Below, one piece after another: positions 1 through 64,000 of a stretch of DNA of 64,000 nt. The notes under the pieces are model-generated. The model had not been told where the DNA came from and searched no databases. It was given only the letters and a program-made list of their open reading frames with translations. The first letter of the stretch is position 1. The number at the start of each line of letters is the position of its first letter. The stretch is from Mobula hypostoma. Taxonomy: Eukaryota. The position numbers were made by a program, and so were the translations under genes. The stretch covers positions 112,718,001-112,782,000 of the forward strand of contig NC_086097.1 in NCBI RefSeq assembly GCF_963921235.1. Direction: 5' to 3'.

Positions 1-138
1 ATTTGCAGGTATTTACAGGAAAAGGGAAACATAATAGAATTTTGCAAGATTAAAACTGTACGTGAACAAAGAATGACAAACAGCCAATGTGCAAAAGAAG
101 ACAAACTGTGGAAATCAAAATAACATTGAGAACAAGAG
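1..138 (-). mobile_element. 3'UTR of an old Rex1/Babar-type LINE, cut by the CR1 insertion
   Basis: Reverse complement matches the 3'UTR at ~43925-44070 (gttctcagt...tcttcttttgcacattggttgtttgtc...cctgtaaatgcctg). Confidence 0.7.
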
Positions 139-450
139 ATGGATTCGAAGAAGGAAGTCTGAGAGTCGGAGCGGGAGTGCGGAGGAAGACATCTTTGAAT
201 ATTTCAGTTTTTTTTCCATCGGCGTTCAGAGAGGCGGGACTGCGCAGGCGTGTGACATCGGGCAGTGAAGCGTGGAAGATTTAAAAGGAACAGAGCCTCA
301 TACAGTGGGCAGCGTAGTTTGCGGGCAGCGGAGTGAGCCGGGAGCAGAGTGAAGGCTTAAGGGCTTCGGCTCAACGGGCTTAGGCGGAAACGGGTAAGGC
401 GAGGAAGGTTTGGTATTCATTTTTTGTTGTTATTTGAGGAGAGGGGCAGT

Positions 451-1385
451 ATGAGTGTGAGGGCAGTTTGTTCTCGGTGCCGGATGTGGGAGGCCCTGGA
501 GTCTCCAAGCCTCCTGGACGTCCACATCTGCGCCAGGTGCGCCGAGATGCAGCTCCTAAGGGACTGCGTTAGGGAACTGGAGCTGCAGCTCGATGACCTT
601 CGTCTGGTCAGGGAGAGTGAGGAGTTGATAGAGAGGAGTTACAGGCAGGTGGTCACACCGGGGCCACGGAAGGCAGACCAGTGGGTCACGGTTAGGAGGG
701 GGAAGGGGAAGAGTCAGGTAATAGAGAGTACCCCGGTGGCTGTGCCCCTTGACAACAGGTACTCCTGTTTGAGTACTGTTGGGGGGGGGGACAGCTTACC
801 CGGGGGAAGTGACAGTGGCCGCGCCTCCGGCACAGAGTCCGGCCCTGTAGCTCAGAAGGGTAGGGAAAGGAAGAGGAGGGCAGTTGTAATAGGGGACTCA
901 ATAGTAAGGGGGTCAGATATGCGATTCTGTGGACGCAGTCCAGAGACCCGGATGGTAGTTTGCTTCCCTGGTGCCAGGGTCCGGGATATTTCTGATCGTG
1001 TCCAAGATATCCTGAAGTGGGAGGGTGAGGAGCCAGAGGTCGTGGTACATATAGGTACCAATGACATAGGTGGGAAAAGGGAAGAGGTCCTGAAAGGAGA
1101 ATATAGGGAGCTAGGAAGGGAGTTGAGAAAAAGGACCGCAAAGTAGTAATCTCGGGATTACTGCCTGTGCCATGCGACAGTGAGAGTAGGAATGCAATGA
1201 GGTGGAGGATAAATGCGTGGCTGAGGGATTGGAGCAGGGGGCAGGGATTCAAGTTTTTGGATCATTGGGACCTCTTTTGGCGCAGGCGTGACCTGTACAA
1301 AAAGGATGGGTTACACTTGAACCCTAGGGGGACCAATATCCTGGCAGGGAGATTAGCGAGGGCTACTGAGATGACTTTAAACTAG
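451..1385 (+). pseudogene. CR1 ORF1p: Cys/His zinc finger, coiled coil and SGNH/GDSL esterase domain; 1-nt frameshift near 1143
   Basis: Motifs CSRC...HICARC, heptad ELELQLDDLR, VIGDSIV, FPGA, HIGTND, then VVISGLLP and DGLHLN after the frameshift (ORFs 424..1146 and 1167..1385). Confidence 0.9.
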
Positions 1386-4300
1386 AATGATTGGGGGGTG
1401 GGAATCAAATTAAAGAGGCTAGGCGAGAGGAGGTTAATTCACAACAGGGAGATGGGAACCAGTGCAGAGAGACAGAGGGGTGTAAAGTGAGGGTAAAAGC
1501 AAAAAGTAGTCAGGTGAAAAGTAGAAGTGGCAGGCCGACAAATCCAGGGCAAGCATCAAAAAGGACGACTTTTCAACATAATTGTATAAGGGCTAAGAGA
1601 GTTGTAAAAGAGCGCCTGAAGGCTTTGTGTGTCAATGCCAGGAGCATTCGTAACAAGGTGGATGAATTAAAAGTGCAGATTGTTATTAATGAATATGATA
1701 TAGTTGGGATCACAGAGACGGCTCCAGGGTGACCCAGGATAGGAGCTCAACATTCAGGGATATTCAATATTCGGGGGGGATAGACATGAAAGAAAAGGAG
1801 GTGGGGTGGCGTTGCTGGTTAGCGAGGAGATTAACGCAATAGAAAGGAAGGACATAAGCCGGGAAGATGTGGAATCGATATGGGTAGAGCTGCATAACAC
1901 TAAGGGGCAGAAAACGCTGGTGGGAGTTGTGTACAGGCCACCTAACAGTAGTAGTGAGGTCGGAGATGGTATTAAACAGGAAATTAGAAATGTGTTCAAT
2001 AAAGGAACAGCAGTTATAATGGGTGACTTCAATCTACATGTAGATTGGGTGAACCAAATTGGTAAAGGTGCTGAGGAAGAGGATTTCTTGGAATGTATGC
2101 GGAATGGTTTTTTGAACCAACATGTCGAGGAACCAGCTAGAGAGTAGGCTATTCTAGACTGGGTATTGAGTAATGAGGAAGGGTTAATTAGCAATCTTGT
2201 TGTGAGAGGCCCCTTGGGTAAGAGTGACCATAATATGGTGGAATTCTTCTTTAAGATGGAGAGTGACATAGTTAATTCAGAAACAAAGGTTCTGAACTTA
2301 AAGAAGGGTAACTTTTAAGGTATGAGACGTGAATTAGCTAAGATAGACTGGCAAATGACACTTAAAGGATTGACGGTGGATATGCAATGGCAAGCATTTA
2401 AAGATTGCATGGATGAACTACAACAATTGTTCATCCCAGTTTGACAAAAAAATAAATCAAGGAAGGTAGTGCACCCGTGGCTGACAAGGGAAATTAGGGA
2501 TAGTATCAATTCCATAGAAGAAGCATACAAATTAGCCAGAAAAAGTGGCTCACCTGAGGACTGGGAGAAATTCAGAGTTCAGCAGAGGAGGATAAAGGGC
2601 TTAATTAGGAAGGGGAAAAAAGATTACGAGAGAAAACCAGCAGGGAACTTAAAAACTGACTGTAAAAGCTTTTATAGATATGTGAAAAGAAAAAGATTGC
2701 TTAAGACAAATGTAGGTCCCCTACAGACAGAAACAGGTGAATTGATTATGGGGAGCAAGGACATGGCAGACCAATTGAATAATTACTTTGGTTCTGTCTT
2801 CACTAAGGAGGACATAAATAATCTTCTGGAAATAGTAGGGGACAGAGGGTCCAGTGAGATGGAGGAACTGAGGGAAATACATGTTAGTAGGGAAGTGGTG
2901 TTAGGTAAATTGAAGGGATTAAAGGCAGATAAATCCTCAGGGCCAGATGGTCTGCATCCCAGAGTGCTTAAGGAAGTAGCCCAAGAAATAGTGGATGCAT
3001 TAGTGATAATTTTTCAAAACTCTTTAGATTCTGCACTAGTTCCTGAGGATTGGAGGGTGGCTAATGTAACCCCACTTTTTAAAAAAGGAGGGAGAGAGAA
3101 ACCAGGGAATTATAGACCGGTTAGCCTAACATCGGTGGTGGGGAAACTGCTAGAGTCAGTTATCAAAGATGTGATAACAGCATATTTGGAAAGCGGTGAA
3201 ATCATCGGACAAAGTCAGCATGGATTTGTGAAAGGAAAATCATATCTGACGAATCTCATAGAATTTTTTGAGGATGTAACTAGTAGAGTGGATAGGGGAG
3301 AACCAGTGGATGTGGTATATTTGGATTTTCAAAAGGCTTTTGACAAGGTCCCACACAGGAGATTAGTGTGCAAACTTAAAGCACACGGTATTGGGGGTGA
3401 GGTATTGATGTGGATAGAGAATTGGTTGGCAGACAGGAAGCAAGGAGTGGGAATAAACAGGACCTTTTCAGAATGGCAGGCAGTGACTAGTGGGGTACTA
3501 CAAGGCTCAGTGCTGTGACCCCAGTTGTTTACAATATATATTAATGACTTGGATCAGGGAATTAAATGCAGCATCTCCAAGTTTGCGGATGACACGAAGC
3601 TGGGCGGCAGTGTTAGCTATGAGGAGGATGCTAAGAGGATGCAGGGTGACTTGGATAGGTTAGCTGAGTGGGCAAATTCATGGCAGATGCAATTTAATGT
3701 GGATAAATGTGAAGTTACCCACTTTGGTGGCAAAAACAGGAAAACGGATTATTATCTGAATGGTGGCCGATTCGGAAAAGGGGTGGTGCAATGAGACCTG
3801 AGTGTCATTATACACCAGTCATTGAAAGTGGGCATGCAGGTACAGCAGGCGGTGAAAAAGGCGAATGGTATGCTGGCATTTATAGCAAGAGGATTCGAGT
3901 ACAGGAGCAGGGAGGTACTGCTGCAGTTGTACAAGGCCTTGGTGAGACCACACCTGGAGTATTGTGTGCAGTTTTGGTCCCCTAATCTGAGGAAAGGCAT
4001 CCTTGCCATAGAAGGAGTACAAAGAAGGTTCACCAGATTGATTCCTGGGATGGCAGGACTTTCATATGATGAAAAACTGGATGAACTAGGCTTATACTCA
4101 TTGGAATTTAGAAGATTGAGGGGGGATCTGATTGAAACGTATAAAATCCTAAAGGGATTGGACAGGCTAGATGCAGGAAGATTGTTCCCGATGTTGGGGA
4201 AGTCCAGAACGAGGGATCACAGTTTGAGGATAAAGGGGAAGCCTTTTAGGACCGAGATTAGGAAAAACTTCTTCACACAGAGAGTGGTGAATCTGTGGAA

Positions 4301-4421
4301 TTCTCTGCCACAGTAAACAGTTGAGGCCAGTTCATTGGTTATATTTGAGAGGGAGTTAGATATGGCCCTTGTGGCTAAAGGGATCGGGGGTATGGGGGGA
4401 AGGCTGGTACAGGGTTCTGAG
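1376..4421 (+). pseudogene. CR1 ORF2p (APE endonuclease + reverse transcriptase), disrupted
   Basis: ORF pieces 1391..1732, 1806..2147, 2469..3518, 3525..3794 and 3822..4316 are collinear with the near-intact minus-strand copy. Confidence 0.93.
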
Positions 4422-4512
4422 TTGGATGATCAGCCATTATCATACTCAATGGCGGTGCAGGCTCGAAGGGCCAAATGGCCTACTCCTGCACCTATTTTCT
4501 ATGTTTCTATGT

Positions 4513-4975
4513 AAAATGCCCACCATGATACAACCAGTAAGTATGCTCTCCACTGTGCATTTGTAGAAGTTTGTCAATGTATTTGGTGACATACTAAACA
4601 TAAAATTCGACACAAACTTCTAAGGAAGTAGAGGTGCTGTCATGCCTTCTTTGTAATGACACTTCTGTTATGGTCGCAGGACAAATCCTCTTATATGATG
4701 ATGCCAAGGAATTTAAAGCTATTGACACGCTCCACTTCCATGTCCCTAATGAAGACTAGCTCATGAACCTCTGGCCTCTTCCTTCTGTAGTTGATAAACA
4801 ACTCTTTGGTTTTGCTGGCATTGAGTGAGAAGTTTTTGTTGTGGCACTACACAACCAGATTTTCAGTCTCCTTTGTTTTTGCCAATTTGTCGTCACCCTT
4901 GATTCAGTCAACGACAGCTGTGTTGTCTATACACATAAATACAGCAATACAGGTGTACCTAGCCACATAATAGTA
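4513..4975 (-). mobile_element. Rex1/Babar-type LINE RT C-terminal fragment (continuation of 1-138)
   Basis: Reverse complement reads FYKCTVESILTGCI-like and matches 43500-43605. Confidence 0.7.
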
Positions 4976-6439
4976 AGTATTAAGTTATACTTTATACTTA
5001 AGTAAAATATCAGTTCTTTGGCAGACCTCATTCCAAGAATACACTGACCATCCGCAAGCATATTCTTGTCTTATTGCTAACAACCCTCCACTAACATGTC
5101 CTTAAAACTCATTGTTGACATGCTTCCCACAGACACCTTCTCCCCTCATTGCTGACACCACACACACCACTTTGCAACAAGGTGAAAATCCCAACCCTCC
5201 GACTTGCCGATTTCTCCTCTGGCCATTCTGAACTGAAGATGTGCAATACCAGCTCAATTGCACTCAAGGTTTTCAGTGGGATTTACAGCAGAAATTCTGA
5301 TTGTGAGGAATGCTAGCTGCAGAAGCTTATAATTCAAGTTTATTGATCAGGTAGATTTTTTGGTAGAATAAGATCAGAGTTTCTATTTTATAGTTGATAC
5401 CAAATTCATTTTGTTCTAGCCTGAAAATTGTTATTTTTGAAAAACATTTTCAAATGATGCGTAAACATTGTTGAATGTCACTCGTAAGCATTTAAGATAT
5501 TTTAGTGGCTTGACAGATGCTTCAGCCGGGGATTGTAGCTCATCTGGAGGCTCTGCAGTGCACAGCGATCACCAATCAGCCTTCACTCAATCAATTCTCA
5601 CCAGGGGATCGTCTCAAGGCAAATGCAGATTTACAGTAGCTGGTGCATGTGCACAGTGCTTGGACAAGTTGCCACTCCCAAGAAATTCCTGGCTTTTGTA
5701 AGTAATTCTAATAGTATAGTCTTAAACCTGTCATACCAATTTAACAAAAATAGATGTTTATTCCTTTCCACAGGTGCTGCCTGACCTGCTGAGTTCCTCT
5801 AGTATTTTGTGTGAGTGTTACTCTAGATTTCCAGCATCTGCAGAATCTCCTATTTATTTGTGACACTGTGACTCCTAATATTATCTAAATTTGCTCTCAT
5901 TTAACCTTATTTAATTAGAGAAAATGCGGGAGTACATATTATCATGGTGGGTGATTATACATCAATATCAAAACAGTGAGAGACCATTGTATTTCGTAAA
6001 CATAGTTGAAAATAGAATGGAAAAAAATAATCTCCCATTTGCAAGTTCAGGGCTTTATAATAATTTTTGTAAACTCCTTGAAAACATGCAGGAAGTATGC
6101 AGGAGGCGGTGCATCTCAAGGATATAAAGTTCCGCAGCACAGTTGGAGTTAAACTCTTCCTCACTTTAGTTCAGAGTGCTAAAATGGAGGAAGGTTTAAC
6201 AGGATTCTTCTATTTCAGAATGCAGCTCGGCCCGTTACATCAGAAGGTTGCAAAAATAACAGTCTGCCACTTTTAAAAGCTAGAATGACTCCTAATGAGG
6301 AGCACAATCTGCACCATCTGTGGAAATGGACAAGAAAAATTATCCCACAGAGTTCCAAAGAAAGTGAGAAGACTATTACTTAGTTACAAAGTCAACAAGG
6401 ATGGAATACGTACAGAGTCAGAATGATTAGCACTTACCT

Positions 6440-6915
6440 AGCATGAAATTTGTTGTATTGGCAGCAGCCCAGAGCAAAGATATAAAATTATTATAAATTA
6501 CAAATTTAATAAATAGTGCAAAATAAAAAAGAATAATGGGGCCCATGAACCATGAGAAATATAATAACAGAGGATATGGTCCTCTGTTGGATATGGTCCT
6601 TCAGGCTGCTGTACCTCCATCTTGCAGGTAGTAACAAGAAAAGGACATGTCCTGGATGTTGAGGGTCCTTAATAATGGATACTGCCTTCTAGAGGTGCCT
6701 CTTCTTAAAGATGTCCTCAGCAGTGGTGAGGGTTGTACCCACGATAGAACTGGCGAAGTCTACAACTCTCATCAGCCTAGTGCAACTCTAAGCATTGGAC
6801 TTCCATATTAGGCTCTGAGAGTATGAATCCATAGAGATTTGTAAGTCCTCGGTGACATACTAAATCTCCTTAATCTCCTAATGAAGTAAGGCTGCTGGCA
6901 TACCTTCTTCATGAT
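6440..6915 (-). mobile_element. Degenerate Rex1/Babar-type LINE 3' fragment
   Basis: Similar to the minus-strand 3' fragments at 37100-37545 and 45675-46075. Confidence 0.55.
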
Positions 6916-6924
6916 TGAAAGATA

Positions 6925-8530
6925 GGTTGAGGGGTGGATAGTGGTGAGGAAGTAGGGAGTCTGCAGAAGGATTTGGACAAATTAGGAGACTGGTCAAAGA
7001 AGTAGATAATGGAATAGAGCATAGATAAGTCTATAGTCATGCGCTTTGGTAGAAGGGATAGTTTCCAAATGGGGAGCAAATTCAGAAATCAGAGACGCAA
7101 AGGTTCTTGGGAATCCTAGTGCAGGATTCCCTTGCAAGTTGAGTTGGTTGTATAAAAGGTAAATGCAATGTTAATGTTCATTTCCAGAGGACTATAACAT
7201 ATAGGCAAGGATGTATTGCTAAGGGATTGGTTTTGACCACACCTGGAGTATTGTTGCAGCTTTGGGCCCCATATCTAAGGAAGGCTTTGCTGGCATTGGA
7301 GATTTACAAGAATGATCCCATGAACAAAACGGTTAATGTATGAGGAGAATTTGATGATTTTGGGTCTGTACCCGTTGGAATTTAGAAGGATTTGGGGGGA
7401 ATCTCACTGAAACCTACCGAAGTGTCTCTACTTCCTGAGGAGATTGAGGTGATACAGGCTCATTACCTCCCCCATTTTAACCATTTTTTACAGGAGCATC
7501 AATCAGAGTGTTCTAGCCAGCTGTATCACCATCTAGTATGAGAATTGCAAGGTATCTGACAGCAAGACTCTACAAAAGAGAGTGAGGACTACTGAGAAGA
7601 TCATCAGGGTCTCTCTTCCACCCATCAGAGATATTTGTCCGGAGTGCTGTGTATGCAAGGTCCTTAGCATTATCAATGATCCCTGCCATCCATTCAACTA
7701 TCTCTTTGACCACCCACCATCAGACAGGAGGTACCATGCCATTAGGACAAGAACTGTAGGATGGGAAACATCTTCCACAGGGTGTAAGACTACTGAACTC
7801 ACTGCCACCACCCAGACTTCATCACATATGAAATGCCAGTAGCCTTGTACTGTTTACTTGTGCTGTAAATGCACCTTATTATTTATTACATTATTTATAA
7901 TATTACTTTATGTGTCATGTGTGTGAGTTGCATGTACTGTGTTGTGCACCTTGGTCTGGAAGAACATTGTTTCATTTGATGGTACACATGTGTCTGGTTG
8001 GATGACAATAAACTGAACTTAAACTTCACTATTGAAGAACCTGGATAGAGTGGATATGGAGAGGACATTTCAAATAGCAGGAGAATCTAGGACCAGAGTG
8101 CACAGCTTCAGAATAGAAGGATATCCATTTAGTACAGTGATGAGGATGAATTTGTTCATTTTTTGTGCATTGGGTGTTTGATGTTTTCTTGAACAGGTTC
8201 CACAGGGCTTCTTTGTTTGTGACGGCCCAGTGGAAGGGAAATCTCAGAGATGTGTTCTGAATACATACTTTGATAATAAATGTACGTTGAATCTTTGAAA
8301 TTCTTTAGCCAGCGGGTGGTGTATCTATGGAAATCATTGTCATGCTTGGCTGTGGAGGCTAAGACATCCAATTCAAAGAGAGATTGATTGGTAAGGGTGT
8401 CAAGGATTAAGGAGAAAAGGCAAGAGGATAGGGTTGAAAGGGAAAATAAATCAGCCATGATCGAATGATGGAGAAGACTTGGTGAGCTGAATGCCCTCAT
8501 ACTGTTCCTATGTCTGCTGATCTAATGTTT
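6925..8530 (+). mobile_element. Old CR1 ORF2 3' region interrupted by Rex1-type fragments (7421-8022; tail 8155-8297)
   Basis: RPHLEYC-like (ccacacctggagtattg) and SQRVV-like remnants, plus a CR1-like 3' end near 8440-8530. Confidence 0.65.
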
Positions 8531-9101
8531 TATGTCTTACCTCAAATGAATGCAATGCTTATCATAAATGGATGCCTGAGCTATTGTACATTCTGCTAAG
8601 AGTCACAAATAATTTTATTCATACTATTGAAGCTTATGGTAATTTTATAAATCCTGTTTGAATGTCTCCTCAGCCTTTTTGGTTCCAGAGAAAGAGCTCA
8701 ATCTGAGCCAATGTTTACTCAGCTGCACCAAGACCATAGCTTTGCTCTCCTCTGCCCTAAAATAGGTGTTATCATTGCATGATTATCTCCACTCTGTTCC
8801 AGAATGATTTTATATCCTGTTCCAACAAATAAATGGGTGAATTCCATAAATCTTCATAGCCACATTGTATCTCATATCATTCAACGATTGTGAATATACT
8901 GTACATTTTTAAGTTCTTCTGCTATTCTAATATCCTACCACTTATGCATTATCCCCTGTTTGCTTTCCTCAAATACATTGCTCCATGGATCTCTGAATTA
9001 AATTCTATAGCCATCCACCCGATTAAATCATTGGCATTTTCTTGTAATGATATTTATTCCTAATATTTAAACTATCATCAACACCATATCAGTAATCCTT
9101 T

Positions 9102-9310
9102 AACACGAGGAATTCTGCAGATGCTGGAAATTCAAGCAACACACATCAAAGTTGCTGGTGAATGTAGCAGGCCAGGCAGCATCTCTAGGAAGAGGTACAG
9201 TCGACGTTTTGGGCCGAGACCCTTTGTCAGGATTAACTGAAGGCAGAGCTGGTAAGAGATCTGGCCTGCCTGGCCTGCTGCATTCACCAGCAACTTTGAT
9301 GTGTGTTGCC
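9102..9310 (-). mobile_element. Penelope-associated short repeat with inverted arm, decayed hammerhead motif and 13-bp TSD
   Basis: tcagtaatccttt occurs at 9089-9101 and 9311-9323. Arm 9136-9179 is inverted at ~9265-9309. Same family as 20177-20418. Confidence 0.75.
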
Positions 9311-10984
9311 TCAGTAATCCTTTGTCCATCTTTTTGCCCTTTTCAAACAACTGTCACGTGATACTGTTCCATTTCCCCAGCACTGTGCCTGTAAGAACTT
9401 GGAAAATCATAGTCAGTGCCTGTCTTATTTCTTCCCTTGTACTTATTAATGGTCTGGGAGAGATTTTGTTTGGGCATGGACTTTCAAGTACTTTTCAAAA
9501 TGGTGTCTCTGTCAATATTTCCCTTCATTTTGACATACCAGATGTTTCATCTTTCTTAAAAATAGTGTCTACTACATCCACTTCATTTCTCATGACTTTT
9601 ACAATGTATTTATGATGTGGTGATGTCCTTAGCCTTCACACATGGGCGAGCTTTAAGTCTTCTTCTCTTTATATCCTCAAGCTCTTTATGTGCATCTTTG
9701 TGTTTTCTTCTGTGTTACTTTTAAAATGAACTTTATTTTCTTTCTTTATTTCCTTTTCAATTTTACCTCTGCTTTTTCCATATGACTCTAAAATGTCTGA
9801 GCACTGAACTCCAGGGGTATGTCAGATTTTTATTTGTATGATTGTGCCCTAAATACTCAATATCTAGTGACAAATTTACCCTTTAAAAATGGGACAAATG
9901 CATTCTGAACCCTTGTTTTCATCCATTTGAAAGCTCTCTTCTGCTCTGGCACCAATTTATCATTTCTATACAACTTATACTAAATTGCCTCCCAGTTGAG
10001 AAAAAATTAATGTTATCTTAATTGAGAAGCTTTACTCTTAGTCAATCTTTGCAAGTTTTATTCCATAGTTAAGTTAAAATAGTGCAAATTATAGTTGTCA
10101 TAAATGCTCTCTCCCTTATACCCCAGTTTTAATTGCCTCTGTTTGTTCACTAGTTCAGCCTGCTAGGCCTTGTTCACTGATCTTATAAAAATATCATCTT
10201 CCTCACGGGTGTAATTGTTTCTTTAAACAATATTGCTAATTCCCTCATAATATTTTCCATAAATCTGAGCTGCCATTTGAATTCTTCTTTATGCCACACT
10301 TCAGTAAGAAGAACAATACCATATTTCTTCATTAGTGCCTCCAGCTCTTTCTTATACATTCCTTATATTAAAATGTGTAATATTAACAATGCAGGTCCAT
10401 CCCAGGTTCCACAGAGTTTGGTTCCCTAGACCCATTCATAACTCGAACAGTTTGCAAGTCAGAGATACAGCCAGCCAGTAATATAGGTAAATACAAATAC
10501 TGGCCAACCAAGGGCAACCTGTGGTTAAACTATACCTTTATGCAGAGAGACATGGAGAAATACATGTGTTTAAACATTTAAATAACATACAAATGTTTAA
10601 ATTTGCCAAAAGGATAGATACCATGGTTGACTCTGTGAAGTCATTTAGAACTACTAGCTAGGAATCACTGTTCATCAAGGTTTTGTACATATCATCTGCC
10701 AACTTGTACTCATTCACCTCATCCCTCCTCCACCTTCTTACTCTGGCTTCTTCCCGCTTTCTTTCCAGTGCTGAAGAAAGGTCTCAGCTCAAAACTATTT
10801 ATTTGTCTCCATCAATACTGCCTGACCTGCTGAGTTCCTCCAGTATTTTCTATGTTTTAATTTGCATGCATTGTTGCTTTGTAAGTAGTCACGTACCAAA
10901 TGTTTCTAAGGATGTCAAAGAAATATATATTTTGTTCTTTGTAGCTGTAGCAGAAAATTTCCTCTTGTAACTCAGAAGAACAAA

Positions 10985-11885
10985 ATGTTTCAAAGTATAT
11001 TTATTTTCAAAAAAAATATCAATTATACCACCTTGAAATTGGTTTGCTTACAGGCAGCTGCAAATCAATACACCAAAAGAACCCAATTAAAAAAAATAAA
11101 ATATAGACCAACACCCAATGCACAGAGAAAGGGGGTAAAAACACAAACCGTACAAACAATAGATATCTGAACCAAAGTGAGTCCTTAGATCCAAACCCCG
11201 GGGTAGTCTAGAGTAGGCCCAAAGCCTCAGTATCAATCCATCATATCAGCGGACACGCAGCACAGAAGCCCAAGGAACCTTCATGGCCTTAGCACCATGG
11301 AGAGAGAAGTGAACATCGTGGGAGAGTGAGCAATGTCTTGCAGTCTATCAGGGCCAGTGTTTAAATTGCTCAAACAGCTTATGGCACCTTGCACTTGGGG
11401 TCGAGGCCCTAGCGCTGCAAAATGCAATGGGCCTAGACCATGCTGCCCAGCGACTGGGTCTGAGCCCAGATTTTGCCACCCAAGCCAAAGCCACTCTCAA
11501 GCTCTTCAAATCAGCTTGGCATCCAGAGCAATCCAATCTCACACCTGGGCCAGTAGTATGGTAATCAAGTCTCCTCTGCCCCAGCTTCTCCTCTCAGCAC
11601 CCAGAGTGATCCAACCTCACACCCGGGCCAGTTGTACAGGCATCGAGTCTCCTCTGCCTCGATATCTCCACTCTGAATAGTTCACTCCATCTATGGCATT
11701 TCTGCAACATACCAGCACGGTTCATCCCTCGAATTTTCTTCGCCTCTTCACCATTTGTGGTGAAAATTTACCACAATTTACTTCATAACAAGTGTTATTA
11801 GAAATGTTTTTAGTCAAATATCTTGCCTTTTGAACTACCAGTGAGCTATTGCACGCATTTGGTATAACATCTTAAATCAGAAGAC
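10985..11885 (-). mobile_element. Probable non-autonomous retroposon with a LINE-like 3' tail and an internal 78-bp tandem duplication
   Basis: 10985-11160 resembles the reverse complement of Rex1-type tails. The body is non-coding. Duplicated units are 11518-11595 and 11596-11673. Confidence 0.4.
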
Positions 11886-13939
11886 CATTTTAAAACTATC
11901 TTAAAAGGTGAATTTCATTCATTCCAGACCCAATCCATGGCTTGTAAATCAATTTATTTATTGACAGATAACCACCACATGGACAGTTACGGATGAACCC
12001 AAAGTCTTCACATGGTTTACAAGTTTAATGTGAGGCTTCGTCATAGAGAAACCCTTCCCATTTGGGTGTCCCTTTCATTTCACTACAACTGAGCAGAATG
12101 ATCAGAATATCTCTGATTCTACGTGTGACAGTGCACTGTGACTTTCATTCATAGTTTATCTCCTGCTCAAGTCTTTGCCCTGTAATGAAATCAATAATTT
12201 CCAAAATCTGCCCATGAGATAGATTTAAAGGCTGATGGATGAATTCGTCCAGGGACCCCGATGCCACACTTTTCAAATCCTTTGCATTGTGTTTGGTTAT
12301 GCTCTTATGACAAGTACTTGCTTGGGCTAAGCTGCAGTACTGGAAAAAATTGCTATTATAGATATGCAAATTTTGGACAGCACCATGTCCCCTGGCTCCA
12401 AGATCCATCAAGTCTCGTCAATTAAATGGCATTCTTAGAAGTGACTGTAATTCAAGGAAGAGAGAGACCAGTTTTCATGACAATCTCTAATGCCCATTCA
12501 ATTAATGCAATTAAATTTGCCAGTGTACATATTTTAATCTCTGAAATTTGGTGTCTAAAAACAAATAATAAATCCATTTGATCAAAATTTATAAGGATTT
12601 TTAATGAAAACAAATTCTTGCAAAGAATGACTACATTTAGTTTATTAAGAGCTCAACTAGCCCAAGGTGTAACCATTGTGTCTATCAAGTATGATAAATT
12701 ATTGCATACTTATTCTGAGGCACAGAAAATTTTGGAAGGCAAAGAAGCTCTGCTTATGTTTCCCTTTTAGTTCTCACTAGATCAGGTGCCCAAAGGTACA
12801 ATATTCCTCAGTTCAGGCAGACTTTGGCAACTGGGTGAAAGAGTAGCTCGCATTATTGCAAACATGAGAAAATCTGCAGATGCTAGAAACCCAAAGCAAC
12901 ACACACAAAAGATTTGCTTGCATTACTGATTCTTTCTATGACCCCTGACAAATGATAAAGAATAGTTCCTGTGTGTGTGGCTTCCTGTTTCTTCATTCAA
13001 CTTGACTGGGCATGAGTCTCATTGAGTTGAGCCCTCTGAAGAAACGGAAGCCACCTAATTCTGCTGTGATAACATCTCCAGAGAACCCCATGGTTGTCAT
13101 TCTCTGGCATCTCCAATACATGATGTCCATTCTTCTCCTCCTGCTCTCCTTGCAGTCAGCCTTGCTCCTGGTTACTTGTGTGAGAGGAAGTATCTAACAA
13201 CTAAGAACAGAATCTTATCTGGACAATCTCAGAGTGTTCCTGATATGAAATGATCTGGACATTAGGAGATTCAAGGTGAAAGTGATTTTCATTTAATAAT
13301 GACATAGAAACAGGCTATTCAGCCTATAAATTCATGCCAGTTCCCAACAGAGCAATTCCACTAAACTCACATTTCCAGAAAGCACTGCAATTTATTTTCA
13401 AATCCTGTTTGTTCTTTTACCACTTGTCTCCACTGGGGGAAATTAATTCCCCTGCCCTCCAACCCCTCCCACTATTAATCTACCAACATGTCTTAGTGAT
13501 GTATAAAGAAACCATAACGTTTAAGGGAGACCTATGCAATTGCAGGAAGGAACTGTAAACTCCAACGGGCAGTAGCTGAGATCAGAATTGAACCCAGGTT
13601 ATTGGAACTGAGAGTGACAGCACTAACTGCTGCTCCACTGCATTGCCCAAGGGGTAGAACATGCCACCTATGACCATAAAAGTTTACAGATATCAGTCAG
13701 CTTTGATGTACATATCCTTGATCTCAGGAGACATTGCAGCACACACAGGTTGAGAGAGAAGCATCCGGTTCCTGTGTATCTGAGGTGGGAAAAGGATCTT
13801 TGTATATGTACCTTCTTGTTAGGGCTAGGCTGATATGCTGTTATGCTTCACCTGTAGCTCCAGAAACACACCATGAGGAAATGCTACAGATGCATCTATA
13901 GTACGAAGTTTTAGCTCAGCACTCCAAAGTTTCTGTGGT

Positions 13940-14612
13940 CTAAGAACATAAGAAACAAGAGCAGGAGTAGGCCATCTGGCCCGTCGAGCCTGCTCCGCCA
14001 TTCAATAAGTTCATGGCTGATTGACCATGGACTCATCTCCACCTACCTGCCTTTTCACCATAACCCTTAATTCCCCTACAATGCAGAAGTCCATCCAACC
14101 TTGTCTTAAATATATTTATTGAGGTAGCCTCCACTGCTTCATTAGGCAGAGAATTCCATAGAGTTACTACTCTCTGGGAAAAGCAGTTCCTCCTCATCTT
14201 CATTCCAAATCTACCTGCCCAAATCTTAAGGCTATGTCTCTTAGTTCTAGTCTCACCTACCAGTGGAAACAACTTTCCTGCCTCTATCTTACCTATCCCT
14301 TTCATAATTTCTTCTCATTCTTCTGAATTCCAATGAGTACAGTCTCAGGCAACTCAATCTCTCCTCATAGTCTAACCTCCTCATCTCTGGAATCAACCTC
14401 CTCTGCACCGCTCCAAAGCCAGCATATCCTTCTTCAAGTAAGGAGACCAGAACTGCACGCAGTAATCCAGGCGTGGCTTCACCAGTACAGTTGCAGCATA
14501 ACCCCTCCCCTCCCAATACCTCTAGCAATGAAGGCCAACATTCCATTTGCCTTCTTGATAGCTTGCTGCACCTGCAAACCAACCTTTTGTGCTTCATGCA
14601 CAAGCACTCCCA
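13940..14612 (-). mobile_element. 5'-truncated CR1 LINE 3' end
   Basis: ORFs 14033..14305 and 14479..14808 give KANGMLAFIARG and FSQRVVTLWNSLP. Tail aagaacataagaaac. Confidence 0.85.
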
Positions 14613-15149
14613 GTTTCCAGTGTAGCCTGCAGCAAACTCCAAGAATCCGAACAAAATTTGTCAGTAGGTTTTGAAATTGCACTGCCTTATAGGAAAACCT
14701 GATTGATTTGGAATAATGTGACCCAATTTCTCTTGACAATGCTCTAAACAAGCTCTGCAAAAAGATTGATATAAATCTCTTCACAGCTTCTGTGATAAAT
14801 GCCAGCATATTTTATCACAGTATATTTCAGCTCTGGTACAGTCATACTACAATTATCCATAATGGAAAAGACAGATTTTCAAACCTAAATGCCTGAGAGT
14901 GAATCCATCAGCAGCTGGTTTAAATGCCCAAATCATTTATAGAAGCAAAAATAAAGCAAGCTGCAGATAGACAAACATCAAAATGTTGGAAAAACTCAGC
15001 AGATCAGATGGCACCTGTAGAAAGAGAAACAAAGTCTAGCCAGGGACTTCAATATAGAACTTCAAACATTGTGTTCCTCTTTCCACAGATACTACCTGAT
15101 CAGCTATATGTTTCCAAAACCTTCTTTTTTTAAATTTTATATATATATA

Positions 15150-15222
15150 CAGTGTAAGTACAAAAGTCTTAGGCACAAAAATATATATGTATATACATAC
15201 CTAAGGCTTTTGCACAGTACTG
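15150..15222. mobile_element. 73-bp Tc1/mariner-type MITE
   Basis: Imperfect TIRs cagtgtaagtacaaaagtcttagg / cctaaggcttttgcacagtactg, with TA on both sides. Confidence 0.65.
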
Positions 15223-15861
15223 TAGAAGCAACTTTACTTTCAAATGATTGCAGTAATGAACATTTACAGTTATATTATGCCCACTGAGAAACTGGACCGT
15301 GTGGGTCTGCGGGAATGATATTTCCTGGCATTAGGTGGACCTCTACTGATGTCACAGATCATACACAACATGCTTCTTCTTTGTCAATAAAAATTGGGAA
15401 AAGTTTAGTGCAACCTATGGCCTTTGATAGAGATTCATAATATAAGAGGTAGCCGTGCTTTTCTCTTTTGTTGCAGTAATGTCTATTTAAAGATACACTC
15501 TGCTGACATCAGGGGATCTGAAATGCATCTTCATAACTGACTTCAAACTGTTTAAACACATTTAAGCTTTCACCAAATATCTGAAAACTATCTGTGAGTG
15601 TTTTTTTCTCTCCAGAATTTAATTGCTGAGATATCCATTCCATTGGTGCGTCAATGGTTTCAACATTGGTGGCACTCCATTATTAAACCACGCAGTGACT
15701 ACATCAATGTAACCAGCTGTCACAATGACTCCACTTATCATTGCACAACCAAGAGTTATTTCTCCTATATGTGATTGTATGGCATCAGATTTTGAGTGCC
15801 GAATCATTATTGTGTAAAAACAAACAATAACGAACTACCGAAATTATATTTCTCAGAAAAG

Positions 15862-16110
15862 CTACGCAGTTACTACCTTTAACAGACTTCGGACTGATGT
15901 AGGTCGTTCAAAGGTGTCACTAAGCAAATAGACCTGACAACTTGTGAATGTGGAAATGAGCCACAAACTATGCAACATCTCCTGCAATGCCCATCACTAG
16001 AGGAACCCTGTGCTGTTGCAGATCTTGCCGAATTCAACAACAAGGCTCAAATATGTGCCCAGTTCTGGCTGGGCCATGTACAGACTGTCCGTGGACACGA
16101 TAAGAAGAAG
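15862..16110 (+). mobile_element. Vingi/Ingi-type non-LTR retrotransposon 3' fragment
   Basis: Translates as FNRLRTDVGRSKVSL...CECGNEPQTMQHLLQCP (CCHC finger) and ends gacacgataagaagaag. Confidence 0.75.
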
Positions 16111-17741
16111 ACTATCTTTTGACCTTCTCTATTCTCTTTAGGTGATCATTCGTAATTGAGGATAATTTAAACTATACGTAAACAAATTCACAAGTGGCTA
16201 ATGAGCCCAATTTAGAGGAACCACAGATTAGGCAGCAGCCTCACTGCATTTTGCTTTGCAGTACTTGCAGTGGGGCTGCAGTTTGGCGCTGGGAAGCTGC
16301 TCCTTTTTGAGTATGTAAACATGTCCTTGACTATGCACAGGATAGACTCTGATTTAGACCTCAGCCCAAGGCCAAATAAAGGAGCAATCTGGAAGCGTGA
16401 GCTCTGAGACTCAGATGATTAATTGGTTGGAGGAATGTGCTGGGAGGTGACTTGGTGCCTCTATGAGGAGATACCTCAATGTCCTAAAATTGCATCCTAG
16501 GCTGTTTCCGATAAAACTGGGCAGAAAAATGGTCCACTGATCTGTTACAGAGCCAGAGCTGAGTGACTCATTGATTCATGTTGTAGATGCCTCCCTGCTA
16601 TTTTCATAGGTCTCCTTCCCATCATCTCTTCAGCCTGAGCAGAACCAGTGCTCATAATGAAGAGGATGTAAGGATGGGCAGGGAATACATAAATCTGTTG
16701 CTGAAGAAGAGATGAGCTGCCATGTGCCGTCTCTCTGTCTGGTGAGAAGGTGACCTGCTCGCTACTCAAACGGGAGAGCAATTTGCTGACATGTTCACCC
16801 AGAACAATGAGGTATCATGGGCGGAGACCAGAGCTCTATAGCGTCTGTCAGCTGAACAAGGAGGTGCTGTGTAATGGGGCTGCGGTCAAAGCTAGAGCAA
16901 AGTGTTTCCAAAGTGGAAGCCATGGTCTTCTGACTCCAATCAGCTTTCTACCAGGGTATGGACATGGTTTCCCACGTGCCCCTTTTCATCTCTTGCACTC
17001 GGTGAGTCAGGAGTGATGGTCTCTGAGGTTGATGAACCTCTGGATCAATGTCATTCCATATCCATCATACTCATGGTCCCTCAGGGCAGTTTGGGGGCCC
17101 AGACTCTGCTCACTGGGAAGTCCACTCACCAGCTTCCCTACAACCTATACTAGACTCCAGCTCCCTCATACCTGGTGCATCTCTCTCTGAACTGCCCCCC
17201 TCTTGGTGACTCTTTCACCCTTTGTGGTGCACCTTTCGGACATTTCTGACTTTCTGGGATGTCGGGTGCAATGATGCATTGAGTTCATTAGCATCATCAT
17301 TACTCTCTCCTGTGTGCCATCCTCTCCTCCAGCTGCATTCCTCCTATCCCAGGACACTAAGCGCAAACCAGAAAATAACTGCACTGATAACCTGCAGCCA
17401 CATCATCCTTGTGGCGATGCAGCAGCACAGACAATAATGAGCATTCACTGTTAATAGAGTCAAAGGGATATAGTGATTACAATAAACAACACACACAAAA
17501 TGCTGGAGGAAGTCAGCAGGCCAGGCAGCATCTATGGAATGGAGTAAACTGTCGACGTTTCGGGCTGAGACCCACTCGCCAGCCCGCCTGCTGCACTTTC
17601 AGATCAGGTATGTGCTGCTCAGTACTCCCCCTGCTCACAAGGTGCATGACTGTCTCCTCCATGTTCACGAAACTGCGAAATTGCAATGCGATCCCACTGT
17701 CAATGTTAAGTTTATTGTCATATGCACAAATATGTGTACGC

Positions 17742-17972
17742 ACAAGCCTCTCAAAGTCCAACTCTACGTCCCCGTCGTGTGAGGTGGAAACAGGTAAGAC
17801 AGACCAACAGGGCTCTGGTGAAGCTGTATAGGCCAATCCCCTGTACAGTGGATACAATGGATTACAGAAACATTGACAAACCCCAACCAGACCATCGACT
17901 TTGGATGATGGAGACAAGAGGTCATCGATGGCCTGTGCTCCACTGGGAGCTCAGGGCCCAAGAAGAAGAAGA
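17742..17972 (+). mobile_element. RTE-like LINE 3' fragment with (AAG)n tail inserted in a LINE tail
   Basis: VIDGLCS-like end (gtcatcgatggcctgtgctc), then aagaagaagaag. Degenerate flanking repeats caaatatgtgtacgcaca / caagtacatgtacaacca. Confidence 0.5.
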
Positions 17973-18106
17973 CAAGTACATGTACAACCAGATGCAATGA
18001 AAAACTTACGTGCAACAGCAACACACTCGTACATCCAGATGCATAACATTCAGAAGAAAAACAGATGAAACATAAATTATACAAGTTTATGCTGCTGCCG
18101 CTGTAA

Positions 18107-18320
18107 AGTGATGCATGGTAGCATAGGTGTTAGCGCAACGTTTACAGCGCCGCCTGAAAGATCGGGGTTTGGTTTCAGTTGCTGTCTGTAAGGAGTCTGT
18201 CCATTCTCCCCGTGACCATCTGGGTTTCCTCTGGGTACAAGTGTGGGTTTCTAGCACAATCCTCACTGATTTGATTTAGTATGTTCCAATGTACCTGTGA
18301 CAAATAAAGCTAATCTTTAC
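18107..18320 (+). mobile_element. V-SINE/HE1-like SINE
   Basis: tRNA-like head and V-core ctgtaaggagt...ttctccccgtgacc...gggtttcctc. Confidence 0.7.
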
Positions 18321-18329
18321 CTATCAAGA

Positions 18330-18688
18330 CTAAAGAACAAAGGGCAGAATTGCACCAACAGAACTAGAACCAAAATAAAGTTCACTGCAGTGCCAAGTGT
18401 TCAATATGATCATGATGCTGTTACACTGAGACAATGATTCGGGTTGGTAAAGATGTGAATGGATGCAGGGACTGGCTGTTCTTGAAACTGGTGGAGCGGG
18501 ACTTCTGTACTTCCTGACGGTAGCTGTGATAAGATGGCATGACCCTGATGGTTGAGCTCTTTGACAATAAATGTAACCTTCCCGAAGCTGCACTACACGC
18601 AGATACTTTCAATGGTGGGGAGGAATGTGCTGAAGGTATATTGGGCTGAGTTCACTAATCTCTGCAGCTTCATATGTTCCTGTGCATT
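18330..18688 (-). mobile_element. Rex1/Babar-type LINE 3' fragment, adjacent to the ERV 5' LTR
   Basis: Similar to 31740-32000 (ctgttcttgaaactggtg, ttcaatggtggggagg). Confidence 0.6.
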
Positions 18689-19104
18689 TGTAGCGTGAAA
18701 GGTTAACACTATGCACTGGTCGATGGCCCCTGCCACCATGTTAGTTATTGATTGGCCCATGTGAGGAAAGCTGCAGCTTTTCCGTTGGTTGCTTCTGATA
18801 CCATGGTGCCAGCTTCCAGCATCAAAGTACTGTTAGCGTATAAATCTAGCACATGTGGGGCTCTCGCTCTCTCAGGGCTCACCACAGACAGGGGGATCAC
18901 ATGACTGGTGCCATTGAAAGATTTGAAAGTGCGCTACAGATAAAGGGTCTGTGGGCACACTTAAATAGCTATCTGCATGACTTGAATGCTTTAGTGAATG
19001 ATTTTAGTATCTGTCTTTGACTTGTTAATAAACAGTTAAAACTTACCTATAATTGGTGTCCTCTGTCTCTTTACCGAATCTGCGAACCTAATTCCACGCA
19101 ACCA
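18689..19104 (+). mobile_element. 5' LTR of an endogenous retrovirus
   Basis: Starts TGTAGCGTG and ends CACGCAACCA (imperfect inverted termini). Contains TATAAA at ~18839 and AATAAA at ~19027. A PBS-like sequence follows 2 nt downstream. Confidence 0.75.
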
Positions 19105-19106
19105 TT

Positions 19107-19127
19107 GGCATATTCAGCAAGGATTCA
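19107..19127 (+). promoter_or_regulatory. Primer-binding site resembling the complement of tRNA-Ser
   Basis: TGGCATATTCAGCAAGGATTC compared with TGGCGTAGTCGGCAGGATTC: two CpG-type changes, one transversion and one extra A. Confidence 0.7.
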
Positions 19128-20235
19128 GTAATGGAATAAAAGATGAAAATGTTTAAAATGTTTAAAAGTAATAAAGAGAACCCATGTGTAAGGAATGCCG
19201 AGGCCTGGGGAGGACTGATAAACAATCCGGGATTCGGAAGTCTTGCCAACCTACTGGTGGGCTACGCCAAGCTGGTGGACTGGTCAGACAAGCTGGAAGC
19301 CCACAGGGTGAAAATGGGACACCATTTTGTGTCCATGCTGAATGAAGTAGGGATCCCATTTAAGAACAGGAGCCAGAAAGGACTTTTTTGGCCGCTGGTG
19401 GCCATCACGAAGTGACAGTGTGAGATAATTTCACAGAATGAGCAGGAAATTGAAAGCTTTAAAAACAAAGTGGATGAGTTGATTCAGTACTGTATCAACA
19501 TAGGGGAGGTTGCCTGCTTGGCCCAGACCCTGGCTAAAGAAACTGGAGGACAAGGGTACCAAGATAGCCTGTGGTTGTAAAAGTGTGGCAATTAGAGGCT
19601 GCCCAAAAGGCGAATTGGCAACCGGAACAACTTTAATGCTGTGGATAGGTGACCCTGACGCGTGGGGGGGGGGGATATCTGGTTCTGTAGCGAGGATGGG
19701 GAAGAAAGGTGAGATGAGAGTCCTGCAATTCCTCCTCGAAATGACCGCCCTCCCCTTTATGCAGCAGAACCAGTTGTCAGAATATGTTTTGAACTTTGCA
19801 TTTTTTGCAGCCATTTAATGTAACAAAATGGAGTAGACAATCCCCAAGTGCTAAGCTAATATGTTACAATGTATGTCCGTCACCACAAGAATGTGCTTAC
19901 TGAAGGAATAGGTGCCTCCCAGCACCCATTGTACTGAACACTCTGTAAAAATAAGGAAGTAGCAGAGATGAATCAACCACAGATGGCAGATTACAACAAA
20001 TGTATCAGAAGGACTGTACTTTCTGGAAATAGTAACCTTGTCTTGTTCCTATGCATGAAAAGAACACTTTGTAAACAGTGTGTTGGAGGTCTCCTACCAT
20101 CCCTGATGGAAGCAGAGGTGAACTCTCCGTTTGCAAATAATAAAGCCACTTAATAAACATCCGCTTAGTGTGGGTAACATACATCAAAGTTGCTGGTGAA
20201 TGCAGCAGGCCAAGCAGCATCTATAGGAAGAGGTG

Positions 20236-20272
20236 CAGTCGACGTTTCAGGCCGAGACCCTTCGTCAGGACT
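20236..20272 (-). ncRNA. Minimal type I hammerhead ribozyme motif (Penelope-type)
   Basis: Minus strand reads AGTC-CTGACGA-AGGGTCTCGGCCT-GAAA-CGTC-GACT: core boxes, stem I AGTC/GACT, stem II, and a GUC cleavage triplet. Confidence 0.7.
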
Positions 20273-20285
20273 AACTTCGTCCGTT

Positions 20286-20321
20286 AGTCCTGACGAAGGG
20301 TCTTGGCCTGAAACATCGACT
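20286..20321 (+). ncRNA. Second hammerhead motif, with GTC changed to ATC at the cleavage site
   Basis: AGTC-CTGACGA-AGGGTCTTGGCCT-GAAA-CATC-GACT. Confidence 0.55.
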
Positions 20322-21699
20322 GCACCTCTTCCTATAGATGCTGCTTGGCCTGCTGCGTTCACCAGCAACTTTGATGTATGTTGCTTGAATTTCCAGCATC
20401 TGCAGAATTCCTGTTGTTCGCTTAGTGTGGGTACTGTGTTTTTTGTGAGACCTAGTGGAGACATAGTCAACACAGCACCAGCTAAACCAGTGACCACTGG
20501 TGTGGGTTTTGGCCCATTGCTCCTCCCATGGGGCAGGGAGAGAAAGAGGAATGTGGGGTGGATAGCACAGCATTCTCCCTCCAAGACGACACTGCTTAGA
20601 GTTTTCTGCTAAGGAACTGGCAGAAATGAGGTATGGACATTGACAAAAGCTGGGGACGCCTCCAGTCATGTAACCATTGAGGATATGGGATGCAGGTGGG
20701 GGTGGGGGTGGGGTTGTTGGAGCAATTTTATCTGGGGGAAGGGTGCTGTCATCTCATCACATGATAAATAATGCACTGAGAGTTCTGCCTCACTTCCCAA
20801 GTGAATAATGTATCTTTATGGGATCTAGTGACAGAGTTGGTTAAGGAGAGGTACTCCTCCCTTCTCGAATGGGATTTAAAGTCCCAGGAGGAGTGGAGCA
20901 CACTAGAGAAAGGGACTTTGGTCAAACGGGGCTGTGCATGACCGTGGCGGTGACCCACCATTGGATAGTGAACTGGCGGGCTGCTTGGTTAAAACAACAC
21001 AGGTGCCTAATATTTGGTAATGGTTTAACCCTTAAGAGCAAGTTACTTTCCAAAATGGTTTAAAGTACAAATGGTTTGTATATTTCAAATGTTGTGGCTA
21101 CATGTCAATTTACTTGAGTGAGAGAGAGAGAGAGAGAGCGTTTCTGAGGGAGTGAGTGCAAAGGCTGCCATGAGTTTGCTCAATTAATATTGGAGGTTTG
21201 AATTAATCCTCTACTTCAGCGGAAAGGTGACCAATTGAAATATTTTGTTACTCTGTGAAGTAAATTTGCAGGAGCTCTTATCTTTTAAGAGGCTATGCCT
21301 TTAAGATGCTGTGTGAATGTGTTAATGCTTCAAAGGCCATCTTTTCTTTCCCCTTTGTTCTTTGGAAAATATGAAAATTAACTATTTATTCTAAATTTTG
21401 TAGTTACTTGTGAAGGTTCTGATTTTTGTTTGGTCTTATTTGTGTTTTTAGTTTTTTTGCTTTCTCGAGAATTGATTTTAGAGGGAGACACAATTCCACA
21501 TTGGAAATCTGTGCAACTCTATTCTGGACATGTGATGCTCACATGTCAGAGGAAAAGGATTGTTGGAAGATATTATCCAGCTTCTTCAGCTTTGGCGTTT
21601 TGTTTTGGGAGAAATGGGGTGTGGGTAGTCCATTCCAACCAACCTTGCCTCAGAGTTTTGCAAAAGCAATAAAAAACTTCAACCTTAGTAATCTCCAGC

Positions 21700-22199
21700 A
21701 GAACAAGTGATTAAAGGACTGGTACTTTCCTGGATATGGTTTATCTAATCCAAAGGTCCTGTCTCTGAGAGTGATTCCCCAACCAAAAAGGTAGGGAAAA
21801 GAATGTTGGTGTAGTCAATATAATGACCACAGATCTAATTAGTCAGAGAGATATGGCAACTGTGAGCAGGAACAGCATCCTGGGATAACTGTCTATGTGG
21901 AATGGGGCTGTGAAGGTGGGCACTTCCTGGACCCTGGATGGTTCTTATTGGATATGTGCCTCCTGGGCCTCCCCATCGCTACCCATGTGGTGATACAGCT
22001 ACTGCTATCCGGGATATGTTGTACCAAACATACATCATTGGGCACCCTGCCCATGATAGTCTGAGTAGTAAGAGGTATATAACAGAGGCAGAAAGGTTTT
22101 TGGATGAAAGCCTTCCTCACCCCCCTCCCCCGGTATACTCCAGCCAGGCTGTCCCGGGAAATGATAGATTATCTGCTTGCAGAAACCTGTGCTGTTATT
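21700..22199 (+). pseudogene. env: Retroviral env remnant (SU C-terminus, furin-like site, internally deleted TM)
   Basis: GSYWICASWASPSLPMW*YSYCYPGYVVPNI from 21940; SSKR|YITEAERF at 22064-22099; ARLSREMI-DYLLAE-TCAVI at 22143-22199 (remnant of the immunosuppressive domain and the first cysteine of the CX6CC motif). Confidence 0.7.
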
Positions 22200-22688
22200 A
22201 ACCATTACTTCATACAAGGCGAAACTCAACACCATGAATGGCTGTAATGCTTCAGCCCCAGATGAGCTCAGCAACTTTTATGCATGCTTTGAAAGGGAGA
22301 ACAATACGACACTGGTGTGAATCCCCGCAGCATCTGATGATCTTGTGAGCTCTGACTCGGAGGCCGATGCTAGAACATCTTTCAAGAGGATGAAACCTCA
22401 CAAGGCGTTAGATCTTGATGGAGTACCTGGTAGGGAACTGAAAACCTGTGTCAACCTTCATGTTCAATGATATCTTCAGTCTCTCATTGCTGTAGTCTGA
22501 ATTTCCCACCTGCTTCAAATGGGTGACAATCATATCAATGACCTAGAAGAGTAGGGTGAGCAGCCTCAATGAATATCATCCAGTTGCACTCACATCTACT
22601 GTGATGAGGTGCTTTAAGAGGGTGGTCATGGCCAAAATCAACTCCTGCCTAAGCAAGGATCTGGACCCGCTGCAATTTGTCTATCATG
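22200..22688 (+). mobile_element. Rex1/Babar-type LINE internal RT fragment
   Basis: [42 protein letters not shown]. Confidence 0.8.
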
Positions 22689-23369
22689 CCTCTCTTTTTC
22701 TCCGGAAACTTCTCTGCCTTCCAAGTCAGCCACTTAATGTTGTTGCTTTCAGATTGACACAGTAAGTGTTTAAGCTTTTGACATTAATAAAAATGTTTTA
22801 AGCTGAACTAAGTGGGACAGGATCCCATCTGGAACCACGCACCTCCTGTTTTGCTGCCTCATATTGGGTGCAAACCACCACATTGCTGCTAATGTATTCT
22901 TGGTCCGTTTCACTTCTGTTCGCAGAAAATATGAACAGACATTCACATTATACATTGCTGCAGCAGCACAGCCTGAAATCCAATTTCTAAGCAGTTATCC
23001 TATAGAACTTCGCATATAGGACAATATTTCTATGAACTGAGTTTACTTATATAACTTAATTCATTTTATCAAATTAATGTGAGTCCAATTGATTAGTATT
23101 TTTAATCACTTGAAATTATTTGCAAATATTCATAAATATTCAGATTTTTGACTGTTTTTCACTGTCGCATGATCTTAGGATTATGGCTTTCCAATCTGTC
23201 AGAGTCTATTTAAACTTCTGGTGACCCTATCACATAGCAGGACTCACACATGATGTGCCAACTCTGATGAGGATCTCAGTTGATTCAGATGGCTGTAGAC
23301 TTGAGTTAAGCACAAAAATCTAGGTTGGCTCTCTCGTGTAACACTAAAGGAATGATGTAGAGTTATTTT

Positions 23370-23602
23370 AGTATTATTTAGAGGTACAACATGGTAACAG
23401 GTCCTTCCAGCCCAAAGAGTCCACGCTGCCCAATTACACCATGTGACCAATTAACCTACTAACCCGCATGTCTTTCAAAAGTGGGAGGAAACTGGAGCAC
23501 CCAATGGAAGCCCATACGGTCATGGGGAGAACATACAAACACCTTACAGAGAGCTTTGGAACTGAACTTGGATCACTGGCACTGTAGTAGCATTACACTA
23601 CC
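23370..23602 (-). mobile_element. V-SINE/HE1-like SINE
   Basis: gtgggaggaaactggagcaccc...catggggagaacatacaaac is the reverse-complement V-core. Confidence 0.7.
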
Positions 23603-23714
23603 AAAAATGCCTTTTTTCAGATCAATATTAAACTCTTATTTGTGATTTCTCAAATGGCAATGATAAACTCTCATATTAATTATAGGAGGAGCTGAGGAAC
23701 AGCTATAGTCATAG

Positions 23715-26305
23715 TCCATAAGACCATAAGACCTTAAGACATACGAGTAGAATTAGGCCATCTGGCCCATCAAGTCTGCTCCATTATTTAATCATGGCTG
23801 ATCCTTTTAATTTTCTCCTCAACCCCAGTTCCCCGTCTTCTCCCCGTAACCTTGATGCCATGTCCAATCAAGAACCTAAATCAATCTCTGCCTTAAATAC
23901 ACCCAACAGTCTGGCCTCCACAGCTGCATGTGGCAACAAATTCCATAAATTCACCACCCTTTGGCTAAAGAAATTTCTCCGCATCTCTGTTTTGAAAGGG
24001 CACCCCACAATCCTGATGATGTGCCCTCTTGTCCTACACTTTCCCACCATGGGAAATGTCCTTTCCACATCTACTCTGATAGGCTTTTCAACATTTGAAA
24101 GGTTTCACTGAGATCACCCCCTCATCCTTCTGAATTCCGGCGAGTGTACAGACCCAGAGCCATCAAACCTTCCTCGTAGGATAACCCTTTCATTCCAGAA
24201 ATCATCTTTGTGAACCTCCTCTGGACCGTCTCAAATGCCAACACATCTTTTTTAAGATGAGGGGTCCAAAACTGTTCACAACACTCAAGGTGAGGCCTCA
24301 CCAGTCCTTTATAAAGCCTCAGCATCACATCCTCGCTGTTGTATCCTAGACCTCCTGAAATGAATGCTAACATGGCATTTGCCTTCCTCACCACCAACTC
24401 AAGCTGCAAGTTAATATTCAGGGTGTTCTGCACAATGATTTCCAAGTCCCTTTGCACCTCAGATTTTTGGATTTTCTCCCCGTTTAGAAAATAGTCTGGA
24501 CATTTATTTCTACTACCAAATTGCATGATCAAGCATTTTCCAACATTGTATTTCATTTACGACCTTCTTGCCCATTCTCCTAATCTGTCTAACTCCTTCT
24601 GCATCCTACCCGTTTCTTCAACAATACCTGCCCCTCCACCAAACTTCGTATCATCTGCAAACTTTGCAACAAAACCATCTATTCCATCATCTATCTCATT
24701 TATATACAGCATAAAAAGAAGTGGTCCCAACACTGACCCCTGCGGAACACCACTAGTCACTGGCAGCCAACCAGAAAAGGATCCTTTTATTCCCACTCAC
24801 TGCCTCCTATTAATCAGTCAATGCTCTAACCATGTTATACCTGTAACAATAAATTTTCCTGTAATACCATGGGCTCTTAACTTGGTCAGCAGCTTCATGT
24901 GTGGCACCTTGTCAAAGACCCTCTGAAAGTCCAAATATACAACATCCACAGCATCCCCTTTATCTATCCTACTTGTAATCTCCTCTAAGAATTCCAACAG
25001 GTTCGCTAGGCAGGATTTTCCCTGAAGGAAACCATGCTGACTTTGTACTATCTTGTCCTGTGTAACCAAGTACTCCATCACCTCACCCTTAACAATTGAC
25101 TCTAACATCTTCTAACAATTGACACCGAGGTCAGGCTAACTGGTCCATAATTTCCTTTCTGCTGCCTTCCTTCTTTCTTGAAGAGCAAAGTGACATTTGC
25201 AATTTTCCAGTCTCTGGCACCATGTCACAGTCCCATGATTTTTGAAAGATTATTTCTAATGCCACCACAATCTCTAACACTACCTCTTTCAGAATCCTAA
25301 GGTGTAGTTCATCTGGGTGACTTATGTATCTTTAGGTCTTTCAGCTTTTCTCTTGTAATCATAACTGCACCCACTTCTCTTCCTTCGTACACTACAACAT
25401 CAGACATACTGCTAGCATCTTTCACAGTGAAGGCTGATGCAAAATACTCATTTCATCCTTCCCCTTCTAATTATTTTTTGTTGCTCTCTGTAGGTTTTTA
25501 AAATCTTCCCAATCCTCTATCTTCCCACTAATTTTTGCTTTGTTGTATGCCCTTTCTTTTGCTTTTATAATAGCTTTGAATTCCCTTGTCAGCCATATTT
25601 TACCATTTGAATAGTTCTTCATTTTTGGAATACATATGTCCTGCACCTTCCTCATTTTCACAGAAACGCGTGCCATTGCTGCTCTGCTGACATCCCTGCC
25701 AGGAGCTCCTTCCAATTTACTTTGGCCAACTCCTCTCTCATACCACTGTAATTTCCCTTACTCCACTGAAATATTGCTACATCAGGCTTTATTTTCTCCC
25801 TATCAAATTTCATGTAGAATTCAATCATATCGTGATCACTGGTTCCGAAGGATTCTTTTACCTTAAGCTCCCGAATTGCCAACGGTTCATTACATAACAC
25901 CCAGTCCAGTACAGCTGATCCCCTAGTAGGCTCAATGACAAACTGCTCTAAAAAGCCATCTCTTAGGCACTCAACAAACTCACTCTCTTGAGATCCATTA
26001 CCAACCTGATTTTCCCAATTGACCTGCAAGTTAAAATCTCCCATGACGACCATAACATTGCCTTTTTGGCACGCCTTTTCTATTTCCTGTTGTAATCAGT
26101 GGCCGACCTCCCAGCCACTGTTGAGAGGCCTGTATATAACTGCCATCAACATCCTTTTACCCTTGCAGTTTCTTAACTCAGCCCACAAGGATTCAACGTC
26201 TTCTGATCCTACGTCATACCTTTCTACTGATCTAATGCCATTCTTTACCAGTACAGCCACGCCACTCCCTCTGCCTACCTTCCTATCCCTCTGATATAAC
26301 GTGTA
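23715..26305 (-). mobile_element. 5'-truncated CR1 LINE (distinct, older family)
   Basis: Minus ORFs give GDFN, SDH, QHGF, LDFQRVFDKVPH, PQGSVLGP, FADDTK and FSQRVVNLWN. The tail is (cttatggt)n. Confidence 0.92.
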
Positions 26306-26872
26306 ACATGTCGCTGTGTGGCCAACGTGTATCCATCACTCAACAATAGTAAATCAGATGACTTTGTCGTTACAACATTGCTGTTTATAGGAACATACTG
26401 TAAGCAGGATTCCACTTGTGTTTTCTAATTGATAGCAGTGAAAGCACTTCAATGGGACATCCTAAAAAGAACACGGAAGTAGCTTTGTGAAAGCACAACT
26501 TTATTTTTGCCCCTTTCAAATGGCTATGGCAGTGGTGTCATGGGGTTTGGGTGTAGAAATTATCATTGGTTTTAGAGTCTCCAACACAGGAACTTGAGTT
26601 ATGAAATCTGAGTGGCATTCTGAAAGATGCTCATGCAAACATGTTTGTGTCATTATTCATTGACACATTTTCAATCAATTAGCTTAGTCAGTAGGAATGG
26701 GTTAATGGTAAAGGCGGGGCGGTTTGGGTGGGGTAAAATAATAATCCAAATGGCACTAATTATAGAAATCTGCAACATTGATACCTGCAGTGCTCCTTTG
26801 TGATATTTTCAAATTATATTATGATTATGGTTACACCAAGCAAATTAAGGCATTTGTCATTTGTTTGACTAA

Positions 26873-29596
26873 CACGAGGACATACCCAATCAAAGCGTTT
26901 CCATAGAGGGCTTCCAGACCGTTCGAGCTGACCGGAATTGCACTGAGAGCGGTAAGCATGAAGGAGGGGGGCTGGCGGTTCTGGTAAACAACACATGGTG
27001 CAATCCTGGTCATATTACGATCAAGGAATGGGTCTATAGCCCAGATATTGAACTTTTTGTTGTTGGACTCCGGCCATATTATTTGCCAAGGGAAATCTCG
27101 CATGCAATTGTGGTTGTTGTGTACATCCCTCCCTCTGCCAACCCGACGTCGGCGTGTAACATCATTTACACCGTCATAGTTAGATTACAAACCCAGCACC
27201 CGAGTGCCCTCATTACCATCTCGGGTGACTTCAACCAGGTTACCATGGCTAGAACACTGCCCAACTTCACGCAGTATGTGAGCTGTACAACCAGAGGGGA
27301 GAGGACTCTGGATTTGATGTACGCTAACGTTAAGGATGCATACAGCTCCTCTCCCCTCCCCCCACCGGGAAGGTCAGATCACAACCTGCTGCATCTAAAA
27401 CCCTGCTACGAGCCTGTGGTGAACAGTAAATCTACAACCTCGAGGACAGTGAGGAAATGGTCGGAGGAGGCTTATGAGGCACTCCAGGGTTGTTTTGAGG
27501 TGACAGACTGGCAGGCACTCTGTGAGTCACATGGAGAGGACTGCAATGTTCCGAAAAGAACTGTCCTTTATTATTCAAATAACAAGCCATGGGTAACAAA
27601 GGACATTAAGGACCACCTGAACGCTAAAAAGAGGGCGTTTAGAGATGGAAATAGGGAGGAGCTCAGGGCAATACAGAGGGACCTGAAAGCCAGGATCAGG
27701 GAGGCTAAAGACAGGTACAGGAGGAGGCTTGAGTGGAAACTCCAGCAGAACAACATGAGAGAGGTCTGGAGTGGGATGAGGACCATCACTGGGTTCCAGC
27801 AAACTAGCAACAGAGGAGCTGAATGCAGTGTGGACAGGGCCAATGAACTTAACCTGTTCTTTAACAGATTTGACATTGTGGCCCCTGCCCATCCCCCACA
27901 TAAGCCATCTGTTGTCGGCCCCCAACCAACACATATTCCACTCTCCCCTCCTACCCCTCCTCACAGTCCCCCAGCCTGCTGTCATGACTATACCCCTTCC
28001 CCACACGAAACCACCACAGTGGGTTTCACAGTTGAACAGGTGAGAAGACAGCTGAAATGTCTCAACCCAAGCAAGGCTGCAGGACTGGATGGTGTCAGTA
28101 CCAGGGTGCTCAAAACCTGTGCCCTCAGCTATGTGGAGTACTTCGCCATGTATTCAACCTGAGCTTAAGGCTCCGGAGGGTTCCTGTGCTGTGGAAGACA
28201 TCCTGCCTCGTCCCTGTGCCAAAGACGCCGCGCCCCAGTAGCCCCAATGACTACAGACCGGTGGCATTGATCTCCCACATCATGAAGACCCTGGAGAGAC
28301 TTGTTCTGGAGCTGCTCCAGCCTACGGTCAGGCCACACTTAGATCCCCTCCAGTTCGCCTACCAGCCCCGACTAGGAGTTGAGGATGCCATCATCTTCCT
28401 GCTGAACCGTGTCTATGCCCACCTGGACAAGCCAGCGAGCACTGTGAGGGTCATGTTTTTTTGACTTCTCCAGTGCATTCAACACCATCCACCCTGCTCT
28501 GCTGGGGGAGAAGCTGACAGCGATGCAGGTGGATGCTTTCCTGGTGTCATGGATTCTTGATTATCTGACTGGCAGACCACAGTACGTGTGCTTGCAACAC
28601 TGTGTTTCTGACAGAGTGATCAGCAGCACTGTGGCTCTACAGGGGACTGTCTTGTCTCCCCTTCTCTTCACCATTTACACCTCGGACTTCAACTACTGCA
28701 CAGAGTCTTGTCATCTTCAGAAGTTTTCGGATGACTCTGCCATAGTTGGATGCATCAGCAAGGGAGATGAGGCTGAGTACAGGGCTACGGTAGGAAACTT
28801 TGTCACATGGTGTGAGCAGAATTATCTGCAGCTTAATGTGAAAAAGACTAAGGAGCTGGTGGTAGACCTGAGGAGAGCTAAGGTACCGGTGACCCCTGTT
28901 TCTATCCAGGGGGTCAGTGTGGACATGGTGGAGGATTACAAATACCTGGAGATATGAATTGGCAATAAACTGGACTGGTCAAAGAACACTGAGGCTGTCT
29001 ACAAGAAGGGCCAGAGCCATCTCTATTTCCTGAGGAGACTGAGGTCCTTTAACATCTGCCAGACGATGCTGAGGATGTTCTGCGAGTCTGTGGTGGCCAG
29101 TGCTATCATGTTTCCTGTTGTGTGCTGGGGCAGCAGGCTGAGGGTAGCAGACACCAAAAGAATGGACAAACTCATTCGTAAGGCCAGTGATGTTGTGGGG
29201 ATGGAACTGGACTCTCTGACGGTGGTGTCTGAAAAGAGGATGCTGTCCAAGTTGCATGCCATCTTGGACAATGTGTTCCATCCACTACATAATGTACTAG
29301 GTGGGCACAGGAATACATTCAGCCAGAGACTCTTTCCACCGAGATGCAACACAAAGCGTCATAGGAAGTCATTCCTGCCTGTGGCCATCAAATTTTACAA
29401 CTCCTCCCTTGGAGGGTCAGACACCCTGAGCCAATAGGCTGGTCCTGGACTTATTTCATAATTTACTGGCATAATTTACATATTACTATTTAACTATTTA
29501 TAGTTTTATTACTATTTATTATTTTTTATGGTGCAACTGTAACGAAAACCAATTTCGCCCGGGATCAATAAAGTATGACTATGACTATAACTATGT
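26873..29596 (+). mobile_element. Rex1/Babar-clade LINE, 5'-truncated, APE+RT with frameshifts
   Basis: VYIPP, GDFN, LDLMYAN, SDH; DYRPVALISHIMKTLERL, LDPLQFAYQP, QGTVLSPLLFTIYT, KFSDDSAIVG. The 3' end reads aataaag(tatgac)n. Confidence 0.9.
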
Positions 29597-31477
29597 CTAT
29601 CTGTGTGCATGGCTTTCAGTGAAATATGGCAAATTAATGTGGCTTTTAATAGAAAATAACTAGCAGCATTGAAGTCTCCAATAAAGGTTAACAATTGGCA
29701 CAGGTATTCTTGCTGTCAATCTTTGAAAATCTGGATTGAAGTTAATGGCATTTTTCCAGGGTTGCAGAGTTCTATATATTTAGATAAGTGCCCTTTTCTC
29801 TGCAGACTACTAGTGGCTGAGAGACAGGAGGTGTAAATGTGCCTCATAGATGTATTGAATCATAAACTAATAAGGCACAGTCAGAGACTATTGCACCTCT
29901 GCTGGCTTTTGAACAGTTTAGTTAATTGGACCCGGTACTTTGAATTTCCCCCTTAGCTTTTCCAAATCCCTTCTGAAGTTTTATTAAGTTTACATATGAG
30001 ATCATAAGAAATTGCTGCATTAAAAAAAAATCTCCTTCTTGATTTCTTGTAAATTATCCTAAATCCTAGTTCTCCTGTTTCTGAAAGTTTTCCTTTATCC
30101 ACTTGATCAAAAGCTCACTTCATTTTAAACATTTCTGTTAAATCTTTTTTTAACCTTCCATGTTCTGTGGTACCTTTGCTGTTCTGTGTTCTGCTCACAC
30201 ATGTCCCTCACTGCTGGTACCTCTGTGATAATCTATTCTCCATCATCCCACTCACCCTTTCATCATTCCTAAAAGCCGCTACCTTCAACTGGAAACAATT
30301 ATTATCAAAAATGCACTGCTTACCTCCGTTTAAAAAAATGCCTTTTCAGAGCTGCTCCTTTCCTTATCTAAGTAAAACCTGTTTTCAGTACACAGGCTTG
30401 CATCATACAGCAGGTTAAGTTTTAAAATTTATTTCAAATGTATTTCAAACAGAAATAAGATGTGTATTTATGCAGTACATTGTATGGTCTCAGCCTGTCC
30501 TGAAGCACAGAAAACAATCTACACGCAGCAAAGCCTATCAAAAATTGCCTTAATGTATGACTGCACACGGTATATATGTTTAGTGCTGCAAGGCAATAGA
30601 AAGGAGAGATATATACAAGACCAGGAATACAATAATAAAACTTTGGTATTGCCGCATTTAAAACTTTGGGCCCACAAAACACCGATATTAATGGAGAATA
30701 TCCAAAGGCTAGATCTTCAAAAGTTACTTAGTCTTGGGTCCTGATGAAGAGTCAAGGCCCAAATCGTCCACTGTTTATTCCAATAAATTAATAGAGTCAA
30801 TCAAATAAAAATGGAGAATCAGAAGGAAAATTAAGAAGACAGGAAGCAATTCTTATTGCAGAGAAGATCAGCTGTTTGAAAATTTTGCCAGAGTGTGATT
30901 GTAATTTAAGCCTTCAAAAGGGGAGTGTTAGGTTCGTCAACGGAAAACATTGTGAGATATAAAAGTTAAGGTGGCATTAGCTGTGATCATTAATATCAAT
31001 TACTGTAACCTTCAGGAACTTATTTATCATCTTAATGGATTAGGGAGGTGGTGTCATTATTTTTCCTCAATTGGCCTACATTAGGTTGTCTGTTATATAC
31101 CATCTATCAGTAGACACTATAACTGAAGAACAGGCTTACTCTGAATGTAAATTCCACTGCACCTAGATGGGACACACTGATTGGATCAACTGGGGATTTT
31201 TACACGTTAAATTACCTAGAGAATAAAGAGCACAAAATGGAAGCATCAGCACTGTTAGTCCATGATGATAATATGCACCACATGAGTCTTCTCCCAACTC
31301 TCAATATTTGACAATCACTCATGACAACTTCACCAAGAAGTCTAATTGGTTATAACCGTTTTTGAGAGAATCAGCACAGAATGATCGATCTGATATTATC
31401 TTCAGCTTTTACTATGCAGTACTCTCACTATAAAAATAACTGAAGATGTACCCAAAACCTCATCTCCATTTCATTGT

Positions 31478-32000
31478 TCAGAGTACAACTGAAATTCACT
31501 ATCAAAGTGCATACTGCATATGTCACCAGATACTACCTGGAGATTTAGTTTCTCGCAGGCATTTACAGGAAAACAAAGAAAGTATATGAAAAACTATACA
31601 TGACAAAGACTGATAAACTACCAATATGTAAAAGAGGACAAATCATGCAAATAATAAATTTTTAAAAAGTAACTAAGTAATACTGAGAACATGAGTTGTA
31701 GACTCCTTGAAAGTGAATTTGTGGGTTGTGGAGTCAGTTCATTGTTGAGGTGAGTGGAGTTACCCATGCTGATTCAGGAGCATGATGGCTGTTAGGTAAT
31801 AACTGTTCCTGAACCTGGTGATGTGGGATCTAAGTCTCCTGTGCCTCCTAGCCAATGACAGTATTGAGAAAGTGGCATGGCTGAGATGATGGGGGTCCTC
31901 GATGATGAAAGTTGCTTTCTTGTGGCAGCGCTCCTTGTAAATGTGCTCATTGATGGGGAGGGTTTTGCCTGTGATTGTCTGGGTTGCATCCACCACTTGG
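31478..32000 (-). mobile_element. Rex1/Babar-type LINE 3' end
   Basis: ORF 31760..32008 gives IIEDPHH...RFRNSYY, followed by the shared 3'UTR. Confidence 0.75.
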
Positions 32001-32694
32001 TGAATCACTTGGTGAATTTATGGCACCAAATTCACAATAAAGCTCCATAAGGGTAGTATGTTTTAGGGGCAGAGTGAAATATGCTCTTTTTTAGTGTTTG
32101 CAATGTAAAAAATAATTCTTCCCTGATAAAGTGAACTTTGCAAGCATGAAGTTTTCTTATCAATTAGTAATTTCAAACTTCTTAAATTTTAAAATAACAA
32201 ATGTAAACAAAAAATATAGTTTTTATTACATATTAGCTTGCAGCTTTTTCCAAATGTGCACCCCAATCTTTATTCTGTTCTCTGTAAAATATTTAAAATG
32301 TCATGATTTTTACCTCGCAGTGGCTGTATGTATGAATTCTTCAATTTGTTTAGCTGCCACCCAACTTGATGATTACTATTACCAGACAACACAGATTGTC
32401 TTTAGAGATTTTTAAATTAACCCTTATTTCAGAAAAGGAAAACTACACACCTAGAGTGCCCAATGGATCAGCTGGGTAGTGGGGGTTGGGGGCGAGGAGG
32501 TTCTTCAAGGTTATCGCCAAGCACCATCAACTTGTCACTGGTTGGAAAATCCAGATTAATCAAAGTTGCAGATGACAAAGTCTCATTTGTTTTCTTTATA
32601 AAATGATACCTGATGGTGTAGTAAAGTAGCAATCTGTCCCATTTTTCAAAATGATTACATAAAAGGTCTCCTCTGTCTCAGACCATTCTAAATT

Positions 32695-32986
32695 AATTTT
32701 ATTTAGGGATACAGCGTGGAGCAGTCACTTCCGGCCCAGTGAGCCACACTGGCCAGCAAGCCACCTATTTAACCCTGGCCTAATCACAGAACAATTTACA
32801 CTGACCAATGAACCTACTAACCGGTACATCTTGGGAATGTGGGAGAAAACCGGAGCACCCGGAGGAAACCCATGCGCACACGGAAAGGACATGAAAACTT
32901 CTTATAGAGGACGGTGGAATTGAACTCTGAACTCGGATGCCCTGAGCTATAATAGCATCACGGTAACCACTACGATACTGTGGTGC
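32695..32986 (-). mobile_element. V-SINE/HE1-like SINE with CR1-like tail
   Basis: gtgggagaaaaccggagcacccggaggaaaccca; tail ttatttagggatacagcgtgg. Confidence 0.75.
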
Positions 32987-33189
32987 ATTTTCAACATGTT
33001 ATTTGTTTGGATACCACCTACTCCCTTTCCAGAGGTATATCCACTGCAAAAGACTGTAAGTAATATGGGTCAGGCTCAATTAGATTGAGTGTGACGCCGA
33101 ACTAATACAAGAATGGAAAGTTTCATGGTGTTGCAGGGTAAAGATGACTTCAATTCTGTGCTTAATCTCACTTTTTAAATTGAGAAGAG

Positions 33190-36145
33190 TTGCACCTGAT
33201 TTGAAAAGTAAGCTGGGCCTGTTGGGACCTCCTGCAGATAGAGCAGTATGAATGGGCCCAGGTCAGTGATCTGCTCCCCTTGTATGATATGGAAGATCTG
33301 GGAGGCCTCCCGTCTCCCTGATAGCTACATGTACAAGAGGTACATCCAGCCACAACTCCTTACGGACTGTGCTGGGAAAGTGATGCTGGATCTGACCTAC
33401 AGCTCGTTTGGGAGAATGAGAAGGCGATGGATAAGAGCTACAGAGAGGTAAGTCGCTGGGTGACTGTTGGAATGGGCAGCCAATGCAGTGTACTTGCGTG
33501 ATCAATAACAGTTAGACCATTTTGGATACTGCTGGGGGGTGGGTGAACTGCCAGATGAAAGCCACGGTAACCAGATCTGGCTCTGTGGCGCAGAAGGGAA
33601 GGGGGAGAAGAGGACAGGAGGACAGTTGTGGTGATAGGGGATTCAATATTTACAGGAACAGATAAGAGATTCTGTTGATGAGGAAGAGACACCGGGTTGG
33701 TGTGTTGTCTCTCAGGTGCCAGGATCGGGGGCGCCTTAGATTGGCTCCACAGCAGTCTTAAACGGAAGGTGAGCAGACAGAATCTGTGGTACATATTGGT
33801 ACCAATGACATAATCCCCCCTGTTAGACTGTTTAAGGTAACTTATTTTAAAATTTATTTTCTTACTTCTCTTCTAATATCATATATCTGTGCACTTGTAA
33901 TGCTACTGTGACACTAAAGTATCTAGCTATCTATCATAGATAGATAAAGGGAAGAAGTCATGAAGAAAGAACACAGGGAGCCAGGTAGGAAGTTGAAAAG
34001 CAGGAGCTCTGGATTGCAATCTCTGAGAAGTAAGCTCTGGATTGTCGCTTGTGGCATACACAAGTGAGAGTAAGAATAGAATGATCTGGCAATTGAATGT
34101 GGAGTGGTCAGCATTTCGGATTTGTGGATCACTGGGATCTCTTCTGGGGAAAGGATGATCTGTACAAAATTGGCAGGTTACACCTGGACTTGAGGGGGAC
34201 AAATATCCTTGTGGGTAGGTTTGCTCGAACTATTGGAGAAGGTTTAAAGTAGATTGGCAGAGGGATGGGAACCAGGGTGATAGGTCAGAGGATGGGCCAG
34301 CTGGTGTAAAGGTAGATGCAGCTTATGGACAGATAGGCAGTGGACAGGACAAAATTGCAGAGGGATGGGTTGAAATGTGTCAATTTTAATGCGAGAAATA
34401 TCAGGAACAAGGGTTATGAACTTACAGCATGGAGAGTTAACTATCAGAAGGACAGGAATGGCTGCTGGATATGCTGAGGTTTCCAAAAGGATAGAGAGGG
34501 AGGTGAAAGAGGGGAGGAAGTGACACTGCTAGTCAGAGATAGCATCACAGCTGTAGAAAGGCAGAGTGTCATGGAATCATCATCTACTGAGTCAGTGTGG
34601 CTGAAAGTAAGAAAGAGAAAGAGAGAAATCACTCTATTGGGAGTATTTTATAGACAAACCCCCCCACCCCACCCCCCCCGATAGCAACAGAGACATGGAG
34701 GAACATATCGGGAGGCATATTTTGGAAAGGTGCAAAAATAACAGGGTGACTTCAACTTCCCTAACATTGATTGTCACCTTTTTTTATTGCAAAAGACTTA
34801 GCTGTGACAGAATTTGTTGGGTGCATCCAGGACTCAATATACTGGATCTAGTACTTGGCAAAAAACCTGGTCAGGTGACGGATCTTTCGGTGAGTGAGGA
34901 TTTCAGAGTCAGTGTCAACAACGCCCTGACCTGTACCATAGCCTTGGACCAGAGATAGGTGTCAACAGTGTGGGAAAGTATTTAATTGCAGGAGGGGAAA
35001 TTATGACGCTGTTAGGAACTAGGGGCATAAGCTGGGAATAGATGTACTTAGAGAAATTCACAATGGAAATGTGGAGGTTGTTTTTTTGGAAGCACTTACA
35101 TGGGATTCCATATAGGCTTATCCTGTTGAGGCAGGGAAAGGATAGTAGGCTGAAGGAATTATAGTCAAGAGGAAGAAAGAAGCATACTTACGATGTAGGA
35201 AGCAAGGAATCAGCCAAGGCTCTATTTTTACAAGGTAGGTAGGATAAAGTTTAATAACGGACTGAAGAGAGTTAGAAGGGGATATGAGAAGACCTTGGCA
35301 AGTAGGATTAAGAAAAACCCCAAGATGCCTTACACACATGTGAAGAACAGGAAGATGTCTAGAGTGCTGCCGATGTGGTAGTAGAGGAGAGTACTTTGCA
35401 GACGAAAAGAATGAACCAAGCTGTTGAACGAGACCAGTATGGTCAACAAAATCCAATATGGGGCCTGCAGCAAATATTACATCAGCCAGACTGGGAGAAA
35501 ACTACCCACAAGGATCCATGAACACTACCTGGCTGTAAACTCTCCTTAGTTTCTACCCATGAAGATTGAGAGGGGCACAAATTTGTCTGGGCATCAGTGA
35601 AAGTCAGGGTGCTTTCATATCTCCAGTCAAGGTGGTGTTAGTGTACAACGCTCCCTCAGTTGACATCTTCCAGAAAGCAAACAAAAGTAGCTCTGTGTAA
35701 GATGAGAAGTGTTTAAAATGTTTAGAATTTTTTTCTGCGACTTGATGAACACCTCAAACCTTCCTTTATCAGGTTCCATAATAAAAAAAAAGAGAGGTAT
35801 AGATAGAGTAAATGCGAGCAGGTTTTTCCACTGAGGTTGGGTGGGACTACAACCAGAGGTCATGGGTTAAGGGTGAAAGGTGAAATATTTAAGAGGAACA
35901 TGAGAGAAGCTTCTTCACTCAGAAGGCCGTGAGAGTGTGTAATGAGCTGACAGCACAAGCGGTGTGTGCAAGCTCGATTTCAGTGTTTAGAAGAAGTTTG
36001 GATTGGTACATGGATTACTCGAGGTATGGAGAACTATGATACTGGTGCAGGTTGATGGGAGTAGGCAGTTTAAATAGCTCAGCACAGACTAGATGGGCCA
36101 ATAGGCCTGTTTCTGTGCTGTACACATCTGATTCTATGACTCTAA
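33190..36145 (+). mobile_element. Old, internally deleted CR1 (ORF1 esterase, APE remnants, 3' tail) with nested inserts
   Basis: VIGDS (33631), HIGTND (33791), FVDHWDLFW, ggtttaaagtag junction, GDFNFP, and a 3' end ctgtttctgtgctgta...ttctatgactcta. Confidence 0.75.
35436..35606 (+). pseudogene. Penelope-like element GIY-YIG endonuclease fragment
   Basis: KIQYGACSKYYISQTGRKLPTRIHEHYLAV / SLVSTHED*EGHKFVWASVKV. Confidence 0.75.
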
Positions 36146-36699
36146 ATGAGAGAGAAATGAGGAAATAATGGACCAAATAGTCTACACTCTGTTGAAAATT
36201 ACCAAGTTCTGGCGATTAAGCAAAAACAAATCAAACATTTTGAATTTATTTGGCCGATCAGAGAGAGCAAATATGAAATTGTAATTGTAAAATTGTGTAC
36301 ACAGTCATGCCAATGGATGTTATGTAGATTTTTATAAAACAACTCATTAAAGACCCTAAGAAGATACCGAAAATAAAACTGACGGTCATGAAATTAAAGG
36401 TAAATGTGGACATGGTTAGGAAATAAGCAGACTGGCATAATGAAAAAATATTTTTATCATTATAATACTCACAAGTTCTAAAATATATTCACTTCTCAAA
36501 AGAGTCAATTTAAGGTGTATATTTCAATGGATTATGTTGGTGACAAAATACGTATCTTGGTGATTTAAAAAGAAATCAGCTGACTGTGCTGGCATGATAA
36601 ACCTGAGCATTTTCCCCAAACAGGAATCTGATTGCAGGCCAGTAAATCAGTAGTCAAATATGTGGATTGTCTCTTTATAATTAGTAATCTACGATGAAG

Positions 36700-36730
36700 G
36701 AATGGAGAAAGATAGCATGACAAGGATAGT

Positions 36731-36762
<32 letters not shown>

Positions 36763-37030
36763 TGTAAGGGAGGAAGGGAGAGCAAGGGAGAGAGGGAGGG
36801 AGAGGGGGAGAGTGAGACAGAGAAGATAAGGAGAGAAAGGAGGAGAGTGAGATAGTGAGAGAGTAGGGAGAGAGAAGGGAAAGAGAGGGGGAGAGAGGGG
36901 AGAGAGAGGGGGGAGAGCAAGAGGAGAGAGAGGAGAAAAGAAAGAACAGGAGAGAGGGATGGTGACAGAGTGGAGAGAGAGAGAGAGGAGGAGAAAAAGA
37001 AGAGCAGAGAGAGTCAGGAAGAGAGAGTGT
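36700..37030. repeat. Imperfect (GA)n polypurine low-complexity tract
   Basis: About 330 bp of almost pure A/G on the + strand. Confidence 0.95.
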
Positions 37031-37552
37031 AGCAGCAATCAAATTATCAGAATGGGGTTAATTATGTCCCCAGTGATCTATGTTAGCACTGCAAATATTC
37101 CAAATCAAAATCAGATTCTAAATCACTGACATATGATGTGAAATTTGTTGCTTTGTGATAGCAGTACAGCAATATCTATAAATGATGAAATTAAATACAT
37201 AGCGCAAAAAGGAATAAGGAGTAGTGTCCATGGGTTCATGCGCTATTCAAAAATCTGATGCAGAGAGAAAGAAGGTGTTTCTGAATTTGAACACCTGTAC
37301 CTCCATCCTGATATTAGTAATAAGAAGAGAACGTGACCTGGATGAAGAGGGTCCTTACTGATGGACGTCGGTTTCTGAGATATGCCAGCTTGAGGATAGT
37401 ATTGATGGTGGAACTTTTGTTCCCTTGCTGGAGCTGGCTATGTCTATAACCCTCTGCAAGCTCTTGCAATCCTGTCCATTGGAGTCTCTATGCCAGGCTG
37501 TGATGCAACCAGTAATATTGGTCGCCACTGTGCACCTGTAGAAATGTATGTA

Positions 37553-37833
37553 TTTATTGGGATACAGCGTGGAATATGCCCTTCTGGCCCTTTGAGTTGC
37601 ACCACCCAGCAATCCTCGATTTAACCATAGCCTAATGACGGTACAATTTACGAAGACCAATTAACCCACACTAACCGGTACGTCTTTGGAATGTGGGAAG
37701 AAACCAGAGCACCCAGAGAAAATCCACACAATACAGGGAAGGACATACAGACTTCTTATAAGGAAATGAACTCCAAACACTGAAGCCCTGAGCTGTAATA
37801 ACGTTACACTAACTAGTAGGCTACTGTGGCACC
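37553..37833 (-). mobile_element. V-SINE/HE1-like SINE inserted in a Rex1-type fragment (37100-38105)
   Basis: Collinear with 32695-32986. Confidence 0.7.
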
Positions 37834-38324
37834 CAAGGGTCTTTTTCTAGGGGTCTTTGGTAAATTACCAAATCTCCTCAAACTCCTAAGGAAGCTGAGT
37901 AGGTAGTGTACCTTCTTCATGATTGCATTTATTTTTGAAACGTCGATGCCGAGGAATTTGAAGCTACTCAGCCTTTCCACCGCCAACCTCTCAATGAGAA
38001 CCAGTGTGTGTTCTCCAACTTCCTTATTTCAGAAATCCACAATCAATTCCCTAATCTTCCTGATGTTGAGTGAGCTTATTGTTGTGTACCACTCAACAAG
38101 CCAACTAACAACATTAGCAGACGTGGGTGATGAGGAAGGTACATAGTCATCTTCTGATGACATTGTAAGCATTGAAAATGGAGACATTAATTTTTTTAAA
38201 AAAGCAATACATTAAATGAAAGTGAAAAGAAAAACTACATAAATAAACTTCAGTAGGGACCAATCTTAAATAATCACCTTCAACCTAACATTTTTAAGGG
38301 TGGAGGATCAAACAAGTTAGAGAG

Positions 38325-38714
38325 TTTATCATTCACTCATTTTGTGCCATGTTGTATGACATGGGAGATCATGGCCTTTCCATGAGGATGATTGTTCCTG
38401 GAAAACTTTTCTACAGAAGAGGTTTATCATTGCCTTCTTCTGGGCAGTGTCTTTACAAGACGGGTGACCCAGCCACTATCAATACTCTACAGAGATTGTC
38501 TGCCTGGCATCAGTGGTCACATAACCAGGAATTGTGTTATGCACCAGCTGCTCATACGACCATACGGCCTGCTCTCATGGCTTCACGTGACCCTGACTTG
38601 GGGGGGAGGGTGTTTACGCAGGTTCTACACCTTGTCCAGGAGTGACCTGTAGGTTAGCAGAGGGAAGGAATATCTTACACCTCTTTGGTAGCGATGTACC
38701 TCCACTCCGCTACC
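38325..38714 (-). mobile_element. SINE-like element with RTE-type tail
   Basis: Minus strand reads gaaggcaatgataaacc...catggcacaaaatgagtgaatga, resembling RTE-mobilised SINE tails. Confidence 0.5.
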
Positions 38715-40009
38715 TGAAGCGTGTGCATATACTTAATAAAATGTCAAGGCCAAGTACCACTAATGACTAAAAAGACAAACTAAATATTAGTCTTTTTATC
38801 TAGACGAGACCAAAGTAGGTAGAAGTTATGTCACAAAAGTTTGATTAATTCATGCATGGAAAATAAAGAATTGCTTAAAGAGTTATTCCTTAGAAAGGAA
38901 CTATTGTCCTTGGAGGAGTAAACAGCAGTCATTTACCAGAATGATATTAAAGCCTGGAAACACATAAGAATACATAGAATTGACACACATAAGAATTTTT
39001 AGGCCCAAAGATTATTCGCAAGACTCCAAACCCATCTGTCCGTTATCCAATACACATTACTGTAAATGATCAAATAAATCTCACATGTTGAAGGTGGAAA
39101 TTACAAGGGAAGTATGTTCGACAGCTAACTGTGGATGGGGGAAGGAGGAATGATAAGTGGAAAAGACCAGGTATGATGTGGAGAGGGCATCATGGCAGAT
39201 GATGATTGACTGGAGTGAAGAGTAGGTGAAGACTGTTGAGATAATTTAGAGGAAAAGAGAGCAGAAGAAGGGAAATAATTGGGAAAGGACAGTGCTTTCT
39301 TTCATCTATGTATATGAAAGAATAAACCTGCATTAAATGGTTTGGAAAACAAGCCCCATTACCTAACTGTCCCTGCTGCAATGTATGCTTGATAACATGC
39401 TCACTTCCCATATAACAGGGGGGGTCTCTGTATAATGAGGGTACACTGTGATGCCAAAAGAATATGCTTCAAGTGTTCAACATTGCCTTTAATCATCTAA
39501 AGGAAAGAGTGTTTGATGGCCAAGATTTCAAATTTTACTCAGCAAACAATTACTCTGAGGTTTCTTTAAGCAGACATGGATGAGCTGCAGTGGATATTTC
39601 AGAGTGCTACAGGCAGATGTACTGCCGATGATGCCTCTGTAAATTCATCACTGTCTCAAGCAGCACAGGTGAACCAACATCACCATTCCTTAATAGCATA
39701 ACACCCATTTCAGTGCCCCTTTTCTCCTTTTCACTAAAGTAATATGCTCTTTCACAAGTAGAAAACTGTTTCACTTCAATTACTGCATTGTACAGAAATA
39801 CTAAACGTCAAAGTAACAGAATGCCTGCAGTAATTTTTCAACTGCAGCATTCCAAGTGTTTAAGCTGAGGGAGTTGAGGAATTCAATCCATAGACCTTAC
39901 ACAGTTGCCAGAATTTCCAATAATGTCCTGAAAAAAATACTGAATGGAAAATGATAAGGTAAAAGTGCAACCATGAACCAAATAACAGAGCAATATTTAT
40001 AAGAGAAGA

Positions 40010-40325
40010 GAAGATTTATTTATCACAAGTACATTGAAACATTGAACCATAGTGAAATGCATTGTTTGTGTCAATGACCAACACAGTCCAAATATTGTAC
40101 AGCTCACAAGTGTTATCACACTTCTAGCGTTAACGTAACATGAACACAACTCACTAGCCCTAACCCTTACCCGTACGGTTTTAGAATGTGGATGGACAAG
40201 GTATCAGGAGGAAACGCACATGGTCACGGGGAGAATGTACACACTCCTGACAGAGAGTGTGGGAACTGGATCCCGATCAGCAATCAGGGGCACTATAAAG
40301 TATCACTATAGCCACTATGCTGTAG
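40010..40325 (-). mobile_element. V-SINE/HE1-like SINE
   Basis: ggaggaaacgcacatggtcacggggagaatgtacacactcctgacag. Confidence 0.7.
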
Positions 40326-43089
40326 CCAAACAGTCTGAAAATATTGAAAAACAGGGCCAAATCGTCATCTTTAAAGGATTGTGAATGAATCAATTTGACC
40401 TCCATTTAAGGCAAATTAAGTGTGTTACTTTGCAGGCAATCTTTCAAACTTGGCTGATTTTGCTATGCCACATCATTCAGGCTTTCTGTGTCCAAGTCCA
40501 ACATAATCTCTCTTAACTATGTGGAAATGGACACAACAGAAGATAATTCATTTCTTTTGGCCCGTTCCACCTTCAGTCAGCATGATCTTAACCACTATTT
40601 TAGTTCAGTACACTGCTATACATTCACCTAACAAATACCTACCAAATGCCCTCCAATCCTAGCTTTGAAATCATTGTTCTGGTCTCAGTAGATTTGTGGG
40701 GGAGGGAATTCTAACTGTGCACTGCTCTTTGAGTTAGGTTCTGCATTCAGATGTAATCATAGAATGGCATTAATCTTATGATTATGTGCCTTTGTTGTGG
40801 ACTCCCCCACCAGAGGGAGCTTCCCACTCGCTACTTTAATTAATCCTTTAATCATTTTAGCAATCTCAATTAGACGACAATCTCTATGCTGATCATAGTA
40901 CAAGCCTGTTCTCATTAGTTAACTCTTGTATCACTCTGATAGATCCTCATATCACCTTCCCCAAGCCTGCTATCCTTTCATGGACAGTGTACACAGCAGT
41001 TTGCATATAGTAGACACAGTGTTATACGTGCAGGAATAAAAGCATATTCCACATAACATAACACTTCCATATATGGAATACTGCCAAAGGTAGTCGTTTT
41101 CATTCCTGATCATTGGTGATTCCATGCCAAGGTGTGATGCAACCAGTTAGGATACTCCCCACTGTGTATCTGTAAAAGTTTGTCTCTGTTTTTAGTGACA
41201 TACCAAAACTACAAAAACTTCTAAGAAAGTAGAGGTGCTGTTTTTGCTCTTTTCCATTGATGCTGCCTGACCTGCCGAGTTCCTTTATTCAATAACCAGC
41301 CATTGGCTTTGCTAATGTTGCATGAGAGGTTGTTGCTGTGGTACCACACCACCAGATTTTTAATTTCCCTCATATGCTGACTATCATCTCCTTTGATTTG
41401 GCCAATGACAGTGGTGTAATCAGCAGACTCCATCAACTAAAACAGTAGCTGCATTTGGCTGTGCAGCAGTCACAGCAGGACCTCAGCCTTATAAAGACAT
41501 CCCTTATGTTGGCTTGACAGCAAAACAGACACTATAACTGCATTGGAGGTAATAGAGGTGGAAAAGAGAAGGAGGAGAATAGTTGCTTCACTGATGGTAC
41601 CTCAAGAACAGCCATCTCATGGCCCAATCAGAAGCCCTGGCTGAATACAGAGGTACACTCCCTACTAAAAGCCTGGGACTTGCCTTCAGGTCCAGTGACT
41701 GAACAGCTCCCAGAGCAGACAGGAGAAACAGTGGCTTAGGCATCAAGAGGGCAAAGGCTGTCTTACGCACAAAAAAATTCAGGAGCAGCTATCTGGTAAT
41801 GATGCCCAGCGTATACGGCTGGATATCAAGGGTATTACCGATAATGCAAGGAAAAACGGTGTTGATTGTAACAGTGACGCCTCCCTCCCAGATGCTCTAA
41901 ACAACTTTTACACCCACCTTGAGACATGCAACACTAGGCTGGCCACGAAGGCTACCTCCCCCCCACCCCCACGCCCTTCTAAGTGAGCAGCCACTGTCTG
42001 AAATGGCAACAGCAACACTCGACCTGCTTATGGACTGTTTGCCCCACTCCCAACAAGAAGGAGGCTACGTAGCATCCATGCCAGGACTACCAGACTCAGA
42101 AACAGTTAACTTTTCTCAAGCAGTAAGGCTGATCACCACTTCCACCCACTAACGCCATCAATACTTTAAAAAATCAATCTATGCACATGAACTCTCTTAT
42201 GTATCTATACTCATTGTGATTTTTTAGTTGTTATTGTTTCCTTTATCTTTTCTGGGGGGAGGGGCACAGTGTTGGTGGTGCATTGGATCCTGAGCAAAAA
42301 TGATTTTGTTCTCTTGTCACTTGTGTACAGGAATTGTCTCTAAACAATCTGGTATTGGGTTCACTGCCCGCAAAGCCCTAATTATAGGAAGATTATCCCG
42401 TATCCACCTACTCTTCAAGGACTAGCTTACTTCCCTATCTATTCTCTGCCATGTAGTCTAGCTGCCAATACCTATTGCTTGAGTAGTGGGTTCCACCTCT
42501 CTCCCAAGGAGGAGATACTTCCAGCTAATGAAGTAGTTTAAACACAGTTTTGTTCTATTTTTAATTACCTCCGATATTTTCTAATATTATGCTGTTTTTC
42601 TACTAGTTGACATTGTTTACATATGATGTTTCTCAGATACCTTTGCCTTAAAAAAGTAATTCACACCGATGATTTAAAATCTTCTGAGGGCAGAGATCTG
42701 AGATGCTTAATACTAATCCTGTGAGGGCTGATTCTTTGAGTATACAAATATCCCAATTATTGTTAGATCAGCAATGCTTGTGACCATGTTTGATGTGAAA
42801 ATTGACATAACCCCTTTGCCTTATGCTTGGCTAACACAGACAGGAAGACCCATGGTCACTTCACTTTGCAAACCATATCTCTTGAGAAGCCAGCCCCAGC
42901 TGTGGGCCGGTAGCTTGTGCCCTGTCAACAATGCTGTTTGCAAAATTGTGCTTTTAATTGCAAACTGATTCCTGGAAGACTGGTTCTCGTTTACAACAAG
43001 AAGCTGAACAAGCAATATTTGCTAGAAGCTTAACTTTGTCACAAACAACTTTGATCCTTTGGAAAGGTCATGCTGCTGTGCTAGAAAAT

Positions 43090-44125
43090 GGAGGGTAGCA
43101 TTAAGCATCTCTGGTCCATCACACTCCACTCTGAACATCTCCTCCACACTCATCATCAGCAAAGATGCCCCACAAGCAGTAGTGTTAGCCCCCTGCACTA
43201 CTCACCTTATACCTATGATTGCCCAGCTAAGTACATCTCCAAAGCCATATTTAAGTTTGCCGATGATACTACTGTTGTTGGTCGATTCGAAATAGGAGAG
43301 AGATTGAGAATATGGTTGAGTGGTGCTACAACATCTACCTTTCATTCAATATCAGTAAAACCAAAGAGCTGTTTATCGACTACAGGAGGAAGAAGCTGGA
43401 GGTCCATAAACCAATCCTCATTAAGGAATCTGAGGTGGAGTGTGTCAGCAGTTTTAAATTCCTTGGCATTAATATATCAGAGGATCTGGCATGACAGTAT
43501 CTCTACTTTATTAGAAGTCTGTGTAGATTTAGCATGTCACCAAAAACTTTGACAAACTGCTATTGATGCACAGTGGGGAGTATCCTGACTGGTTGAATCA
43601 TTACCTGGTTTGGAATCACTAATGACCAAGAATGGAGAAGTCTTAAAAATACGCGATGGATACAGCCAGCTCATTACAGGTAAATCTATTGAGCACGTTT
43701 AAATGGAGCACTGCCACAAGAAAAGCAATAGCCATCATCAAGGACCCACATCATCCAGACCATTCTCTCTTTTTACTGCTGCCATTGGGCAGGGGGTTCA
43801 GAAGCCTTAGGTCCCACACCACCAGAATCAAGAACAGTTATTACCCTACCATCAGGCTCCTGAAACAACATGGATAACACTGAAAATTGTGCAACCTACA
43901 CTCACTTTCAAGGTCTCTTTTACAACTCATGTTCTCAGTATTATCATTTTTTTTTAATTTGCATTTTATGTCTTCTTTTGCACATTGGTTGTTTGTCAGG
44001 CTTTGTTTATGTATTTTTTTTTGTAAATTCAATAGTATTCCTTTAATTTCCTGTAAATGCCTGTAAGAAAATGAATTTTAGGGTAGTACATGGTAACATA
44101 TATATAGTTTGATAATAAATTTATT
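43090..44125 (+). mobile_element. Rex1/Babar-type LINE 3' portion
   Basis: IFKFADDTTVVG, NISKTKEL, FKFLGINI, IIKDPHHP, and the 3'UTR. Confidence 0.85.
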
Positions 44126-44354
44126 CTGAGCAGGGGATGGGGAGAAGGCAGGGGAGTGGGGATGACTGGAAGAATTGGACCAGCCTATGATTGAATGGTG
44201 GAGTAGACTTGATGGGCCAAATGGCCTACTTCTGCCTCTATATCTCATGGTCTTATGGTCTAAATAAAGATCCTATTGGATGAAATGTCCTGGGGGTGCA
44301 AATCTCACACCAACTCTCATGGTCCTAGAATCCATCCCACACAATCTAGAAAGC

Positions 44355-45030
44355 TCACCAATGCCTCTTCTTTCTAAGGTGGTTGAGGAGAGTTGGACTA
44401 TGCACATCTATCTCACGCCATTCTACAGATGCACAATAGGGAGCATCCTAACATGCTGCATAACATCGTGATATGGAAACTGCATTGTGGCAGACAGGTG
44501 GCTCTACAGCACATAGTCAAAACTGCCCAACATATCACTGGCACCAGCCCATCTGCCATCAAGAACATATATCCAGAAAGGTCCTAGAAAAGGGCCTGTT
44601 ACATCATGAAGGATCCCACCCACCCTGTTCATGGGCTGTTTGTCCTACTCCCATCCAGGAGGAGGCTGTGTAACATCCATGCCAGGACCACCAGACTCAA
44701 AAACAGTTACTTACCCCAAGCAGTAAGGCTGAGCAACACCTCCACCCACTAACCCATCCCTCCACACCCCCTACCATCATGACTTTATCATTTCCTGTTA
44801 GTCACCTTATGGGCAGACAATCCTGTGCCTAATGTAACTTTATGGACATCAAATCAATCTATATATAAGTTATTTTACATATTTATATTTATTGTGCTGA
44901 TCTTTATTATTGCGTTCTTTATCTTAGTGTGTTTTTTTGTGCTACATCAGATCCAGAGTAACAATTATCTTGTTCCCCTTTACACTTGTGTACTGAAAAT
45001 GACATTAAAGAATCTTGAATTGAATTGATT
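44355..45030 (+). mobile_element. Rex1/Babar-type LINE 3' portion (different subfamily)
   Basis: FYRCTIGSILTCCITS; IMKDPTHP; tail aatcttgaattgaattga. Confidence 0.75.
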
Positions 45031-47034
45031 TGAATTAAAGAAATTAACTTCAGATGCTATGGCTGTGGAGCAGGAAGGGCAGTGTCCTTAAAGGTGGTAG
45101 GAGCTAGATGAAAATGTCATTGTGTCTGGACACATAATGGCTTGGTATGGCAATTGCTTTACAGAGATTTGTGGACACAACCTAGCACATTACAGGAACC
45201 AGCCTCCCATCTCCCATCACCTGTCTACATTTCTTGCCACCTCAGTAGGGCAGCCAACATAATCAAAGAAGTCCTGTCCCCCACCGCACCCCCCACGACC
45301 CCAGAAATTCTCCCCTATCTCCTGTCCCTTCAGGCAGAAGATACAAAAGCCTGAAATCACACACCACCAGGCTCAAGGACTGTTGTCAGACTCTTGAATG
45401 GATCTTTTGCATGATAAATTGGACTGTTGTCCTCACAAATTACCTCATTATCATCTTACACTTTATTATATACAGGCACTGCATTCTTCTAGTAGCTTTT
45501 AACTTCTGTTCTGCATTGTTATTGTTTTCCATTATTCTAGTTTAATGCTCTGTGTAATGATTTGAACTATCACAAGACAAACTTTTACCGTACCCTGAGC
45601 TTTGTGACAGTAATAAACCGACAGCAACAGCAGAACAATGAAGCTCTGCTACAAAACCTGTCAGTGATAAAGCAGGATCGGAATCAGGTTTAATATCATC
45701 GGAAAATCTGGTAAAACCTATTGTTTTGCGGTAACAGTACATTGCAAAAAGAAGAAAAATAGAAAATAATGTGAGATAATGTACATGGGTTCATTGTTCT
45801 ACAGAAATCTGATGGTGGAGAGGAAGAAGCTATTCCTAAAACATTCACTGTGTGTCTTCAGGATCCTGTGCCTCCTCTGCGATGGCAGCAATGGGAAGAG
45901 GGATGTCCTGGGTGATGGGGGTCCTTAATGATGGATGACACCTTTTTGAAACATCACCTTTTGAAGGTGTCTTCGATGCTGGGGAGACTAGTGCCCATGA
46001 TGCAGCTGGTTGAGTTTGCAACTTTCTGCAGCTTTTACCAGTCCTGTGCAGAGGCCCCTCCATACCAGATGGTATTGATGCAAAGCGATATCACTGTTTC
46101 ACACATAGATACTCTAAATATAATAAGTTTAATTTTAACTTTCAATGCATTGCTTAGCCATTAATTAAAATGGCATTAACAAGGTAAACTTTCTTTGGTT
46201 GCTTGTTGAACACAGGATGATGATGCAACTATTAATAATGCAAAGTAAGTCTGGGCCTGGTGTTGCTGCTTCCCAGGGGATAACACCCTTCAGACAATTC
46301 CTTTCCTGAAAGAAGGATATACCTTTACAGAAAGAAACACTCTAAGTCTACATCAATAAAATCCTTCCTTTCTCCACGTAGCCATTGGCACACTTCAGCA
46401 GCTGTAACTCTGATTGAAGAGAGAGATGTTGATGACTAAATACTTGCTTGGTGAGAAGTTACTAGATCTATAACTAGTAAGTCACAATTCTAAAGATGTT
46501 ACAATCTAGTAATGTCATAAAGTGTAATCACAAAGTTCAGCAACAAATTTGTTACAAGTGTTTGACAATCTTGCAAGTTGGTGGGCTACATCAGATTTTA
46601 AATGCAAGAAAGTCTACATCAAAAGATCAGTAATTTGCTAATGTGATCCTCCTGAATGAACCAATATTTTGGATATTTCTTTTCAAGTTACATAAAAAAT
46701 TACATACATTTTCCATGGTCACTTTCCTGAGGAGTTAAGTTTCTGGCACAATATTGTTTCATTCTATAGAAATTGCCTTGTTGGATTGAATTAATCCTTA
46801 GAACTCTGTAAGTCTATTTTGGATACATCTTAGCAAAACGCCTACATGACTTGAAATCTTTTTACTGCAGGATTGGAAACGAGGATCATTTGTGTCAAAA
46901 GTATAAATTTCAGATGAAAATCCTTGAGAGTACCTGTGTTATGGGAATTCATATTAAGGCAGAATAACCATTTAATTTATGTTAAGAAGTAATATTAGAT
47001 TACAATTGTATCAATTGATTATCAGTGCTATGTG

Positions 47035-50017
47035 ATAGTGACGGTAAGATGGCAGTTGAATGCATGGCTGAGGAATTGGTGCAGGGGGCAGGGTTTTAGA
47101 TTTCTGGATCACTGGGTTCTCTTCTGGGGAAGGTGGGACCTGTACAGATTGGATGGGTTGCACCTGAACTCGAGGGTGAGCAATATCCTTGCAGGTAAGT
47201 TTGCTAGCATAGATCGGGAGGGTTTAAACTAATTTGCAAGGGTGATGGGCTCGGAGTGATAGAGCAGTGGAAAAAGTGCATGGAGTAAAGCCAGATCTAA
47301 CATATAGAGAGGCTTTGAGGAAAGAGAAACAGAATAAAGGGTGTAAAGGTAGTAACGTAGAAGGGCTAAAGTGTGTGTACCTCAATGCAAGAAACCTCAG
47401 GAACAAAGGTGATGAACTGAGAGCTTGGATACATACATGGAATTATGATATAGTGGCCATTACAGAGACTTGGCTGGAACCAGGGCAGGAATGGATTCTC
47501 AATATTCCTGGATTTCAGTGCGTTAAGAGGGATAGCAAGGGGGAAAAAAGGGGAGGAGGGGTGGCATTACTGGTCAGGGATACTATTACAGCGACAGAAA
47601 GGTTGTGTAATGTAGCACAATCCTCTTTTGAGTCAGTATGGGTGGAAGTCAGGAACAGGAAGGGAGCAGTTACTCTATTGCGAGTATTCTATAGGCCCCC
47701 TGGTAGCAACAGAGATACAGAGGAGCAGATTGGGAGGCAGATTTTGGAAAGGTGCAAAAATAACAGGGTTGTTATCATGGGTGACTTTAACTTCCCTAAT
47801 ATTGATTGGCACCTGATTAGTTTCAACGATTTAGATGGGGCAGGAACATTTTTAATTGGGGAAGGGCAAATTATGAGGCTATAATGCGAGAACTTGTGGG
47901 TGTGAATTGGGATGATGTTTTTGCAGGAAATGTACTATGGACAGGCGGTCGATATTTAAGGATCTCTTGCTGGATGTTAGGGATAAATTTGTTCCGGTGA
48001 GGAAGATAAAGAATGGGTAGGGTGAAAGGATCCATGGGTGACAAGTGAGGTGGAAAATCTAGTCAGGTGGAAGAAGGCAGCATACATGAGGTTTAGGAAG
48101 CAAGGATCAGATGGGTCTATTGAGGAATATAGGGAAGCAAGAAAGAAGCTTAAGAAGGGGCAAGAAGGGGGCATGAGAAGGCCTTGACGAGTAGGGTAAA
48201 GGAAAACCCCAAGGCATTCTTCAATTATCTGAAGAACAAAATGATGGCAGAAGTGAAGGTAGGACCAATTAGAGATAAAGATGGGAAGATGTGCCTGGAG
48301 GCTGTGGAAGTGAGTGAGACCCTCAATGAATACTTCTCTTTGGTATTCACCAATGAGAGCGAACTTGATGACGGTGAGGACAATATCAGTGAGGCTGATG
48401 TTCTGGAGCATGTTGACATTAAGGGACAGGAGGTATTGGAGTTGTTAAAATACATTAGGATGGACAAGTCCCCTGGGCCTGATGGACTATTCCCCAGGCT
48501 GTTCCACGAGGCGAGAGAAGAGATTGCTGAGCCTCTGGCTAGGATCTTTATGTCCTCGTTGTCCACGGGAATGGTACTGGAGGATTGGAGGGAGGCGAAT
48601 GTTGTCCTCTTGTTCAAAAAAGGTAGTAGGGATAGTTCGGATAATTATAGACCATTGAGCCTTACAGCTGTGGTGGGAAGGCTGTTGGAAAAGATTCTTA
48701 GAAATTGGATCTCTGGGCATTTAGAGAATCATAGTCTGATCAGGGATAGTCAGCATGGCTTTGTGAAGGGAAGATCGTGTCTAACAAGCCTGATGGAGTT
48801 CTTTGAGGAGGTGACCAGGCATATAGATGAGGCTAGTGCAGTGCATGTGATCTACGTAGATTTTAGTAAGGCATTTGACAAGGTTCCACACAGTAGGCTT
48901 ATTCAGAAAGTCAGAAGGCATGGGATCCAGGGAAGTTTGGCCAGGTAGATTCAGAACTGGCTTGCCTGCAGAAAGCAAAGGGTCGTGGTGGAGGGAGTAC
49001 ATTCGGATTGGAGGGTTGTGACTAGTGGTCTCCCACAAGGATCGGTTCTGGGACCTCTACTTTTTGTGATTTTTATTAACGACCTGGATGTGGGGGTAGA
49101 AGGGTGGGTTGGCAAGTTTGCAGACAACACAAAGGTTGGTGGTGTTGTAGATAGTGTAGAGGATTGTCGAAGGTTGCAGAGAGACATTGATAGGATGCAG
49201 AAGTGGGCTGAGAAGTGGCAGATGGAGTTCAACCTGGAGAAGTGTGAGGTGCTACACTTTGGAAGGACAAACTCCAAGGCAGAGTACAAAGTAAATGGCA
49301 GGATAATTGGTAGTTTGGAGGAGCACAGGGATCTGGGGGTGCATGTACACAGATCCCTGAAAGTTGCCTCACAGGTGGATAGGGTAGTTAAGAAAGCTTA
49401 TGGGGTGTAAGCCTTCATAAGTTGAGTGATAGAGTTTAAGAGTCGCGATATAATGATGCAGCTCTATAAAACTCTGGTTAGGCCACACTTGGTGTACTGT
49501 GTCCAATTCTGGTTACCTTACTATAGGAAGGATGTGGAAACATTGGAAATGGTACAAAGGAGATTTACCAGGATGCTGCCTGGTTTAGAGAGTATGCATT
49601 ATGATCAGAGATTAAGGGAGCTAGGGCTTTACTCTTTGGAGAGAAGGAGGATGAGAGGAGACATGGTCGATGTATACAAGATATTAAGAAGAATAGATAG
49701 AGTGGACAGCCAGCACCTCTTCCCCAAGGCACCACTGCTCAATACAAGGGGACATGGCTTTAAGGTAAGGGGTGGAAAGTTCAAGGGGGATATTAGAAGA
49801 AGGTTTTTTACTCAGAAAGTGGTTGGTGCGTGGAATGCACTGCCTGAATCAGTGGTGGAGGCAGATACACAGTGAAATTTAAGAGACTACTAGACAGGTA
49901 TATGGAGGAATTTAATATGGGGGGTTATATGGGAGGCAGGGTTTAAGGGTTGGCACAACATTGTGGGCCAAAGGGCCTGTAGTGTGCTGTACTAGTCTAT
50001 GTTCTTTGGTCTATGTA
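47035..50017 (+). mobile_element. CR1 LINE (third family): ORF1 esterase end plus ORF2 with an internal deletion near 47845
   Basis: DGLHLN...EGLN*; NARNLRNK, ITETW, GDFN; NYRPLSLT, DFSKAFDKVPH, PQGSVLGP, FADNTK; tail ctatgttctttggtctatgt. Confidence 0.93.
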
Positions 50018-50301
50018 TGATTAATAACAGAGTGATTTTCATGAATTAGAGTTTAATAAGGCTACTCTTAATTCTAATTGTCATTGATGGTAGTGAACAG
50101 CATCCATCATAGCTGATTTATTTCCTTGTGAGCAAATTTAAATATCTGTTTTCCATACCTAGTTGTGGTAAACTATGATGTGCATTTCAAAGAAATTATT
50201 CAGTTAGGTATTTAACCCTTGAGTAATCCTGTAAACTTAAACCAGGGATCGATCTGAGAAGCATGTCTTGAAAGGGCTCTTTGTTTGCTATCCTACTGAG
50301 T

Positions 50302-50510
50302 GAATGTGCAGCTGAGGGCTGACAGATCTGAAAGTGTAGGCTTTGACCAAATTCCTTGATGTGGATGACGAAGGTAACCCCCTCATTTACACATTCACAT
50401 TAGGAATGAGCAGCAGAGGGCTGACAGATCTGAAACCATGCAGTTTGACCACATTCCTTGATGTGGATGCAGAAGGTAACCCCCTCTTTCACACATTCAC
50501 AGTAGGAGTG
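50302..50510. repeat. Tandem duplication, 102-bp period, about 2 copies
   Basis: gaatg.gcagc.gagggctgacagatctgaaa...ttccttgatgtggatg..gaaggtaaccccctc starts at both 50302 and 50404. Confidence 0.9.
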
Positions 50511-50759
50511 CTTTATATACAAGAAGTAATAGTTGGGCATATTTACTGGTATCCTCTCATTATATAATGCAATATGTGTTGTGGCCACAGGCAAGTCCTT
50601 TCAGACACAGAGTTGTTATTCATCAGCTCTGCCTCCAGGAAAACTTTCTAGTTATTAAATTGTCACTGACAGCTTAGCTGTATATGAAGTCCCATATATT
50701 GACAGCCATATGGTTCCTCCTGCAAATCCCACTTGGGATCATTTGTATCTTCTTCCTGA

Positions 50760-51640
50760 CCTCCAACACCATATACAGATTTGCTGATGACACCACTGTT
50801 GTGGGCTGTATCAAAGGTAGTGATGAATCAACATACAGCAGGAAGATTGAAAATTTGGCTAGGTGGTGTAATAATAACAATCTCTCACTCAGTGTCAGTA
50901 AGAGCAAGGAACTGATTGTAGACTTCGGAGGATCAGAGGTGGAAAGAGTCGGTAACTTTAAGTTCTTGGGTGTCACTATCTCAGAGGACCTGTCCTGGAC
51001 CCATCATGCAAAGAAAGCATGACAGCACCTCCATTCCCTCAAGAGTCTGTGAAGATTCAGTATGTCATCAAAAACCTTGGCAAACTTCTCTAGATGTGTG
51101 ATGGAAAGTGTGCTGACTGGCTGCATTATGGCCTGGTATGGGAACACCATTGTCTTTCAGTGGAAAATCCTACAAAAGGTGGTGGATCAGGCCCAGTACA
51201 TCATGGGTAAAACCCTCCCAACCATTGAGCACTTCTACATAAAACATTGCCACAGAAAAGCAGCATCCAGCATCAAAGATTCTCACCATCCAGGCCATGC
51301 TCCTTTCTTGCTGCTGCCGTCAGCTAGAAGGCCTCAGGACTTGCATCACCAGGTTCAAAAGTAGTTATCACCCCTCAACCATCAGGCTCTTGAACAAAAG
51401 GGGATAACTACACCCATTCTGGTGTTCCCACTTTTCTGATGGTCTCACTTTAAGGACTCTTTATCTTGTCATCTCATGCTCATTATTTATTGCTACTTAT
51501 TTGCACAGTTTGCTGTCCATTGATACTGTTCACAGTTACTGTTCTAAAGTTCTAATGTATGCCCACAGGAAAAAGAATCTCAGGGTTCCATGTAGTGACA
51601 TGTACTTGCTCTGATAATAAATTTTACTTTGAATTTTGAA
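50760..51640 (+). mobile_element. Rex1/Babar-type LINE 3' portion
   Basis: IYRFADDTTVVG, SKSKELIVDF, FKFLGVTI, ESVLTGCIMAWYG. Confidence 0.85.
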
Positions 51641-52329
51641 CCTTGTTATTAGTGGTTCTTTTCCTGATTGTATTGTTTCAGCCAGGAACTGCATCCTTTT
51701 AGACAGGTAATGTAACATTTCAACACCTGTTTCAAATGTTTACCGTGCATCTCAGACTACAGAGCCTCATCCAAAGAAGTCCTACAGACCCCAGTGAGAT
51801 CCTGTTCATGCATGACTTTCATGGTATCAATGTCCAGAATAAATGCGAGAATATTTACTGGTGTTAGAAACCATTGGAGTGAGTGAGTAATGCATGTTTT
51901 CCAAGATCCGTCCCTTATACCAGTTCCTCTGAAAGATGTCTAACAAAGAGAGCTCCCGTACAATAAAGTCATAAGAGCCTTTAGAATACATAGCGTTGGC
52001 CATAAGAAAATGCTCCTCATGATTTAATGATCAAATAATGTAAGTGGAAGCCTTTCCATTTCACAAGTTTCACAAGGGAGAACAAACTAGCACGCAAGTT
52101 TTAATTTGTAGTAGGATTAACTGTAATTCTCCCTTTAAAGGTAGTCATGTTCATCCATTGACACATCAGGATAGCTAGGTCTGGACCATTACTTACCTGA
52201 GCCCCTTGTCAGTGGCCACAGTCTTCTACAGGACATCCACAGTAAAATTTCAATTTTATATTCGATGTATTCCCTTGCAGTCTTTCAGCTGGGCTCCGGG
52301 GATGGAGAAGGAGCAAGATAGCTCATATA

Positions 52330-55300
52330 CAGTGCTTTACAGAAGTATTTAGCCCCCAACTCTTTGTTCAGATAAATGAGAATTACAATCGAGGATCTTG
52401 ATCAATTTAACTGAGAATTTTTGTTTGTGAATCACATGCTTTTCTTTTTTTTCACAGGAGAGCCCAAAAGACATGGAGAATTGTAAAACACGAAAAGCTA
52501 AAAATTCAAAACCTGAATCGTATGTAGCCCCTTTGCTCTGTACTTAGTTGAACTACTTCTTGAAGTCTTTTTGGATAAGTCTCTATTAGTTTTGCACTAT
52601 GTGATGGAGGAATTCATCCATTCTTCCTTGCAGAATTGCTCAATCTATGCCAGGTCAGTTGGGAGCGGTGGTGGACAGCAATCTTGAAGTCTTGCTAGAG
52701 ATGTTCAATTGGGTTCATGGTTGCTCTGGCAGTGTGCTTTGGGGCATTGTCCTGCTGAGAGACAAACTTCCTCCCCAGTTTAAGTTTTCTGGCAGAGGGT
52801 GGCAGGTTTTTATCCAGGATCTCTCTGTATTTAGCAGTGTTCATTTTCCCATCAATCCTGATCAGATATCCAGTCCCTGCTGCTGAAAAGCATCCCCATA
52901 GCACGATGCTACCTCACAGTATTGATTGTGTTACCTGGCTCATGCGCAGTATTAGATTTAAAGGAGAGGTATTACCCATAAAATCTCGCTTTACGCTGAT
53001 GATATATTGCTTTTTATCTCTAATGTTGAGATTTCATTACCTTGTGTACTTTCTTTACTCTCCCGTTTTAGCCAGTTTTCAGAATATAAATTGCAACTAC
53101 ATAAGAGTGAATTATTTCCTTTAAATAATTTGGTATCAATTAATACTAATCTTCCTTTTAAAATTGTAAGGAATCAATTTACATATTTGGGTGTAACAAT
53201 CACTAAGAATTACAAATACCTGTTTGAAGAAAACTTTTTTACTTTATTGAACCATGTAAAAAAGATACTATTAAATTGGTCACCTCTTTCAATATCGTTG
53301 ATTGGGCGAATTAATTCTATTAAAATGAATATTCTACCTAAATTTATATATCTTTTTCAGGCTTTACCTGTTTTTATTCCTAAATTCCTTTTTGACATGC
53401 TTGAACCAATTTTATCTTCTTATATATGGAAAAATAAACATCCTCATTTAAATAAAGTTCATCTTCAAAAACCTAAATAGTCTGGAGGTTTAGCCTTACC
53501 TAATTTTAGGTTTTATTACTGGGCAGTTAATATACAATATCTTATATTTTGGATATATTATATTAATCGTGTAGACTGTCCAGTATGGGTTTCTTTAGAA
53601 GCTAATTCTGTTTATAAATTTTCTATTATTTCTCTTCTTGGATCCTCACTTCCTTTATTTATAAGTAAACTAACTGATAATTTAATAGTTAAACATACTC
53701 TGAGGATCTGGATGCAATTTAGAAAACATTTTGGTTTATTGAGATTTTCCCTTTCTAGTCCCATTTATTCTAATTTTTTTAAACCCTCCATGACTGATTT
53801 AGTTTTTAAAGAATGGGACAGGTTGGGTATTAAATGTTTTTGGGATCTGTTTGTTGGAGGAAATCTTTTTTCATTTGAGCAATTGTCAGCTAAATATAGC
53901 CTACCCAAAACTCACTTTTTTAGTTATCTACAAATTAGAGAGTTTCTAAGATCTCAATTATGTACATTTCCTATAAACTCAGGTAAGAACTTACTAGACA
54001 TAATTTTTAATTTGACACCTTTTCATAATGGTTCAATATCTAATATTTATGGTATGTTACTGGAGACGAGGAATGTTCCTTTAGACAAAATTAAGAATCT
54101 CTGGGAACAAGACTTACAGACATCAATATCTGAGAAAACTTGGAATTAAATTTTTAAACTGGTTAATACATCATCGCTATGTGCTCGCCATTCCTTCATA
54201 CAATTTAAGGTGGTACATAGAGTCCGCATGACTAAAGATAAGCTATCTCATTTTTATTTGGATATATGTCCCCACTGTGACAGATGCAATAATGGAGAAG
54301 CTTCATTAATTCATATGTTTTGGACTTGTCCATGTCTTGAAAAATATTGGAAGGAAGTTTTCCAAACTTTTTCTTTACTTTTCAAAGTCAATTTTAAGCC
54401 TAATCCTCTGACGGCCTAATTTGGTATTGTTGCTGGACAAGATATCAAGTTGTACAAAATATTTACATATTTTGGCCTTTAGCTCTCTTACAGCTAGGAG
54501 GGCACTTTTGCTTAAATGGAAAGATGTTTCTCCTCCTACTCATGCTCAATGGTTATGCAATGCTATGTCATGCTTAGATTTAGAGAAGATTCGTTGTTCA
54601 ATTTCTGAATCTTGTCAAGACTTTCAAACATAGTGGGGACCCTTTCTGAATTATTTTCAAAACTTTCAAAACACTCAATTTGTTGTTTAAATGTAGATGT
54701 TGGCTATTATTAATTTTTATTATACGAGAAGGTATTTTACCCTTTCTTCTCCTTAATAAACAGCTTTGGTCTTGGTAGGGGTTAATTTTTTTTTGTAATA
54801 AATTAGTATATTTTAATATAACTTCAACTAACCTCAATGAATACGAGGTAATGAGATTGTTGTTATGAACAGACATAATGTAATTTGTAGTTGTTTTATT
54901 CAACTTTTGTATATACTTCCTTGTACTCTGTATTCTTTTATGTAGAAACTAATAAAAATATTGAAAAAAGAGATTTATACTACATGTACCAATTACTGTT
55001 GAGGCCCAAAAGTCCAACTTTAGTCTCATCCAGCCACCAGAACTCCTTTCACATCCTCAGAGCATCTTCTAAGTGATGCTTTGTAAAGTCTTTACAGGCA
55101 AGGATATGCTTTTTATTTTAGCCAGGGCTTCTTCCTTGCCACTCATCCATAAATACCCTTTTTGTACAAGGCCTTTGAGATTGTAGAAACATGAACTTCA
55201 TCTCCAGTTACAGCCACTGATTTTTGCAGCTCACTTAGAGTGACTGTTGGCGTCACAGTAGCCTCTCTTACATGGAGCATTCTTCTCCAGTGACTAAGTT

Positions 55301-55637
55301 TAGAGGGGTGGCCTGACCTATGCAATGTGGCTGTGGTTTCATATTTTTTCCACTTTTTCATAATGGACTGCATTGAGCTCTAAGGTATGTTCAGTGCCTT
55401 CAAGAAGGTCTTGTACCCTTCCCCAGATTTGTGTTTCTCCATTACCATTTTCCTGACTTTTCTTGAATGTTCTTTTGTCTTCATTGTTGTCTGGTCTGTT
55501 GAAACTCTACCATACTGTTGGACCTTACAGAGACTAGATTAACTCAAAATATCTTACTTCTATATACTTTAAATTTAGAAAATGAGACAGTAAAATATGA
55601 AAATAGTTGTGGGGCTAAATACTTTTTCAAGGCACTG
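52330..55637 (-). mobile_element. Tc1-family DNA transposon (decayed), interrupted by an L1
   Basis: TIRs CAGTGCTTTACAGAAGTATTTAGCCCC / GGGGCTAAATACTTTTTCAAGGCACTG, with TA on the left. The transposase starts at ATG 55484: MKTKEHS..., [34 protein letters not shown]. Confidence 0.9.
52961..54970 (+). mobile_element. 5'-truncated L1-clade LINE with 7-bp TSD
   Basis: HKISLYADDILL, FTYLGV, GRINSIKMNILPKFIYLFQ, CDRC...HMFWTC; aataaaaatattgaaaaaag tail; AGATTTA at 52954-52960 and 54971-54977. Confidence 0.92.
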
Positions 55638-55884
55638 GATATACTTGTAACAGCATTGACACGGCAGGACTGGAATGTACAACTGAGAGCTATAACCATT
55701 CTGCACATATCTTTGTAGCAGTGCAATCAACACAGGGTCTAGTTCTCCACAGCATATCCGGTGCTCATGGCTAGTGATCGAATTGGCTGGGGTCCCTTGG
55801 ATTAGAGTTCTGGCCAGCATGTCAGGATTGGTCTGACATGGTCACAATGCTAAAAGCAAATCTAGTCCACGTGCAACTCTATAC

Positions 55885-56134
55885 TGTAGTGTATTCAATA
55901 TTTCAGTAATATTTGAGTAATATTGTAAATATATTGTTTAAGTAAGCATTCTTTATTTGTTTAAATAATTCATTATTGGTCTTATGTAAAAGTACATGAA
56001 TGGCATACGTTATCACACCACATCACAAGTGCATGCCTTGCTGAAAGTAAAAAAATTCTAATAGTAGATACCTTATTCCCAGCTGTATGTTTTCTTTCAA
56101 TTAGTTTTATGTTTTGGAGTTACAAAACATATCT
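55885..56134 (+). mobile_element. Putative ~250-bp solo LTR
   Basis: TGT start, degenerate 3' end acatatct, internal aagtaaa signal, and 5-bp TATAC on both sides (55880-55884, 56135-56139). Confidence 0.5.
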
Positions 56135-57119
56135 TATACCCAGGTATACTGTAATTGTTGTTATGGACACAGTTCTGATAGGGACTGCTCTGTCACTAAA
56201 CAACATGGGTATCATTCCATATTTTAAAATACTCCAGTGTTATACTCTGTACTAGTGGTGACAGCTTTTTCATTGTGTAACACTGGGGCATAATAATGCT
56301 GGCATTGCACTACATTGGGATATAGTACAGAGGGAATGTCTGGGGAAGTAGAATAAAGCACAAGAGATGCAGTTTGTGGACACTTAGTAAGGCAATGAGT
56401 GAAGCTGAGTGACAGAGAAGTCATGGCATCTAGTCTAGTGAGCAATGGGAACTATGGCTTTTGTATCTTTAAATTTAGCATATCACTGGACAAGGACAAT
56501 ATTAATTTTTGGCACATGTTTCACATATGATGCAGAATATTCCTGTCCCTTTTGATTTTATATTGATATAATTATTTCTATACCTATGATTCTATAAAAT
56601 CTTTCCTCTTCTGCAACGATTGCTTTTAAAGACATCATAGGACCAATGTTTTCTCAAAATAGTTAGCAAACTGGGTTTGGGAGAGGGAAGGTCGACAATA
56701 CAACAAATGCCTCTTCCGTCTCTGTTTCTGCTTTCACAAATATTCTGCTGACCTACATTCAGCCTGCAGTAAATGCAGCTACACAGGAGGTTTCAGCACC
56801 CATTTCACACTAAAGGACGAGAACACTGCAGTCGAGTTTCTAGAGCAGAATCTATGACATCCTTCCTAGTTATCTGAAATATGATGTATTGCACTAAAAT
56901 ATTCTTTTTTATTGGCCTTTGCAACAACCTGTAACATTCCACAAAGTAATCCATCAAAAATCTTCTAATTGATAATTAAATTGAAAAATCACTCACTTGG
57001 TAATAATAATGAAGCCTATACCAATAATATTCCAGAACAAAATGAAAAGACATTTGGGAAAATATAGGCTAACAAATGAAAGAAGTCATGGATTTGTTCA
57101 AAATAATCATAATGACTGT

Positions 57120-57407
57120 AGAGTGGCATAGTGGTTGACCTATTACACTGCCAGCTGTCACCGATCGAGGCTCAATTCCCGCCACTGCCTTTAAGGAGTT
57201 AGTATGTTTTCCCTGTGACCACATGGGATTTTCTCTGGCTCCTCCAGTTTCCTTCTACATTCCAAAGATATACAGTTAGGGTTATTGTGTGTGGGCATGC
57301 AATGTTGATCCCAGCCCAATATTTGCTGACTTGATTTGATGCAAATGATGCATTTCACTCTTGGTTTCAATGTTTCAATGTACATGCGACAAATGAAACT
57401 AATCTTT
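57120..57407 (+). mobile_element. V-SINE/HE1-like SINE
   Basis: tggcatagtggtt (A-box-like), ggctcaattcc (B-box-like), and V-core taaggagttagtatgttttccctgtgacc. Confidence 0.72.
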
Positions 57408-58156
57408 ATATAATCAATAAAGAATTGAAGGGAAGGGGTATGAAGTTAATGTTTTCAATGTGGACATGTAAAAGATTTTTAACCAAGTAGTGCACAATCA
57501 ACATTGCCAAAACTGCAACCCTGGGAATTAAAGAAGAAGTAACCATGTTAACATAAAATTGGCCAAGGAACAGCGGGATATGTTGACCCTTAGCTTGGAC
57601 CACTTAGGTTAGGATGCAAGTCTAAATAATTCAAACTACTCACAACCTTAATAAAACAACTTATATTAAATTCAATTATCTCACTAATTCCTAAATTCTA
57701 CCGTTTCTTTACACCAAAATAGGGGCCAACTGACTTCTTCACAGACACTCCTCTTATCAGCCTGTTTTCTTCCCACAAGTAACTCCTTATTTTGAAAGTG
57801 ATCTCTGATTAGCAGATTATCAGTAGAGCCTTTGTTACATCCACTTCCAAGTGCTTCCATACAGAAATGATAGCTTCCACTTCTTCCATTACCTGGTAGG
57901 AACTACAACATTTGTTTGGTCTACTTTGTCCTTGAATTGTTACAGGAATCTGTTCTCCAGATTTGTAATTTCTTCAGGCCAACAGAATGGGTAGAAAATT
58001 CATCAGACCAGAGGGAGTTATACAACGATATCCCAAGAGTACATGTTCATTGATTTGTCCCCATCTTCCGGCCCCTGACCAAAATATATCGGCTGGCAAT
58101 ATTAACAAAAAGTCTAATCTGTAATCTCATCTCATTGTCATTGTCTTTTCTATGAA

Positions 58157-61100
58157 TATAGAAACATAGAAACATAGAAAATAGGTGCAGGAGTAGGCCA
58201 TTCGGCCCTTCGAGCCTGCACCGCCATTTATTATAATCATGGCTGATCATCCAATTCAGAACCCCGCCCCAGCCTTCCCTCCATACCCCCTGATCCCCGT
58301 AGCCACAAGGGCCATATCTAACTCCTTCTTAAATATAGCCAATGAACTGGCCTCAACAGTTTCCTGTGGCAGAGAATTCCACAGATTCACCACTCTCTGT
58401 GTGAAGAAGATTTTCCTAATCTCGGTCCTAAAAGGCTTCCCCTTTATCCTCAAACTGTGACCCCTTGTTCTGGACTTCCCCAACATCGGGATCAATCTTC
58501 CTGCATCTAGCCTGTCCAATTCCTTTACGATTTTATACGTTTTAATCAGATCCCCCCTCAATCTTCTAAATTCCAACGAGTACAAGCCCAGTTCATCCAG
58601 TCTTTCTTCATATGAAAGTCCTGCCATCCCAGGAATCAATCTGGTGAACCTTCTTTGTACTCCCTCTATGGCAAAGATGTCTTTCCTCAGATTAGGGGAC
58701 CAAAACTGCACACAATACTCCAGGTGTGGTCTCACCAAGGCCTTGTACAACTGCAGTAGTACCTCCCTGCTCCTGTACTCGAATCCTCTCGCTATAAATG
58801 CCAGCATACCATTCACCTTTTTCACCGCCTGCTGTACCTGCATGCCCACTTTCAATGACTGGTGTATAATGACACCCAGGTCTCGTTGCACCTCCCCTTT
58901 TCCTAATCGGCCACCATTCAGATAATAATCTGTTTTCCTATTTTTGCCACCAAAGTGGATAACTTCATGTTTATCCACATTAAATTGCATCTGCCATGAA
59001 TTTGCCCACTCACCCAACCTATCCAAGTCACTCTGCATCCTCTTAGCATCCTCCTCACAGCTAACACCGCCACCCAGCTTCGTGTCATCCGCAAACTTGG
59101 AGACGCTGCATTTAATTCCCTCATCCAAGTCATTAATATATATTGTAAACAACTGGGGTCCCAGCACTGAGCCTTGCGCTACCCCACTAGTCACCGCCTG
59201 CCATTCCGAAAAGGTCCCGTTTATTCCCACTCTTTGCTTCCTGTCTGCTAACCAATTCTCCATCCACATCAATACCTTACCCCCAATACCATGTGCTTTA
59301 AGATTGCACACTAATCTCCTGTGTGGGACCTTGTCAAAAGCCTTTTGAAAATCCAAATATACCACATCCACTGGTTCTCCCCTATCCACTCTACTAGTTA
59401 CATCCTCAAAAAATTCTATGAGATTCGTCAGACATGATTTTCCTTTCACAAATCCATGCTGACTTTGTCCGATGATTTCACTGCTTTCCAAATGTGCTGT
59501 TATCACATCTTTGATAACTGACTCCAGCAGTTTCCCCACCACCGACGTTAGGCTAACCGGTCTATAATTCCCCGGTTTCTCTCTCCCTCCTTTTTTAAAA
59601 AGTGGGGTTACATTAGCCACCCTCCAATCCTCAGGAACTAGTCCAGAATCTAACGAGTTTTGAAAAATTATCACTAATGCATCCACTATTTCTTGGGCTA
59701 CTTCCTTAAGCACTCTAGGATGCAGACCATCTGGCCCTGGGGATTTATCTGCCTTCAATCCCTTCAATTTACCTAACACCACTTCCCTACTAACATATAT
59801 TTCGCTCATTTCCTCCATCTCACTGGACCCTCTGTCCCCTACTATTTCTGGAAGATTATTTATGTCCTCCTTAGTGAAGACAGAACCAAAGTAATTATTC
59901 AATTGGTCTGCCATGTCCTTGCTCCCCATAATCAATTCACCTGTTTCTGTCTGTAGGGGACCCACATTTGTCTTTCCCAGTCTTTTCCTTTTTACATACC
60001 TATAAAAGCTTTTACAGTCAGTTTTTATGTTCCCTGCCAGTTTTCTCTCATAATCTTTTTTCCCCTTCCTAATTAAACCCTTTGTCCTCCTCTGCTGAAC
60101 TCTGAATTTCTCCCAGTCCTCAGGTGTGCCACTTTCTCTGGCTAATTTGTATGCTTCTTCTTTGGAATTGATACTATCCCTAATTTCTCTTGTCAGTCAC
60201 GGGTACACTACCTTCCTTGATTTATTCTTTTGCCAAACTGGGATGAACAATTGTTGTAGTTCATCCATGCAACCTTTAAATGCTTGCCATTGCATATCCA
60301 CTGTCAATCCTTTAAGTGTCATTTGCCAGTCTATCTTAGCTAATTCACGTCTCATACCTTCAAAGTTACCCCTCTTTAAGTTCAGAACCTTTGTTTCTGA
60401 ATTAACTATGTCACTCTCCATCTTAATGAAGAATTCCACCATATTATGGTCACTCTTACCCAAGGGGCCTCTCACGACAAGATCGCTAATTAACCCTTCC
60501 TCATTGCTCAAAACCCAGTCCAGAATAGCCTGCTCTCTAGTTGGTTCCTCGACATGTTGGTTCAAAAAACCATCCCGCATACATTCCAAGAAATCCTCTT
60601 CCTCAGCGCCTTTACCAATTTGGTTCACCCAGTCTACATGTAGATTGAAGTCACCCATTATAACTGCTGTTCCTTTATTGCACACATTTCTAATTTCCTG
60701 TTTAATACCATCTCCGACCTCACTACTACTGTTAGGTGGCCTGTACACAACTCCCACCAGCGTCTTCTGCCCCTTAGTGTTACGCAGCTCTACCCATATC
60801 GATTCCACATCTTCCCGGCTTATGTCCTTCCTTTCTATTGTGTTAGTCTCTTCTTTAACCAGCAACGCCACCCCACCTTCCCTTCCTTCATGTCTATCCC
60901 TCCTGAATATTGAATATCCCTGAATGTTGAGCTCCCATCCTTGGTCACCCTGGAGCCATGTCTCTGTGATCCCAACTATATCATAATCATTAATAACAAT
61001 CTGCACTTTCAATTCATCCACCTTATTACGAATGCTCCTTGCATTGACACACAAAGCCTTCAGGCGCTCTTTTACAACTCTCTTAGCCCTTATACAATTA

Positions 61101-61415
61101 TGTTGAAAAGTGGCCCTTTTTAATGCTTGTCCTTGATTTGTCGGCCTGCCACTTTTACTTTTCTCCTTAGTACTTTTTGCTTCTACCCTCACTTTACATC
61201 CCTCTGTCTCTCTGCACTGGTTCCCATCTCCCTGTTGTGAACTAACCTCCTCACGCCTAGCCTCTTTAATTTGATTCCCACCCCCCAACCATTCTAGTTT
61301 AAGGTCACCTCAGTAGCCCCCGCTAATCTCCCTGCCAGGATATTGGTCCCCCTAGGATTCAAGTGTAACCGCTCCTTTTTGTACAGGTCACGCCTGCGCC
61401 AAAAGAGGTCCCAAT
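58157..61415 (-). mobile_element. Young CR1 LINE, same family as 139-4512, truncated within ORF1
   Basis: Reverse complement is highly similar to 1262-4512. Tail (atagaaac)n. Confidence 0.96.
58256..61288 (-). pseudogene. CR1 ORF2p (~1010 codons) with one in-frame stop at 60199-60197
   Basis: ORFs 60197..61288 and 58256..59965 share a frame. I translated 60196-59966 by hand and found no stop. The TGA corresponds to TGG (HPWLT) in the other copy. Confidence 0.93.
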
Positions 61416-61984
61416 ATCTCCAATATTTTTCAATTTCTGGCAAAAAAAATCCTGCTAATTCAAATTAGTGATAACTACCTGAATGCACTATTGCTTCACA
61501 TCCAGTAACAAGGGTCCTGCAGAACTCAAGGGCCGTTCGGATGGATCACATTTGACTTGGCCCACACTTGAGTTTCCTCCTTCATCCAGTACCGTTCCTT
61601 CAATCACACCAACATCTAGTGGTTGCCAGGGTCCAAGCAGATTGAATCCAGGGAAAGGTGTGATTTGTGAATGATAAAATTAGTCCTTCCATAATTTTTT
61701 TATGTGTTCCTGGGTGCCTGTGTTATGGAACTAGATATACTTTCAATTGGCCTGTCCACTTTTCATTGACAAATTGTCAATGCATGAGCACCATGTAATA
61801 AAATTAATTTTGAGTACCTATTTGTGCAATGGAACAGACAACTATTGGAACCAAACTGTTGCTTTCAGATGACACCAGAACATCTGTGTGAAAACTCTTA
61901 TAATGATGGTCTGATTGACATAGCAACGCATGGATCCACTGGGATTTGATTTCTCCCAAAACCTCAACCTAACTTTGGAAGAAA

Positions 61985-62396
61985 ATTAGATTAGGTTAGA
62001 TTAGATTCAACTTTATTGTCATTGTGCCGAGTACAGATACAAAGCCAATGAAATGCATTTTGCATCTGACCAGGAATGCAAAGAATAGTGTTATTTACTA
62101 AATAACTGTGAATAAAAAAGTTCTACAGCACACAAATATAAAAGTACTGAGACAGTACAATATGGATGCAATACTGCTTAGCACTGTGATGAGAGGTTCA
62201 GCAGTGTCACAGCCTCAGGGAAGAAGCTCTTCCTGTGCCTGCAGGTGCAGGAGCGGAGGCTCCTGTAGTGCCTACCGGATGGGAGGAGAGTAAAAAGTCC
62301 ATGGTTAGGGTGGGATGCATCCTTGATAATGCTTTTCGCTCTGCCCAGGCAGCGTTTATGGTAGATGTTCTCAATGGTGGGCAATTGAGTGCCCAC
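61985..62396 (-). mobile_element. Rex1/Babar-type LINE 3' end
   Basis: ORF 62178..62396 gives IIKDASHP...LLPSGR...SFFPEAV. The tail is an (aatct)n-like repeat. Confidence 0.8.
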
Positions 62397-62885
62397 TAAA
62401 TGACCAGATGGTGCTGATGTTCTTCCAGAGTTTATGCTAACAGCAAATATAGATTAGTTAGAAGGACTTGGGATTCGAAATCTTTAGAAACTAAAAACAG
62501 GTTGATGTTCAGCCTTGCTGTCAGTGTTAGAAAGGTCTGGGCTCAATAAGCACAAACGGTCTGCTTCCATGCAGCGTTTTCTGTAAAATCCCATCTGAGC
62601 ACTTCTTCATCCTATGCAATTTCACCAGAACTTGAAGATTTTGTTCTGCTACTGTTAGAGCCTGTAACCTATATTCTGGCAGTGTGATTTCAGGCTGATG
62701 GGGCGCTTCTGAAAGAGTTCCATGAGGCTGCGGTTAAAGCATTGTAGATTTGGACTGTAATTCAGGTTTATGGTCTAGTTTCTAGTCCTAGATCTGGTTC
62801 CTTTATTTTGTTCCTACTCTGGGGTGATTTTTGAATTGGGGTGGCCTGCAGATAATGAACAGTGAACGAAATACACCTTTTGATT

Positions 62886-63107
62886 CACAAGCAAGAGTGA
62901 ATCTGCAGATGCGATAAATCCAAGTAACACACACAAAATGCTGGAGGAACTCAGCAGGCCAGGCAGCAGCTATGGAAAATATACAGTCGATGTTTCAGGC
63001 CAAGACTCTTTAGTGGGACTGAATGATCCTCGTCCTGAAACGTTGACTCTACTTTTTTCCATAGATGCTGACTGGCCTGCTGAGGTCCTCCAGCATTTTG
63101 AGTGTGT
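62886..63107. mobile_element. Older palindromic Penelope-associated insertion with 14-bp TSD
   Basis: tacaccttttgatt (62872-62885) and tacacgttttgatt (63108-63121). Inverted arms lie at ~62924-63000 and ~63033-63109. Confidence 0.75.
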
Positions 63108-64000
63108 TACACGTTTTGATTTTGTGTTTTGTATTCTGTGTCTTTGCTCATTTTTTGCTGCCGTTTGCGTGTGGAGGGGAGGTGTGTTTGATGCTGGATG
63201 TTTTTTTTGAATGGGTTGGTTCCATGGTTTTCTTTGTTTTCTGGCTGTCTATCGGAGAATGAATCTCAGGGTTGTATACTGCATACATACTTTGATAATA
63301 AATGTTCTTTGAATCTTGAAATAATGACAGGTCTCAGCAGCCAAAACAAAAAAAAAACATTAAAGATGAGCACCAAACAAAAACAAAATAACAAAGGAGC
63401 AAAATATTCTAAAATTATAAATTAACTGGCAAATTAAGTATGTACTGTCTTTAAGAAAAACGATTGATCAGATTGGGCTCAGAAATGCAATCAGCCACAC
63501 CTCTGCAGATATTTTCATTTTCATTCTTTCCAATTGCAACAAGGGAAAAAAAATCCTCCGACTCAGCCCTCTTCTGTTACAATTCAGCTATTTCATGCAT
63601 TACTTCCGCTGTGGATAATATCAAGTCTTCACAAATTAACCATTAGGTTGCATTATTTGGCTAGTCCACTTGCATGGCAACCCAATACCTTGTCTTCATC
63701 CAAAATAAATCACTTTAAATTAAGTTAGGATTAGGATTAGTATTGGTAAAATGACAGATATATTATTTCATTTGGAGCTTCTTATTAGCTTAATTCAGAT
63801 GGCAAATAATACATCTGAACCTCTTGTTATGGATTTCTTATATTTTCTTTTCAATCACAGCATACACAGTGGCCTGTAAAGGAGTACAGTACACCAAATA
63901 CTGTTAATTACCATAGACATGATGCATGAAATGGTCATGGAAGAGGATTTTGAAGAAATTTTGCTTACCTTGATAGTCTGAAGTATTACATGTCAATCAA

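Follow-up and report, generated by a model that had tools for sequence, protein, structure and literature searches.

Among the interspersed repeats of the chicken genome CR1 ranks first in abundance (PMC11835228), and ORF2 expression in two-ORF LINEs has been described as unclear (PMC3708506). SART1, which uses UAAUG coupling, and mammalian L1, which uses unconventional reinitiation, resemble CR1 in having a bicistronic LINE mRNA and in needing low ORF2 expression (PMC5972666). Two APE-type non-LTR elements of Dictyostelium, TRE5-A and TRE3-A, are two-ORF LINEs said to need a −1 frameshift for ORF2 (PMC5911963), as we propose for CR1; they differ from CR1 in clade and in ORF1 type, and the precedent is a statement in the cited part of that review, given there with neither heptamer nor assay. 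Our literature search found no report of frameshifting in CR1, the founding CR1 papers lying beyond its reach, and the word ‘frameshift’ is absent from the main texts of PMC4120745, PMC3905857, PMC4316615 and PMC11303007. Vertebrate CR1 elements whose type IVB ORF1 combines a zinc finger/leucine zipper with an esterase (CR1 subgroup 7, PMC4120745) form the class of the ray element described below.

We analyzed a stretch of 64,000 nt from Mobula hypostoma (GCF_963921235.1, NC_086097.1, positions 112,718,001–112,782,000 of the forward strand), called the window hereafter. A tblastn search of the window revealed four 3′ ends of an esterase ORF1, and no others. These belong to copies A to D, whose features are:

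451–1146, + strand: copy A ORF1, 5′ part, with a Cys-rich/coiled region and the start of an SGNH esterase; frame broken near 1140 (homology to Mobula ORF1)
1143–1385, + strand: copy A ORF1, 3′ part, the C-terminal half of the esterase, ending DGLHL...TLN-stop (Lipase_GDSL_2)
1376–1382, + strand: slippery heptamer T TTA AAC, its X XXY YYZ phase matching the ORF1 frame
1383–1385, + strand: ORF1 stop codon TAG, directly 3′ of the heptamer
1386–1615, + strand: linker of ~76 codons in the −1 (ORF2) frame; the other two frames hold 5 and 8 stops
1388–1390, + strand: TGA in the −1 frame, private to copy A (from contig depth; TGG in copy D)
1393–1402, + strand: G-rich tract, 10 nt downstream of the heptamer, a candidate stimulator
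1487–1489, + strand: linker codon 38, GTG in copies A and D and ATG in a ray subfamily; a possible reinitiation start
1616–4420, + strand: copy A ORF2 (APE endonuclease, reverse transcriptase), decayed, with its first in-frame ATG at 2019–2021, well within the endonuclease (domains called on the homologous copy D)
4421–4512, + strand: copy A 3′ UTR, ending in short TTTCTATG repeats
34100–34660, + strand: junction of copy C (old, decayed), TTTAAAG TAG at 34243–34252; −1 linker open, with an indel before the endonuclease
47041–47884, + strand: junction of copy B (divergent family), TTTAAAC TAA at 47223–47232; the endonuclease frame follows a 1-nt loss near 47250
58164–61415, − strand: copy D, 95% identical to A and 5′-truncated; CTTAAAC TAG at 61303–61294; 370 codons open in the −1 frame, the first Met being codon 216

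In its 5′ part the copy A ORF1 shows 87% identity to a 311-aa ORF1 protein from Mobula, and the esterase motifs GDS, GTND and DGLHL are present. Lipase_GDSL_2 (Pfam) matched both pieces of this ORF1, each under the curated cut-off (E 4.7e-7 for the 3′ piece) because the gene is split, and close homologs carry PF13472. The interruption of this ORF1 was an observation additional to the original prediction. In copy D, ORF2 scored above cut-off for PF03372, PF14529 and PF00078, which denote the APE endonuclease and the reverse transcriptase. Both A and D end in the 8-mer repeats and lack poly(A); short 8-mer 3′ repeats without poly(A), together with frequent 5′ truncation, are what we take to be the mark of CR1. 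Ray, eel, reptile and bird ORF1s grouped together in a quick esterase tree, which contains no named references. We concluded from the domains of ORF1 and ORF2 and from the 3′ repeats that the element is a CR1 LINE with an esterase ORF1.

The original prediction had placed a slippery heptamer at the end of ORF1 in copy A, with ORF2 in the −1 frame, and had named the same junction in the other three copies; coordinates and phase were confirmed for copy A, and the remaining junctions were found where they had been placed. All four window junctions show TTAAA together with a stop, in X XXY YYZ phase, and two of the four have the exact heptamer. By itself TTTAAAC is common in the window (29 sites on both strands), so only position and phase are informative. 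The −1 frame of copies A and D continues into the endonuclease. The first Met of copy D lies in the motif MGDFN, as does the first Met of the endonuclease frame in copy B. Two difficulties raised at the outset, the TGA at 1388 in copy A and the 1-nt deletion in copy B, are real, and both were resolved: the family reads TGG in >99% of depth, and the loss in B is visible in an alignment with copy C, where beyond the gap the endonuclease frame of B corresponds to the −1 frame of C. Copy C likewise requires an indel for the −1 phase, a point absent from the original prediction.

Copy numbers within the family were taken from contig depth in two runs, X1 and X2. Position 1390 was G in 99.7% (X1) and 99.4% (X2) of the depth, and none of the 40 variants listed, of 58, fell within 1372–1389. 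No indel reached at least 4% of depth across 1230–1718 in the two runs; the linker phase is kept at the family level. The ATG at codon 38 made up 16% of depth in X1 and 95% in X2. Linker variants were synonymous in 3 of 13 cases, which is uninformative, as expected of a loose linker. Only 4 reads came from raw-read run X21 and none from X22, so these two have no bearing on the result.

For comparison, six metagenome junctions were chosen by the presence of an esterase motif ~400 nt upstream, and not by the heptamer. Among the 32 loci listed in the metagenome scan, 17 had an esterase ORF1, and 11 of these 17 end before the junction. TTTAAAC was found at five of the six outside junctions and GTTAAAC at the sixth, and five of the six were open in the −1 phase into the endonuclease. 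With window and outside junctions taken together, 7/10 have the exact heptamer and 3/10 have one mismatch. The expectation from ORF1 codon usage (TTA 13/89 Leu codons, AAC 12/30 Asn codons, third-position T 255/933) is ~0.016 exact heptamers per junction, to be read with the ten junctions being mutually related and therefore not ten independent trials. The proposed conservation of the heptamer extended to synonymous positions at the end of ORF1 (TTA at 10/10 junctions, AAC at 9/10), and the flanking sequence had diverged. The endonuclease was reached directly in the −1 phase at 7/10 junctions, through linkers of 29, 32, 40, 76, 76, 80 and 85 codons; the phase is thus maintained despite variable length. 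Six of these seven linkers are stop-free, and the seventh is that of copy A with its private TGA. The other three junctions (B, C and L014) need an indel for phase. Phase together with the lack of a stop up to the first possible AUG in six lineages has a chance of ~7e-8 if the lineages are independent, a value that is overstated because three of the six are bird-like and related. Scans of viral contigs and of plasmids found no relative, and the 20 prokaryote-genome loci had no esterase ORF1. The published supplements that were searched contained no ORF1/ORF2 junction sequence, their matches lying in the 3′ region of the reverse transcriptase or in flanking DNA.

ORF1 protein tails provided a further view of the site. 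Asn was the last residue in 56 of 81 distinct esterase ORF1 tails (background 5%); the other 25 have a different last residue, and the site is therefore not universal. Only 1/40 LN endings was preceded by a residue with purine-ending codons only (background 19%, P 0.002), and GN was preceded by Gln in 9/9 tails and KN by Ser in 2/2. The endings LN, QGN and SKN fit U_UUA_AAC, G_GGA_AAC and A_AAA_AAC, the last two as read from protein tails alone. These are three of the four heptamers named among the shiftiest for mammalian ribosomes (PMC5009743). Of 11 bird gene models in which the start of the endonuclease could be detected, nine contain the −1 frame peptide S-F-K-L, and these nine come from one stork species; the peptide is also found in a frameshifted turtle copy. 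Long bird ‘fusion’ proteins are automatic gene models, and we did not count them as real fusions. A search found no long fusion models of the QGN group, which is weak evidence, and the ESM Atlas did not reveal the hosts of this group.

The G-rich tract that the original prediction had noted after the stop is present in copy A, and it was the only downstream feature to emerge, with no conserved hairpin or pseudoknot. Z-scores from local folding ranged from −3.2 to +1.6, with only 1/20 below −2 and with copy A at +0.7 and +1.6. RNAalifold on nine sequences gave 0 consensus pairs, and duplex scans revealed no common long-range partner and no pairing partner for the G tract. A G-quadruplex was predicted in just 2/10 junctions. 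Because local folding, consensus folding and duplex scans found no conserved first stem of a hairpin or pseudoknot 5–9 nt downstream, we do not file the junction as a classical structure-stimulated element. In HIV-1, a stop placed after the heptamer lowered frameshifting by ~70% (PMC4373837), which, like the lack of a conserved structure, counts against frameshifting at the CR1 junction.

With the sequence, the phase, the conservation and the open linker established, we infer that programmed −1 ribosomal frameshifting at the heptamer is the likely source of an ORF1–ORF2 fusion. The CR1 mRNA would be translated from the ORF1 AUG, and the majority of ribosomes would terminate at the stop codon, UAG or UAA, that directly follows U UUA AAC, releasing ORF1p. 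A minority would slip back one base on the heptamer, so that the tRNAs on UUA and AAC re-pair with UUU and AAA. Slipped ribosomes would pass the ORF1 stop and read a linker of 30–85 codons into the endonuclease and reverse transcriptase, and the fusion would arise in a fixed, low proportion, as Gag-Pol does. The pause signal is probably the G-rich tract 7–10 nt downstream, which would work as a G-quadruplex or by binding a protein and not as a hairpin. Judged from sequence, CR1 elements of rays, birds and other animals keep a virus-like slippery sequence at the very end of ORF1, where ribosomes probably slip. The original proposal of a Gag-Pol-like fusion was thus supported in part, by the conserved heptamer, the in-phase linkers and the co-varying ORF1 C-termini; an AUG-less ORF2 failed as a general rule, and no structural stimulator was found. 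More tentatively, one could suppose that the −1 cassette already existed before rays and bony vertebrates separated, is the usual route to the replicase of esterase-bearing CR1, has been swapped among the three strongest heptamers (U_UUA_AAC, G_GGA_AAC and A_AAA_AAC), and is driven by the G-rich tract (a G-quadruplex, or a bound host factor or ORF1p) and not by a hairpin or pseudoknot.

The alternative that deserves the fullest treatment, although we consider it unlikely, is termination–reinitiation or unconventional initiation of the L1 type, in which a linker AUG or near-cognate codon serves to restart ORF2, the UUUAAAC–stop–G-tract acts to couple the two events and no fusion arises; we include here a mixed mode, with frameshifting in some families and an AUG start in others. 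An ORF2 without an early AUG, as originally claimed, was seen in window copies A, B and D, but each of the five outside junctions that are in phase contains an in-frame AUG, located in the linker or the first strand of the endonuclease, at codon 5 (L002), 23 (L016), 29 (L017), 39 (L021) and 90 (L024); stork gene models have one 9 residues before the endonuclease, and the ray subfamily has the ATG at 1487. Such an ATG, which the original prediction had named as counting against frameshifting, occurs in some lineages, and it keeps reinitiation alive. Codon 38 of the ray family, GTG or ATG, has A at −3, and codon 5 or 6 is ATG, GTG or TTG in A, D, L002, L021 and L024. SART1 and L1 offer precedent (PMC5972666), L1 initiation is said to be AUG-independent (PMC5009743), and the failure to find a structural frameshift stimulator also favors this reading. 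However, no start lies at a conserved position: L002 alone of the ten junctions shows an in-frame AUG in the first 5 codons after the heptamer, and L016, L017 and C have neither AUG nor near-cognate in codons 4–20. The ten junctions do not follow the pattern of SART1 or caliciviruses, in which the start overlaps or adjoins the stop, and the calicivirus TURBS core UGGGA was found 40–90 nt before the stop in 0/10. Moreover, as many as 85 codons before the first AUG are open and in phase (L024), and reinitiation leaves the co-variation of ORF1 ends as slippery heptamers unexplained.

Frameshifting also accounts for the junction better than three readings in which the ribosome does not slip. A protein constraint or shared ancestry alone, with ORF1p needing a C-terminal Leu-Asn, ORF2p starting elsewhere and the heptamer as a by-product, is very improbable and largely refuted: Leu-Asn is indeed conserved in 23/25 tails of one protein set, and the profile, built from LN-ending proteins, favors such proteins in the ranking, yet synonymous positions are fixed beside diverged flanks, tail length ranges over 24–39 aa, and a switch of Leu to Gly or Lys goes with a change in the residue before it. 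We give scarcely any credence to splicing with an acceptor just before the heptamer, for which the automatic stork models entering the ORF2 frame at S-F-K-L might be cited; neither an AG nor a pyrimidine tract is present at the site in the ray junctions, L017 or L021, and the intron-less genomic copies that splicing should leave are scarce among the joints listed in 1230–1760 (depth ≤106 vs. ~1e6). Transcriptional slippage, by which an added base would yield the fusion through standard decoding, would require an in-phase open linker likewise; it is extremely improbable, as the runs are just 3 nt long and an added base would pass to daughter insertions, whereas no insertion at ≥4% depth was listed at the site.

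If our reading is true, then frameshifting explains ORF2 expression in a large LINE group by a mechanism unlike that of L1, the working CR1 replicase has the ORF1 esterase at its N-terminus (esterase–endonuclease–reverse transcriptase, as in Gag-Pol), and CR1 ORF2 annotations that begin at an internal ATG are in error. The junction would also be a frameshift signal that lacks the customary RNA structure and, should the G tract act as we suggest, a natural case of G-tract-stimulated frameshifting; natural use of G-quadruplexes in frameshifting was not known in 2016 (PMC5009743).

Viral −1 frameshift sites resemble CR1 in heptamer type and phase, in a replicase encoded in the −1 frame and in a stop directly 3′ (PMC5009743, PMC4373837), whereas CR1 is a LINE and has a G tract only, lacking a pseudoknot or hairpin 5–9 nt downstream. 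A stimulator other than a classical hairpin, at a longer spacer (11–14 nt in arterivirus and cardiovirus), is a feature that the candidate in CR1 shares with arterivirus frameshifting (nsp1beta plus poly(C)-binding protein) and with synthetic G-quadruplex constructs (PMC5009743). The CR1 motif differs in being G-rich, and its binding protein is hypothetical. In SART1 and L1 a start close to the stop yields an ORF2p of its own, whereas CR1 has no conserved start and does have a conserved slippery site.

Four CR1 copies in the window (A to D) reach the 3′ end of ORF1, and the nearest ORF1 proteins were from rays (Mobula, 87%; Leucoraja, 72–75%), which makes a batoid host probable. The copies and their parts were as follows.

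CR1 LINE copy A, + strand: decayed, nearly full length, contains the ORF1/ORF2 junction under study
Copy A ORF1, ATG 451 to stop 1383–1385, + strand: frame broken near 1140
Copy A ORF2, ending at ~4420, + strand: endonuclease and reverse transcriptase
Copy A 3′ end, + strand: short TTTCTATG repeats, end near 4512
Copy D, minus strand: 95% identity to A, reaches the ORF1 3′ end
Copies B and C: also extend to the ORF1 3′ end

The window also held further 5′-truncated CR1 pieces without the junction (25316–26305 and 13945–14576, both minus strand) and two decayed LINE-like elements that, on visual inspection of their translations, belong to other types (26873–29437 and 52962–54149, both plus strand). 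At 20165–20612 both strands had near-identical reading frames, which points to two copies of a short repeat inverted head to head; similar text turns up near 9256, 17400 and 62900.

All four junctions lay where the original prediction had placed them and were as it described. Each ORF1 end had TTAAA followed by a stop, phased as X XXY YYZ, and two of the four had the exact heptamer, T TTA AAC. Because TTTAAAC is common by itself (29 sites in the window, both strands counted), only its position and phase were informative. In copies A and D the −1 frame translates as F/L-K-L-E, with the endonuclease Asn as codon 87; in copy D its first Met is codon 216. Copies B and C were each one indel out of phase, at different places. 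The 1-nt deletion already suspected in the 47-kb copy (B) was confirmed as a base missing near 47250 relative to copy C, and downstream of this gap the endonuclease frame of B matches the −1 frame of C in the B–C alignment. The indel in C had gone unmentioned.

We aligned contigs of two sequencing runs, X1 (13,100 pieces) and X2 (12,274 pieces), to 1230–1760, with depth measured as contig word depth, not copy number; two raw-read runs (X21, X22) yielded 4 and 0 reads. Position 1390 was G in 99.7% (X1) and 99.4% (X2) of depth. Thus, the TGA at 1388, earlier raised as a caveat, is present in copy A but private to it. No variant fell in 1372–1389 among the 40 of 58 variant rows listed for X1 and X2, and the sole indel of at least 4% among the variants listed for 1230–1760 was at 1719, the site of a break in copy A. 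Of the 12 loose ends listed (609 others), 2 came from a second family that continues into TTTAAA. Codon 38 of the linker, the −1-frame stretch between heptamer and endonuclease, is GTG in window copies A and D (1487–1489). Position 1487 was A at 16% of depth in X1 and 95% in X2, giving a ray subfamily with ATG at this codon that dominates X2 at this position; this counts against the claim that ORF2 has no in-frame ATG. This difference at codon 38 could serve to tell reinitiation from frameshifting.

Metagenome and prokaryote contigs were scanned with a degenerate pattern for the esterase motif ~400 nt ahead of the junction, which made locus selection independent of the heptamer. Esterase ORF1 was found in 17 of the 52 loci listed (a lower bound for the metagenomes), and six of these span the junction: L002, L014, L016 and L024 were bird-like, L017 and L021 of a distant group. 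The heptamer was TTTAAAC in five and GTTAAAC in one. TAG or TAA followed directly in 5/6 (AAG in L014), and the −1 frame was open from heptamer to endonuclease in 5/6, with linkers of 29–85 codons (L014 had an indel). These copies were partly decayed, L002 and L021 being broken near the ORF1 end and L024 in the endonuclease. In L002 the −1 frame is open for >500 codons to the locus end (756–2370), and ORF1 shifts by one base shortly before it ends.

Across the ten aligned junctions (six outside, four in the window) TTAAA was invariant, with a mean column identity of 55% over the aligned 105-nt stretches. The exact heptamer is expected at an x-Leu-Asn end with a frequency of ~0.016 from pooled ORF1 codon usage, versus 7/10 junctions observed. 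In a conservative test, which counted just the codons ahead of the earliest possible AUG, the chance of an in-phase stretch free of stops was ~7e-8 over six lineages, a figure that assumes independence among lineages that are not fully independent. All five in-phase outside junctions contained an in-frame AUG (codons 5, 23, 29, 39 and 90); the AUG-less ORF2 is therefore a property of the window copies and not of the clade as a whole. The fifth codon past the heptamer (L002, L016, L017, L021, L024 and the window copies) was ATG, GTG, TCG, GCG or TGG by family, mostly G-ending; CpG decay may account for this, or the codon may belong to the signal.

ORF1 proteins ended in LN in 23/25 close homologs carrying the DGxH motif. 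Among the best 150 of 9,130 matches to a protein profile that favours LN tails, 90 had the motif and a 20–45 aa tail, giving 81 distinct tails. Asn ended 56 (40 LN, 9 GN, 2 KN, 2 EN, 2 SN, 1 FN) and other residues 25. Residues with only purine-ending codons preceded LN in 1/40 tails versus a 19% background, Gln preceded GN in 9/9 (related tails, eight placed in one clade), and Ser preceded KN in 2/2. LN, QGN and SKN are the tails expected from T TTA AAC, G GGA AAC and A AAA AAC, GN and KN being read back from protein; a search for DNA encoding these two groups found none. PMC5009743 names these as three of four heptamers among the shiftiest.

LN-ending carriers included rays, a sawshark, an eel, a lizard, a snake, a monitor and birds. 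The −1-frame peptide S-F-K-L occurred in one frameshifted turtle copy and in 9/11 bird gene models whose endonuclease start could be recognised; these nine all came from a single stork species and also carry Met nine residues before the endonuclease. Not all esterase LINEs have the site, since DGxHP-motif tails ended in LN in only 1/7 and a well-supported esterase-ORF1 clade (P0174, P0185, P0187, P0195–P0197, P0213) lacks the Asn end. This clade may express ORF2 another way, and offers a natural control group. Three CR1-type ORF1 proteins (P0022, P0028, P0224) were labelled Pseudomonas aeruginosa hydrolase, ribosomal protein S24 and prefoldin subunit 5, likely through contamination or mis-annotation.

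Folding downstream of the heptamer, as the original prediction had proposed, revealed no conserved hairpin: z was < −2 in only 1/20 folds (copy A, +0.7 and +1.6), and a consensus fold of 9 sequences contained zero pairs. No shared long-range pairing partner was seen, the outside loci being too short to cover the 3′ UTR. The G-rich tract noted after the stop was conserved, beginning 7–10 nt past the heptamer. The G-run score of the tract was at the 96th–99.9th percentile of the element in 9/10 junctions, inflated because the local value is the best of eight windows; ViennaRNA predicted a G-quadruplex in 2/10.

We concluded that the junction is a real, deeply conserved feature and, judging from sequence, most probably an atypical −1 frameshift signal. 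Programmed −1 ribosomal frameshifting, in which the ribosome would slip at the heptamer and make an ORF1–ORF2 fusion, is the simplest account and the probable one, given an invariant in-phase slippery heptamer, the stop that follows it immediately and a linker that keeps −1 phase although its length varies. Reinitiation of ORF2 after the ORF1 stop would fit the scattered in-frame AUGs and the missing stimulatory structure; however, its start codon is not conserved, a TURBS core was in range in 0/10 junctions, and it gives no reason for the heptamer co-variation; we regard it as considerably less likely. The G-rich tract also codes for Gly residues, so a protein-level reason for its conservation is possible; neither protein constraint nor splicing nor transcriptional slippage is likely to explain the junction.

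We found no report of CR1 frameshifting in the full-text literature searched, which was mostly non-subscription; the founding papers (Haas 1997, 2001; Kajikawa 1997; Kapitonov and Jurka 2003) lie outside it and may mention the overlap. The coverage included passages of PMC5972666, PMC4373837, PMC3708506, PMC4120745, PMC3905857, PMC4316615, PMC4255032, PMC11835228 and PMC11303007 and supplement matches of PMC2817409; the word ‘frameshift’ was absent from the main texts of PMC4120745, PMC3905857, PMC4316615 and PMC11303007, and the term ‘CR1’ from the accessible portion of the frameshifting text PMC5009743. A frameshifting LINE has precedent, because ORF2 of Dictyostelium TRE5-A and TRE3-A is stated to need a −1 frameshift (PMC5911963). 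As read here, CR1 would resemble these elements in being a LINE that expresses ORF2 via a −1 frameshift.

Follow-up and report, generated by a model that had tools for sequence, protein, structure and literature searches.

The window, i.e. the whole 64-kb stretch of ray DNA analyzed here, contains on its forward strand the remains of an endogenous retrovirus (ERV) in which an LTR, a primer-binding site (PBS) and gag are followed by a U-rich non-coding module and an env remnant (Table 1). A prior sequence-only reading had described an LTR with TATA and polyadenylation signals, a Ser-type PBS 2 nt after it, a series of Gag motifs and an env remnant, with neither pol nor a 3' LTR; these descriptions hold, the terminal CA of the LTR being present only in sibling copies. 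The LTR sits within a host repeat (the loose sequence ends at 18688), and its 3' end was placed at 19103 by register with the sibling LTRs, where the window has CAACC versus CAACA in the siblings, the final base having decayed. Relative to the host tRNA-Ser(AGA) gene, the PBS has one extra base, and two of its three mismatches are CG-to-CA changes; it scores best among the 1226 TGG-starting 20-mers of the window. Two ATGs lie 3' of it, at 19131 and 19140.

All the Gag motifs that had been quoted are present in the order given, across frames. Rather than matching Gypsy elements or nothing, the window gag matches a Gag of the stingray Hemitrygon that is named Fv1-like (E 7e-12), and a DNA profile of sibling gag copies recovers it on either side of a later insertion (19101-19774, E 3e-123; 20473-21082, E 1.5e-69). 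Within that insertion is a head-to-head pair of short repeats, which we take to be Penelope-type ends; the pair carries a 15-bp duplication and is absent from organism B, indicating that the pair is recent. The sole Rfam match is a below-threshold miRNA on this inserted inverted repeat. Gag breaks off in the capsid region near 21010-21025, where it is joined to the foreign non-coding module. The env remnant is recovered by the sibling env profile (21550-22167, E 1.5e-138) and stops just beyond its cleavage site. Searches of the entire window yielded no match to pol, no second LTR of the family and no original right flank of the provirus. Elsewhere in the window lie two inverted copies of a LINE-type repeat (1264-4512 and 58164-61415, 92-95% identical) and, on the reverse strand, an SnRV-like LTR fragment (57774-57983).

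Table 1. Features of the provirus and of the sequences that interrupt or terminate it
Feature	Position in window	Strand	Remarks
5' LTR, 415 bp	18689..19103	+	starts TGTAG; TATAAA at 18839, AATAAA at 19027
PBS, tRNA-Ser(AGA)	19106..19124	+	2 nt past the LTR; 15 of 18 bases as in the host tRNA gene
gag 5' part: coiled-coil region, WD/GDIW motif, PPLY	19131..19774	+	interrupted by stops and a frameshift
Later insertion splitting gag	19775..20472		inverted repeat pair inside, at 20164-20420
gag capsid region	20473..21020	+	ends part-way, at the module junction
U-rich non-coding module at the place of pol	21010..21558	+	also in SnRV-like and class I defective elements
Gamma-type env remnant: SU 3' part, cleavage site, TM start	21550..22201	+	sibling profile
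Unrelated interspersed repeat where the provirus stops	22202..22685		remaining env and 3' LTR absent

Copy number, integration and age of the family

The LTR and the Gag, used as genome queries as the earlier reading had advised, recovered a family of related copies. The LTR is matched 39 times in the 3.48-Gb genome, mostly at 64-83% identity; the Gag N-terminus matched all 150 scored sequences, these being the best 150 of 581 candidates, which gives at least 150 gag matches, and the env piece matched 138 of the 150 scored (the best 150 of 384 candidates). Some copies retain two LTRs enclosing gag and env, such that the LTR is both repeated and linked to this gag elsewhere in the genome. For eight sibling copies with automatically called ends (one more gave no call, and the window copy was not among them), 26 of 40 flank letters agree when target duplications of 5 bp are assumed, versus 8 of 32 for 4 bp and 11 of 48 for 6 bp; hence, these copies were integrated by an integrase.

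The paired LTRs are 0.23-0.31 apart (K2P; the 13 of 19 pairs having at least 300 aligned columns). The elephant shark ERV study (Han 2015), for its part, had to assume a rate for dating (PMC4422223). Contigs of three other organisms run across the junction of the window LTR with its flank, with identities of ~98%, 91% and 87%. Further contigs do so at the two borders of the module, with gag and with env, implying that the insertion is older than the split of these organisms. Datasets X10 and X12 had no contig spanning the LTR-flank junction, and X11, with 28 letters on one side, was left out. No RNA dataset is listed as holding the window stretch. At a module-bearing sibling copy (L002; G000:C18:133585.7 kb), the PBS region and the LTR end are matched by contigs of X15 and X18 (organisms A and B; depth 72 and 9), which we guess to be RNA datasets, and transcription of this sibling is possible. 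As for the window copy, it is old and dead, and nothing points to a host function for it.

Classification of the family

As the window copy is devoid of a reverse transcriptase (RT), its class III assignment runs through the gag, LTR and env of its relatives. These include pol-bearing copies with the order gag-PR-RT-connection-RNase H-IN-env, which we traced starting from one copy with a protease and the RT start. The catalytic motif YIDD can be read in L041-L043 and L064. Database matches of the family RT comprise elements of stingray, caecilian, lungfish, frog, owl and killifish (~50-56%), a mouse ERV-L-type element (51%) and class I elements (30%); in the tree alignment the family RT is 43-50% identical to the mouse ERV-L-type row. 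In a careful RT tree of 37 rows, which omitted the short and long-branch rows of a 64-row quick tree and had no SnRV, HERV-S or foamy row, the family copies cluster with two stingray rows (100/96) within a class III group (100/100) that includes the mouse and baboon ERV-L-type rows; row labels were compared by eye with the supplement of PMC7947760. This phylogeny, along with the presence of env, bears out the earlier claim of an env-bearing class III lineage in a cartilaginous fish, and the RT does not group with Gypsy in either tree, which led us to reject membership in the Gypsy/Metaviridae. We likewise rejected an assignment to the mammalian ERV-L proper (MuERV-L/HERV-L), whose marks are a Leu PBS and the absence of env, the present family having a Ser PBS and an env. 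Four copies (L041, L042, L056 and L058) constitute a younger class III subfamily, with tandem repeats of the YIDD segment in some and an internally deleted env in one.

Pfam searches with the window pieces and the family Gag matched no Gag family and detected no zinc knuckle (Cys-His box). The Gag capsid model (pLDDT 57) had no Foldseek match at E 0.001 and reached Z 5.0-5.7 to the Arc, PNMA2 and foamy virus capsids; the ESM Atlas gave 0.86 to foamy Gag, which is a lead only. A PDB sequence search with Gag or with the env of the partner family described below gave no match, and an IMG/VR scan for RT references found nothing. In Narcine, a protein whose annotation is sperm acrosome-associated protein 9 isoform X1 (P0004) reads as a family Gag and is likely a mis-named gene model.

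The sibling envs L023, L026 and L060 display a cleavage site, an ISD, a CX6CC motif and an N-terminal CWxC, all of which, the cleavage site excepted, lie outside the part retained in the window. The family env matches TLV_coat (E 4.6e-4), and its closest relatives are env-like proteins of rays and sharks. Envs of the same group are linked with class I pol at 13 of the 20 env-anchored loci. A quick tree, unrooted, places the window-type envs (98) together with these class I-linked envs (99) and with one sawfish row (96), and sets the env of another class III subfamily apart. Thus, the family env is nearer to co-resident class I envs than to that of the other class III subfamily, which hints at an exchange of env sequences whose direction the tree does not give. 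By their sequences, then, the pol-bearing relatives are class III viruses of the ERV-L-like group with a gamma-type env.

A non-coding module at the place of pol

The lack of pol had previously been put down to decay. Instead, we find that a module common to other retroviral lineages has taken its place in a heritable manner. The window module matches a profile built from SnRV-like copies (E 6.5e-88). The module occurs in 20 of the first 80 loci, every one of them pol-less; among 20 gag-anchored loci taken by gag rank, six have the module, eight have pol pieces, six have neither and none has both. Twenty module-anchored loci divided into 11 class III and nine SnRV-like contexts, and 15 further ones uncovered a third context, namely class I pol from the YxDD region onward. 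Overall, the module is present in 68 of 162 sequences, from loci picked by search rank and not at random. Five of the 68 have an RT-type match next to the module, owing to a Gypsy insertion in two cases and to a class I remnant in the other three; in none of the 162 sequences did it adjoin class III sequence from the protease, the RT or the connection. Sixty-four of the 68 have retroviral neighbors by profile, and the other four (L097, L147, L152 and L161) have downstream DNA in common with SnRV-like or class I copies.

The module has a GC content of 34-39%, is U-rich and is without a long reading frame; its folding z-scores are inconsistent over five copies (block shuffles, 20 each), with no stable fold. 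None of 393 proteins matched it, pol DNA of SnRV-like and class III elements gave no match either, and against the N-terminal halves of class I RTs the best E was 0.5. Two genome searches for a single-copy source, in which the best 40 of 394 and of 544 candidates were scored, yielded none that stood out, and the best partial match (81%) was a retroviral locus, L147. Module identity between lineages (73%) is close to that within them (74-77%), which suggests that the founders were almost identical in the module. The module tree is star-like, with the SnRV-like copies on one side of a 92/87 branch; as it is unrooted, it does not settle the direction of transfer.

Recurrent junctions, chimeras and partner lineages

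The module junctions recur among dispersed copies: one 5' type is found in the window and five loci, another in ~18 loci, and the 3' junctions fall into four types, with several mixed 5'/3' combinations, in copies that are 25% diverged. The 5' junction of the window, lying within the capsid, is common to L001, L002, L006, L007 and L012; with gag thus cut, this subgroup would have required helper Gag too. In L009, class III gag is fused to pieces of SnRV-like gag, followed by the module, class III env and an LTR. Here SnRV-like gag lies inside a class III frame, indicating flow in that direction at least once. In L003, L015, L017 and L130, class III LTR and gag precede the module, and ~1.4 kb of common unidentified DNA replaces the usual env.

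The class I context is equally composite. The module leads directly into class I RT, just before YxDD, in L148, L151, L152, L155 and L158, and a 5' part of SnRV-like gag, the module and class I pol remnants succeed one another in L113, L117, L148, L150, L151, L154 and L158, with a gamma-type env farther along in L151 and L154. For most of these elements mixing SnRV-like and class I parts, a search did not recover the LTRs; hence, they are candidate mobile units.

The SnRV-like partner family (L101-L120) has its own 780-bp LTR, a tRNA-Asn(GTT) PBS and a CCHC Gag, and it includes pol-bearing members without the module. Its RT is 22-39% identical to class III and forms a separate long branch in the RT trees, which lack an SnRV row; compared by eye, the alignment reveals stretches in common with SnRV. 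The partner env resembles F-type fusion proteins (ESM Atlas 0.93-0.94, at a low recognition score). This env and the dual RNase H had raised the possibility of a lokiretrovirus, which we rejected given that the loki rows read CPFGY and the partner LPQGF in the RT alignment, as judged by eye.

Origin of the pol-less elements

In light of these observations, we consider it likely that the window harbors a dead, 3'-truncated copy of a pol-less, ERV-L-like (class III) subfamily, in which a non-coding module replaces pol and which was probably copied by helper viruses. The occurrence of the module in three lineages is probably the trace of sequence exchange among widely different retroviruses. We posit that RNAs from distinct retroviral lineages were co-packaged in the germ line, and that template switches of the reverse transcriptase both into the module and out of it gave rise to chimeras that would have retained the LTR, the Ser primer site and the 5' packaging region and could have been reverse-transcribed and integrated in trans. 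The module might have entered one lineage from some other RNA, crossed to the others by template switching roughly while all of them were multiplying, and thereafter provided homology for more swaps. Following its insertion, the window copy would have decayed, received two insertions and lost its 3' end. Published accounts describe both the copying in trans of defective genomes in which LTRs, PBS and packaging signals are retained and the switching of RT between co-packaged RNA templates (PMC10536682, PMC5131818), the latter mechanism having been reported for host RNAs as well (PMC5131818). The chimeras may instead have arisen by genomic gene conversion or ectopic recombination.

Other accounts of the missing pol fare less well. 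Deletions of pol that are private to a copy or vary between copies are seen in L033, L037, L040, L126 and L127, but such a loss from an otherwise normal class III provirus is an extremely improbable origin for the window copy, as its gag-env interval is not pol-derived and is common to many dispersed copies and to other lineages. The direct passage of the module into class I RT in five loci would fit a module descended from the beginning of the protease/RT region in one of the three lineages (class I being the best candidate) and decayed beyond recognition, and only two cross-lineage transfers would then be required; nevertheless, the failure of the module to match proteins or pol sequences, next to adjoining RT that is still easily recognized, makes this decidedly unlikely. 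If the module were a small mobile element in its own right that had entered several retroviral families time and again directly 3' of gag, pol being lost later, this could account for two module boundaries that recur across contexts (profile positions ~276 and ~1078) and for search candidates running into the hundreds. However, each of the 68 module-bearing sequences has either retroviral neighbors or downstream DNA linking it to SnRV-like or class I copies, none is flanked on both sides by uninterrupted pol, the module ends differ by subgroup, and we noticed no terminal repeats or duplications, and so we hold this to be very unlikely.

We give not quite an even chance to the module being a piece of host mRNA, from an untranslated region, that was captured once by one lineage and passed on passively without a function. 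Its U-richness and its want of a reading frame and a stable fold are in keeping with this; on the other hand, neither search brought up a single-copy source, and the best partial match proved to be retroviral. This alternative differs from the preferred explanation, copying of chimeras by helper viruses, on the origin and role of the module alone, and is compatible with it. On a further, unlikely reading, the module could be a portable cis-acting RNA element aiding packaging, export or splicing, by which defective genomes of three lineages, ~30% alike in RT, rode on each other's machinery, and which served as a homology hub at which class I, class III and SnRV-like viruses exchanged their 5' and 3' halves. 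If so, these loci would be a fossil record of the acquisition of class I env genes by class III viruses.

The virus as such is a new ray member of an already known class III layout. The suggestion that it might be of an undescribed kind does not survive comparison with the literature, given the organization reported for XtERV-S (PMC8278194) and the finding that chondrichthyan ERV RTs mostly belong to clade III (bioRxiv 2023.10.17.562709); class III ERVs are reported to be common in cartilaginous fish. What is new is the shared non-coding module and the cross-lineage chimeras: within a literature search whose coverage left out most subscription journals and Repbase, we found no paper on one non-coding segment common to defective ERVs of three lineages or different classes in rays, and the lineage tables of bioRxiv 2021.11.23.469661 may already list the family. 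That class III viruses carry class I env implies recombination over deep retroviral splits, the intermediates of which are rarely seen. Here one genome furnishes many dated chimeras of three lineages with one non-coding segment in common; together with the env tree, they render cross-lineage co-packaging testable by sequence analysis.

Comparison with known systems

The closest parallel to the layout of the family is XtERV-S of Xenopus tropicalis, which has a Ser PBS, ERV-L-like gag and pol with YIDD, no Cys-His box, gag and pro in the same frame with a stop between them, a 5-bp target duplication, internally deleted copies, and a gamma-type TM with ISD and CX6CC as well as a CWxC near the SU start (PMC8278194). 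It differs in its LTR of 705 bp as against 415 bp in the ray family (PMC8278194). Further, the ray RT clade lies apart from a Xenopus class III row, which may not be XtERV-S itself, every ray copy seen is broken, and the deleted ray copies bear a foreign module. With MuERV-L/HERV-L and Fv1 the family shares RT similarity to the mouse ERV-L-type row and stingray Gag relatives named Fv1-like, but it departs from MuERV-L/HERV-L in its PBS and env. No dUTPase, a further feature of both XtERV-S and MuERV-L/HERV-L, was found in the stingray Gag-Pol model P0077, which may be cut short. Class III pol combined with gamma-type env is known in anamniotes, including ERV-SA.a-Ppe (bioRxiv 2021.11.23.469661).

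As regards the partner family, SnRV-like ERVs are known from the elephant shark (PMC4422223), and snakehead-related viruses are reported from all major vertebrate lineages (Xu et al. 2018, PMC6001957); related literature includes Naville and Volff (PMC4977317) and Wang and Han 2021 (PMC7947760) and 2022 (PMC9040795). CmiERV lineage I of the elephant shark resembles the partner family in SnRV-like RT stretches compared by eye (PMC4422223). It is a counterpart of the partner and not of the window element, the partner having a tRNA-Asn PBS and a fusion-protein-like env.

In their mode of propagation, the ray elements recall the LTR-mediated retrocopies of Tan et al. 2016, in which foreign sequence replaces rather than interrupts the internal ORFs and the chimeras can be recopied (PMC5131818), but the cargo in the ray is non-coding, had no source among the candidates scored and is common to three retroviral lineages. 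They also recall ENS-1 of the chicken and Bhikhari of the zebrafish, pol-less ERV families amplified in trans, ENS-3 being described as sister to ERV-L; those families have intact gag and no env, whereas the ray elements have dead or truncated gag and env remnants (bioRxiv 2024.03.25.586437).
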